Below, piece after piece: positions 1 through 64,000 of a DNA stretch of 64,000 nt (within the stretch, counting starts at the first letter, position 1; each line of letters begins with the position of its first letter). A program made the position numbers and the translations under genes. The notes under the pieces were generated by a model, which ran no database searches, had not been told where the DNA came from, and saw only the letters and a program-made list of their open reading frames with translations. Origin of the DNA: Strigamia acuminata (taxonomy: Eukaryota); assembly GCA_949358305.1 (NCBI GenBank), contig OX442314.1, positions 6,696,001 to 6,760,000 of the forward strand. Reading direction: 5' to 3'.

Positions 1-2244
1 TGTCTCTTGATATGCTGGGACATGTTGTTTGTGTTCAAGTGGAGGTCCAATATTTAATTCGACTCCATCTTCCTCTTTATTGCGTAACAATAATCCAAAC
101 CCTAATTTGTCTTCTTCAAATCGTACATCACGTACCTCCATGATGCGTTCCTTTTCAGGTATAAATATTCGATAAGCTTTTCGATTTATCGAATATCCGA
201 CAAAAATTCCCTTTTGTGTTTTTGAACCCAACTTTGTTTGTTGAAACTTTGGTTTTAGCACATGTGCAACGCATCCAAAGCGCCTCAAATGATCAACCGA
301 TGGCTTTCGGTTGGTCCATTTCTCTTCTGGAGATAATCCATGTACAGAAGTCATACAATGATTTCGCGCATGAACGGCCGCATGCACAGCTTCACCCCAA
401 AACTTTTTGGGTAATTGTGATGCAATCAGCATTGTCCTGGCCGCCTCCATAATGGTGCGGTTTGCACGTTCAGATATGCCGTTAGACTGGGCTGCATATG
501 CCGTGGTGAATTCGTGCTTAATACCTTTCATTTTAAAGAATGCGGCTAGCGATGATGCGATAAATTCGCCCCCGTTATCGCTTCGTACCCGTTTTAAACG
601 CAATCCCGTTTGTACTTCTTGTTGAGTAACAAAACTTTGAAATACCTCGGAAGTTTGTCCTTTCGTTTGCAAAATCTTCACGAAAATCTTACGGCTAGTA
701 TCGTCAACGATGGTCAACACATAACTTCCATCCGAATATGTTGGCGGATTAATTGCCTCAACCAAGTCCAGGTGCAGCAATTCTAAAATTCGTGACGATT
801 GCTTTCCTTGCACAGCCGTAAATGGCTTGGTGGTTGTTTTTCCCTTAATACACGCCTCGCATGTGTTGGGAATTTCGAATTTCATATTTAGTCCCCTGAC
901 AATGCTTTGTTTCGACATCTGCATCAATGTCTTGAAATTGACGTGTGCCAAACGCTGGTGCCAATTGTCTTGTGTGACAACGTTTGCCTGTTCCGCATGC
1001 TTGCGACCTTCTTTCAATACGAAACAGTCCCCCTTACGGTTGGCTTCCATCACTACTTCATTTTTGTCAGTGAGTATCAATGCCTTTTGTTTTGTAAACA
1101 GTACCTGGCAGCCGCTATCTACTATCTTCGGGACAGACAGCAAATGTGTCTTCAATTTAGGCACGTACAAAACATTTTTCAGTTTGATGCCCGCACGTTC
1201 AGTCCGTATCTCCATATTGCCTTTGCCATCAGCTTGTAATTTATTCCCGATGCCTGCGGTGCTAATCTGCTGGATCCCTTCGTCAAATTGCCGGAACTTG
1301 CTTCTGTCCGACGTCATGTGGCTGGACGCGCCGGAATCTAACAGCCATTCAAATGAGATATTTGTCGTCTCAATTTCTTCTTTCTGAGCGACATGAAAAA
1401 CGAAATGAAATTCTGGCTCGTCCGTGGCGACAGCAACTGTTTCCTTTTTAACGCTGCCTCGCCCTCGTCCGCCTTGCTTTGACTTCGTGTCGTCACTGCG
1501 ATTCTTCTCGCTTTTCGGTCGCCAACAATCACGGGCATAGTGGCCTGGTTTGTCACAATTAAAACATTTAAAGTTTTCCTTTTTCTTGGCTTTGTATGCA
1601 CTTTCGGATGCATTTTCTCTACCGCCATCATGATTATTTCTGCGTAATTCGCGTTCTTCGTGCTTGAGTTGTGCACGGACCTCGTCCAATGTTAACGTCT
1701 TATTCGCACTCAACGCTTTCTTAGTTACGTTGTATTCTGTTTTCAGCCCGTGCAATATGTACGACGACATTTCTCGATCACTAAGAATCTTGCCCAACTC
1801 AGCGCTTTTGTTTGCTATCGCCTCTGCCCGATCCATATAAGTGTCGATATCCTCCGACTTCATCATTCGCAATTGCGCCAACTCGAACGTGCAATCAATT
1901 TTTTGGTCCTCTATGCGACCGGCCATGTGGGTTTCTATCTTTTTCCATAGCTCTTTTGCGATTTCCTCGCGACTGTATCGCATGGCTTGCTGCGTCGAAA
2001 GAGTTAACGCTATAACTGCTAATGCCTGCGCGTTTTTCTCGTCCCACGCTTGCCACTTGACTAAATCATCAGCATAACCGGGCGCTCCTACTACTGGTTT
2101 GGCAGGACCATCATTAACAATTGCGTCTTCCCATATTTTCTTGACGCGCAAAATAGCTCGTACTTTCATTCGCCACAGAAAGTAATTGCTGTTCGTGAGT
2201 TTTTCCACTGTTGCGACGTTGCCTATGCCTGTGTCCGTCGCCAT
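1..2244 (-). CDS. Copia A gag-pol polyprotein (partial, runs off the window edge)
   Basis: Hand translation from the ATG at 2244: MATDTGIGNVATVEKLTNSNYFLW..., zinc knuckle CFNCDKPGHYARDC, protease WLLDSGASSHMT, WHQRLAH/CEAC, integrase LLHLDL...VDD...RSDNGGEF, and SH3-like GIFVGYS...KAYRIF. Absent from the ORF track, probably because no stop lies in the window. Confidence 0.93.
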   Translation of the reverse strand, partial: MATDTGIGNVATVEKLTNSNYFLWRMKVRAILRVKKIWEDAIVNDGPAKPVVGAPGYADDLVKWQAWDEKNAQALAVIALTLSTQQAMRYSREEIAKELWKKIETHMAGRIEDQKIDCTFELAQLRMMKSEDIDTYMDRAEAIANKSAELGKILSDREMSSYILHGLKTEYNVTKKALSANKTLTLDEVRAQLKHEERELRRNNHDGGRENASESAYKAKKKENFKCFNCDKPGHYARDCWRPKSEKNRSDDTKSKQGGRGRGSVKKETVAVATDEPEFHFVFHVAQKEEIETTNISFEWLLDSGASSHMTSDRSKFRQFDEGIQQISTAGIGNKLQADGKGNMEIRTERAGIKLKNVLYVPKLKTHLLSVPKIVDSGCQVLFTKQKALILTDKNEVVMEANRKGDCFVLKEGRKHAEQANVVTQDNWHQRLAHVNFKTLMQMSKQSIVRGLNMKFEIPNTCEACIKGKTTTKPFTAVQGKQSSRILELLHLDLVEAINPPTYSDGSYVLTIVDDTSRKIFVKILQTKGQTSEVFQSFVTQQEVQTGLRLKRVRSDNGGEFIASSLAAFFKMKGIKHEFTTAYAAQSNGISERANRTIMEAARTMLIASQLPKKFWGEAVHAAVHARNHCMTSVHGLSPEEKWTNRKPSVDHLRRFGCVAHVLKPKFQQTKLGSKTQKGIFVGYSINRKAYRIFIPEKERIMEVRDVRFEEDKLGFGLLLRNKEEDGVELNIGPPLEHKQHVPAYQET

Positions 2245-2747
2245 TTTGGAAATAACCTTCAATTTGAACAGGCGAATCAACAAACTTATTTGATAATAAT
2301 TACGACTCAACACTTATCTGCTCTTGTGCCAAATTAATCCAGGCACAAGAAATTATTGCGAATGCTCCACGTTGCTATTTCTGCTTTTCCGTCCGTATTT
2401 ATTCACCGCCGAAAGCTGCACGTCGCTCGTACGTTTTCCCGACGTGTCAATCTCTGCTCCGGCGTGCGTTTAGGCCTCGTGCACCGCTAGCGGAACAATA
2501 TATCAATGTTTGAAATGTAAATGGGCTTATAATGCTTTATAGCCGCCCGAATTTCGAAACAACTTAGCTGTAATGGTGCCTTTTATCGTCCCAGGCACAA
2601 CTACTTCCACTTAGCGTTGCCGAGTCATTCTCTATTCCTCGCCGTCGACCGTAATGGCTGCGCCGTCCCGTCGTCGGTCACGTTGACGATACGTTCGCGT
2701 TTGCAAGTCGTATTGAATCCAATTCAGCGTGTACCGCAGGGCAGCAC

Positions 2748-2765
2748 AACCGCCCACTGCTACCA
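2748..2765 (-). promoter_or_regulatory. Primer-binding site, tRNAiMet 3'-end type
   Basis: TGGTAGCAGTGGGCGGTT directly after the LTR, similar to the complement of the tRNAiMet 3' end (TGGTAGCAGAGGATGGTT). Confidence 0.8.
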
Positions 2766-2766
2766 A

Positions 2767-2995
2767 TGTTGAGGATGTCGACGAGAAATAATGCAGTTTA
2801 ATTGTTTAAACTAAATAAAGACGGTTTATTAGACCTGCGACTTGACTTGTTCGCAAGGTCAAACTTCAAAAAGCAATAATACACACTACGTCAATAGGCA
2901 GTACAAATCTTTATGCCATCTGACGTGCAAGAACGAATCACAATGTTATAAACAAAAACACACTAGTATGTTCACTGCAAAATATCTACTCAACA
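2767..2995 (-). repeat. 5' LTR of Copia A (229 bp)
   Basis: TG...CA ends with a 7-bp terminal inverted repeat, adjacent to the PBS. Confidence 0.85.
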
Positions 2996-3110
2996 GGTAT
3001 CGAATCGGTGCTAATTTTGAAGACTAGTCTGCCTCAAGTATGTGTCAATGTCCAGTTCACGCAGATTGGTTTGGTTCGTGGGCGTAATGAAATAAAATTT
3101 TTGATTACCC

Positions 3111-3422
3111 CTAACACGAGTCTTGACACACGGCTTCGATGCTTGCCAGTTGTACACTTCGGTTGACGGTGTCTGGTCTTCGCTCTAAGAACCAATCAGC
3201 CACCATTTGCTTCATCACTTCCATGAACCTATTAAGGAGGAGCCGATCTCTCAAAGTGTAATGCGACTTTATGACACTATTGGTTGACTCCAGGCCATTG
3301 TTTGTGCAAGGAGAGCCCAGACAATGACCAACATGCCACCCAACAAAACGATTCAAGTACTCCTCCTCAAAGTAATCAAGGAAATCCACAACGCTTGTTC
3401 CAAGTCTCCATTTCTTCAGCAA
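3111..3422 (-). pseudogene. MULE/Mutator-like transposase fragment
   Basis: FLDYFEEEYL...W...TNNGLESTNSVIK matches the catalytic-Glu region (TNN..ES) of MULE transposases. Confidence 0.7.
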
Positions 3423-4055
3423 TAGGCCTTTTGCTACGTCGAAATGCTAGAAACGTCAAAAACGTCATGAAAACGTTTCCGGGGGAAAAAAAAGAATTTG
3501 GGGGTTCGGTTCAATGATTAGGATAGAAATTCAACATGTGCGCAATTAAATATTTCTGGTATTTTGGAAAATATGAATGGGGGGTCGATAAATACAACCC
3601 AATGTAAACTGTGTTCGAACTCCAATGGTCAATGCTGACCTTTTGTTATTATTCGCTATGCTGTCCAACAATATTTTTGCGATTAAAATAAACATAAACA
3701 CTATGCTAATTTTCAATACACAAATGGCTGCTGATTAATTGCGCCTTACAAACATTGAGATAAAGAATCAGCAGTTTACAGTAATATTGTTAATTGTTGT
3801 GAAAGTAGATAAAAATAGTGAATAAATATAAATAAATAAATTTATAGTTTGCGAATAAGTATTGTACAATTAAATTGCTTAGGTCATTTCTTTAAAGTTA
3901 AAAATGGGGTGTCAATAGTATATCCCCTTAATGCATCCAGTGTTATCTTTACAATAATGATTTTTGTGTTGAATAAATACATATCTTTTGTAAAATTGGG
4001 ACTACATGATTTGAATTTCTTATGTGGATAGTGTTAACAAGTACTTTGTAATATT

Positions 4056-4452
4056 TTAGGGCTTCATTATGAACGGAAATTGGCAACCCTTTTGCTGACG
4101 GTACCAATTAACGATGTTTAAAATCCAAGGGTATAGAGACATCAATGACATTCCCAAACCTAATCCTACAATGCTGCCCACATCGCTTATCAATTGCGAT
4201 ACTGGATAAGCTTGTTTTTCTTCTGTGGTCTCGATTAAACTATCAGCAAATCTAACACCTATGCCTGTCTTAAACTCAAACGGATATTCACTCCCTTGTA
4301 AAATGGTTTGGTAATAAATAATTTCACAAGGTTGTTTACATTTGCAATGTTTGTGATTTGAGTTATAATTGTTTAAGTACATAAAATGAGCGGTTGTGAC
4401 GTCCATTGTAGTGTTGCAAGCCGGTAAGATAGGTTTTGCCATATATGGTAAT
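4056..4452 (-). CDS. DEG/ENaC (pickpocket-like) channel, terminal exon with Cys-rich thumb end and TM2
   Basis: tttcag acceptor, then RLPYM...LPAC...CKCKQPCE...EEKQAYPVSQLISDVGSIVGLGLGMSLMS and a stop. Confidence 0.85.
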
Positions 4453-5259
4453 CTGAAACAAATAATACGCAAATTGGCGCTCGGTTCTTGTAACTGCCTG
4501 GGCCCGTTTAAGAGGCGGATCTAATTAAGTGCTGCGAGTCATAAACATCACCGATTTTTACGAAAAAATCACCAATTTCTTTCAGAAAATTGGAATTTTT
4601 CTATACTTTTCAGTAATAATTTTTTTTGAATAAGTGCCATGATATAAAGACCAAATTAAATAAATAATCGTTCGGGCGTTTATTTGAAGCTTACGGCAGT
4701 TGGCTCACGGTGTTTAAATCTTTAATTATCACTGTGCGGGAAGCATTCCGAGCTGAAATTTATTTGTATTGCTCCTCAGTTTTTTTTTTTTTTTAAAAAA
4801 CTTCCATGCTGAGTGCGTGCATTTGGGTTGTGACAAAAAGACGGATGTGAAGGGTATTAAACATTAAAACAAGCACATTAAACTTTTATTTTTATTAACT
4901 GTTGTTTTTGGTGTACCATAGGGTATTACAAAATAAGAAAAGAAATTTGAAATTGATTAAATGTAAGTGAGCAAATACAAGTATGTGTGCGCTGATACGA
5001 CTGGCAACCAGTTAGTTGGTGGTTTACATTTTGTTATTATTTGACGCTTCCACAAGTTTATCCTTAACGAACACATTTTGAATGTCTAATTTCCCTGTAA
5101 CCTTTACTCCGTAGGAGTGACATTAATAAATAAATTAAGAGCGTGCAATTTCTCAACGGGCACTGAATGTTGTGGTGATCTCGAATTGTTTCACCACTTA
5201 AGAAGTAAATATTAATTATTTCCTAATTAATTTGGCTTGGCACACGCCAAGTCAGATCA

Positions 5260-5995
5260 TGTGACCGAGGGGAGAAATCTTCCCTAGGCACATATCACCT
5301 CAGGTTGGCTGGGGTGAAAACGGCAATTAGCCGTTATGGTGCAATAATCCTTTGTTTCACCAGTTTTAGCTAATTGCGCAGATTATCTGCGCAATATTGA
5401 AGCGTGCCGGGCTCGCGCTCTAGCTTCAATCGGGACTCTTAAAAATACAACACAAACCACAACATCACTGCTTATTCTCTCCTGAAATGTATTGACAGTG
5501 GACCGTGTTCTTTAAGTTTCACCAGCTTGCTTTGTACCAACGTGCGAAGCCAGCTATTTGCGTAAATCAACCGCCGTTGATTTCCGCATTCGAGAAGAGA
5601 AGTTTTCCGCGCGAACGTTAGCCATCGCCATCGTACGCCGAACGGACGCCTGCCCGACGTGAACCACCGCCATCGCGCCGTCGTACGCCGAGTGGAAGAC
5701 TCGCGAGAACCATCATCGTTCATCCGATCATCGTTCGTGAGTTTAGAGAAGACCTAGTCTTCAAACAACGACAGTTGTTAAGCGCCATTACAGCGCTTTC
5801 TACTCGTAACAGTCGTTACGAGTAATTCCATTGTTATTTCCATCATTTTTATCGTATTTATTCATATTGTTCTCGTATTATCATTGTATTAACCGAATAA
5901 ATATTGTGTGCATTTGAATTAATAAAACTGTGTCTTTATTTCTTAGGAAATTAACCCTAGATAATTTAAGGCCGCGATATAAGTCTCTCGTAGCA
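5260..5995 (+). repeat. Possible solo LTR
   Basis: Starts TGTGACC, has a CpG-rich middle and AATAAA signals near 5897 and 5921, and may end in CA. No TSD found, so boundaries are uncertain. Confidence 0.35.
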
Positions 5996-6000
5996 TTTAC

Positions 6001-6272
6001 CTGCGGTATCTCAAGCATATTTATTAGAAATTTGTTTGAAATAACCCGGATTGCAGCAATGTATAGTTTGCTTGAGGTGCAAAAAATATAACTGCTTTTG
6101 GACGTGTTTTTGAATGTGTGAATATTTGTAAACAGTCATGTTGTGCTAATTGACAAAATCGGAGCTGAGGTGTAAAAATATCTGAAATACTACCTGCAGT
6201 TAATACTTTGAAATAAATTGTTGTGGATGCAGGCCTTTTTACACTCGAAATAAGCACTTGTGTTTTTTTCAC
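6001..6272 (-). pseudogene. Possible degenerate DEG/ENaC extracellular exon
   Basis: Ends at AG|GTAAAT in the phase needed to join the R-LPYM exon at 4452 and contains NYTLLQ, but has two in-frame stops near 6021-6026. Similarity is weak. Confidence 0.3.
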
Positions 6273-6394
6273 ATGGATTGGGCTTCGTATTTCTTCGTAT
6301 AGTCTATTTCATCAAATGAAAGTACTTGGTAAAAGCTTATAAACAAGGTGGGCCAAGAGTCATAAAGCAGTCTGAAGTAATAACTTCTTTCATC

Positions 6395-6545
6395 AAATTT
6401 TTTAAAAAATTTTCTTTAACTATTTTATAAAGAAGACTTAGAAGATTAATCATGGAAAAATTCACGACCGAACAGAAAACAAATTGTGAAATTTTACTAA
6501 CAAACCCAAGGATCAATAATTCTGACCCAACATCCAACAATGAAA
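6395..6545. repeat. Dispersed AT-rich repeat; inverted copy at ~13720-13850 and partial copy at ~10965-11060
   Basis: Shared AGAAGACTTAGAAGATTAATC and GGATCAATAATTCTGACCCAACATCCAACA segments. Confidence 0.6.
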
Positions 6546-7536
6546 TTTCTAACAATCATTGATTTGCTTGGAGAAATTTCATGTCATAATGGCTGCTCTT
6601 TGGGTCAGAATTGATTTTTGATTCTTGGATTCTTGGTGTGGTGAATTACATGATGTGTGTCACTCGCCATTGCTCATTTCTAACAATAATCTTTATTGAT
6701 TCATTCTTGATGTTTACCGGTAATCTTAACAAATCTTTTGGTACAATGTAATTCAATTGTTTGGTTGCAATGCAAGAGAACTTAGCTACCACACTCGGTT
6801 TCCACATGTAAATAAAAGAATTTGACAGAGAAATCCAAATCCGTGAGAAACTTTATTTCAACTAAATTAATGGATACAATGACAAGTGACTAACTTTACC
6901 TTTAGTGGAAAACCCAATTGATTCAAGTTTAGTTAATCAGTGGGTGAAAAAATGTTCGTTCAGTGAAAAACGTAGTGATTGGGGATTTCAATATGTTCTC
7001 ACTTATTGGAAAATTCAGGAAGACTAGGGATTTAATAAATAGAGTCCATTTGGTTACCTTGAATAATCGAAAATTGACTAAATTAAACAAGCCATAGTGT
7101 AAAGCCAATGGTGCCAAAATGTTGACTTCATCTTCTGGATGATTGAAGTGTAGCTGAATATAATTGTAATACACTGTTAGTTTTTGGATTCAAACAATAA
7201 AAATTCCTAAAATCATGAATTTTTGGCAAATGGGCACAGACGCATCACATATCCACCCATGATCAAAGAATCACCTGTCTACACCTTAAATTGAAATGGA
7301 TACCAAATTGTCCAATGGGAATCTAAAACCACTGAAATCTATCGTTTTATCAACGTTCATTTGTTTACCCAATGTTCATCTTTTCCCGTTCATTGTTTTG
7401 ACTTTTCGCCGGTCACGTTTACTTTGACTTTAACTTTGACTTTTTGTGTAATCTGTTTCATCTTTGAATGCTCTTAATAATCGCTAAAAATATGTTCAAC
7501 TACAATAATCTAGATAAACAGACTTTTCACAGACTA

Positions 7537-8476
7537 CCGTCTTCCCCTGAATATAACACCATGGTATTGTATTCGTCAAATAACATGTAAGTTTGTAAAA
7601 AAAAAGAAAATTGTTAATATATATTGAAAACTGTGATTAAAAAAACAAACAATATCCTGTATGTTTTTATTTTTTGTGTTTTATTTAAAGTAACAAAAAC
7701 AACAATAAAAATAAACTGAATGAAAACGTACGTGTGCTGTTTCAGTAGCGTTTTGGAAGCGTACACTGTACGTCTTTCATAGTTTTCTTAAAATTCGAAT
7801 ATAACACCATGGTGTTGTACAGTCGAAACTCTTTATAACGAATCGCAAGGGACCGGAAGAATCGATTCGTTATAACGAGAATTCGTTAAAACTAATTAGA
7901 TGAAAAAATTTAATTTTAGCACCAAGCACTATTTTTTTTGTAAGCCTTGATTACCACTGGCAAGTTACATGTTAATTTTATCCCGATTTCTTAAAATTGT
8001 TGAAATTTTAGAACTGGACAAATTAAACTCCTCTGCTACAATTGATGGCTTCTTGCCATTGTCAATGGCATCAATAATGTTCAACTTGTCGTGAATCGAA
8101 ATTGCCTTTTGTTTGGCAGTCATTTTCATTTTCCTTTGTTTTCTAAACATGGGCATCGGATGTTGTGATTCATGTGATCAGTTTTGAAAATTCGTTATAA
8201 CGATAGCTTATGGGTATTATAGTGTACCTGAAAACTTGTTTGTTATAACGAATAATTCGTTATATTGAAATTCGTTATAACAAAAATATATAACATGGTG
8301 TTCTATGGCTGGCCAACCAAGTCATTCTCAACAATTCGTTATAGCGATAATTCGTTATATCGCGATTCGTTATAAAGAGTTTCGACTGTATTCGAAAACA
8401 ATAAAAAAATTCGAATATAACACCATGGGGGTGTATTCGAATACAACACCGTGGTGTTATATTCGGGGGAAGACGG
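7537..8476. mobile_element. Tc1/mariner-superfamily MITE (outer)
   Basis: TIRs CCGTCTTCCCC.GAATATAACACCA / GGTGTTATATTCGGGGGAAGACGG, flanked by TA on both sides. Confidence 0.85.
7820..8388 (-). mobile_element. pogo/Tigger-derived MITE nested in the outer MITE; retains the transposase N-terminal HTH
   Basis: TIRs CAGTCGAAACTCTTTATAACGAATCGC with TA TSD. ORF 7965-8156 (KAISIHDKLNIIDAIDNGKKPSIVAEEFNLSSSKISTILRN) resembles the CENP-B/Tigger N-terminal HTH. Confidence 0.88.
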
Positions 8477-8711
8477 TAGTGCCTTATGCCTTTTGGGCCT
8501 AACACCCCTGCAAGGCCCCTCAAACCCAAATTACCCCAAATTTTTTTTTAAGAAAATTAATTGGGTTTTATCAACATCAGTAAAACAAAACTTGTTTTGC
8601 AGCGGAAGGGGGGCCTTGCAGTCTTCAGATTTCATATTTGCCTAGAGCTCACGGATGCTAAAACTGCAACTGTTGTGCCCGTCTGGCCACCCATGATGAC
8701 CTACGTCACTC

Positions 8712-9350
8712 TATACTCTTTCCACACTCAAGAGGAGCCCTGGAAGCTGGGCTCCCATTGGCCTACTTAGAACTGCAATGCAACTACTGCTACACAGGTT
8801 AAATAGCTTGGCCAATGGGAGCCCAGCTTCCAGGGCTCCTCTTGAGTGTGGAAAGAGTATACACACTGCTCACTGTCCCTAAAGTCATCCCCCCTTGCAG
8901 GATAAACTGACCCATTGAAGGGAAGGAGGGAGCTGAGTGGTTTGGTGAGACAGAGAGAGAATGTTTAGGGCGGCACAGAGAGAAGACGTGTGCTAGGCAG
9001 GTCCTGCAGGCAGCCAGGGTAACAATGCCCTGTGCTGACTCCGCTCTCTTTCCATTCACCACTGTGACGCTCAGTAACATGGCGATGGACTGTAGGTGAG
9101 TACAGCAAAATGTTATGTGTTACCCGACCATATCACCTACAGGCTAATGCCCTGAGTGTGACGGGTCGGTTGCTGGTGTGGCATGCCCTATTGGCATCAC
9201 CAACACAGGTCATAGGAACTCTGACCCCTAGTCGACGGATTAAAGGCCAACAACCAACAATTCGGAGTCCCTGTCTCCATCATTTACGTGAAATCCTGTC
9301 CCACCCATGGTAACCAGTCTCCAGGTTGCTATGGAGAAGACTGTCCTTTC
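8712..9350. repeat. Unclassified interspersed repeat (related copy at ~62690-63200) starting with a perfect 52-bp inverted duplication
   Basis: Shared GGAGGGAGCTGAGTGG, GCCCTGTGCTGACTC and GTGACGGGTCGGTTGC blocks. Arms at 8712-8763 and 8810-8861. Confidence 0.7.
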
Positions 9351-9931
9351 ACAATGTATTTAGATCCAACCTTTATTGTATTCAAGTCTCAGTGCTGCTC
9401 GGAAACTCACCCAGACTTTCAATTTACCACAGTCCATTTTTCTAAATTAAAATATTTATTAGTGTAATTAACATTATGTGCAATTGTTGCAAACATTTAA
9501 GGTGTATTTTGGAGAAAATATTTTATCCCACCTTTAGATCCGGGCGACATACTTTTGGAGGAAATAGCGATTTAATCATTAGACCAATGCCTATGAAACC
9601 TTTTTCTGAAAAACATTAGAAAGATCAGAATCAGGGTTGGCTACTTTTCAGATTAAGTACATCAATATTAAGATTAATATTAATATACATATTAAGAATA
9701 ATTCTTTATTGTGAGTATTGTTAATAGTTTGTTGTTTCGTATTAGTTATAAGACGATTGACCATCCAGAGGCACTTAGATTTTTATTAGAAGTAAGTACT
9801 GGTTCAGTGTTGGGTTGATCTGCTACTGCAAAAAGAGTAGCACAACGCAGTATGTGCTACTTTGATCTAAGTTAGCCATTAAGTTAGAAAACTTGTAGCT
9901 TGCTGTTTCTACAGGTTACATTTTTCTTTAA

Positions 9932-10957
9932 CCTTCCCATAGCCAAGCGTGGTTACAACACGTAGCTAGCGGATCACTCCTTATTAGCGAATCCCATTTT
10001 AGCGAATTTTAATTTTATAAACCCATTTTAGCGATCTCATTTTAGCGAAAATGAGATTACATCACCGCAACATTGGGTGCATTTTAGCGAAGCCCGTTTT
10101 AGCGAAAACTCGTTTTAGCAAAAAATGTATTTTTTAAAAAAAGATCAAACACTGTGCTTTCACATTATAAATGAATAACTAACCCAACTAGGAATTGCAC
10201 GTTTACACTTCTCACTTCTCTTCCAAACAAAGTTAGACGGAGAAATAACTCGAGACCGTTTTTCCGGCGATTTTGTCGATTTGCGTGTCATTTTCGGCCT
10301 GTTTTGTGCCGTTTTCGTCCGTTTTTCGGCCGGTTTCGTCGGTTTCTGCGTAGATTCTCGTTCAACCACTTCGTTTTAGCGAATCTCACTTTAGCGAATC
10401 CTATTTTAGCGAACACATTGTTTTAGCGAATTTTTTGGCGCTGAAACAAGGCATTTGCTAAAACGAGTCGTCGCTAAAATGGATTCGCTAAAGTGAGATT
10501 CGCTAAAACAATGTGCACTCGCTAGCTACGGTCAAATCGGCCTTCTTTTAAAATGCTTTTGTGCATGTGCAGAATCTTATTTTTCCAGGTGCAATCGCAT
10601 TTTTTCTGGTTTGAGCACATTAAAACATGTGCTGAGGCCAGGAAAAATGTGATTGCACCTGGAAAATTAAGATTCTGCACATGCGCAGAAGCGTTTCAAT
10701 ATACCGTCTAGTGCTAAAAAGTGGCAAAACAGTGTACGGCGCTCACGTAATGGTGTTTTATGTTGTAAATTTTCTTCCTATTATTAGTTTAACTTATTCA
10801 TATTCAAAAAAATGTTAGAACTTAGTTATTATAAATTTAGAAAAAATATTTTTGGAGGAATTAAAGCTGGTCCCCTAAATTAATTTTCAGGAAAAAAAGA
10901 GTTACAGCTATTTTACTACTTTTGTTTTTTTTCTGACCCACCATGGCTGTGGGAAGG
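9932..10957. mobile_element. piggyBac-type non-autonomous element
   Basis: TTAA|CCTTCCCATAGCCA ... TGGCTGTGGGAAGG|TTAA. Confidence 0.8.
9961..10530. mobile_element. MITE with TTTTAGCGAA subterminal repeats, nested in the piggyBac-type element
   Basis: Inverted ends CGTAGCTAGCG / CGCTAGCTACG and many TTTTAGCGAA / CGCTAAAA motifs. Confidence 0.65.
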
Positions 10958-11693
10958 TTAACTATTTTGGAAAGAAGACTTAGAAGATTAATCCTGGAAA
11001 AATACATTACCAAACAGCAAACAGAAATTGGGAATTTTACTATCAAAAGCAAGGTCAATTCTTACTCAACGAGCATATCAATGATCAGACGTTTGATTGT
11101 GTTGCGATCTCACTTTTACAATTAAAGATAACAATATTGCAATCTCACTTTTACAAATAAATATAAAAATATCGCGATCTCACTTTTACAAATAAAGATA
11201 ACTATCGCAATCTCATTTTTACAAATAAAGATAACAATATCACAATCGGCTGCTTTGCACACACAAAACACAAAACAAGACATGATTTTATCACAAAGCA
11301 AACACCTTCCCATTGTTCATCTCTGAAATGCTTATATTTTTAGGTCTAAATAACCCTGGGAAGATTTGGGAACTCAAACATGAAACTAGCCATCCGGATG
11401 GCTTGCAACAAACTGTAAAAATTTCTGCTAAAGTGATGGTGCGGAGCTGTGTCGACTATAATGACACAAGGGGCTTGTGTTTCATCTGAGAAACTGTAAA
11501 TTCCGATGCTGACTGCAAAAATTTGGAAAATTATTCCAACAGCTGAATCTATGGTAATAGATTTTGCTACAAAAACTCATGTTACATGAAACAAGCCATG
11601 TGGATATGACATAATGGTCTTAGTATCACATGATCTGATAGTGGGATTATCCCATAATGAATCTATAGGCATGTCACTAAATATTAAAAAAAA

Positions 11694-11862
11694 CTATTCC
11701 AAACTTTTTGAACATGATTTTCATTATTCCAAACTTTTTGAACATGGTTTTCATTATTCCAAACTTTTTAAACATGGTTTTCATTATTGGAAACTTTTTG
11801 AACATGGTTTTCATTATTGCAAACTTTTTGAACATGGTTTTCATTATTCAAAACTTTTTAAG
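11694..11862. repeat. 30-bp minisatellite, ~5.5 copies
   Basis: TATTCCAAACTTTTTGAACATGGTTTTCAT in tandem. Confidence 0.95.
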
Positions 11863-11951
11863 CACTAGTGTTGTATTCAAATGCAGTTTACTAGAAAACT
11901 ATGCATCCTACAGGGGCATTTTTTGGCTCAATCTAGAGTTAAATTACTGTA

Positions 11952-12182
11952 CTGCCTCGTTTAAACGCCCAGGTTCGTAAAGACGCCAGACCCGTTTTAG
12001 CGCCGGGCAGCCATAGGCGATCCACAGAATTGGTGCCTGCCCCAATTAAGTGCCGGGTCTCCAAAAATCGCCAATTTTTTGCAAAAAAATGGTGTTGCAA
12101 AAAATCGCCCATTTTTCGGTTATACGTCGGGTCCCAATAAACGCCGGGTTTCAAATTGGCGCCGGGCGTTTAAACAATGCGG
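11952..12182. mobile_element. Small TA-TSD MITE
   Basis: TA|CTGCCTCGTTTAAACGCCC ... GGGCGTTTAAACAATGCGG|TA. Confidence 0.7.
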
Positions 12183-12244
12183 TAATGTATGTTATTTTTG
12201 AGAATATTTTCTTTTATTTAGTGAGAGCTTTCAAACAATGATGT

Positions 12245-12680
12245 TGTGACGGTTACGCTGTCATACATTTTGCTAAGTTAAGGACGTTTATTCTGCCAAT
12301 AGATGGCGCTAGTGCTTTTTAGCGGTAATTTCAAGTTTCAAACTTTTTTAGCAGATTTAATATATAAATGTAGATTTATATATTAAATTCCGTTTTTTTC
12401 AGCAGATATTAATACTTGTTAATATGTTCTAATGTTAGTTGATTTGTTTGCCACATAATTTTATTGAATTATGTGCAAACTTCACACATGGTGTGGTCAC
12501 CACTCACCACCCACTGGGAATTGGACTTATTCCGGATTATAGTCAAGGACTTAATCCGAAATGTATCCTGAGTATCCAGTTCCTAGATAGGACCTAGTAG
12601 AAGACTATGTCCTAGGTATCCACTTCCTATAATCTAGGATTGGATGGATTTAGGTGCCCAGTGATCCCATTACAGTAGAC
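12245..12680 (+). repeat. Truncated copy of the TGTGAC...GTCACA solo-LTR-like family
   Basis: TGTGACGGTTAC, CAATAGATGGCGC and GGACTTAATCC/TATCCAGTTCCT blocks shared with 17311-19662. Confidence 0.6.
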
Positions 12681-14765
12681 TAACATTTCAAACCTTTTTT
12701 TGTCAAAACTTTTCAGTAAGAAATAATTTTTTTAAGAAGAGTTCCAGACTAATTAGATGGTTCTCTACAACTTTGTAATTGGAAATTTTGCTTTAACTTG
12801 ATTGGTTTAGAAGTTAGCAAGTGACTTTTGAGGTCAAATTTGAGGATCCCATTAGATTCGCAATGAAATATTTCCCTTATGAGTTTTTCTTCAGTTTTCT
12901 GATATCTCAGGTATTTTGGAAATTACTTGGGGTGGTTCAGACTTTTGGGCCACCCTGTATACTTCACTTCGAACCAACAATTCGTTGTAGAAATACTAAG
13001 ATTACTTATATTTCGTGTAAGCATCTAGAGTGGGCTGAAAACCCACAGACGCATTCCCTCCCGCTTCATGCCAACATCCCGTTGTAGAATGTAGAATCTA
13101 GAGTGAAGCAATTCACAGACGCATTGTAATGTAGTATTTAGAGTGAAGTAATTCACAGACGCATTATTGGAGTAGCCGAGCGGAGTCATTTCCCGGTTAT
13201 TCTCCCGCCAGCCAGAACCGTGTTGGAGTAATTTCCCGGTAATGGATAACCTTTCCTGCGAGAAACTTCTTGATTCAATTCGTTGTTGGTTGATGGAACA
13301 TTTAAGCATGGCTTAGATGTTGATTGCACTGGGGCAAAAATAGCTCGGCGCTATTTTAATATATTCTTTATTTTCACAGTTTTCCCTCAGTTTTGCAATT
13401 ATTATCAAGACTGAAGCCTTCAAGTGATATTATTTTAGGGCTTTTGCCAACCAATTGTATATTTTAACGTACCGTTATTTTAGCCATTTGTAGGCCTAGT
13501 ATTTATATAAATTCCAACTCGTAATAAATTGTTATATGTTTTGAGAAAACATGCAAGCCTCCTTTTTACACTTATAGTTCACATGCAGTTCACACTTTAA
13601 TTGTTATGCAATTGCTATCTTGAAAAGGTAATCGTCACAATGTGCTCATGAAAATTTGGATTATTCTAAACTTTCTGAACTGACTGTAGACTTTAGACGT
13701 TTGATTGTAGGATGTTGGATGTTGGGTCAGAATTATTGATCCTCGAGTTTCTTAGTAAAATTTACCAATTTGTGTTCTCTGATCAGTCTTGAATTTTTCC
13801 ATGATTAATCTTTTAAGTCTTCTTTACAAAATAATTTTAAAAAAATTTAAAAAAAAAATTATTTTAAGAAAGGTTATTTTTCCTCACCCTGTACTTGGCT
13901 AATGAAACTGTATTTTTGTATTCTAGACGATTTTGAAGCTAATTATGATTTTAATGATCTCGCGAGATCAAAAGTAGCGCAAGATATGTTTCGCACATCC
14001 CAGTGTGCGTGAATCGACAGTGGCACTGTCGATTCGATCAATGGGGTTAAATTGACCATTAGTGACAATAAATAATAGAGGAAATATTGGTTATTTTAAC
14101 ATAGTTTTCACGAGTTTGTGGGACTAACCTGAGACTGCAGGAGAGGAACCACCTACTCAATTACCAGCCCACAAAATTCGCCTCTTTTCTTAGCCCCCAC
14201 CCGCGCCAAAGTTTCATCCCGTTTCGCTAAGCCACAAGCAAATAAGAAAATCAATCAATACCCGTATAGAGGGCAAAGCTATTCTAATCATTTTTAACAC
14301 CAAAAACTCACTTTTTGGATGTTACGTTCGTTTTTTGGTCGAGTCACTTGGAGTAACTTGCACTGGGATATTTGGAATCCCGTTCAACAAATCCCACAAT
14401 CCTCCTCGATGTGTCGATGTGTCGACGTTCCGCGTCACGTCATACAAACGTGCCGCGCCAGATCATCAAAACCTGACTTGGTTTACGCCATGCCTCGCCA
14501 ACCCAAACCATGGGTATCAACAATAGCGGCGCCGCTATTGTTGATACTACTGATTTGCAACAAGATGACTTGGGTCGGATTTGAATGCCGCGCCAACTAA
14601 TGCCGCGCGGAGTACTCGTCACCATAGATTAATTGATTATGGTAATTACTTTTCGTAGAATACCTTTTTTTATTTGTGCGCAATCACCAGAGGGAAGTGG
14701 AATAGGATTCATGGCTGTTTTCTATAATAAAGAAAACAACACATTTTCATTGTTCGGTTTATATT

Positions 14766-15570
14766 TTAAAAATGCAGTATATCAATTACTATTGTCGTAA
14801 CACGAATTTTTTTGTAAACAGTGAGTGAGTTCCAAATATCTTCCACTGATAATTCGACATTGAACAAATGCCAGGGTGATATGTTGCTACAAGTTTTATT
14901 GGTGTTTTTAAGTAACTGTAATCTCACTTTGTCCATTATATCATTTTGTTGTTCTCCACAGATGGTGATGGTAGGAAACTCATTATATCGCTGATGAACG
15001 ATTTCATCGCTTATAGTTACCGGTTCATCAATGTAGTAGTTGAAACGAATGTGCAGGCAAAATAAAGTAAATCCTGCACTAACTAACACAAGTATTAACT
15101 TTATTTTTTCTAAGACTTTATTTGTTTTTGTTTGATCTTCACGTGCAATGACTTGCTTTTTGCATGTCTCGTAAAGAAGGCGGATCTTATTAACGGGTCT
15201 TTTTCGTTGGTTGTTTGATGCGATGCAATGTAAATACCAAATGATTTTCGGTATTGAGACCAAAGATAGACCAAGAAACAGGCCCAGATTACCTCCTAAA
15301 TCTGACAATAGAGCAATAACGTCATAGGTGTAACGTTCTTCATATACAGTAATTTTTTCATTTGTTATTGCTAAAGATAAGGACGTCCTTTTCTCATCAT
15401 CTGCTCTGTTTGCATCAGTGTGTGGTGTAAACATTATTTGTTGACATGGACGTTGACATAGACAATCAGTAATTGGGTTCAAGTACTTTAAGCGCAAAAT
15501 AAATTCGTATTTTTGCGATGTATTGTTTGAACATTTGCAAAGTGGTAAATCTATTTCCATGAAGGGGAAT
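14766..15570 (-). CDS. DEG/ENaC exon encoding the end of one channel unit (TM2) fused in frame to the start of a second unit (TM1, FPTITIC)
   Basis: One open frame: RFPFM...LPLC...CLCQRPC...YEERYTYDVIALLSDLGGNLGLFLGLSLVS, ~40-aa basic linker, IKLILVLVSAGFTLFCL...YYIDEPVTI...EFPTITIC. AG acceptor at 15571-15572 and possible GTAATT donor at 14789. Confidence 0.85.
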
Positions 15571-17310
15571 CTTGTATCGAAGATATTTAATTACTAGTAC
15601 TTTTTAAATTGCGTAATATCAAGCACGGATCAGTAGATGCATTCAAAGTTAAAATCCAAATTTGACTTTCATAATCTGAATTATTGATAACTCATAACTC
15701 ATTTGATAAGTTGAATGTCAAGTCAATATCAATGTGGCTTATTTGTGTGAAGTATTATTTAAGTCAGAGATAATTGTTGTAATTTGCATCATAAAATTTA
15801 TAAGTTAATCAAAACATGTGACCTATTTGATCACTTTGATAAGTTATTAAAAATGGATGCCACTTCAGCACAATCTAACTCTAAAACAGAACAATTCCAG
15901 CAAGAAACTGGTCTAGAAATGAAAGAATGGAATTTGCTAACTAGGTTGCTCATCAACACACACCTAGGCAAAGGTAAGGCTAGTAATGATTTTTTTCTTG
16001 TTTTTCAATGGTGATGCATGTTCAATTTCCAAATATAAATAACATCTATCTCAATGCGCACTTTCCTTGAGATAATAAATAAAATGATTTTATTGATATT
16101 ATTAATGGAGCCATTAAGTCCATTAATGTCATTAAAATCATTTCATTTTATTAAGTTTCAAATAGGATGCTGTTTTTGTAGTACCGGTAACTATTTTTTA
16201 AAGTTTTTTTTTATTTTAAAATGCTTGTTTGTTTCATTAAATATTTTAAACTAAAAAATGCATTTTATTAACCCTCGCAGTACCATCCTAAAAAAAATCC
16301 CTTACTCACCCATTTTTTACCCCAAGCCGAAAATTTTTTTCCAAAAATGAGTGAAAATGATTTTATTCTCTGAGTATTTCATGTTTATGAAGAAATTTAA
16401 GCAATTCGGTATTTCTCAAAAGAGAACGACAAAAATAATTGACATTGTATTCAAAAGTAGTGAGTAAACAATGGAATTTTGCAAAAATTTTTTTTTGCAA
16501 TTTTGCAATCTATTAATTTTTTTATTGTTTGTTATGCTTTTGATGTTAAATGAAAATACATGAAATTTCAGAATGGAAATCCCAATAGTTTTCGAGAGAA
16601 AAAATAAAAACATTTTTGGAGGTCAAAATTGAGCCTAGGTTGGGGTGGGAAGGATTAAAAAATAAAAACAAAATTGCAACATTTTAATAATTAGAAAACT
16701 AGAAACAATAAAAAAAACACCGAATTATTTTTTTTGCGGTAGTGCACAGTCTCAGGATGGGATCCCATTGGCCTAGCCATATTACGCCTAACCTGAGACT
16801 GTGCACTACCGCAAAAAAAATAATTTGGTGTTTTTTTTAACTCGAGTTAGGCCAATCTTGAAGTGGGTTTGAGTATATTTGACTTATCTGGCTTATCAGT
16901 AAGCCAGATTTATATATCGTATTGCCGCATATAATAGCCGGGGCTTTTAAAAATTTTCTTGACCCGTTTATAGAATTTTCGTTCCAAGTCCGCCAGGCGA
17001 TAAAACGGTTCCCGGCGCCTTTTTGAGGCAGTACGGTAAGTCAGGTTTTGATGCATGCTTTGATGTACTTTAAGATCACTTTCTGGGTCTGATAGGTCAT
17101 TTCAAACAAATCATGTGTCATAAGTCATTTGACTTTGATTTTGAATGCACCTAGTGTCACCTTGATATGTTCTTACCTGCATGTCAGATGTATTTTATAA
17201 CTTTTTAATAAACAACTTTGATAGCATTTTTTGTATCCTTTTTCACTGGAGCATGAATTTATAGGCGAATTAAGAAATATAAGCTAAAATTAAATACCAG
17301 TTTGTACATG

Positions 17311-19662
17311 TGTGACGGTTACATAACGATGCCTCAATTCGTCAATAGATGGCGCGCTTCAATTTTAGCGGCAAATTCACCCAGAATTACAAGAGTTGAG
17401 TTTAAACAGTATAAAACTTAGTTTTATGCCATTTTAACACTTATACAGATCATTTGATTATTTTATGACGATCTCGATGTTGTGCCTCCGATATAACGCC
17501 ATATTACAGTCGAAACTCTTTATAACGAATCGCGATATAACGAATTATCTCTATAACGAATTGTTTAAAATTACTTGGTTGGCCAGCCATAGAACACCAT
17601 GTTAAATATTTTCGTTATAACGAATTTCGATATAACGAATTATTCGTTATAACGAACAGGTTTTCAGGTACACTGTAATACCAACAAGCCCTCGTTATAA
17701 CGAATTTTCAAAACTGATCACATGACTCACAACATCTTATGCCCATGTTAGGAACACATTTAGAAAAAATGAAAAATTTTCTGTTTTAAAATGGCTGCCA
17801 AATGAAAAGAAATTTTGATTTAGGACAAGTTGAATATTTTTAATGCCATTAACAATGGCAAGAAGCTACCAATTGTAGCAGTTGAGTTTAATTTGTCCCG
17901 TTTTAACAATTTCAACAGTTTTTAAGAATCGGGATAAAATTAACATGATTTTATGAATAAATAATGTTGTTTATGATGAAATTTTATTTTTTTCAGCTAA
18001 TTCGTTTTAACGAATTCTCGTTATAACGAATCGATTTGTCCGGTCCCTTGCGATTCGTTATAAAGAGTTTCGACTGTACACCAATAGATGGCGCTGACGA
18101 CTAAAAGCGGCAAATTCGAGTAGAATTTGTCCTTTAATATAAAAACACATAAAACGCAACTTTTATGTGATTTTAAGATAGAGGAACAGTTTATCTTTAT
18201 TTATGAAAGTAAATACTGATATTATGTTGTTTTATGCTAACTTTATCCAAGTTATCATAAAACTAGGTTAAGGGATTAAGTCACCCCTTCGCACCTGCTC
18301 CAAGCTCGGACTCCCCACGGATTAAGCGAAAGGACTTAATCCAAAAGTGTCCCTGCGTATCCAGTTCCTGTCCTGACCTAGCAGAGAGCTATGGCCTGTG
18401 TATCCAGTTCCTGTTGACCACCTGGACTGGATATAATTGATGAATGTGTCCTGAGTATCCCATCACTGTGACCAGTGATTGGAGGGATTTGGGGGACTGT
18501 TGCCCTTATTAGAGCAATGGTCAAGCTATTGTTCACCACGAGTATAAACTTCCTCGCAACAGGAAGTCACTCGCTCTTGTCCAGATATTGATATATATGT
18601 TACTTGAGCCCTTCTACTGCTTCGGCTGTCTGATGATTGCTCAGACAGCGCCCCTATACATTCTGCGGGCCTATGACAAACTTCATACGGCGTACACTTG
18701 AAGTGGAGATGGGTGATATGATGCCTCCATGTCCGGGTGGCCGTGAGGAGATGCCGTCGGGCGCTTTATTCAATCCACAGTGTTCCTCAAGGCCTGCCAG
18801 ATTTGGTAAAACACGGCAGCCGAACTGCGTGTTGAAAACAAGTCATAGAAGCTAAACAACTAAACTCGAAATAGTTTAGTTAAAGTAACTTCCCAGCCGG
18901 TTTATGTCGCAACTCAGCATTGTACATAAACATGGATACTTCTTCCAGAACTGACCAATCTGAAGCGTAGCCACTTATAGCATTTACTAGCAAGAGTAAA
19001 TGTGTGGTTATAATACCAACTTTATGTAAGCAGAATTATTACGAGTATTTACTGCATAAGTAATACTCTAATAAACACATCCATTACACGAACCGAACCA
19101 GAAGTTATTATGATGTAAACTCGCAACAGTTTATTCATTTGAAGACTCCATTTGATTTTCCACACCAATTATAAATGTCGTAAAACATTTATAAGAGGTC
19201 AATTGGTAAATAGCTCTCACAAGCTATTTAAACCAATAACCGCCCCAGGTTGTGGCGATGCAGATAAAGTCAACCGCAAATCCTCGGATACTAACCTTTT
19301 ATTTACACAGATTAGAACCAACCAAACAGACGACAATCAACCGATTCAGACGACATCTTTGACCAGACCGAAGCCGATGTGATATTTACATAGCGCCTTA
19401 CAGGCTACTAGATGTATAGCTAATCGAATCCTCAATTTGGCCATTTGTCGGCGTTGCAATTGTATAATTGTTTATAGCAACATTGATTAATATAATCACT
19501 TCACGGTGATTATAGTGCAGATCAATAAAGATGTTATGTTTTGATAACCAGATGCCTTCTTATTTTACCCAGTTCACACTTTAGGTTTGTAAGCCTTCTC
19601 TCAGCACTGACAGATAGACTTGCTTGTTATGCTTAATTTAAGCGGAAAGCGTCATTGTCACA
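17311..19662 (+). repeat. Large solo-LTR-like repeat (TGTGAC...GTCACA), interrupted by a MITE
   Basis: Inverted hexamer ends, TATAAA near 18543 and AATAAA near 19524. Colinear with 19680-19909 plus 31745-32920. No clear TSD. Confidence 0.6.
17507..18076 (+). mobile_element. pogo/Tigger-derived MITE (same family as 7820-8388, opposite orientation)
   Basis: Same TIRs, TA TSD. Confidence 0.88.
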
Positions 19663-19679
19663 ATTTATTCATAGAAAGA

Positions 19680-19909
19680 TGATTATTTGATGGTCTTATG
19701 ATAATATTCAGTGAATTTATCATAAAACCAAGTTAAAAGGTTACTCACCCTTGCACCTGCATCAATTATTAGACACCCTGTGGATCGAGTCAAAGACTTA
19801 ATCCAAAGTGTGTCCCAGCTATCCAGTTCCTGTCCGTACCTGAGAGAAAGCTAGGCCCTGAGTATCCAGTTCCTGTTTTGACATCTGGGATCAACATAAT
19901 TGAGCAAGT
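19680..19909 (+). repeat. Diverged copy of the solo-LTR-like family, left part (continues at 31745-32920 after G1)
   Basis: Removing G1 restores CAAGTGTCCTCAGTATCC, colinear with ~18440-18460. Confidence 0.65.
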
Positions 19910-20539
19910 TGTGGTGATTCGGCATCACCTGAAGATATAATTAGGGGGTAATTATATTATTATTGATTCTTGACACTAGAGTGCGCCAGAAACGGTGACT
20001 AGACTGACTAGTCCTTAGTTTCTGCGAACCTGCATAATCACTACGATTTGCATATGACGTTATTTCCGGTTGATATATAAGATCGAAGCTTGACCGGAAA
20101 CGACACTACAGTTACCACATTTCAGCAAGAGCACCATTTACCTCACCTTTCAGGCCGTTTCACGGATTGATCGAGGACCGGTGCCCGCTGACCATTCAAC
20201 TGTACAACAGCCACATTTATTTAGCGTAGCCAAACAACGCTAGAATAAATATCCAAGCGATATTCGTTTAATTCGCACGAGAAAGCGAATTCTCGCGTGT
20301 TCATTATAACACGTGGAAATAACCCTAGACAACAACACAGACCACGCGTAGGACTAAACAATAGGATCCGCCATTGTTTAGCGGCGACTCGTATTCGCAG
20401 AAGAATCCGAGGACCATCACTGGAATCATCTAAACCATTACTGTATTAGTAAGCGCGTTAATAAAGCAGTATTGCAACATATATCATATTCCCGAGTACT
20501 ATTATTTATTATCTTTAACCACAAAGTCGAATCACGACA
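19910..20539 (+). repeat. G1 5' LTR
   Basis: Direct repeat of 31111-31740 with about 5 differences by eye. TATATAA at 20074. Confidence 0.97.
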
Positions 20540-20541
20540 CG

Positions 20542-20559
20542 TGGGGGTCTGTCCGGGAT
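20542..20559 (+). promoter_or_regulatory. Primer-binding site, tRNA-Pro-like
   Basis: TGGGGGTCTGTCCGGGAT versus the canonical TGGGGGCTCGTCCGGGAT. Confidence 0.8.
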
Positions 20560-20631
20560 AGATTTGCTAACCTTAAGACAATACTTTAAATAATAACCGG
20601 GATCTTTCGATCGATCATTATATCGTAAGAA

Positions 20632-23580
20632 ATGACGAAAACCACCGCTGAAGACCGAAAGAAGCGCAACGACGAAAAGGAGAAAAAAGAAGCCGAAGAA
20701 ATCGAGCGTCAAAAAGCCGAAGAAGTCGACCGCCAGAAAGCCGAAGAGATCGACCGTCGAAAGGCCGAAGAAATCGAGCGTCGAGAAGCGGAAGAAGCGA
20801 ACCGTATAGAACAAGGAATCGAGACTAGCTCGACCGAAATTCTAACGGAGTCCACGAGTGAATATCTTCCCCTCGCTAGGCAACTCCTATTTACGGGAGG
20901 CGAGTTTGGAACAAGTAGCTCTCACGAAACGAACAGACTAAATAAATCGTTTGAGAATCCACAATTCGGATTGAAAAGTCCAAGGGGAGTCGGGAAGGAC
21001 GCCAGCGAATTAGACCTGATGACGCTTTTAACGAAGGCAGCAAATACTGGCGCCGCAATTGTTAACGAGGCCGCTCGAGCCGAGCAAGCCAGAGCTGTCG
21101 CATTGGAAGCCAAGAAAAACGAATTGATGGAAGAATTAGCCAGGGAACACCGCGAGAAGCTAGCCGCGGTAGAGCAAAATTTGGCCCGCGAACGCCAAGC
21201 CAAACAAATGGCTGCCGCCCGCGAAAGCCAAGAAAAGCAAATAGCGCTGGAGCGCGAGCTGACCCGCGAACTGCTGGCAAAGCAGAAAATCATCGAGCGA
21301 GAGATGGCGAAAGACTACAAAGTCCCGCCACCGAATAATGGGTCGAGTCGACGCTCAGAGACAGACTCTAGGCAAGACTCCCCAGAGCGATCCTACTCAG
21401 CTAAGGAACTGGTCGCTAAAGCAATAGAAGTAACTCGAGAGGCCTGCGCGCACGGGATCGAGATCGATCAGGACAAAGACCCGTATGAAGAACTAGAAAG
21501 GGTAATCGACCTGGTAAATCAAAGGACCGAGAAGAGAGCAGCAGAAATTTCGACGAGACGCGGAGAAAAACGACGTCGAGTCGGAGCGGATCGACAGCAG
21601 ACCGAGACCAACGAAGAAGCAGCCTCGGACAGCGAAAGCATCGACTCACTAGCCTCCCACAGCAATATTCGAGTTACCGCACTAGACAGCATAGTAAACG
21701 AATCGGGCGAGGTTCAAGGAGAGCTGTACGAAGCATTTGTGCAAGATAGTCGAAATAATCAGGGCGCCGAGTCATGGGCGTTAAAAAATACCTTCGCGAT
21801 GAAAACTGGCCTAACCAGTAACATGCATCCGAGCGACCCTAATTCCGAACTAATTCGGTGCATAAATCAAAAGAACCAAATACGAAATGAAGCGGGTCGT
21901 AATAAATTGGCCATGCCAACGCTCGAGGAGATCAACGCAGTTAAGAATCACCTCGAAAAGAAGCACGCCGCCGAAGCCTATGCTGGAAGAGACGCCTTTG
22001 TATTCATCAAAAAAGTAGACGGAAAGCCCACGGGGACTCGATTGGACGACCTGATACCACCCGGAACTCAACTGGGTCAAACTACGGCTCCCGTAAAAAC
22101 GACCCCCGAAAGCTCAACAGTAGCACAAGACCTTACGAATAATCCGAATCCCGTAGGGTTACGAGGACAGACGCTATTCCAGCCGAACCAACTCGGAGCT
22201 ACAAGACAGGGCAACCATTTCCCAAGTCTTCCCTCCAACAATACTCGATCGTCGCCACCGCTTAGTGAGACTGACTCGCTAAGCGACAAGCTACAGGCGA
22301 TGAAAGACGAACTCCTCCAGGCAGTGGACCAGAAATTCCAACAAAACCATAGCCAAAGCAGTGAGGAAGACGACCGGAGCGAGGGATTACTGAAACGTTA
22401 CTCTGCGGACCGATGGTTGTACGCCCGTAAGGACAACAACATCAAATGGACGACTTTACGACTAACCAAGTTTGACGGATCATGGAATGCCGGAAACTTC
22501 TTTCTCGACGAAGTCGCTTTGACGATAAACCGACTAGGAGCGGAACCCGACGAAATGGTCGCGCGGAGAGTACCGGAAATGCTCATACACCGAGCCAGAA
22601 TCTGGTACAACAAGGTCCAGCCCCGAAATTGGGAAGACTTTATCATCAAGTTTCACAACCAATTTGGCGAGACGAGCCAAGAAATCCAGAAAAGAGTAAG
22701 CTCCATGCAGCAAGCTCCCGGAGAAACGCTGAGAGAATATGTACAGCGAGCAGATAGTATGTTTCGAGAAATGGACAAGCCATTTAATCAACATGCGCAA
22801 AAAGCTCTCTTCGAGCAGGGCCTGAACCCAACCGCGACGAAAGTCTTACGGGACATGAACGCCCCTAGAGGAGACAACTTTACCGCCATTTTTGCATTTG
22901 TTGAGAAGAAACACACCGAAGTAAACGCTCGGTATAACGAAGCTCTGACGAAGGAAGAACGAGCTCTGGGGGTAGCCAGACAGCAAAGAATCCAAGAGAG
23001 AAGCATAGACTCCGCTAAGCTGCTCCAGTCCCAGAACTACCTGAACGGAAGCATCGAGCCACTCCCAACGAAAAAGAATCAACAAACTTCCAACCCGATA
23101 CCACCGCCAAATAAGGCCTATCATACGCAGACTAACACTGCCGAAGAGAAGTCCGAGGATGAAGAATGTGAGCAATCTGAGCAATACTCGGACAGTGACG
23201 AAGTCGATGAACAAATCAACGACGTTGTCCACGCGAATATGGGGAAAGAGCTGGCGCCCAGCTATCGTCCGCAAATGAAGACCCAGAAAAAATCAGAGCA
23301 TCATAACCCAAAAGCAGAAGCGGCCTCCGAGAAGAAAGAGAATCCCAAAAGGCCATTTACGCTAGGGAAGAAAAGAAGCCCCTGCAACTTCTGTGAGGAG
23401 GACGGACACTGGCGCCAAAACTGCCCGAAGTGGGCCAAAAAGAAGGCTGACGACAAGATCGCGGAACGGGAGGAGATAGTAAAGCTGCTCGCCAAAGAGC
23501 AAGAAAAGATGATGAAAGAACTTACTGCTAAGTTTGGTGAAATGACAAAAAACTGGAATTCGCGGGCGGAACAAAAATAA
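20632..23580 (+). CDS. gag: Gypsy Gag (982 aa; long coiled-coil N-terminus, capsid region, CCHC knuckle)
   Basis: ARIWY...NWEDFIIKFHNQFG...QQAPGETLREYVQR and CNFCEEDGHWRQNC. Confidence 0.92.
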   Translation: MTKTTAEDRKKRNDEKEKKEAEEIERQKAEEVDRQKAEEIDRRKAEEIERREAEEANRIEQGIETSSTEILTESTSEYLPLARQLLFTGGEFGTSSSHETNRLNKSFENPQFGLKSPRGVGKDASELDLMTLLTKAANTGAAIVNEAARAEQARAVALEAKKNELMEELAREHREKLAAVEQNLARERQAKQMAAARESQEKQIALERELTRELLAKQKIIEREMAKDYKVPPPNNGSSRRSETDSRQDSPERSYSAKELVAKAIEVTREACAHGIEIDQDKDPYEELERVIDLVNQRTEKRAAEISTRRGEKRRRVGADRQQTETNEEAASDSESIDSLASHSNIRVTALDSIVNESGEVQGELYEAFVQDSRNNQGAESWALKNTFAMKTGLTSNMHPSDPNSELIRCINQKNQIRNEAGRNKLAMPTLEEINAVKNHLEKKHAAEAYAGRDAFVFIKKVDGKPTGTRLDDLIPPGTQLGQTTAPVKTTPESSTVAQDLTNNPNPVGLRGQTLFQPNQLGATRQGNHFPSLPSNNTRSSPPLSETDSLSDKLQAMKDELLQAVDQKFQQNHSQSSEEDDRSEGLLKRYSADRWLYARKDNNIKWTTLRLTKFDGSWNAGNFFLDEVALTINRLGAEPDEMVARRVPEMLIHRARIWYNKVQPRNWEDFIIKFHNQFGETSQEIQKRVSSMQQAPGETLREYVQRADSMFREMDKPFNQHAQKALFEQGLNPTATKVLRDMNAPRGDNFTAIFAFVEKKHTEVNARYNEALTKEERALGVARQQRIQERSIDSAKLLQSQNYLNGSIEPLPTKKNQQTSNPIPPPNKAYHTQTNTAEEKSEDEECEQSEQYSDSDEVDEQINDVVHANMGKELAPSYRPQMKTQKKSEHHNPKAEAASEKKENPKRPFTLGKKRSPCNFCEEDGHWRQNCPKWAKKKADDKIAEREEIVKLLAKEQEKMMKELTAKFGEMTKNWNSRAEQK

Positions 23581-23597
23581 CTCCGTTACCGCTCGCG
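23547..23597 (+). promoter_or_regulatory. -1 ribosomal frameshift signal (gag to pol)
   Basis: A AAA AAC heptamer in the gag frame, 7-nt spacer, stem CGCGGGCGG/CCGCTCGCG. The -1 frame is open into pol. Confidence 0.85.
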
Positions 23598-23627
23598 ATA
23601 ACCTCCTCCTTACTGGACCTCACACTG

Positions 23628-26600
23628 GTGGAAAAACAGATCAAGGAGATGAAGAAAATACTGAAGTTCTATGAGGAAGCCGCCACACCATTTGACAAAC
23701 GGGAAATCGAAATTAGAGACGAAGATAGCATAGCCAAAGCTTTCATGACTTTACCGCTTGATCAAGGGGCCAAACCCCTTAAAAGGCGACTACTCCGCTG
23801 CAACCTGTCCACCGAGGCAAAAAGCACATTAGCCAAAATGCCTATCTCTTTCGGCAAAAAAGTGTTAATGGGACTACTCGATTCAGGAGCGGACCATTCG
23901 TTCATCTCCACTGACTTGTTCGAGTCACTCGACAAGAAGATAAAGAAAAAATTGAGGGGAATGAACGAGAACATCCGGGTCCTTACAGCAGCAGGCGAAG
24001 TCCGAGCGGTGGGAACCCTGTCAACCGATTTCGTGTGGGAGGGAGGTACGATTAAGCACTACTTTATCGTGCTACCGACCCGCGATACGATCCTATTAAT
24101 AGGCATGGATTTAATGGAACGAATGAACATCCAGCCCAACCCGGTCACGCGTTCGTGGAACTACATCGATAATCACGAAGACCCAAGATTACCCATAATA
24201 CCTGCTGAGTTCCTAGAAAAATCTAAGAACGACGAGGAATGGGAAGGAGGCGAGATTAAAAAGTTCATTCAAGACTATAATTTCAAATTATTTAATACTA
24301 TCCTCCAAGAACAAAACTTAATACATAATCTGGCGGTCGATGCTAATCTGGGAGAGGAACGTACTAAACTCCTCGAGGAAATGCTTAAAAAACATTCTAA
24401 AAATCTGAACAAAGAGCCGGGGAAGACAAGTTACGTCATGCACGAAATCGAGCTAGTCACGGGCAAACCTGTACGAGTACCTTTCAAGACCATGAATCCT
24501 CAGAAGAGACATATCGTAAGGACAATGTGTCAGGAATTGCTCGAAAAGGGAATCGTTTCTAACGCAGTCGGAGAGTACGGAATGAGGATTGTCCTCGTTA
24601 TGCGACCAGGCTCCGAACCACGCCTCTGCATAGATTACCGACCTTTAAACGCCATAACTGTCATCGACCCCATTCAAATGCCATCAATAGAAGCGATTCT
24701 GCGAGAACTCGCCCCATTCAACTGGGTCACGACCATGGATCTATCCAAGGGTTACTGGCAGGTTGAATTGCGGGAGGAAGACAAGGAAAAAACAGCTTTT
24801 TGGGCACCCCAGGGCCGCCTCATGTTCAACGTGATGCCCTTTGGGTTAGTAAATGCCCCAGCCACCTTCCAAAGGCTAATTGAGAAAGTTCTCGGCGAAG
24901 CGCTGCATAAATACGCATGGGCCTACCTCGACGACATCGTAATCGTCTCTCAGACCTTCGAGGATCACTTGGTCTACGTGAACGACGTAATAGAACGACT
25001 CACAAAAGCCGGACTAAATATCCATCCGGGAAAAAGTAAATTTTGTCGCAAAGAACTGGCATTCCTGGGTTACACTGTTGGAGTAGATGGCCTGTCCATC
25101 GACCCAAAAAAGACTCAAGCGATCAGCCAATTCCCAGCCCCAGAGGACATAAAAGGGGTCCAGCGTTTTATGGGCATGGTAAACTTCTTCAATCGGATGC
25201 TCCCAAATCTAGCAGACGTGGCAGCACCCATTACCGATCTATTACGCAACGACAAAGATTTCGAGTGGACTAGCCACTGCGAAACCTCTTTTAACAAAAT
25301 AAAACAAATGTTAATCGATGCAAAAAGAATTCCATTACCCGACCTCAATCGAGAGTTTACACTTCACACCGACGCCAGTCGAATCGATCTCGGTGCCGCG
25401 TTACTTCAAAAGCACACCATCGATGGAGTGGAACACGAGGTCCCAACAATGTTCATCAGTCGTAAACTACAAGCAGCGGAAAGAAATTACAACGCTACGG
25501 AGCTAGAGTGTCTAGCAGTAGTTTGGGCAGTCCGAAAGTTCCGGCCGTACCTGGAATTTACCAAGTTTAACGTGCAAACGGACCACGAGGCCCTAAATTG
25601 GCTGATGGGATTAAAAGAACCCTCCGGAAGAATGGCTCGCTGGCAGCTAGAACTGATGTCCTGCGATTTAATCATAGAATATCGGCCAGGCAAGTTCAAC
25701 GTAGTAGCCGACGCACTCTCACGTGCGCCAGCCTCTGAACCCGAAGACGAAACTGACTGCGGAGAGGACGATTCCCGCCTTTTCTACTGCCCAAACCCCA
25801 TTCGGAAATGGGAATTTAAAAAGCTGAACGAGTTACCCAAGAAGAAACTCGAGTCGGGAGACCAAAATTATTACAATTACTGGCTTCGAGCGTACCAGTC
25901 AGTCAAAGACGCTCACCCCCACCACGAATTAACGATCGAACCTCGAATTTCGGATAAATATGTTCGAGCATTCGTCGCTCACGTAACTAAGGGAACGACT
26001 AGCAAGCCGCCCACTAGGGACGAATTAATAGCCGCCCAGGTGAAGGACGATTTCTGTAAAATTTATCGAGAATTCATCTTAAATAAAAAATTCCCCGACG
26101 AGACGTTCGACGAAATTCAACGCGAGGAATTCGAGAGAGCGGCCTCCTCATACTTAATCGAGGATGGACTTCTATTAAAACACCACCCGAATTTTCGCGA
26201 TGACCTGACGGAAACAGGAACTTCGATGAAGGTCGTTATCCCCAGGAGTCTGCTGACCAAGTTTTTGTGGATGGTCCACGGACACCCGCTCGCCGGACAT
26301 TCTGGAGTGGCCAGAACGATCTACAGAGCAAACCAACTTTATTTTTGGCCAAAAATGACCAGGGATATCGTTCGTTTCATACATCATTGTTCCAGATGCC
26401 AAACATGTAAACCCAGGACGCAGAAGAATTACGAGAAAATCTCACTCGGCCCCTTCGCCCCCTTTGATTGCTGGAGCGTAGATCTAATGGGCCCGAAACC
26501 AACGTCCTCAAATAAAAACAAATACATCTTGGTAATTATGGACGTCGCGACTGGTTGGCCGGAACTCTTCCCGATGGAAAGGCCAACGAAACAGAAAATT

Positions 26601-27608
26601 ATTCGATGCCTCTACGAAGTCGCACTGCATTTCGGATTCCCTCGGAAACTAATCTCCAATAATGGGCCACAATTCACGTCAAATTTATATAAGGACTTCT
26701 GCAAAAAGTTCGACATCGAGCCATCGTACACATCGACCTATAACCCACGGGCCAATCCCGTGGAAAGGCTGAATCGCGACATAAAATACGCCTTGGCGAT
26801 TTTTACTGACGTTCACTCCAGCTGGGACGAATATCTTCGTGAAATCGCCTTCAGCATTCGTACAACGATCTCGAGGAATCGCAAATTCTCTCCAGCGTTT
26901 CTAAACTTCGCTCGGGAACTCAGAGTACCCTGGGACCCGCGAATACCAGAAGGAATACTGGAAGTCGATCCAGAAAAACCACATCTTTACGTCGATAAAT
27001 TGGAACAAGTAATTACGGCCACGTATCAGCACATGATGTCGCACATCTTCGACATGAGAGATTGCATTAACGCTGCTGGAAAGGATCGGCCCTTCTGCAA
27101 CTTTAAAGTCAATGACCTCGTCTGGAAAGACACACATATTCAGTCCAGCGCTGATAAGGGAATCCACGCGGGCTTAGCTGATAAACGAGACGGCCCTTAC
27201 GTCATCATTGAGGCGCACGGCGGAAACGCATTTAAACTGAAAAGATTGGCGGACAACGTTAATTTCAGATCCATCAACGCTCGGGAATTAACTCCATACT
27301 TACCCGAGTTCCCTCAAGAAGCTTGGACAGAAAATCAAACGAAACCAGCTCAATCTCCGATTGTTCGCGATATGTTTCTAGATGAACAAACTGAACAGAT
27401 CAGTTTAATTCAAGACGAGTTACACGAGTCAGCCGACGCCCCAGATGATCTTTCGGAGAGGGAGGAAATAGTCGATATATCTCCTAAAAAAGGAAAACAA
27501 TCAAACAAAAATAAGGCTACAGGAATCCCCAAACCTGATAAAGTCTACGGTATGCGCCGGCACAAACCAAATCCGTTCATCAAGGATGGAAAAATAGTCG
27601 GAAAATAG
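23628..27608 (+). CDS. pol: Gypsy Pol (protease, RT, RNase H, integrase); probably entered by frameshift at ~23553
   Basis: LLDSGAD, MDLSKGYWQ, MPFGL, YLDD, TDAS, ELECLA, HHCC finger, VDLMGP...ISNNG...VERLNR. Confidence 0.97.
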   Translation: MEKQIKEMKKILKFYEEAATPFDKREIEIRDEDSIAKAFMTLPLDQGAKPLKRRLLRCNLSTEAKSTLAKMPISFGKKVLMGLLDSGADHSFISTDLFESLDKKIKKKLRGMNENIRVLTAAGEVRAVGTLSTDFVWEGGTIKHYFIVLPTRDTILLIGMDLMERMNIQPNPVTRSWNYIDNHEDPRLPIIPAEFLEKSKNDEEWEGGEIKKFIQDYNFKLFNTILQEQNLIHNLAVDANLGEERTKLLEEMLKKHSKNLNKEPGKTSYVMHEIELVTGKPVRVPFKTMNPQKRHIVRTMCQELLEKGIVSNAVGEYGMRIVLVMRPGSEPRLCIDYRPLNAITVIDPIQMPSIEAILRELAPFNWVTTMDLSKGYWQVELREEDKEKTAFWAPQGRLMFNVMPFGLVNAPATFQRLIEKVLGEALHKYAWAYLDDIVIVSQTFEDHLVYVNDVIERLTKAGLNIHPGKSKFCRKELAFLGYTVGVDGLSIDPKKTQAISQFPAPEDIKGVQRFMGMVNFFNRMLPNLADVAAPITDLLRNDKDFEWTSHCETSFNKIKQMLIDAKRIPLPDLNREFTLHTDASRIDLGAALLQKHTIDGVEHEVPTMFISRKLQAAERNYNATELECLAVVWAVRKFRPYLEFTKFNVQTDHEALNWLMGLKEPSGRMARWQLELMSCDLIIEYRPGKFNVVADALSRAPASEPEDETDCGEDDSRLFYCPNPIRKWEFKKLNELPKKKLESGDQNYYNYWLRAYQSVKDAHPHHELTIEPRISDKYVRAFVAHVTKGTTSKPPTRDELIAAQVKDDFCKIYREFILNKKFPDETFDEIQREEFERAASSYLIEDGLLLKHHPNFRDDLTETGTSMKVVIPRSLLTKFLWMVHGHPLAGHSGVARTIYRANQLYFWPKMTRDIVRFIHHCSRCQTCKPRTQKNYEKISLGPFAPFDCWSVDLMGPKPTSSNKNKYILVIMDVATGWPELFPMERPTKQKIIRCLYEVALHFGFPRKLISNNGPQFTSNLYKDFCKKFDIEPSYTSTYNPRANPVERLNRDIKYALAIFTDVHSSWDEYLREIAFSIRTTISRNRKFSPAFLNFARELRVPWDPRIPEGILEVDPEKPHLYVDKLEQVITATYQHMMSHIFDMRDCINAAGKDRPFCNFKVNDLVWKDTHIQSSADKGIHAGLADKRDGPYVIIEAHGGNAFKLKRLADNVNFRSINARELTPYLPEFPQEAWTENQTKPAQSPIVRDMFLDEQTEQISLIQDELHESADAPDDLSEREEIVDISPKKGKQSNKNKATGIPKPDKVYGMRRHKPNPFIKDGKIVGK

Positions 27609-27824
27609 CGAAGAAAAAACATCAAGTAAAACTCCGGCCATTGTCTCAAATGAGAAAAACAACCACAGGGGGGACACCTGTTACGTCCCACAATGCGTCC
27701 TAATTGGCCAAACCAATCAAAGACGACATGAGACTAATAGTTAACCTCTAACCCGACCCACAATTATCACTGTCATCTCCAGCGAAGGCGACGAAGAGAT
27801 CGCTCCACATCGCTCCAAAAAATC

Positions 27825-27971
27825 ATGAAAAGAAATGATTGGAAGAAGGAAATCGAAAAAGCGCTGGATAACGTCTCCGAAGACGACGATGAAAATCAAG
27901 TCGAATTGTTACAGATCGTGTTAAACGAAGACGATGGAAATTGGGATGATCCCAATGACCACCAACCCGAC
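27825..27971 (+). CDS. G1 third gene, exon 1 (49 acidic residues)
   Basis: ATG at 27825, ends at a phase-0 donor GAC|GTAAGT. Conserved in G2 at 55394-55540. Confidence 0.7.
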
Positions 27972-28238
27972 GTAAGTAAAAAATACATGAAATTCAATTT
28001 TCGGTAATTAAAAGTACGAGATAAGTTCGTGGACTGACCACGAACGACGAAATAACTCAACTTTAAGTGACAAATTGTCAATCCAAACAAACGCCGAAAG
28101 AAAAATTAACTTCGCAACACGTGCCCGAAAAGCACATGGCCGACCAAGACGCCATCTTGTGTCAAAAGAAGACAACTCTTCAAAATCTAACAAACTGGCC
28201 AACTTTTCTAATATATCCATTTTATTTCTAATATTCAG

Positions 28239-30908
28239 GATGGATATCGAACCACGTGGGGACAGATCGACCCGAAACGAGTCTCAGCAGGAAGTTTATG
28301 GCGCGAAGTCATCCACATATTGTTCCGCCAAGCATTGGAAGAATTGGTCAACTTTGATCCATGGAAAATCCGCTTGTTACTGTCCCGTGCGATCAGCCGC
28401 TATTGGTCTAGCCAACAAACGCTGATCCACTATATGCCGCGACAATACCACGAAGCGTTACGGGCGGTCATTTCAAGGAACATGGACCCGCCGGCGCCAA
28501 TCCCAAATCCATTGATCCGAGCCGCCTTTCCGGACGACGAAAGGGGATGGGAAGTCTACGAACAGTGGCGCGACGCCGAAACGGACGAGGAAAAACACGA
28601 AATCCACATGGCGTATTATGAAGAAGTGAGAATGAACGCTCACGATGAAGTTTTCAAGTATCTGCAGCCCGACGGTTATTCAACGGAAGAGATCAAGATT
28701 TGGCTGCAACAAATCCAGGGCAACCGACCCGATCGCCCGGATTGGAGACCGCGACACGGTTTCATCCGCTCACAACGGGCAATGCACCAACTATATTATC
28801 TCGGTTTCTTCGGCCGCAAACGACAAAAGGCCGAAAAACGCCTCTCTAACGAGCACGACGAAGGCGGTTGCTCAGCAAAAAAGCCGTGCCTGGACAAACC
28901 AAGCACTTCCGGCAGTTCAACCAAAAAGAAACCCGCGACAAAGAAACGCCTGGCCAAACCAAGCGTCTTCACTCGCCTCGAAAGAGGAAGAAGCCCACAC
29001 GCCTCACAACCTCGTTCCCAAGATGTCCCGTCGACTGGCCGAAGAAGAAGATATTCTCCCGAGCGCTCAAACCACCGAGACGACCGACGGAGGAGCGATA
29101 AAAGTCAAGAATCGTGGGACGAATATCGCAGAGATTACTTCCAAAGAAGGGAAGAGAAAAAAGAAACTTGGAAGCGATATAGAGAAGACTACATACGCGA
29201 GCGCGAAGAAAAAGCCAGACGCGCGAAGGAAGACGTCCGTAGACAGGACGAGAGGAGAAGAAAAATGTCCAAATCCCGCGCACGAGCATGGAAGACTCAT
29301 CGCGAAGAAGAACTGCGACAACGAGTCGAAAGGCGTTACGAAAATGTCAAAACAATTCGGGACAAACCCGAACCGATGAAGATCGACGATGACGTAATCC
29401 TCGACGAAGTCCCCGACCAAAAGAAGATTTATACACAGGCGGATCTCGTCGCAAAAATTCTAGAATATCAGAATGCGCAACCGAAGCCAGTATACCGCCG
29501 GACGCTATCTACTGTCTCAAGCCTGGAGACGACGCCGAGCGCCTTCATCAAGCCCGAATTACCAGCGGCGGGGAGTGAAACATCAAACGCCAGTCTCCCA
29601 GGCGCCTTTCGAAGGAAAGTAATAATAGGTGCGCCCACACTGAGCTCAATCGAACAACTCGAGAAAAGAGAAGCTCGCTTTGGACCGGCCAAAGGCAAGC
29701 CCTCCCCAGAAGTTTCGACAGCCAGCACTTCCAGAACTCCGATTGTTTGGGACAAGCCCGAACCGGACAAACCACGACGCCTGATCACGACTACCGCCCA
29801 GCCGCCAGTCTCCGCAGGCTCCATCGTGACTCAAGCCTTAGCGCCAATCAACCCTTCTGAAGGGACGTTGCAGCAGTTTCTGGACACGACAACCGTGGAA
29901 CAGGCGAGATCCCTTCTGGTCGAGATGGATTCGTACCAACAAAACGTGATTCAAAACGTTATCACGAATCTCCAGAGGATTTCGATCGAATACACGCAAA
30001 ATAAGAGTCGGGACCATCCAAATTGGAATACTAGGATAGTCGTAGCGATCACAGATCTAATGTCCATACTCCTAGCCGCCGCCACCTTTCGAAACGCGCG
30101 CGTCGCCGTTGCGGCTTGGATTGTGGTGGCCCACGAAGGATTTCAGGTCCCGCCGGCCCTCGTAGAGAGCTGGACTCGCCTGGTACCCTCCGCAGCGGTC
30201 GTTCGGGCTCAGATGGTGGCCCAAGATCCAAACCCCGAAGCCTCATACCAAAACGTGCGGGCGGTCATTCGGAATCCACCTCCGTCGCCTCCAGCCGCTG
30301 ATACCGTCATGGAAGACCTGGACTCGACAGATTCGGTTCCACCTCCTCCTCCTCCGCCTACCGAGAAGAAGAAGGCTCCCGAGCAACTGGCCAAACCAGT
30401 CCAACTCGCGAAGAGGAAGACCAAATCGACGATGCTTCGCCCTCAGCCGCAAGATAAGGCTCCAGAGCCAACACCACCCCGGATCGCGCCGAGATTAACA
30501 TTGTACTATCCGGGCTTGTCTTTAACCGAAGACACCAAGCAAAAGTTGTTACAAACTCCGGATCGCGGCTTCTCCCTTTACGTGTGGATGAAAAAGGCTA
30601 TTGAAGCTGGGCCAGGAAACAACATGTTCATCCAGCACCAGCGACTACTCCGAGCCCATCGAGCGCCGACCAGCGTCGCCGAAGCGCAAAGGATCCATCA
30701 CACGAACCAGGGGATGGCCCCCTTTCTACCCCAAATTTGGGCGCATGAGAGAACGGGGAACCCTTTAGAGCCTCCCGGCCATCTACGATTCTACCTGAAT
30801 GAAAGCGAGGATCCGACAGATTACTCGTCCAGATTGACCACATCTTCTAACCTGGACAAACCAAGTTCGGAAGATAAAACGAGCTACGCCAATAATCTGA
30901 AGAAATAA
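28239..30908 (+). CDS. G1 third gene, exon 2 (889 aa, function unknown, not env-like)
   Basis: TTTTATTTCTAATATTCAG acceptor. The frame is open from 28239 and includes the 862-aa ORF in the track. Mostly synonymous divergence from G2 in the terminal regions. Confidence 0.85.
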   Translation, partial: DGYRTTWGQIDPKRVSAGSLWREVIHILFRQALEELVNFDPWKIRLLLSRAISRYWSSQQTLIHYMPRQYHEALRAVISRNMDPPAPIPNPLIRAAFPDDERGWEVYEQWRDAETDEEKHEIHMAYYEEVRMNAHDEVFKYLQPDGYSTEEIKIWLQQIQGNRPDRPDWRPRHGFIRSQRAMHQLYYLGFFGRKRQKAEKRLSNEHDEGGCSAKKPCLDKPSTSGSSTKKKPATKKRLAKPSVFTRLERGRSPHASQPRSQDVPSTGRRRRYSPERSNHRDDRRRSDKSQESWDEYRRDYFQRREEKKETWKRYREDYIREREEKARRAKEDVRRQDERRRKMSKSRARAWKTHREEELRQRVERRYENVKTIRDKPEPMKIDDDVILDEVPDQKKIYTQADLVAKILEYQNAQPKPVYRRTLSTVSSLETTPSAFIKPELPAAGSETSNASLPGAFRRKVIIGAPTLSSIEQLEKREARFGPAKGKPSPEVSTASTSRTPIVWDKPEPDKPRRLITTTAQPPVSAGSIVTQALAPINPSEGTLQQFLDTTTVEQARSLLVEMDSYQQNVIQNVITNLQRISIEYTQNKSRDHPNWNTRIVVAITDLMSILLAAATFRNARVAVAAWIVVAHEGFQVPPALVESWTRLVPSAAVVRAQMVAQDPNPEASYQNVRAVIRNPPPSPPAADTVMEDLDSTDSVPPPPPPPTEKKKAPEQLAKPVQLAKRKTKSTMLRPQPQDKAPEPTPPRIAPRLTLYYPGLSLTEDTKQKLLQTPDRGFSLYVWMKKAIEAGPGNNMFIQHQRLLRAHRAPTSVAEAQRIHHTNQGMAPFLPQIWAHERTGNPLEPPGHLRFYLNESEDPTDYSSRLTTSSNLDKPSSEDKTSYANNLKK

Positions 30909-31110
30909 GATGATTGCAGCTTCAATCAAAAAGGAATTTCGTTTCTAGTCATAAGTTAATCATGTCTATACGAATGAACCTCTTTTTTAAAGTGTATAAT
31001 AATTTTTTACTAATCACCTCATCCTCATTATAATAAAAGTATTTGTTTTCGTGATGATGTTTTTCAGTTTATTTTAGAGGGTCCCGATAGTTTATTCTCG
31101 GGGAGGGACG

Positions 31111-31740
31111 TGTGGTGATTCGGCATCACCTGAAGATATAATTAGGGGGTAATTATATTATTATTGATTCTTGACACTAGAGTGCGCCAAAAACGGTGAC
31201 TAGACTGACTAGTCCTTAGTTTCTGCGAACCTGCATAATCACGACGATTTGCATATGACGTCATTTCCGGTTGATATATAAGATCGAAGCTTGACCGGAA
31301 ACGACACTACAGTTACCACATTTCAGCAAGAGCACCATTTACCTCACCTTTCAGGCCGTTTCACGGATTGATCGAGGACCGGTGCCCGCTGACCATTCAA
31401 CTGTACAACAGCCACATTTATTTAGCGTAGCCAAACTACGCTAGAATAAATATCCAAGCGATATTCGTTTAATTCGCACGAGAAAGCGAATTCTCGCGTG
31501 TTCATTATAACACGTGGAAATAACCCTAGACAACAACACAGACCACGCGTAGGACTAAACAATAGGATCCGCCATTGTTTAGCGGCGACTCGTATTTGCA
31601 GAAGAATCCGAGGACCATCACTGGAATCATCTAAACCATTACTGTATTAGTAAGCGCGTTAATAAAGCAGTATTGCAACATATATCATATTCCCGAGTAC
31701 TATTATTTATTATCTTTAACCACAAAGTCGAATCACGACA
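31111..31740 (+). repeat. G1 3' LTR
   Basis: Follows the PPT and is followed by the AAGT TSD. Confidence 0.97.
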
Positions 31741-31744
31741 AAGT

Positions 31745-32920
31745 GTCCTCAGTATCCAACCTCTCACTCAGTGATTGGGTGGATTCTGGCAACCCTTACC
31801 CTCATTGGAGAAGCAGACATTCAATTGTATGGCAAGAGCATATATTCCTGTGCAACCGGAAATACCTCGCTCTTGTCATGATATTTGTTGAACACATACT
31901 TACTTGAGCCCGCATATATTTATACATGCATACTCCGCCTTCAACGGTGCTGCTTACCATGAACTGTGGTGAAATGCGGATTGTTGATCGTACGAGCATT
32001 AAGTACTCGCTAGGCTGGGTGACGCTGCGGGACTTGGTGATGGATGACGCTTACCATCAATGTCCTGTGAGGCAGACGGCGACTGTGTGATTGCGAGGAT
32101 ATTGGGCTGAGCGATGGATGATGTTTACCGTTCGGACCCGATAGGATTTAATATTTTATATTTTGCAGTTTAGATTCACCCAACTAAGTTGACTAAATCA
32201 CCAAAATGTATCATGATGTAAAACTAAGTTTTACTCACGATAAACACATCAGTTTACATGGAATCGGAAGTAAACATTTCAGCAGGCAAATGACAACCAA
32301 ATTTGCTTGCCTGTAATTCAGATGAGACACCATAATGATAAATAGATTACGTTATAAATTGATAACCAAAATTATGCGTAATCTTACATAACGATGATAC
32401 CAGGTATAAATATCGAAGAGATATTCACACGTGGCCAACTTGGTAAATGTCTTCGACAAAACATTTAAACCAACCGCCAACCCCAATTGTGACATTGTGG
32501 AATAAGTCAACCATACCTCTCGGATACCGCCCATTACACATCCATAGATTCGAACCAAGGACCAGTCAGACCGACATGGACGACATCTTTCCTCCATGCG
32601 AATAGATACGCAAAACTATCTATTTCGGAGTTCAAGGACGACCATCAAGCTGTTATTATTTTAGGGCTTCACGGCCATATGCGATGTATAGTTTAATTTA
32701 CCGTTTAAGTGGGCCATTTGCCGGCCATATTATTTATATAACGTAGTTATATCAAATAAATGTCATCTGATTTGAGAAACACACGCTTCCAATTATTTAC
32801 ACTTTTACATGATTCACTATTCACTAATTGTTAGACTTATTCTCGTGCGCTTTTTAATGTTTGACATAGCATTTCTCGACCAAGTATGTAAAATACTTGC
32901 GCCGAAAGTACACTGTCACA
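31745..32920 (+). repeat. Solo-LTR-like repeat, right part
   Basis: Colinear with ~18450-19662 (TACTTGAGCCC, AATAAA, ends in GTCACA). Confidence 0.6.
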
Positions 32921-33189
32921 CATTAAAAGGTGTTGCATTGTATTTTTAAAGGCTTTTATTTAACTTGACGTGACCGTTTGTTATTCATTTGTTTCAATGT
33001 CCGGCGTTTGTAGTGCCACCCGTACTCCATTGAAACAACAATGGATGCCAAATCGTCCAATTTGAGTCTAAAACTGCTTTTTTTCATACGAAAAAGGTTT
33101 CGATAAATTCTGAAACCACATTCAGTTTGTAGAGGATTTAACGCTCTGCTAGCCTGTACATTTTTTCTTTTAATATTATAAAGAAGAGT

Positions 33190-33761
33190 ACAGTAGAACG
33201 TCGATTATCGGAACATCGGTCATACAAACAACTGTTTTTTATATTTTTTATCGATTTCTTATCGAATTTTAATCGATTTGAACCGATTTCTTATTAAATT
33301 TTAATCGATTTTAACCGATTTCTTATTGAATTTTAATCGATTTTAACCGATTTCTTATTGAATTTTAATCGATTTTAACCGATTTCTTATTGAATTTTAA
33401 TCTATTTTAACCGATTTCTTATTGAATTTTAATCGATTTTAACCGATTTCTTATTGAATTTTAATCGATTTTAATCGATTTTAACCGTTTTATTATTGAA
33501 TTCTAATCGCTTTTAACCGATTACTAATCAAATTTTAATCAATTTTAACCGATTTTTTATTGATTTTTAAAGATTTTAACCGATTTCTTATTGATTTTTA
33601 ACGATATTAATCGATTTCTAACGATTTTAATCGATTTCTAACGTTTTTTAATCGATTACTAACTACTTTTAATCGATTTCTAACTACTTTTAATCGATTT
33701 TTAAGAGATTTTTCTTTAATGTACTGTAAAAATGTACATGTACATTTATGTACATGTACAT
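33190..33761. repeat. Left part of a Tc1-type MITE containing a ~30-bp minisatellite; cut by G2
   Basis: TA|CAGTAGAACGTCGATTATC end and TTTTAATCGATTTTAACCGATTTCTTATTG-like arrays at 33245-33705. No matching right end seen after 62048. Confidence 0.7.
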
Positions 33762-34390
33762 TGTCGTGATTCGACTTTGTGGTTAAAGATAATAAATAAT
33801 AGTACTCGGGAATATGATATATGTTGCAATACTGCTTTATTAACGCGCTTACTAATACAGTAATGGTTTAGATGATTCCAGTGATGGTCCTTGGATTCTT
33901 CTGCGAATACGAGTCGCCGCTAAACAATGGCGGATCCTATTGTTTAGTCTTACGCGTGGTCTGTGTTGTTGTCTAGGGTTATTTCCACGTGTTATAATGA
34001 ACACGCGAGAATTCGCTTTCTCGTGCGAATTAAACGAGTATCGCTTGGATATTTATTCTAGCGTAGTTTGGCTACGCTAAATAAATGTGGCTGTTGTACA
34101 GTTGAATGGTCAGCGGGCACCGGTCCTCGATCAATCCGTGAAACGGCCTGAAAGGTGAGGTAAATGGTGCTCTTGCTGAAATGTGGTAACTGTAGTGTCG
34201 TTTCCGGTCAAGCTTCGATCTTATATATCAACCGGAAATGACGTCATATGCAAATCGTCGTGATTATGCAGGTTCGCAGAAACTAAGGACTAGTCAGTCT
34301 AGTCACCGTTTCTGGCGCACTCTAGTGTCAAGAATCAATAATAATATAATTACCCCTAATTATATCTTCAGGTGATGCCGAATCACCACA
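33762..34390 (-). repeat. G2 3' LTR
   Basis: Reverse complement of the G1 LTR, with adjacent PPT. Confidence 0.97.
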
Positions 34391-34591
34391 CGTCCCTCCC
34401 CGAGAATAAACTATCGGGACCCTCTAAATAAACTGAAAAACATCATCACGAAAATAAATACTTTTATTACAATGAGGATGAGGTGATTAGTAAAAAATTA
34501 TTATACACTTTAAATAAGAGGTTCATTCGTATAGACATGATTAACTTATGACTAGAAACGAAATTCTTTTTTGATTGGAGTTGCAATCATC

Positions 34592-35576
34592 TTATTTCTT
34601 CAGATTGTCGGCGTAGCTCGTTTTATCTTCCGAACTTGGTTTGTCCAGGTTAGGAGATGTGGTCAATCTGGACGAGTAATCTGTCGGATCCTCGCTTTCA
34701 TTCAGGTAGAATCGTAGGTGGCCGGGAGGCTCCAAAGGGTTTCTTGTTCTCTCATGAGCCCAAATTTGGGGTAGAAAAGGAGCCATGCCCTGGTTCGTGT
34801 GATGGATCCTTTGCGCTTCGGCGACGCTGGTTGGCGCTCGATGGGCTCGGAGTAGTCGCTGGTGCTGGATGAACATGTTGTTTCCTGGCCCAGCTTCAAT
34901 AGCCTTTTTCATCCACACGTAAAGGGAGAAGCCGCGATCCGGAGTTTGTAACAACTTTTGCTTGGTGTCTTCGGTTAAAGACAAGCCCGGATAGTACAAT
35001 GTCAACCTCGGCGCGATCCGGGGTGGTGTTGGCTCTGGAGCTTTATCTTGCGGCTGAGGGCGAAGCATCGTCGATTTGGTCTTCCTCTTCGCGAGTTGGA
35101 CTGGTTTGGCCAGTTGCTCGGGAGCCTTCTTCTTCTCGATAGGCGGAGGAGGAGGAGGTGGAATCGAATCGGTCGAGTCCAGATCTTCCATGACTGCATC
35201 AGCGGCTGGGAGTGATGGAGGTGGATTTCGAACGACAGCTCGCACGTTTTGGTACGATACTTCGGGGTTTGGATCTTGGGCCACCATCTGAGCTCGAATG
35301 ACCGCTGCGGAGGGTACTAGGCGAGTCCAGCTCTCTACGAGGGCCGGCGGGACCTGAAATCCTTTGTGGGCCACCACGATCCAAGCCGCAACGGCGACGC
35401 GCGCGTTTCGAAAGGTGGCGGCGGCTAGGAGAATGGACATTAGATCCGTGATCGCTACGACTATCCTAGTATTCCAATTTGGATGGTCCCGACTCTTATT
35501 TTGCGTGTATTCGATCGAAATCCTCTGGAGATTCGTGATAACGTTTTGAATCACGTTTTGTTGGTACGAATCCATC
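34592..35576 (-). pseudogene. G2 third gene, C-terminal piece
   Basis: Near-identical protein to the last 327 aa of the G1 ORF3. Cut by Copia B. Confidence 0.93.
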
Positions 35577-35911
35577 TGTTAGAATTGCTTAGAAGCTTGT
35601 GTGAATTGCATAGATCTGCAATGGTGTGGGAAAAGTCCAAAGGTAAGAATCAGCCAGGTGTTCACAGGTGTGAATCTAAACATAGAGTGAGAGCTTTATT
35701 CTCAAGTCATGTGACTCCTTAAGTATACAGTGCCACCTATAGGCATATTACAACAGTTAAATATGTGAGACATTGCAAACACTCGTAATGTGAAAAGGCA
35801 AAAGCAAACAAATACACATGTAACAATTGAGAACATTATCGCTTGTTCATACGATAGAAATACATAGTAAATAATAAGTACGACAAGTTAACAATCGGCC
35901 CCCTCGTATAA

Positions 35912-37637
35912 TCAAACGATCAGAGTATCAAGATCAATCAGGAAATAATTGCAAAAGTTTACAAGATCATTCTTATCCACGGATTTAGTAAAAATATCGG
36001 CAAAGTTATACTTTGTTCCTACGTGTAAGATCTGGAGATTTTGTCTCCTCACAAGCTCCCGAATAAAATGATATCTAATATCGATGTGCTTCGTCTTACG
36101 GTTCTCAATATTAGACTTGGTGAAGTCCACAGTGGAGATGTTGTCACATAGGACTCGATGACAGAATTTGCCAGCCAAATCGGGAACGATCTCGTACAAA
36201 ACTCTAACGATCCAAATGTAGTCCTTCACAGTCTCCGTGAGGGCTACGTACTCCGCTTCCATAGTTGATAAAGTAACGTTTCGCTGCTTGAAGGTCCTCC
36301 AATAGATGGGTGCACTACCAAGCGTCACAAGGGTTCCTCCAACAGAGATTCGATCGTCCCTGTTGTTTGCGTAGTCCGAATTGCTATAGCCGATGACTTC
36401 AATTCTATCATTGGGGAATAGCATCAAACCACGATTCCTCGTTGTTCTTAAATAGCTTAACAAGTTCAAGAGAACAATCCAGTGATCCCATCCCGGATTA
36501 GACTGGAACTGACTCAGAATGTTGACGGCGTAGGTGATGTCAGGTCTTGTTCGAGATGCGATGAACGCTAAGCACCCAAGAAGGCTTCGGTAACGGATCT
36601 TTTCCATCACTTTGAAATCCTCCAGTGTATCTGGACATTGTTGCTTGGTGAGAACAGTAGACTTGGTTATTGGCAATCGTTCGATACGCTTCGCATATTT
36701 CCGAAATAAATCAAATACTTCGTTCTTCCTTTTCATCAAAAACATCGTTGAATATCGTGAATAGTCGTCCGTAATAGTAAGGAAATATCGGTTCCCTGAA
36801 AGTGTGGGCGTCCCGAATGCTCCACATACATCCATGTGCAAAAGTTCAAGTGGCTCCTTCGACCTGATTCCCGGCAAAGATTTGTGTGACACTGCCTTCT
36901 TCTTTGCGAGATCGCACACGTCACATTGTGTTATGGGCACGTCCAGTACGGGCAACCCAACTACCGCATCGGATTTACTCATTTGTTGCACGCTGGGGAA
37001 ATAGATATGTCCCAATCGCTCGTGCCAGAGCCTTGCTTCCTCTGGGCTGGAAGCGCTCTTGCTTGATCCGACAGGTTGCTGTTTCTTTTGTTCACTAGTG
37101 TTCGCTTTGTTCCTCTCCTTTTCCTTCAATTTATCAAAATCTGGTTTTTCTTCGCTAATTCGAATGTAGTAGAGTCTGTCCTTTTTGACTCCCTCCATTA
37201 ACTGTCTCTTCCATTGTGGGTCATAAATTTTCACTTAGCCTGCACCAATAGCGACTCTACATCGTGCTTCATCGATGCATGGTCCCGACAACAAATTTCT
37301 TCTTAAGTCTGGGGCAAAATAGACCTTTTTGAGTGTGATTGGAATTGTGTCATTTCCAACTAAACACATGATGCAGACATCCCCAACTCCTTGTATTTGT
37401 ATTAGTGTTTTCTTATCTGCCTGACTAATAGTCCCTGTTGTTTCCTTGAAATTGTGGAACTGAGCTCTATCTTTACAAAAATGTCCAGTGGCTCCCGTAT
37501 CGTAAATCCAGCAATTATTCGCTCCACTGCATTGTAGCATCTCTTGCTCACTCAATTCCGTGAGGAATCCAACATCTAACATGGTGTCATCGAGTTCCTC
37601 GACCGTATTCGACTTCATGTTGGTATTTGGCGATAAC
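35912..37637 (-). pseudogene. Copia B pol remnant (protease, integrase N-half, RT end, RNase H)
   Basis: WIYDTGATGH, TAA stop at 37235, WHERLGH, LLHMDVCG. It then jumps from RIERLP directly to ...YRSLLGCL...TRPDI, so the integrase core and most of RT are deleted. Confidence 0.9.
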
Positions 37638-38118
37638 TATTGATATGTAAAGTTTAGGGACAAGTGTTGTCACAGTCAGTTCCGATTTACGATGGAGAGA
37701 TTACTTCGCGCTTTTCCGAATTAGCGCGATTGTTACGCGATTAGTTTATCATTGTATTATGTCCCGGAATTGCCGATCAGTTGTTATTGCTTTTTATCTA
37801 ATGCATGTTTCGTTACCACAACTGATTTACCTTTATATAATGATTTGTCTAATTGTCGTCTGCTCTTATGAGCATTTTGTATTAAGAACTTGTTCTGTTT
37901 TAAGTTGTTTATGTTTAAACATTGTACAGGACAAATCAAATTGAATACAATAGTGATTTGTCCTTCTTATAGTTTGTGAGGTCAAATAACCTCAAACCGT
38001 GTATACTGTATTACTTATGTTTTTCCACTGCATTAAAGATGGCGGCACAATTTGTGCTAGTAATGCAAAACCTTGAAAGTTGCTTCAACTCACCTTATTT
38101 AAGATTAAAGGCCAACAG

Positions 38119-38147
38119 TGGTAGCAGAGGATGGTTGCGATCCATCG
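38119..38147 (+). other. Extended PBS: 29-nt complement of tRNAiMet positions 76-48
   Basis: TGGTAGCAGAGGATGGTTGCGATCCATCG, with one mismatch (G38137) against the vertebrate-type tRNAiMet sequence as I recall it. Confidence 0.85.
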
Positions 38148-38656
38148 GCCTCGTATTCGGGCCCGAGGAAATCCAAATACTGGAATGCGATCTCCTTTTC
38201 CGACAGAGTGATGTCAACGTCTTTCAGTTCTAATGCCTTCCTGTCCACTCTAGAAGTGAACACGACCATGTCGTCTCCCGGAAGCATTTGGAGTTGTAAA
38301 AACTCCCGGCGCAGCCTGGCTTGTCGCGCCATCGTAGTGGGCTGGTACGCAGTTTTTAATGCGTCCCACGCTTCTTTTGCTGTTTTATTTGCGACAGCAA
38401 CTCCCTTCTGGGCTTCCGTACAGCCGAGACAGATGGAGGAACGTGCACGGGATTCTCGTGCCTGGAAATCACGCTTTTCCTTCGGGGAGGCCGTTGCGGC
38501 CAACGCTGGCTCGGTTCCAATTACGTGAGCCCAAACTCCTTGGTGCTCTAAGTAAAGCTGCATGTCGACGGCCCAAGACTCATAATTTGCGCCGTCTAAT
38601 TTGCGAATGTTTGCATTAAATGGCTTGGAAAAATCTTCCATCACTTCACTGGCCAT
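38148..38656 (-). pseudogene. Copia C gag N-terminus (inside the inverted segment)
   Basis: MASEVMEDF...KLDGANYESWAVDMQLYL...FQYLDFLGPEYEA, continuing on the plus strand as EALKSIVYHW at 39975. Confidence 0.9.
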
Positions 38657-39974
38657 TATAAAATTCGTAGCACAAACACAAAAATCACTCAAAAAACAAC
38701 ACTTGCAAAATATCACACTTAACCCACCAAAAATTAGGCGAAAAATAATGCAATTCCACCCGGGGTACAGCTCAATAAGTGAGCACAACTTCTCCGACTA
38801 GTCGCTACAAGGACCTCCGACCGACACACCTGGGGTCGCGGGAAAATCCCCTTGCTTCGAGCAAGCCTAGCCGAAAATAAGACGACACTAGGCGAATGCC
38901 TAAAGGGTGCCGAATATATTAAAAGGCCCAAACAAAACCTTAAATTATACAGAGTTTCACGACAACCCAAAAAAAACACTTTTAAGATGTTAAGATGGCA
39001 AGTTGATGTGTGAATTGCGGGAGGAATCGTCGCAAGTCCCACGCTGGCTGCTTGGAGCTCCCTCGGAGCACAGGCGCACACCGGGGTGCTAACCTGTGTG
39101 TGTGCGGCAATAATAACCTCGCACACTTCGCGCACGTCCGCGCCTTCGCAATTGCCGTATTGCAAATTGCGGTTCTTCAATGTCGAATGCACGTGCGTAT
39201 TCCGTACGCACGGGTTCTCCAACGTCGGTACGTCGTTCGAGACGTACGTGGTGAACGTTGATCGTTCGTGATGCGAAATATTCGCGATGATCGCCGCCGC
39301 ACTCGTATCTGGCGAAAAATGCACAAAATCGACGAACTCCGCCGATAAATTAGTGCTAATGCACGCAAAACACCTCACACTGGTGTAAATAATAAATACA
39401 GTTACTTCAAAACGCTCGTAGAATCCAAAAACCGCTAAAAAACGATGCTGGAAACAGCCAAAACACTTAACACCTGGTCGGCGCCATCTTGGATTTCCGA
39501 AAATGTGATCCAGGTTGGGAAATACAGTTTCGCGTGGTTTTAGCAGTTTCCTTCTGCTAAATGCCGGATATTTTAACGAAAATATCTTGTCCTCACCGCT
39601 AGTGATGAAAACGCTGGCCGCTCCACGCTGAAAACCGCTCAAAATCGTCGAAAAACGAATAATTTCGACTCCGCCGACCCCCGATGTTGGCTGCGCTACT
39701 CGGCGACGTGCGGGAAACGTTCCGTCTCTCGTCCCCCTCCGTTTTCCGTGCGTCGTGGCCGCCCGCGACGTGGAAAATCGCCGAAAAATTGCTTTATACA
39801 ATAGCAACTCACCAGAAACGCATGCCTCTGCTACCACTGTTGGCCTTTAATCTTAAATAAGGTGAGTTGAAGCAACTTTCAAGGTTTTGCATTACTAGCA
39901 CAAATTGTGCCGCCATCTTTAATGCAGTGGAAAAACATAAGTAATACAGTATACACGGTTTGAGGTTATTTGAC

Positions 39975-42900
39975 GAGGCATTGAAATCCATCGTGTACCA
40001 CTGGGACAAAGCCGACTTTACGGTCGCAAAAGTTAAAGAAAGGCTCCTTGCTGAGTATAACAGGACCCATGGCGGGACTGCGCCACAAGATGCACCTACA
40101 TCAGGCGCTTACGCGACAAATCCGCAAAAGTCGCAGCAAAAAGGAATTGTTTGCTATAACTGCGGCGGAAAAGGCCACTTTTCGCGCGACTGCCCCTCTT
40201 CAAAGCAGGGCTTTACGATTGTGCCGACCAAATCTGCATCGAACATTTCTCAGTCTCGTGGGCGCGGCAAAGGCTGAGGCCGTGCACGGGGAAGGAAAGC
40301 TAACCTGAGCTCTTCTGAGGAACTGGAAGGATTTTACACATCGCTTCAGCAGACTATTGGACAATCAACGACAACCGTGTCTTCATTTGTTACATCATCG
40401 GGGGTGCAAGACATGGCGTGGTATGTGGACACTGGCGCCACCGACCATTTTACCTTCACTAAACATGGTTTTGTGAACTATAAGCCTCTCTCGAATTATT
40501 CAGTGCGATTGGGTGAGGGTTCATCCAAAATTGACGGGGTGGGAGATATTAAATTGGAATCGAAAGATAAATCTCAAGGGCACCCATTCATATTAAAGAA
40601 TGTGTTTTACGCACCTAATTTCACTAAGAATTTGATTTCCCTCGGTCGCACTGATGAGGCTGGGTATGTAACCCGTGTTGGTGAAGGAAAGATGGTCATT
40701 TTCAAACAACGGATTACAGAACCAATATTGACAGCCATGCGTCAATCGGACAGAATGTACAAAAGTTCTTGTCAAATTGCGGTTCCTTCTGTAAATGCAA
40801 GTGCAATTCCGACGCATGCGGAAGCACCTGGCATAAGTAATCCGATTACTAATACATTGAATGTTACTGAAAGTATTAATGTTGTTAATAATAGCGTATC
40901 TAACCCTAACTCGAGTGAATGCGTAACGCAGGCGAGCGAAATTACGAAACCGTCTTACAGTGAAGTGTTGAACACATCAAAAGGCAAGAAGGGCATTAAA
41001 ACTCCAGAGAAAATCGTTTCCAGCGCAACTGATGCGAGTGCGCTTCCGGCCAGCGGAATTAACAAGGTTAAGTCTAATGGGAAAGCGGATAAAGCTTTAG
41101 ATATTAGTTACTGGCATGGCCGGATGGCACATTTACACACAAAGGGCATTGTTGACATGGAAAAGTCAACAGATATTTTTGGAGTGAAATTGTCTAATAG
41201 AGACATGGACCAGTGTGACGCGTGCATGAAAGCCAAGAAGACACGTGCTGGATTTCCTCCAATTGGACAAATTTTGACCAAAGGCATATTGGACCTTGTA
41301 CATATGGATGTTTGGGGGGCAAGCCAAACTAAAACCCTTGGGGGTGGGAGTTATTTCCTACTTATAGTGGACGATTATTCACGCTTTATGTGGATATACA
41401 TCATGAAAAAGAAAAGTGATGTATTAGGGATTTTTAAGATTTGGCAAAGAGAGATTGAACGCTCCACATCTAAAAAGGTCAAAGCAATACGAACTGATAA
41501 AGGGGGCGAATTTGTATCCAAGGAATGGGAAGATTATGCCCAACAAGAAGGAATTAAATGCGAGCGGACGAATGCCTATTCGCCCGAAATGAATTCTGTC
41601 GCAGAGCGGGCGAACCGCTTAATCTTAGAGGGGGTGAGAGCGATGTTAATTGAGTCTGAACTTCCCAAGAGATTGTGGGGAGAGTTAGCAGTAACCCTCG
41701 TTTATGTTAAGAACTTATACCCACATCCGAAATTGAACAATCGTTCCCCCTATAATGTATTTTATAACAAAAGGGCTTCAGTTAGGCATTTAAGATGCAT
41801 TGGATCAAAATGTTATACACATATCCCTGCCCAACAACGCCATAGCAAATTGGAACCAAGAGCTTGGGTTGGAGCCCTTGTAGGTTATTGTACTGACACA
41901 AAGGGATATCGCATATGGGACCCAACACGTAATAAGATTTTTGGGTCAAAACACGTGACCGTTAATGAAAATGAATATTGGCACGAGAAGGGGAACCACA
42001 TTCCTAAAAACGGAAAGGAACAGACACAAAGTTTTGAATACTTTAATGGGAGTGACTTGGGACTTGAGTCAGACGAAGAAACCCCAACTCCTGTGAGCTT
42101 GGCACCCGTTCATGTCCCTGTTCCAAAGCCAAGCCAACCTTTACCAGGTCAAGTTCCCCCAATTCAGGGTTTACCTGTTCAACAAGTCGTGCCACCTGTT
42201 TTAAAGCCGCTTCCACCAGCTGTGGATTTGACACTTGGTAAGCCCCCATTACCGACAACCCCTAAACCCCTGGTTTTTAAGAAACCAAAACTGATTGAAT
42301 TTACTGGAGAACCAACTGACGAAGTCAGTGATGATGAAGAGGTTTTCCAAGAAGCACTGTTAGCTTCTCCAAACGTAAGAGGGGGTCAAGAGGCTGTAGC
42401 AGTTGGGGGTGTTCCTTTGTTAAAATTGAATATGAATGATTGGGATATCAGACCATATATTAGGCAAACAGGAAGGGATGCTGGGCAAACCTATGCGCAT
42501 TATGTAGCGCCAGACAAGAAAAGGCTCCGCAGCAGAATTGAGGCATTGCATTGGTGCCAAGAGAACGGATACGAGTTTGAGGCAGATCTGTTTGATTTCT
42601 CAGGGAAAACTCAGAATGAAGAACTTCCGAACCCATTTGCGGGCTTTGCGGGTTGTTGTGCGCTTGAGCCCAACACCTACGAGGAGGCTATAAAAGGCGA
42701 GCGAAAGTCCGAATGGGTTGGCGCAATGCAAGAAGAAATTGACATATTTAACGAAAGAAAAGTCTATGAGGAAGTTGATTGTGAGAAAGACCAACAATTG
42801 CTAGGCAGCAAATGGATCTATAAGATCAAGAGAGATAATACCGGGGAAATAAGACGTCATCGAGCGAGACTGGTCGCCCAAGGTTTCAAACAGCGACCGG

Positions 42901-44204
42901 GCATAGATTTCACCGAGGTGTTCTCACCAGTGGTGAATTTTGTTGTTATCTTGGTGTTATTTTGCATGTTGGTTGTTCTCATGAATTGGAGAGACACACA
43001 TGCGGATATAAAAGCCGCATATCTCTATGGAGACTTGGACGAAGTCCAATACATGGGAATTCCAAAAGGGTTTCAAACGCCGCAGAATGTCGGCAAGTGC
43101 TGGAAGCTTTACAAAGCTTTATACGGCCTGCACCAGTCGGGCCGTATGTGGTTCGAAAAGTTGCACGACAGACTGTTGCACATAGGATTTAAACCGGTCC
43201 CTGGTTTTAACTGTGTTTATTGCATGGACAGAGATGTAGTTTTAGTCGTGTATGTCGATGACTTAGTCATCTTTTCACGCAACGAAAAGATCGAGAAAGA
43301 TGTCCTGTCCTGGATTACAGAACACTTTCAAATGGTAAACCTTGGGCCAGTGACCCATTTACTAGGCATAGAATTTACGCGTGTGAATGGCAAGATCTTA
43401 GTGCATCAGCGCAAATATATCGAGAGATTATGCAACCATTTTAAAATCGATGGGTCGCATAAAGTTCATTTACCTGGGGCTGTAGGTACTATGATAATGG
43501 GGGTGAAAAAGGATGAACAACTTGACACCGTGTTCCCCTACAGATCGCTGGTTGGTAGTCTTCTGTTCTTGGCGTCGCGAACCAGGCCAGACATACTATT
43601 CTCCACCATCGTGCTCTCCCAATACAATGAGCGACATTCTCAGAGACATATTAATATGTTATTGCAGGTACTCAGGTACCTGAAAAGTACTGAGGATTAT
43701 TGTATTGATCTCTCGAGATGCAAAAGCGCTTTGCTAACGGTATTTACCGATGCGTCATACGCTACGGATGTAGACCAACGAAGGAGTTTCGGAGGTCATG
43801 TAGTTTTCCTGGGCGGTGTTCCGGTCTCGTGGTCGTGTAGAAAGCAGAAGATGACCACGTTATCCGTGATGGAGTCAGAGTTTGTGGCCATCGTTGATGG
43901 CGTCAGGGAACTGATATGGCTTAAGAGGCTCTTCAACATGTCGGTAATGTTCGACTACTTTGGGAATTTGCAGCCCTGTGTCTTAGCTGATAGCACAGCG
44001 GCGATACAATATAGCAAGAACCGCGTAGAAAATAAAGCGAACAAACACATCGAGGTTCGCTTTCATTATTTACGCGATCTGTATGAAAGCAAGGTCTTCG
44101 ACATCCGGCACGTTTCTGGAAGACTGAACGTGGCCGATTTATTAACCAAGTGGTTAGCCCGACCACGTTTGACTGAATTGTGTGGACACATCTTTGACAT
44201 GTGA
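39975..44204 (+). CDS. Copia C gag C-terminus plus pol (protease, integrase, MBD-like domain, RT, RNase H); one in-frame TGA at 40275-40277
   Basis: CYNCGGKGHFSRDC, WYVDTGATDH, VHMDVWG...RTDKGGEF...AERANR, YVDD, FTDAS. Confidence 0.93.
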
Positions 44205-44703
44205 CACAGTTGTCCAGAGGGGGTATTGATATGTAAAGTTTAGGGACAAGTGTTGTCACAGTCAGTTCCGATTTACGATGGAGAGATTACTTCGCGCTTT
44301 TCCGAATTAGCGCGATTGTTACGCGATTAGTTTATCATTGTATTATGTCCCGGAATTGCCGATCAGTTGTTATTGCTTTTTATCTAATGCATGTTTCGTT
44401 ACCACAACTGATTTACCTTTATATAATGATTTGTCTAATTGTCGTCTGCTCTTATGAGCATTTTGTATTAAGAACTTGTTCTGTTTTAAGTTGTTTATGT
44501 TTAAACATTGTACAGGACAAATCAAATTGAATACAATAGTGATTTGTCCTTCTTATAGTTTGTGAGGTCAAATAACCTCAAACCGTGTATACTGTATTAC
44601 TTATGTTTTTCCACTGCATTAAAGATGGCGGCACAATTTGTGCTAGTAATGCAAAACCTTGAAAGTTGCTTCAACTCACCTTATTTAAGATTAAAGGCCA
44701 ACA

Positions 44704-45583
44704 ATAACTGTAGTTGAGCCGTGCAATCCTTTGCCCAATGTCCATGCTGGTTGCACCGAAAACACAGCCCCCGTCCCGTTGATCCGGTCGTGTTTCCTCG
44801 AAAATTTCCTCTTGTGTTTCTGCCTCCTCGATAGTTTGATTTGCTGCCCCTTTGTCCGCCCTGGTAGCCTCGGTTATTTTGTCCAAAGTTTCCTTGTTGT
44901 TGTTGTTGAGGTTTTGTGGAATTTTCACTATTTTTCGCGTTGGTAGAGCCCGTGCTGAAGGCGTCTATGATTGGCCCCTGGCCCAAATCCCTTCTCTGCT
45001 GAGCAAGGCGCCCTTCTTCGGCAACAAGTTCCGCCTCCACTTTCTCCAAAGTGAAATTCACGTCCTCCCATCTGTAGATGGCCTGCACTATGGATTGATA
45101 TTCTTGGGGCAAATATCTGATAAGCTGGAACGCTTGGTACAAATTGTCCAATTGGTGCTTGACGTCGGCCAATTTTCTCGCGGCATTCCTTATTTTTGCT
45201 GCAAATACTCCAATTGTTTCCGTTTGTGGGTCGTATTTTAAGTTGAAAAATTCGTCCAGTAATCGTATGATTCGTGCACGAGAAACTGGCTCGAAATTCA
45301 GCTTTAGTGTGTCCCAAGCCTTCTTGGCGTCCTCGACCCCGCTGAGCAATTCGTGGTATTGCTCTTCTATAGAATAATAGATGAGGCTGAAAGCTCTTCC
45401 TTTCCGCAGTTTGAAATCCGAGCGATCCCGCCAAGACGCTCCGGGTGCCAATGGTTCTTCCGTCCCGTCCGTGAATGCCCAACAACCGTGGTGCATTAAC
45501 AGCACTTTTATCTGCTGTTTCCAGGTGTCGTAATTCGTCCTGTTCAATAGTGTTATTTTTCTTTCAAATTTGTCCGACTCCAT
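44704..45583 (-). pseudogene. Copia B gag
   Basis: MESDKFERKITLLNRTNYDTWK...CFRCNQHGHWAKDC, interrupted by Copia C. Confidence 0.9.
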
Positions 45584-45694
45584 TGTGTTTTCCTTTGTAA
45601 AAACTGGCACTTTTCACACAAAACACTCCAAAAACACTCTCTGTACTGGTTAATCGCAACTAAGTGCAGTGTTGCGATGTTAGTTCGCTCTTAA

Positions 45695-46127
45695 CCCTTC
45701 CAACCCTGAGATGGGTCATTTTGTGACCCTGTTTTAAAAAAAAATCATTTTTTTTATAAGAAATAATTTTTTTTTTATCTGATTTTTGCTGACTATTCCT
45801 TTGAAACATCACTAGACACTATACCACAGTTGAAATTTTTTTAATTTTTCAAGTTTTTCTATAATTTGAACTCAAAGTTCAACTGGGTAAAAGAAGACCC
45901 ATCTTAGGAGTCCAAAGGTCATAAATGATGATCATCAGCAGGCTCCGCTAATGTCAATCATGTCCACCACGTCCATATGGCGTTCACTACATGTGTAGTT
46001 AATCTAACCCCATTGGCTAGATGTTAGGAATTCCCTAAAACCCGGATCTTGCACATGCACAGAATCTGGGTCATATAATGCCCATCTTAGGGAGAGATGG
46101 GAGGCAAATTCTTTCGGGTTGGAAGGG
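45695..46127. mobile_element. piggyBac-type MITE in the Copia B leader
   Basis: TTAA|CCCTTCCAACCC ... GGGTTGGAAGGG|TTAA. Confidence 0.9.
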
Positions 46128-46797
46128 TTAATGCTATGTTAGTATTAATCCTAGCACACAACTAAACTAATAATATAACAATATCGAAAATTCAACAATT
46201 TCAACAAAATGTTCGAGAATGGTGTCCTCCTGACGTTTCTAACTGTAGTTCTGGTTGAAACACACTTCCCGTGTGTTTTGCAGTTCAATATTGTCTTTTC
46301 TCGTCGATTCTCGTCTCGTGTTGATCTTAATTCCGCAAAATGTTCACAAAATTGTCCTACAATTTTCAGCTCGTTTCCTTTGTGTTTGAAATCCTTTTCC
46401 TCTGTTCGCGTTATCCAGGATTTCCGTTCACACTTCGCGTGTGGTTGATGGGGATTTGCGCCGTCGTACAGCCCACGTCGAGACGTTTTTAGTCCAATTA
46501 TAACGACACGTCGTCGTTACGTATCGGCGCTCCTCGATCCCGAGATAAATTCCCGAAAACAGGAATAAACAAAAGAATAAATAAATAATCGTGTATAGTT
46601 TGAACCAATTATTGTTCCTGTGCTCCGTGGCGTCTAGTTGTCGCCTCCAAAACCGTGGAATCCAGGCACAAACACTGATTGTTTACATCCATCATGGGCG
46701 CCGCCATCTTGGATGAAAATGAGGAAATTTTCACTGCTGACCTCCACTGACTCAAGATGCCTTAAAATCACTCTGGACACTTTCCCTACATTATATA

Positions 46798-46808
46798 GGC
46801 CCATAACC
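46798..46808 (-). promoter_or_regulatory. Half-tRNAiMet primer-binding site (Drosophila copia type)
   Basis: GGTTATGGGCC is complementary to the anticodon arm of tRNAiMet. Confidence 0.8.
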
Positions 46809-47126
46809 TTGTTAGAATTGCTTAGAAGCTTGTGTGAATTGCATAGATCTGCAATGGTGTGGGAAAAGTCCAAAGGTAAGAATCAGCCAGGTGTTCACAG
46901 GTGTGAATCTAAACATAGAGTGAGAGCTTTATTCTCAAGTCATGTGACTCCTTAAGTATACAGTGGCACCTATAGGCATATTACAACAGTTAAATATGTG
47001 AGACATTGCAAACACTCGTAATGTGAAAAGGCAAAAGCAAACAAATACACATGTAACAATTGAGAACATTATCGCTTGATAATACGATAGAAATACATAG
47101 TAAATAATAAGTACGACAAGTTAACA

Positions 47127-47767
47127 CCATCTCGACCAGAAGGGATCTCGCCTGTTCCACGGTTGTTGTGTCCAGAAACTGCTGCAACGTCCCTTCAGAA
47201 GGGTTGATCGGCGCTAAGGCTCGAGTCACGATGGAGCCTGTGGAGACTGGCGGCTGGGTGGTAGTCGTGATCAGGCATCGTCGTTTGTCCGGTTCGGGCT
47301 TGTCCCAAACAATCGGAGTTCTGGAAGTGCTGGCTGTCGAAACTTCTGGGGAGGGCTCGTCTTTGGCCGGTCCAAAGCGAGCTTCTCTTTTCTCGAGTTG
47401 TTCGATTGAGCTCAGTGTGGGCGTACCTATTATTACTTTCCTTCAAAAGGCACTTGGGAGACTGGCGTTTGATGTTATGCTTCCCGTGTTCGAGAGTTCT
47501 GGTTTCAGGAAGGCGCTCGGCGTCGTCTCCAAGCTTGAGACGGTGGAAAGCGTCGGGCGATAGACTGGCTTCGGTTGCGCATTCTGATATTCCAGAATTT
47601 TTGCGACGAGATCCGCCTGAGTGTAAATCTTCTTTTGGTCGGGGACTTCGTCGTCGAGGATTACGTCGTCGTCGATCTTCATCGGTTCGGGCTTGTCCCG
47701 AATTGTCTTGACGTTTTCGCGGCGCCTCTGGTCTCGTCGTCGCGACTCCTCTTCTCGATACGCTTTC
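47127..47767 (-). pseudogene. G2 third gene, middle piece
   Basis: MKIDDDVILDD...LPSAF* (CGA to TGA at 47443); EKREARFG motif retained. Confidence 0.9.
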
Positions 47768-50700
47768 TGTTACATAAAGAGATAATTGTTAGACGTTAAA
47801 ATCTGATAATTGAATTGTATAACATTGTTTAAATACGAGAATTTAGAGTCTTAAGTCGAAATTGTGAAAGCATATTTGTGTCAGTAAATGGTTTGATATA
47901 TGTTGATCGTTTATTGTATAAACTGGATGAATTTCGGCTTATTTGATGTAAAATGTTATAGTGTTGTTGCTTGTATGCGGTACGAGGGCGCCACACGAAA
48001 TGTGTTAATGTTCTCGTAACGTGTTAGTCTGTGGTGATGATGTCAAAGCAATGACATCATCGTGGTGAGAGATTGTATCTTTATTTATTATCTTTTTCGT
48101 TTTGTCATAAGATTTGTACTGTGTGTAAATTCAATGACGTCACCAGAATAAAAGTCATTCATTCTGTTTTAGTTTTCAACCGTGTACGTGTGTTTTTCTT
48201 CTGCCAGACACCTCATTATACATTCATGAAAATAGGCCCAGATTGGACCAACTTCACCTATTTTCTAGGCATGGAAAACTAACAGTTTTGGACATTACAT
48301 TTAAGATTCAACTACATTTGAACACAGCTTGGATTGTGAAACCCAGACATTGGTTTCACATTGGTTAATATGTGATAATATAACATTATCACATGTGAGT
48401 ACATTTATTTTACAAAACTTTATATTTATTTTCGTTGTATTTCACGTTGAATACACGTCCCGAGGAGCGAACGTTTCCACAACGCGAACGACGCCGAGCA
48501 TACGCATCGCCGGAAAGCCTAACGACGCGCCGCCCGACGTTTGACGATTTATTGGCTAGGACATTCATATATCGGGTATTTTATTATTTCCACTGCGTTT
48601 ATGAATATTTTGGCGAGTGTCCTACATGGTAGCAGAGGGTGGTTCTGCTAAAACCCGATATCGACGGAAAATAGCGACGATACGACGGAAAAATGGCGTC
48701 GAAGGGAAGCGCGGCGTCGGCGGCGGCAGGAATCGCGCCGCTTGACAAAAACAACTACGAGACGTGGAAAGTGGACGTTCAATTGTTGCTTCAGGAACTC
48801 AATTTGTGGGGATTCCACGACGAAACAATTAAAGCGCCGCCGGATGGAACGTCGGCAGCGGATTTGGCGAAATACGAGAAGCGGAAAGCTCGTGCACGTG
48901 GAATTTTGTGCAACAGCGTCGCAACCAGACTGAAACCGTCGCTGTTAAAGCTGGATACATCGAAAGAGGTATGGGATTACCTGAAAAAGCTGCATGAACC
49001 CACGTCAGTCGCGAGAAATGCAAAGATTCTCGAGGATTTCTACACGATACGTTGCGGCGATAAAGAGGAAGTCGATACGTTTATCACACGTGTCGAATTG
49101 GCAGCCGACGAATTGAAATCAATAAAACAAGAGCCGAATGACAAAGTAAAAGCCTATACTTTAATAAATAGAATTCGTAAAGACTACGAACATCAAGTGC
49201 AGGCTATTTACCAGTGGAGTGACGGGGACTTCACGTTTGATAAAGTTTCCGAGGCATTGCTTGCCGAGAGTGCACGTCGTCGATACACGACAGGAACGAG
49301 TTCTCCAACGATGGAATCCAGTGCTCTCAGTGTCAGTGCTTCCAACAATCAGCAAGGATCGAGGAAACAAGACAACAAAGGAGGTAAGAGCAACTTTTCC
49401 AATATTTTATGTTACAATTGCCACGAAAAGGGACATATTGCACGGAACTGTCAAATGCCAAATACAAAACAACAGGACAACACTCGTGGACGTGGCAAAG
49501 GGCGCGGACAGCCCCAACGAGGCAAGGGTTTGCGTGGAGCCTTTTATGCATCATTTTTGGGGGAAAGTGTGTCCAATTCAATTGAAAAAGTATGTGATGA
49601 GGACGCATGGTTTGTGGATTCCGGCGCATCAGACCATGTATGTGGAAAATTGGAATATTTTCAGACTTTCAAGTCATTACCTCCAACCAAATTACAATTG
49701 GGCCAGGGCACAGCTAGTATTACTGGCTGTGGTGCTGTAAACATCAGCACATTTGCGAATGGAATCCACAACCATGTGGACTTAATAAATGTGTATTTTG
49801 TCAAGGGTTTCAAACGCAATTTAATTTCGAGTGCTAAAATTGATGAAGCAGGGTTCAATCAACACATTTACAATGGTGTGTTGAGAGTGTATTTACAAAA
49901 CAACAAAGAGTGTTTATTGTTAGCGAACAGGCAGACAGATGGATTGTATCGTGTCCAAGGCCAGGTTCAAATGAATCAAAATGTGTCAAATACCATTGTT
50001 AATCCAATTTCACAAAATGTTACCCAGGTTTTACCATTGATTGAACAAAATGTTGTAAAACGAATTGAGCAATTGCAGAGCAAGAGTCCAAATTATGAAA
50101 TTGTTTCCCAACAACCTGCACCTGTTGTGCAAAGTTTTGCAGTTTCGGTCGACACGTGGCATAAGCGTTTTGCCCACATGCATGTTCAGGGGCTAGCCAC
50201 GTTGTTGAAAAGTGAGGAGACCACGGGATTAGATTTCACAGGAAATCTAAACAATTTTGCGTGCGATTCATGCAGAATTGCAAAATCAACCCGTGCTAAT
50301 TACAAAGTTAGAGATGATCGCGAGCGTGGGGAACCGCTTGAATTGTTGCATATAGACGTGTGGGGGCCCAACCCCACAACATCACTGGGTGGTGCACGTT
50401 ATCTGTTGTGCATTGTTGATGATGCAACGCGTTTTTCGTGGGTTTATCCTATGAAAACAAAAGATGAGGCCTTTCCGATTTTTAAAACATTCTTGGCGCG
50501 CGTTGAGCGCCGTTCAAATAGGAAAGTTCATGAAATTAGAACGGATCGGGGTGGAGAGTTTTGCAGCAAGGAATTTGATTCTTTTCTGCAACAAAAGGGC
50601 ATTGGTGCCCAAAGAACAAACCCGTACTCAGCACAAATGAACGGCATTGCGGAGCGATTAAACCGCTCAATATTAAACAATGTGCGCGCAATAATTGAGG

Positions 50701-53700
50701 ATACAAATTTGCCGTGGATTTTGTGGGCAGAATTGGCTGTCAGCTACATTTATTTAAAGAACAGGTATCCACATTTATTTGCGAAGGGACAAATTCCTTA
50801 CATTAAATTCAGACAAAGAAGCATGGCAGTGAAGCATTTACGTGCAATTGGCTCGTTATGTTTCGTACATATTCCCAAACCCAAAAGAGCTAGCAAACTC
50901 GACTCAAGAGCATGGAAGGGCATACTGGTGGGGTATGCATTCACTACAAGGGGTTATAGGGTTTGGAATCCAATTACAAATGAGGTAGTCGAAACAAAAC
51001 ATTTAGTCATTGATGAGTCCAGGGACTGGAAGTCCTTTAATGCTGTGGACATAAATGTTCAACAACCAGATTTGGATACAAATGGTTACGATTCGGATGA
51101 GAGTGGGTTGTATCAACAGGAATTCCATGATCCGATGCCACCCACTACACCACCGGGTTCGCCTCCCGTTATGCGTAAAGTCCCAGCACCCCTCGCGCAG
51201 GTCCCACCACAAGTGGGACCAATGGCCCAAGCGCCTATTCCCACACAGCCAGTCCAAGGGGGGGCAAAAGTTAAGAAACCTCGAATTGCCACCCGAACCA
51301 CAGATGCAGATGGGTGGGATAGGGAGCAAGTGACCAGGCAAGGAGGTGTTACAGCTGGGAGAATTGATGTGCTGTTTTACGCACCAGATGGCACAGGGCC
51401 TTTGAAAACAAAGAAAGATGTTGAAGCGTATTGCCGGGGAAATAGGATATTTTTCAATCCATTAAAATTCGATTTCACCCCAGTGAAGGAGCCCATCAAT
51501 ACAATCGAGCAATCGTCCGACGAGGAACCAATGGAGACGGTTCTCACTGCAACGACACCTCCCATCAGCGTGTATTGTGCTGTCACGCAGCCCAAAACAT
51601 ACGAGGAGGCAGCTTCCTCGCCTCAATCTAAAGAATGGAGAGAGGCGATGGAAGAGGAGATTGAAACATTACAAGAAAGAGAAGTGTACGAGGAGGTGCC
51701 GCGACCGAAGGCCAAGGTCTTGGGTCACAAATGGGTATACAAGTTGAAACCAGACGAAGATGGCAATATTGTGAGATATCGTGCCAGGGTAGTCGCACAA
51801 GGGTTTAGACAAACGCAAGGTGTGGACTACACAGAAGTGTTCTCGCCGGTCGTAAATTTCACATTAATCCGACTGTTTTTCTGTTTATTGGTGATCTTGC
51901 GTGGCTGGGTCGACGTCCATCTGGACGTCAAATGCGCGTACCTTTACGGCAAATTAGATTGTCCCATACATATGGAGATCCCGCAAGGATTCAAAACACC
52001 GGGAACGGACAATGTTTGGCTCCTGTACAAATCATTGTACGGATTACACCAATCCGGCAGGATGTGGTTCGAGGAGTTAAATACCAGTCTGCTGGATTTG
52101 GGTTTCACCAAAGTGATTGGATGCAATTGCGTTTACACTTTTGATCGCAATGCCGTCCTCTTGATATACGTGGACGACATGATTTTGTTTGCAAAAGATG
52201 TGGAAACCCAGAGCGCCCTAATTGACCTCATTAAACAAAAATTCAACATTGTGAACTTGGGTCGGATCACAAAATTGCTAGGTGTGAAATTTTATCGTGA
52301 GAATGGGAAGGTATGCCTCCACCAGAAGCATTTCATAGATAAGTTGGCTGTGAAATTCAACTTGACTCAAAATACGAAAGTGAGAGTTCCTATTGCAGCC
52401 GGGTCAACGTTTAATCACAATGTTAAAGAAGTTGATCCGAACTCAGACTTTCCATATCGTTCGCTGGTCGGGAGTTTGATGTTCCTCGCGTCCAGGACAA
52501 GGCCGGACATTTTATATTCCACAATATACATGTCCCAATTTAACACAAGCTACACTCAGAAACACGTCAAGGCTCTTGTGCAAATTGCTCAATACGTTGT
52601 GAATACTAAAAATTATTGTGTTAATTTATCAAAGTGTATAAATACAGATTTGCGCATTTACACCGATGCTTCCTGGGCGACGGACCTCCATCACTGCAAG
52701 AGTTTTGGGGGGTTTGCATTGTTTATGGGCGATGCCCTCATTAGTTGGGGTTGTCGGAAACAAAGTTCCGTCGCGTGCAGTACTATGGAGGCGGAATATT
52801 TGGCGCTAGTTCACGCCGTCCAGGAAGGATATTGGCTATCCAGCATATTCGAAAGCTGTGTGCTTTTGGATTATATTAATATGCCAATAGTGTATTCGGA
52901 TTCGTTGTCATCGATACAATTTGTGGAAAATGATCTTGAAAATTCTAAAACTAAACATATCCGAATACGCTATTGCTTCTTAAGAGACTGGTTCGAGAAA
53001 AAGTATTTCTCAATTGAGAAAATTCCGACAAAATGGAATTTAGCAGATTTGTTCACAAAGTGGCTGCCTCAGGACCGGTTAAAAGACTTGTGTGCAGATA
53101 TGTTGGATGTTTGAATCAAGATATAACGTGTAACATTTAAGGAGGTGATTGTTACATAAAGAGATAATTGTTAGACGTTAAAATCTGATAATTGAATTGT
53201 ATAACATTGTTTAAATACGAGAATTTAGAGTCTTAAGTCGAAATTGTGAAAGCATATTTGTGTCAGTAAATGGTTTGATATATGTTGATCGTTTATTGTA
53301 TAAACTGGATGAATTTCGGCTTATTTGATGTAAAATGTTATAGTGTTGTTGCTTGTATGCGGTACGAGGGCGCCACACGAAATGTGTTAATGTTCTCGTA
53401 ACGTGTTAGTCTGTGGTGATGATGTCAAAGCAATGACATCATCGTGGTGAGAGATTGTATCTTTATTTATTATCTTTTTCGTTTTGTCATAAGATTTGTA
53501 CTGTGTGTAAATTCAATGACGTCACCAGAATAAAAGTCATTCATTCTGTTTTAGTTTTCAACCGTGTACGTGTGTTTTTCTTCTGCCAGACACCTCATTA
53601 TACATTCATGAAAATAGGCCCAGATTGGACCAACTTCACCTATTTTCTAGGCATGGAAAACTAACAGTTTTGGACATTACATTTAAGATTCAACTACATT

Positions 53701-54008
53701 TGAACACAGCTTGGATTGTGAAACCCAGACATTGGTTTCACATTGGTTAATATGTGATAATATAACATTATCACATGTGAGTACATTTATTTTACAAAAC
53801 TTTATATTTATTTTCGTTGTATTTCACGTTGAATACACGTCCCGAGGAGCGAACGTTTCCACAACGCGAACGACGCCGAGCATACGCATCGCCGGAAAGC
53901 CTAACGACGCGCCGCCCGACGTTTGACGATTTATTGGCTAGGACATTCATATATCGGGTATTTTATTATTTCCACTGCGTTTATGAATATTTTGGCGAGT
54001 GTCCTACA
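47768..54008 (+). mobile_element. Ty1/Copia D with MBD-like domain, apparently intact and recent, inserted in G2 ORF3
   Basis: 859-bp LTRs at 47768-48626 and 53150-54008 (no differences noticed), CTTTC TSD, PBS TGGTAGCAGAGGGTGGTT at 48627, PPT AAGGAGGTGAT. Confidence 0.97.
48693..53114 (+). CDS. Copia D gag-pol polyprotein (1473 aa) with MBD-like domain between integrase and RT
   Basis: CYNCHEKGHIARNC, WFVDSGASDH, LHIDVWG...RTDRGGEF...AERLNR, GWDREQVTRQGGVTAGRIDV...FDF, YVDD, YTDAS. Confidence 0.97.
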   Translation: MASKGSAASAAAGIAPLDKNNYETWKVDVQLLLQELNLWGFHDETIKAPPDGTSAADLAKYEKRKARARGILCNSVATRLKPSLLKLDTSKEVWDYLKKLHEPTSVARNAKILEDFYTIRCGDKEEVDTFITRVELAADELKSIKQEPNDKVKAYTLINRIRKDYEHQVQAIYQWSDGDFTFDKVSEALLAESARRRYTTGTSSPTMESSALSVSASNNQQGSRKQDNKGGKSNFSNILCYNCHEKGHIARNCQMPNTKQQDNTRGRGKGRGQPQRGKGLRGAFYASFLGESVSNSIEKVCDEDAWFVDSGASDHVCGKLEYFQTFKSLPPTKLQLGQGTASITGCGAVNISTFANGIHNHVDLINVYFVKGFKRNLISSAKIDEAGFNQHIYNGVLRVYLQNNKECLLLANRQTDGLYRVQGQVQMNQNVSNTIVNPISQNVTQVLPLIEQNVVKRIEQLQSKSPNYEIVSQQPAPVVQSFAVSVDTWHKRFAHMHVQGLATLLKSEETTGLDFTGNLNNFACDSCRIAKSTRANYKVRDDRERGEPLELLHIDVWGPNPTTSLGGARYLLCIVDDATRFSWVYPMKTKDEAFPIFKTFLARVERRSNRKVHEIRTDRGGEFCSKEFDSFLQQKGIGAQRTNPYSAQMNGIAERLNRSILNNVRAIIEDTNLPWILWAELAVSYIYLKNRYPHLFAKGQIPYIKFRQRSMAVKHLRAIGSLCFVHIPKPKRASKLDSRAWKGILVGYAFTTRGYRVWNPITNEVVETKHLVIDESRDWKSFNAVDINVQQPDLDTNGYDSDESGLYQQEFHDPMPPTTPPGSPPVMRKVPAPLAQVPPQVGPMAQAPIPTQPVQGGAKVKKPRIATRTTDADGWDREQVTRQGGVTAGRIDVLFYAPDGTGPLKTKKDVEAYCRGNRIFFNPLKFDFTPVKEPINTIEQSSDEEPMETVLTATTPPISVYCAVTQPKTYEEAASSPQSKEWREAMEEEIETLQEREVYEEVPRPKAKVLGHKWVYKLKPDEDGNIVRYRARVVAQGFRQTQGVDYTEVFSPVVNFTLIRLFFCLLVILRGWVDVHLDVKCAYLYGKLDCPIHMEIPQGFKTPGTDNVWLLYKSLYGLHQSGRMWFEELNTSLLDLGFTKVIGCNCVYTFDRNAVLLIYVDDMILFAKDVETQSALIDLIKQKFNIVNLGRITKLLGVKFYRENGKVCLHQKHFIDKLAVKFNLTQNTKVRVPIAAGSTFNHNVKEVDPNSDFPYRSLVGSLMFLASRTRPDILYSTIYMSQFNTSYTQKHVKALVQIAQYVVNTKNYCVNLSKCINTDLRIYTDASWATDLHHCKSFGGFALFMGDALISWGCRKQSSVACSTMEAEYLALVHAVQEGYWLSSIFESCVLLDYINMPIVYSDSLSSIQFVENDLENSKTKHIRIRYCFLRDWFEKKYFSIEKIPTKWNLADLFTKWLPQDRLKDLCADMLDV

Positions 54009-55540
54009 CTTTCCACGACTGCGCACGGCTTTCGGTAACTCTCGCCCTTCTCTCGTCTCGTCGGCGAAGGTCTTCTTTTTCACGTCGAGTTTTTTCTTCG
54101 CGCTCGCGCAAGTAGTCTTCTCGATGTTTGTTCCAAGACTCTTTATTTCGTTCTCTCTGTCGGAAGTAGTCTTTTCGATATTCTTCCCACTCTTTTTGAC
54201 TTCTATCGTCCCTGCTTCGGTCCTCTCGGTGATTTGGACGTTCTCGCGTATTTTCCTTTCCTCGACTGGTCGACGGAGTGTCCCTGGATCGGTATCGCGA
54301 AGCTTGTGAATTCTTGGTCCTCTCGAGGCGAGTGAAGACGCTTGGTTTGGCCATCCGTTTCTCTGTTGCAGGTTTCTTATTCTGCGAGCGGCTAGAAGTG
54401 CTTGGTTTGTCCAGGCACGGCTTTATCGCGGGTTTCTTGTTTTGCGAACTGTTAGAAGTGCTTGGCTTGTCCAGGCACTGCTTTTTCGCCGAGCAACCTC
54501 CTTCGTCGTGCTCGTTGGAGAGGCGTTTCTCGGCCTTCTGTCGTTTGCGGCCGAAGAAACCGAGATAATATAGTTGGTGCATCGCCCGTTGTGAGCGGAT
54601 GAAACCGTGTCGCGGTCTCCAATCCGGGCGGTCGGGTCGGTTGCCCTGGATTTGCTGCAGCCAAATCTTGATTTCCTCTGTTGAGTAGCCGTCCGGTTGC
54701 AGATGCTCGAAAACCTCGTCGTGAGCGGTCCTTCTTACTTCCTCGTAATACGCCATGTGAATTTCGTGTTTTTCTTCGTCCGTTTCGGCGTCGCGCCACT
54801 GCTCGTAGACTTCCCACCCTCTTTCGTCGTCCGGAAAGGCGGCTCGGATCAGTGGGTTAGGGATTGGCGCCGGTGGGTCCATATTTCTTGATATGACTGC
54901 TCGTAATGCTTCGTGGTATTGTCGTGGCATATAGTGGATCAGCGTTTGTTGGCTAGACCAATAGCGGCTGATCGCACGGGACAGTAACAAGCGGATTTTC
55001 TATGGATCAAAGTTGACCAATTCTTCCAACGCTTGGCGGAACAATACGTGGATGACTTCGCGCCATAAACTTCCTGCGGAGACTCGTTTCGGGTCGATCT
55101 GTCCCCACGTGGTTCGATATCCATCCTGAATATTAGAAATAAAATGGATATATTAGAAAAGTTGGCCAGTTTGTTAGATTTTGAAGAGTTGTCTTCTTTT
55201 GACACAAGATGGCGTCTTGGTCGGCCATGTGCTTTTCGGGCACGTGTTGCGAAGTTAATTTTTTCTTTCGGCGTTTGTTTGGATTGACAATTTGTCACTT
55301 AAAGTCGAGTTATTTCGTTGTTCGTGGTCAGTCCACGAACTTATCTCGTACTTTTAATTACCGATAATTGAATTTCATGTATTTTTTACTTACGTCGGGT
55401 TGGTGGTCATTGGGATCATCCCAATTTCCATCGTCTTCGTTTAATACGATCTGTAACAACTCGACTTGGTTTTCATCGTCGTCTTCGGAGACGTTATCCA
55501 GCGCTTTTTCGATTTCCTTCTTCCAATCGTTTCTTTTCAT
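54009..55540 (-). pseudogene. G2 third gene: exon 1 (55394-55540), intron (55126-55393) and start of exon 2
   Basis: Same donor and acceptor as G1, with a diverged Arg-rich segment. Confidence 0.88.
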
Positions 55541-55745
55541 GTTCTTCTGGAGCGATCTCTTCGTCGCTTTCGCTGGAGATGACAGTGATAAGTGTGGGTC
55601 GGGTTAGAGGTTAACTATTAGTCTCATGTCGTCTTTGATTGGTTTGGCCAATTAGGACGCATTGTGGGACGTAACAGGTGTCCCCCCTGTGGTTGTTTTT
55701 ATCATTTGAGACAATGGTCGGAGTTTTACTTGATGTTTTTCTTCG

Positions 55746-58331
55746 CTATTTTCCGACTATTTTTCCATTCTTGATGAACGGATTTGGTTTGTGCCGGCGC
55801 ATACCGTAGACTTTATCAGGTTTGGGGATTCCTGTAGCCTTATTTTTGTTTGATTGTTTTCCTTTTTTAGGAGATATATCGACTATTTCCTCCCTCTCCG
55901 AAAGATCATCTGGGGCGTCGGCTGACTCGTGTAACTCGTCTTGAATTAAACTGATCTGTTCAGTTTGTTCATCTAGAAACATATCGCGAACAATCGGAGA
56001 TTGAGCTGGTTTCGTTTGATTTTCTGTCCAAGCTTCTTGAGGGAACTCGGGTAAGTATGGAGTTAATTCCCGAGCGTTGATGGATCTGAAATTAACGTTG
56101 TCCGCCAATCTTTTCAGTTTAAATGCGTTTCCGCCGTGCGCTTCGATGATGACGTAAGGGCCGTCTCGTTTATCAGCTAAGCCCGCGTGGATTCCCTTAT
56201 CAGCGCTGGACTGAATATGTGTGTCTTTCTAGACGAGGTCATTGACTTTAAAGTTGCAGAAGGGCCGATCCCTTCCAGCAGCGTTAATGCGATCTCAGGA
56301 CATCAGTTCTAGCTGCCAGCGAGCCATTCTTCCGGAGGGTTCTTTTAATCCCATCAGCCATTTTAGGGCCTCGTGGTCCGTTTGCACGTTAAACTTGGTA
56401 AATTCCAGGTACGGCCGGAACTTTCGGACTGCCCAAACTACTGCTAGACACTCTAGCTCCGTAGCGTTGTAATTTCTTTCCGCTGCTTGTAGTTTACGAC
56501 TGATGAACATTGTTGGGACCTCGTGTTCCACTCCATCGATGGTGTGCTTTTGAAGTAACGCGGCACCGAGATCGATTCGACTGGCGTCGGTGTGAAGTGT
56601 AAACTCTCGATTGAGGTCGGGTAATGGAATTCTTTTTGCATCGATTAACATTTGTTTTATTTTGTTAAAAGAGGTTTCGCAGTGGCTAGTCCACTCGAAA
56701 TCTTTGTCGTTGCGTAATAGATCGGTAATGGGTGCTGCCACGTCTGCTAGATTTGGGAGCATCCGATTGAAGAAGTTTACCATGCCCATAAAACGCTGGA
56801 CCCCTTTTATGTCCTCTGGGGCTGGGAATTGGCTGATCGCTTGAGTCTTTTTTGGGTCGATGGACAGGCCATCTACTCCAACAGTGTAACCCAGGAATGC
56901 CAGTTCTTTGCGACAAAATTTACTTTTTCCCGGATGGATATTTAGTCCGGCTTTTGTGAGTCGTTCTATTACGTCGTTCACGTAGACCAAGTGATCCTCG
57001 AAGGTCTGAGAGACGATTACGATGTCGTCGAGGTAGGCCCATGCGTATTTATGCAGCGCTTCGCCGAGAACTTTCTCAATTAGCCTTTGGAAGGTGGCTG
57101 GGGCATTTACTAACCCAAAGGGCATCACGTTGAACATGAGGCGGCCCTGGGGTGCCCAAAAAGCTGTTTTTTCCTTGTCTTCCTCCCGCAATTCAACCTG
57201 CCAGTAACCCTTGGATAGATCCATGGTCGTGACCCAGTTGAATGGGGCGAGTTCTCGCAGAATCGCTTCTATTGATGGCATTTGAATGGGGTCGATGACA
57301 GTTATGGCGTTTAAAGGTCGGTAATCTATGCAGAGGCGTGGTTCGGAGCCTGGTCGCATAACGAGGACAATCCTCATTCCGTACTCTCCGACTGCGTTAG
57401 AAACGATTCCCTTTTCGAGCAATTCCTGACACATTGTCCTTACGATATGTCTCTTCTGAGGATTCATGGTCTTGAAAGGTACTCGTACAGGTTTGCCCGT
57501 GACTAGCTCGATTTCGTGCATGACGTAACTTGTCTTCCCCGGCTCTTTGTTCAGATTTTTAGAATGTTTTTTAAGCATTTCCTCGAGGAGTTTAGTACGT
57601 TCCTCTCCCAGATTAGCATCGACCGCCAGATTATGTATTAAGTTTTCTTCTTGGAGGATAGTATTAAATAATTTGAAATTATAGTCTTGAATGAACTTTT
57701 TAATCTCGCCTCCTTCCCATTCCTCGTCGTTCTTAGATTTTTCTAGGAACTCAGCAGGTATTATGGGTAATCTTGGGTCTTCGTGATTATCGATGTAGTT
57801 CCACGAACGCGTGACCGGGTTGGGCTGGATGTTCATTCGTTCCATTAAATCCATGCCTATTAATAGGATCGTATCGCGGGTCGGTAGCACGATAAAGTAG
57901 TGCTTAATCGTACCTCCCTCCCACACGAAATCGGTTGACAGGGTTCCCACCGCTCGGACTTCGCCTGCTGCTGTAAGGACCCGGATGTTCTCGTTCATTC
58001 CCCTCAATTTTTTCTTTATCTTCTTGTCGAGTGACTCGAACAAGTCAGTGGAGATGAACGAATGGTCCGCTCCTGAATCGAGTAGTCCCATTAACACTTT
58101 TTTGCCGAAAGAGATAGGCATTTTGGCTAATGTGCTTTTTGCCTCGGTGGACAGGTTGCAGCGGAGTAGTCGCCTTTTAAGGGGTTTGGCCCCTTGATCA
58201 AGCGGTAAAGTCATGAAAGCTTTGGCTATGTTATCTTCGTCTCTAATTTCGATTTCCCGTTTGTCAAATGGTGTGGCGGCTTCCTCATAGAACTTCAGTA
58301 TTTTCTTCATCTCCTTGATCTGTTTTTCCAC
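55746..58331 (-). pseudogene. G2 pol with ~1.4-kb deletion removing most of integrase
   Basis: G1 positions 25664-27058 are missing, and the junction at ~56295 creates a TGA. Confidence 0.93.
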
Positions 58332-58378
58332 CAGTGTGAGGTCCAGTAAGGAGGAGGTTATCGCGAGCGGTAACGGAG

Positions 58379-61327
58379 TTATTTTTGTTCCGCCCGCGAA
58401 TTCCAGTTTTTTGTCATTTCACCAAACTTAGCAGTAAGTTCTTTCATCATCTTTTCTTGCTCTTTGGCGAGCAGCTTTACTATCTCCTCCCGTTCCGCGA
58501 TCTTGTCGTCAGCCTTCTTTTTGGCCCACTTCGGGCAGTTTTGGCGCCAGTGTCCGTCCTCCTCACAGAAGTTGCAGGGGCTTCTTTTCTTCCCTAGCGT
58601 AAATGGCCTTTTGGGATTCTCTTTCTTCTCGGAGGCCGCTTCTGCTTTTGGGTTATGATGCTCTGATTTTTTCTGGGTCTTCATTTGCGGACGATAGCTG
58701 GGCGCCAGCTCTTTCCCCATATTCGCGTGGACAACGTCGTTGATTTGTTCATCGACTTCGTCACTGTCCGAGTATTGCTCAGATTGCTCACATTCTTCAT
58801 CCTCGGACTTCTCTTCTGCGGTGTTAGTCTGCGTATGATAGGCCTTATTTGGCGGTGGTATCGGGTTAGAAGTTTGTTGATTCTTTTTCGTCGGGAGAGG
58901 CTCGATGCTTCTGTTCAGGTAGCTCTGGGACTGGAGCAGCTTAGAGGAGTCTATGCTTCGCTCTTGGATTCTTTGCTGTCTGGCTACCCCCAGAGCTCGT
59001 TCTTCCTTCGTCAGAGCTTCGTTATACCGAGCGTTTGCTTCGGTGTGTTTCTTCTCAACAAATGCAAAAATGGCGGTAAAGTTGTCTCCTCTAGGGGCGT
59101 TCATGTCCCGTAAGACTTTTGTCGCGGTTGGGTTCAGGCCCTGCTCTAAGAGAGCTTTTTGCGCGTGTTGATTAAATGGCTTGTCCATTTCTCGAAACAT
59201 GCTATCTGCTCGCTGTACATATTCTCTCAGCGTTTCTCCGGGAGCTTGCTGCATGGAGCTTACTCTTTTCTGGATTTCTTGGCTCGTCTCGCCATATTGG
59301 TTGTGAAACTTGATGACAAAGTCTTCCCAATTTTGGGGCTGGACCTTGTTGTACCAGATTCTGGCTCGGTGTATGAGCATTTCCGGTACTCTCCGCGCGA
59401 CCATTTCGTCGGGTTCCGCTCCTAGTCGGTTTATCGTCAAAGCGACTTCGTCGAGAAAGAAGTTTCCGGCATTCCATGATCCGTCAAACTTGGTTAGTCG
59501 TAAAGTCGTCCATTTGATGTTGTTGTCCTTACGGGCGTACAACCATCGGTCCGCAGAGTAACGTTTCAGTAATCCCTCGCTCCGGTCGTCTTCCTCACTG
59601 CTTTGGCTATGGTTTTGTTGGAATTTCTGGTCCACTGCCTGGAGGAGTTCGTCTTTCATCGCCTGTAGCTTGTCGCTTAGCGAGTCAGTCTCACTAAGCG
59701 GTGGCGACGATCGAGTATTGTTGGAGGGAAGACTTGGGAAATGGTTGCCCTGTCTTGTAGCTCCGAGTTGGTTCGGCTGGAATAGCGTCTGTCCTCGTAA
59801 CCCTACGGGATTCGGATTATTCGTAAGATCTTGTGCTACTGTTGAGCTTTCGGGGGTCGTTTTTACGGGAGCCGTAGTTTGACCCAGTTGAGTTCCGGGT
59901 GGTATCAGGTCGTCCAATCGAGTCTCCGTGGGCTTTCCGTCTACTTTTTTGATGAAAACAAAGGCGTCTCTTCCAGCATAGGCTTCGGCGGCGTGCTTCT
60001 TTTTGAGGTGATTCTTAACTGCGTTGATCTCCTCGAGCGTTGGCATGGCCAATTTATTACGACCCGCTTCATTTCGTATTTGGTTCTTTTGATTTATGCA
60101 CCGAATTAGTTCGGAATTAGGGTCGCTCGGATGCGTGTTACTGGTTAGGCCAGTTTTCATCGCGAAGGTATTTTTTAACGCCCATGACTCGGCGCCCTGA
60201 TTATTTCGACTATCTTGCACAAATGCTTCGTACAGCTCTCCTTGAACCTCGTCCGATTCGTTTACTATGCTGTCTAGTGCGGTAACTCGAATACTGCCGT
60301 GGGAGGCTAGTGAGTCGATGCTTTCGCTGTCCGAGGCTGCTTCTTCGTTGGTCTCGGTCTGCTGTCGATCCGCTCCGACTCGACGTCGTTTTTCTCCGCG
60401 TCTCGTCGAAATTTCTGCTGCTCTCTTCTCGGTCCTTTGATTTACCAGGTCGATTACCCTTTCTAGTTCTTCATACGGGTCTTTGTCCTGATCGATCTCG
60501 ATCCCGTGCGCGCAGGCCTCTCAAGTCACTTCTATTGCTTTAGCGACCAATTCCTTAGCTGAGTCGGATCGCTCTGGGGAGTCTTGCCTAGAGTCTGTCT
60601 CTGAGCGTCGACTCGACCCATTATTCGGTGGCGGGACTTTGTAGTCTTTCGCCATCTCTCGCTCGATGATTTTCTGCTTTGCCAGCAGTTCGCGGGTCAG
60701 CTCGCGCTCTAGCGCTATTTGCTTTTCTTGGCTTTTGCGGGCGGCAGCCATTTGTTTGGCTTGGCGTTGGCGGGCCAAATTTTGCTCTACCGCGGCCAGC
60801 TTCTCGCGGTGTTCCCTGGCTAATTCTTCCATCAATTCGTTTTTCTTGGCTTCCAATGCGACAGCTCTGGCTTGCTCGGCTCGAGCGGCCTCGTTAACAA
60901 TTGCGGCGCCAGTATTTGCTGCTTTCGTTAAAAGCGTCATCAGGTCCAATTCGCTGGCGTCCTTCCCGACTCCCCTTGGACTTTTCAATCCGAATTGTGG
61001 ATTCTCAAACGATTTATTTAGTCTGTTCGTTTCGTGAGAGCTACTTGTTCCAAACTCGCCTCCCGTAAATAGGAGTTGCCTAGCGAGGGGAAGGTATTCA
61101 CTCGTGGGCTCCGTTAGAATTTCGGTCGAGCTAGTCTCGATTCCTTGTTCTATACGGTTCGCTTCTTCCGCTTCTCGACGCTCGATTTCTTCGGCCTTTC
61201 GACGGTCGATCCCTTCGGCTTTCTGGCGCTCGACTTCTTCGGCTTTTTGACGCTCGATTTCTTCGGCTTCTTTTTTCTCCTTTTCGTCGTTGCGCTTCTT
61301 TCGGTCTTCAGCGGTGGTTTTCGTTAT
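58379..61327 (-). pseudogene. G2 gag, inactivated
   Basis: Start ATG changed to ATA at 61327 and CGA to TGA at 60521. Confidence 0.93.
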
Positions 61328-61419
61328 TTCTTACGATATAATGATCGATCGAAAGATCCCGGTTATTATTTAAAGTATTGTCTTAAGGTTAGCAAATCTA
61401 TCCCGGACAGACCCCCACG

Positions 61420-62048
61420 TGTCGTGATTCGACTTTGTGGTTAAAGATAATAAATAATAGTACTCGGGAATATGATATATGTTGCAATACTGCTTTATTA
61501 ACGCGCTTACTAATACAGTAATGGTTTAGATGATTCCAGTGATGGTCCTCGGATTCTTCTGCGAATACGAGTCGCCGCTAAACAATGGCGGATCCTATTG
61601 TTTAGTCCTACGCGTGGTCTGTGTTGTTGTCTAGGGTTATTTCCACGTGTTATAATGAACACGCGAGAATTCGCTTTCTCGTGCGAATTAAACGAATATC
61701 GCTTGGATATTTATTCTAGCGTAGTTTGGCTACGCTAAATAAATGTGGCTGTTGTACAGTTGAATGGTCAGCGGGCACCGGTCCTCGATCAATCCGTGAA
61801 ACGGCCTGAAAGGTGAGGTAAATGGTGCTCTTGCTGAAATGTGGTAACTGTAGTGTCGTTTCCGGTCAAGCTTCGATCTTATATATCAACCGGAAATGAC
61901 GTCATATGCAAATCGTCGTGATTATGCAGGTTCGCAGAAACTAAGGACTAGTCAGTCTAGTCACCGTTTCTGGCGCACTCTAGTGTCAAGAATCAATAAT
62001 AATATAATTACCCCTAATTATATCTTCAGGTGATGCCGAATCACCACA
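61420..62048 (-). repeat. G2 5' LTR
   Basis: Adjacent to the same tRNA-Pro-like PBS. Confidence 0.97.
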
Positions 62049-62079
62049 AGGATAGTGATAAATAGACTGCATTACGGAA

Positions 62080-62262
62080 CAGTCAGAACTCTTTATAACG
62101 AATCGCAAGGAACCAAAAAATCGATTCGTTATAACAAGAATTTGTTATATCGAATTTTTTTAACATGGTGTTCTATGGCCAGCCAACCAAACCAGCCATT
62201 TTTAGGTATTCGTTGTATCGATAATTTCTTATATCGCAATTTGTTATAAAGAGTTTCAACTG
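62080..62262. mobile_element. Short relative of the pogo/Tigger MITE
   Basis: CAGTCAGAACTCTTTATAACG ... TTATAAAGAGTTTCAACTG. Confidence 0.75.
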
Positions 62263-62307
62263 TAGTAACATCCGCGATGGTACAAGTCAAACAAACACAC
62301 GGTACTA

Positions 62308-62658
62308 CTGTATATCTTCCAATAACGCTCCGTGCGCTATTTGCAAATATATTTTTTACCCCGCGCGCAATTGGAGGCCCGCGCAGTATTAGAGGCCGCG
62401 GACTATTTAAACCCAGGTTTTTATTAACGTATCTGCAACGAAAAAGACCAAAAAAGTGTGACAAATGAAACGTTTTGCATACGTTTCGGTAATTACGTTT
62501 CATTTTCTGTCGAAACGTATGCAAAACGTTTCATTTGTCATCTTTTTTTGGCATATTTAAAAAATTTTGAGCCTCCAATTGTGCACCCACGCGCAATTCG
62601 AGGCCAGCGCTTTATTGACACCGATAATATTTCCCCGCGCGCAATTGGAGGTCCGCGG
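62308..62658. mobile_element. Degenerate TA-TSD MITE
   Basis: Repeated CGCGCAATTGGAGG.CCGCG motifs ending in CGGTA. Confidence 0.45.
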
Positions 62659-62689
62659 TAACCGGCGTCACTAACACACACCGCCCTAC

Positions 62690-63200
62690 AGCCCCAAAGT
62701 TGTCCCCTTTGTGGGTGGACCAAACTAGTATGGGGGAGGAGGGAGCTGAGTGGTGTGATGAGAGAGAGATGTGAGAGAGGCAGAGAGAGGAGCCGCGACC
62801 ACCGAAGAGACGAGACGTGTCCAAGGCCTGACATGAGCAAGAGCAATCCTGCCCTGTGCTGACTCTGCTCTCCTCACCATTTACCACAGAGACGCTCAGT
62901 GGTATGGCGTGCAGCCTCCTTGGGTGGCTGCGTGGGTCGTACTAGGTAAGTACGACATGAATGTTGTGTTTAACCGACCTCGTCACCCATGGGGCTCACG
63001 CCCTGTGTGTGACGGGTCGGTTGCCGGTGCGGTGTGCCTACTTGGCTCCCCTGCAACGGGTGACGGGACTATCCAACCCCTAGACAACGATATTAAAGCT
63101 AAACAACCAGCAATATGGAGTCTCTTGTCATTATTACATGAGTATGAATCCCAAACCAGAATAACTAGACCCCAGGTAACCTTGGCCAAGACCACACCAG
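62690..63200 (+). repeat. Second copy of the repeat at ~8870-9350
   Basis: Colinear conserved blocks. Confidence 0.7.
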
Positions 63201-63360
63201 TCACAAGATATGAACTCTGGTTTTCATCAGAACACTGCTTTTTGTTTGTTTCTCTGATCTAAGCTTAATTGCAGGAAGGCGAACCTGTGGTTAATCGTCC
63301 TCGGTCATATTATCCCCAAAGGGTAGAAAAGTCACAACTGAAAGAAATTTATTTTGTAAA

Positions 63361-63500
63361 TTAACTTTCTTTATTTGTGTATAAGGACAACAATGACATT
63401 CCCAAACGTAATCCTATAATACTACCCACATCTCTTATCAATTGCGATACTGGATATGCCTGTTTCTCTTCTATAATCTGTGTTAAACAATTATATCGTG
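63361..63500 (-). pseudogene. DEG/ENaC terminal-exon paralog, probably degenerate
   Basis: IIEEKQAYPVSQLIRDVGSIIGLRLGMSLLSLYTNKES* closely matches the 4056-4452 exon, but has S-to-R and G-to-R changes in or next to TM2 and an early stop. Confidence 0.75.
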
Positions 63501-64000
63501 AATCAAAAACAATGCAAATAGAAACAATTTTGCAAAAGTGTTTATTACAAACTACATTGTAATACGTCTCAGATGTGCTTATAGTTGACAGGACATTGTT
63601 GCAGACATGGCTGAAAAATTTGTAGTGAGTTGGTCATGGTTTGAATTGTTTTTATCCAAAGTTTGGAAATTTGTATTCTGTTATAACTAGAATAAACCAA
63701 GGTTTTTCAATGTGCTGTCATCTATATGCCAACAGCACACTTTTGGACATTTGAGTTTTTTTCTTCAGGTTAATTTAGATGTAAGGAATTAATTAGAACA
63801 AAATTTTTCCAAATGGATATATGGTCTCAAGGACTGTGCGAAGGTGGGTTGAACAGCTGCATAGCTGCACAACAGGATATTCTTTCAGATGTGCACCGTG
63901 CAGCAAGGGCTCAATTCGCTGAAGTGCTTCGTTCCTGCTACATCTTTTTCTGTTGGTTGGTTTTCTTGTTGGTTCTCTCCGGAACTGCGTGCACTTTTAA

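What the first reader, a model, noticed from the sequence alone, without database searches (positions are those of the whole stretch)
14766..15570. Natural concatemeric DEG/ENaC: TM2 of one unit fused in frame to TM1 of the next
Seen: one uninterrupted frame runs from the Cys-rich thumb end and TM2 (SDLGGNLGLFLGLS), through a ~40-aa basic linker, into a second hydrophobic TM1, YY..EPV and FPTITIC (14978-14958). A second, different TM2 exon (SDVGSIVGLGLGMS) lies downstream at 4056-4452. Both thumb exons start at the same intron position and phase (AG|A: R-FPFM versus R-LPYM), which points to internal duplication. Established: DEG/ENaC channels are trimers of separate 2-TM subunits. Inference: this gene encodes at least two units in one chain, which would fix stoichiometry and give an asymmetric pore. 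The fusion lies within one exon, so it is not a gene-model merge. Caveat: intervening exons are unclear and may carry stops, so this copy could be decaying.
Basis: partly seen in the sequence, partly recalled or inferred. Interest (0 to 1): 0.78.

Follow-up and report, generated by a model that had tools for sequence, protein, structure and literature searches.

The report
Two-in-one sodium-channel subunit of centipedes
This gene joins two different DEG/ENaC ion-channel subunits head-to-tail in one reading frame, a layout shared by about 25 centipede gene models, and it would likely build a channel with a pre-set, lopsided subunit make-up in a family known for separate subunits.

Summary
Confirmed and extended. 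One exon (15570-14790, minus) runs without a stop from the thumb and TM2 of one DEG/ENaC unit through a 40-aa basic linker into TM1 of a second. Seven exons with canonical AG/GT ends and matching phases give 540 open codons: the end of unit 1 plus a complete unit 2. It is not a one-off. Four Strigamia maritima models match the junction at 52-54% identity. 25 S. maritima models among 150 hits carry it. Second units form their own clade, so the two-unit gene is old. Paralogs in this organism's own DNA contigs also bridge the linker. A two-unit relative is predicted to fold as two BRTNaC1-like units. Three-unit models exist in S. maritima (in pieces), shrimps and a midge. Limits: no RNA was tested, and assembly is untested. 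This copy's first-unit 5' exons are not in the window. An upstream LTR element lacks its target-site duplication, so this copy may be truncated or mis-joined. Ten literature searches found no description.

The parts
17177..17283 (-). Exon D1: start of the Cys-rich thumb of unit 1 (phase 0 in, phase 2 out)
   Evidence: AG/GT ends, phase fits the next exon; aligns without a break to S. maritima T1JGJ4/P0004, 52% over 287 aa
14790..15570 (-). Fusion exon A: thumb end and TM2 of unit 1, linker, TM1 and finger of unit 2
15264..15305 (-). TM2 signature of unit 1 (DLGG...GLS)
15108..15227 (-). 40-aa basic linker, predicted cytoplasmic; no stop, no Met, no His-Gly motif
   Evidence: equal length and 15-20 of 44 columns identical in three S. 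maritima models
14958..15107 (-). TM1, YY..EPV and FPTITIC of unit 2
14664..14721 (-). Exon B of unit 2 (palm, 'GxC' strand)
9532..9605 (-). Exon B2 of unit 2 (palm strand, 'LFP..VC')
   Evidence: weak on its own (HMM E 3.8), fixed by splice phases and gap-free alignment to P0003
7058..7153 (-). Exon C of unit 2 (beta-ball/palm)
6194..6303 (-). Exon D2: thumb start of unit 2, counterpart of D1 (110 versus 107 nt, same phases)
4056..4452 (-). Terminal exon E: thumb end, TM2 of unit 2 (DVGS...GMS at 4187-4146), stop
63379..63560 (-). Decayed paralogous copy of exon E, with its middle part inverted (not part of this gene's frame)
   Evidence: 84% over 113 nt on the minus strand and 78% over 69 nt on the plus strand
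19910..31740 (+). LTR retroelement upstream of D1, clean insertion (4-base target-site duplication)
33762..62048 (-). Second copy of that LTR element with nested elements; its flanks do not match, so it marks a possible rearrangement or assembly join

Best explanation
The locus encodes two divergent DEG/ENaC units head-to-tail in one reading frame, belongs to an old and large centipede subfamily, and is likely made as a single four-helix chain that would fill two of the three positions of a DEG/ENaC trimer, the third likely coming from a one-unit partner or from one unit of a second chain. Shown: the open frame, splice-compatible exons, the conserved junction and position-specific unit lineages. 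Inferred: TM2 of unit 1 ends in the cytoplasm and a roughly 40-aa, predicted helical linker leads into TM1 of unit 2, as in engineered ASIC concatemers. Both units keep the Gly that lines up with the PDPNaC1 G378 constriction and the GxS belt, so both probably line the pore. They differ one turn above (Gly versus Ser), which would make the pore asymmetric. With no His-Gly motif, the channel is likely a poorly selective cation channel like PDPNaC1. The family's expansion and kinship with antennal BRTNaC1/PDPNaC1 suggest a sensory role, with pairs of extracellular domains fixed in place. Whether this particular copy is whole is open (about even odds).
For: Seven-exon, 540-codon model without stops, all AG/GT. 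S. maritima T1IYF0 matches it at 51% over 352 aa across exons A to E. T1JEH2 and T1JEG4 carry unit 1 back to TM1 in the same chain. 31 of 150 listed hits have TM2 followed by TM1 within 130 aa (one, P0018, is a model artefact with zero spacing). 25 of them are named S. maritima, with 27 junctions of 39-74 aa, median 53. Whole-unit tree: 18 second-unit-type rows form one clade (SH-aLRT 95); the window's units group by position with their S. maritima counterparts (100 and 100). Own-organism contigs at about 81-84% identity bridge TM2-linker-TM1 (3 distinct paralogous records). Of 40 listed variant letters, 19 are synonymous and 0 make stops, against 23-29% synonymous expected (p 0.0007-0.009). 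AlphaFold2 of two-unit T1JD34 with a 26-row alignment: pLDDT 71.5, pTM 0.65, two DEG/ENaC folds; best PDB matches BRTNaC1 and PDPNaC1. Engineered two- and three-unit ASIC fusions give currents (PMC4529235, PMC10329638, passages).
Against: The first-unit 5' exons (TM1 to palm) were not found in the window (best HMM E 0.53 and 0.12, versus 1e-9 for control exons). A broken paralog's last exon lies upstream on the same strand. One of 5 LTR elements checked lacks its target-site duplication. All relatives are automatic gene models, most of them partial. The synonymous excess in the linker alone is weak (9 of 22, p 0.02-0.08), only 40 of 146 variant rows were shown, and each letter was scored alone. 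One bridging paralog contig has a +1/-1 indel pair in the linker. The linker is low-confidence in the model (pLDDT about 47-51). Two units do not divide evenly into a trimer, and no partner was identified. Engineered concatemers also shed lower-order products. First units do not form a supported clade in the whole-unit tree.
Confidence: 0.6

Rival explanations
1. The chain is two-unit but self-sufficient. Three chains build two linked pores, or chains cross-link trimers into clusters, or one unit of a chain is left outside the pore as an accessory sensor. No one-unit partner is needed.
For: Engineered 2-unit ASIC1a fusions give currents alone (PMC4529235 passages). No clear free one-unit member of the second-unit clade was found: P0059 starts at a Met in a linker-like stretch, and P0039 and P0066 look like partial models.
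Against: A short, partly helical linker would favour neighbouring positions in one trimer (inference). One-unit relatives exist in the wider clade.
Confidence: 0.25
2. The architecture is real for the family, but this window's copy is a recently 5'-truncated pseudogene, cut off by recombination between LTR elements. This can hold together with the best explanation, which concerns the family.
For: First-unit 5' exons not found in the window, including the roughly 6 kb of non-LTR DNA upstream of D1. Unmatched flanks at 33762-62048 while 4 other elements match. A broken paralog exon sits next door.
Against: All 7 remaining exons are open with canonical sites. An assembly join between 99%-identical elements, or an intron over 46 kb, would look the same.
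Confidence: 0.4
3. The gene works like a bicistronic unit. Internal starts, alternative splicing or cleavage in the basic linker release two ordinary one-unit subunits.
For: The linker is rich in Lys/Arg. Engineered fusions show lower-mass products. Some S. maritima models begin at a linker Met (P0059).
Against: The window's linker has no Met and no stop. Linker length is held at 74-75 aa motif-to-motif in the three close relatives measured. It would face the cytoplasm, away from luminal furin-type proteases (recalled knowledge).
Confidence: 0.08
4. Two chains form a pseudo-tetramer (dimer of two-unit chains), as in K2P or two-pore channels.
For: Two-unit chains fit a fourfold pore arithmetically. 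One study reported tetrameric ASIC1a after cross-linking (PMC4529235 passages).
Against: The closest solved relatives are trimers (three chains per entry; PMC12714832 passages). Three-unit models occur in the same family.
Confidence: 0.06

Closest known systems
BRTNaC1 (PDB 8YMR) and PDPNaC1 (PDB 9JF7), Scolopendra antennal DEG/ENaC channels
   Same: Best PDB matches by sequence (E 5e-11 to 9e-12) and by fold (TM-score 0.72-0.73 and 0.64 over the target). Same 55-row branch. Compact ectodomain. PDPNaC1 also lacks the His-Gly motif.
   Different: These are one-unit chains of 431 and 421 aa forming trimers. Here two unequal units lie in one frame.
S. maritima uncharacterized models T1JEH2, T1JEG4, T1IYF0, T1JGJ4 (and T1JD34, T1ITL7, T1IPM9)
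   Same: Same junction, 50-54% identity for the first four; complete two-unit layout in the last three.
   Different: Listed only as uncharacterized, and mostly partial. The window copy supplies a complete unit 2 for this subgroup.
Engineered ASIC/ENaC concatemers
   Same: C-terminus of one subunit joined to the N-terminus of the next; functional and used to fix stoichiometry (PMC4529235, PMC10329638, passages).
   Different: Artificial; they keep the native tails and His-Gly loop plus flexible spacers. Here the natural linker replaces both tails.
Repeat-built channels such as Nav/Cav, K2P and two-pore channels (recalled, not tested)
   Same: Several pore-forming units in one chain, allowing asymmetric pores.
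   Different: Unrelated fold. There the repeat number divides a fourfold pore evenly; two units do not divide a trimer.

Membership tests
DEG/ENaC (each unit) | ASC domain (PF00858) | tested here: met
   E 1.1e-17 for exon A and 3.5e-12 for exon E, both above the curated cut-off
DEG/ENaC (each unit) | TM1 followed by the Y..P and FP.(I/V)T.C motifs | tested here: met
   Unit 2 in the window. Unit 1 only in S. maritima relatives; not found in the window
DEG/ENaC (each unit) | Cys-rich thumb and hand-shaped ectodomain fold | tested here: met
   Thumb cysteines in both units. Model of relative T1JD34 matches BRTNaC1/ASIC
DEG/ENaC (each unit) | TM2 with G/SxS belt | tested here: met
   GLS in unit 1, GMS in unit 2
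DEG/ENaC (each unit) | Pre-TM1 His-Gly re-entrant motif (common, not universal) | tested here: not met
   0 of 27 linkers and 0 of 9 N-termini of the S. maritima set have it within 35 aa of the TM1 motif. PDPNaC1 also lacks it
canonical DEG/ENaC subunit (whole chain) | One ectodomain, two TM helices and two short free tails per chain | tested here: not met
   TM2-linker-TM1 in one exon; canonical topology per PMC3583452 passage. Filed as a tandem variant, not as a canonical subunit
DEG/ENaC (each unit) | Trimeric assembly | not tested
   No complex job sent: a two-unit chain plus a partner exceeds 1000 residues, and cut units would pass by likeness to solved trimers
DEG/ENaC (each unit) | Amiloride-sensitive, voltage-independent cation current | not testable with these tools
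   Needs expression and recording

The most novel reading that the evidence does not exclude
DEG/ENaC channels have repeatedly evolved natural concatemers. Centipedes carry a large family of two-unit chains plus a three-unit subfamily, and shrimps and a midge carry independent three-unit chains that would fold into single-chain pseudo-trimeric channels: the trimeric counterpart of how four-repeat Nav/Cav channels arose. The window gene is a two-unit member that fixes an asymmetric pair of pore-lining units.
Probability: 0.5. Interest if true: 0.9.

Novelty: new variant of a known kind. Interest (0 to 1): 0.76.

Why it matters
DEG/ENaC channels are described as trimers of separate two-helix subunits, and their subunit make-up is usually studied with artificial concatemers. 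A natural, old, expanded family of two-unit (and apparently three-unit) chains would show that evolution has hard-wired subunit order in this fold. It would let the units of one pore diverge, and it poses a sharp testable puzzle: how two units fit a trimer. It also changes how myriapod sensory-channel repertoires are counted. The sequences already sit in UniProt as uncharacterized models; ten searches of the held library found no description of the layout.

Tried and rejected
No whole genome was held, so exons beyond the window could not be sought. No RNA holder listed; both runs behave as DNA contigs of one study. Summed contig depth at TM2 and TM1 was far above single-copy level, but the tool states this is no copy number, so it is not used as a count. 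Single-sequence fold of T1JEH2 failed (pLDDT 31.9). Atlas search and VIA second look did not complete. No complex prediction was sent. Candidate first-unit exons at 19401-19559 and 63572-63706 were rejected: weak scores; the first lies in what resembles decayed mobile DNA (judged by eye), the second overlaps the decayed exon-E copy. Direct joining of exon B to an earlier acceptor near 7173 was dropped once exon B2 gave a gap-free match. The linker translation printed was out of frame and the P0004 linker count there failed; both were ignored. The first tree (C-terminal halves, quick search) placed the window's second unit weakly elsewhere; the whole-unit tree was preferred. Both are quick trees without bootstrap. 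Earlier scan findings: none. Literature searches without a description of natural tandem DEG/ENaC. Subscription papers and all supplements were not seen and could hold such a note.

Full report
Observation. The minus-strand frame 14769-15590 is open for 274 codons. It holds, in order, the thumb end, the TM2 signature (15305-15264), a 40-codon basic linker (15227-15108), a hydrophobic TM1, YYIDEPV and FPTITIC (14978-14958). Pfam ASC matches it in two stretches. Alignment to ASIC5 shows the C-terminal module before the N-terminal one. A 965-base contig of DNA run X1 covers 14584-15548 without a difference; this is probably the window's own source, so it only argues against a local assembly slip.

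Gene model. Guided by relatives and the raw sequence, I found seven exons: 17283-17177, 15570-14790, 14721-14664, 9605-9532, 7153-7058, 6303-6194 and 4452-4056. All have AG/GT ends and matching phases, and they give 540 codons without a stop. That is the thumb and TM2 of unit 1 plus a whole unit 2. The thumb exons of both units have the same phases and similar length (107 and 110 nt). The two C-terminal halves are only 43 of 157 identical, so the duplication or fusion is old. The model is inferred from DNA and homology; no RNA was available.

Relatives. The first search returned S. maritima T1JEH2, 54% identical across the whole fused exon including the linker. T1JEG4 and T1IYF0 followed. T1IYF0 matches the model at 51% over 352 aa, and T1JGJ4 at 52% over 287 aa, confirming exon D1. 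The organism is therefore likely a centipede related to Strigamia (inference). A full HMMER search found 338 proteins and listed 150. With TM1 and TM2 profiles built here, 31 of the 150 have TM2 followed by TM1 within 130 aa; one, P0018, is a zero-spacing model artefact. 25 are named S. maritima, with 27 junctions of 39-74 aa. Names were seen for only 33 of the 150. T1JD34, T1ITL7 and T1IPM9 show two complete units. In a quick whole-unit tree of 68 rows, 18 second-unit-type rows form one clade (SH-aLRT 95). The window's two units group by position with their S. maritima counterparts (100 each). First units form no supported clade. The closest subgroup has an ordinary N-terminus before unit 1 (P0001, P0005), so two units, not three, is the likely count for this gene.

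Three-unit forms. A separate S. maritima branch (support 100) has units that are each other's closest kin. T1IZL2 (TM1-TM2-TM1-TM2-TM1), T1IU28 (TM2-TM1-TM2-TM1-TM2) and T1IL99 together imply first, middle and last units, though no single model is complete. Three-unit models also occur in Polypedilum (KAG5672929.1, 1460 aa), Halocaridina (KAK7028032.1, KAK7013173.1) and Penaeus (XP_069977668.1, middle unit reduced). Two-unit models occur in Centruroides and Helobdella. The Penaeus 1001-aa frame stands on five assembled contigs of 3.4-4.0 kb, which would fit transcripts but is not shown to be. These fall on separate branches, suggesting independent origins. Some may be merged gene models.

Paralogs in the same organism. 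At 80% likeness, 130 contigs of X1 lie on 14930-15360. Three distinct paralogous records of about 81-84% identity bridge TM2, linker and TM1: one without gaps, one with a +1/-1 pair, one with a few gap letters including a 3-base insertion. Of the 40 variant letters shown (of 146), 19 are synonymous and none makes a stop when scored alone. Neutral expectation is 23-29% synonymous (p 0.0007-0.009). In the linker alone it is 9 of 22 (p 0.02-0.08).

Structure and pore. AlphaFold2 on T1JD34 with a 26-row alignment gives pLDDT 71.5 and pTM 0.65. It shows two DEG/ENaC-type ectodomains, a TM2 helix, a short turn and a long helix running into TM1 of unit 2; the linker is low-confidence. Best matches are BRTNaC1 and PDPNaC1, antennal channels of Scolopendra (PMC9974506, passages; PMC12714832, passages and section 10). 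Both window units keep the Gly that lines up with the PDPNaC1 G378 constriction and a GxS belt. One turn earlier, fused first units have Gly in 28 of 28. Terminal units have Ser/Asn in 7 of 10; the other three have Gly, two of them from the young branch. Rows are related, so this is a pattern, not a probability. No His-Gly motif was found in 27 linkers or 9 N-termini; PDPNaC1 lacks it too and is broadly cation-permeable.

Mechanism. Shown: two unequal units in one frame, conserved. Inferred: a single four-helix chain with both units lining one pore, completed by a one-unit partner or by a unit of another chain. Engineered ASIC fusions of two and three units conduct (PMC4529235, passages; PMC10329638, passages), so the topology is workable. 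The 2+1 reading is my best guess; self-assembly into linked pores is the main rival.

State of this copy. Profiles of the first-unit 5' part found nothing in the window (best E 0.53 and 0.12), while control profiles found exons C and D2 at 1e-9. The small exons B and B2 scored only 0.09 and 3.8, so tiny exons could be missed. Upstream lie two copies of an LTR element. Four of five elements checked have matching target-site duplications; the one at 33762-62048 does not. Beyond it is a paralogous terminal exon broken by an inversion. The copy may be truncated, mis-joined in assembly, or continue past the window.

Literature. Ten searches (listings only) and term look-ups in PMC5203786, PMC8438182, PMC7067487, PMC10148893 and PMC3583452 (passages) found no account of natural multi-unit DEG/ENaC chains. 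Supplements and subscription papers were not seen. The comparisons with Nav/Cav, K2P and two-pore channels are recalled.

Verdict. Real, conserved and apparently undescribed architecture: a new variant of a known channel family. Expression, assembly and the wholeness of this copy are untested. Interest 0.76.

Noticed in passing
window 19910-31740 and 33762-62048: Two young copies of one LTR retroelement (LTRs over 99% alike) in opposite orientation. The second holds nested elements (35577-47126, 37638-44703, 47768-54008) and lacks a target-site duplication. Both carry a further long frame on their own strand near the 3' end (28212-30905).
   Followed up: partly
window 63379-63560: Paralogous terminal exon with an internal inversion, suggesting a tandem cluster with turnover.
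   Followed up: yes
window 1-2313: Copia-like polyprotein frame on the minus strand, starting about 1.7 kb downstream of the gene's stop.
   Followed up: no
window 18249-19903 and 31740-32800: Related decayed repeats that by eye resemble Penelope-like element remnants (recalled motif, not tested).
   Followed up: no
window 33233-33720 and 11695-11864: Short tandem repeat arrays in non-coding DNA (self-matches).
   Followed up: no
P0022, P0094, P0102, P0130/P0151, P0149, P0021: Two- and three-unit DEG/ENaC models in a midge, two shrimps, a scorpion and a leech, apparently of separate origin.
   Followed up: partly
P0001 residues 1-162: The S. maritima model T1JEH2 begins with a near-exact repeat of its own residues 224-385, probably a merged neighbouring fragment.
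   Followed up: partly
joint 15554-17170: Paralog contigs join the end of exon D1 to exon A while skipping 1615 bases, hinting at a shorter intron in other copies.
   Followed up: no
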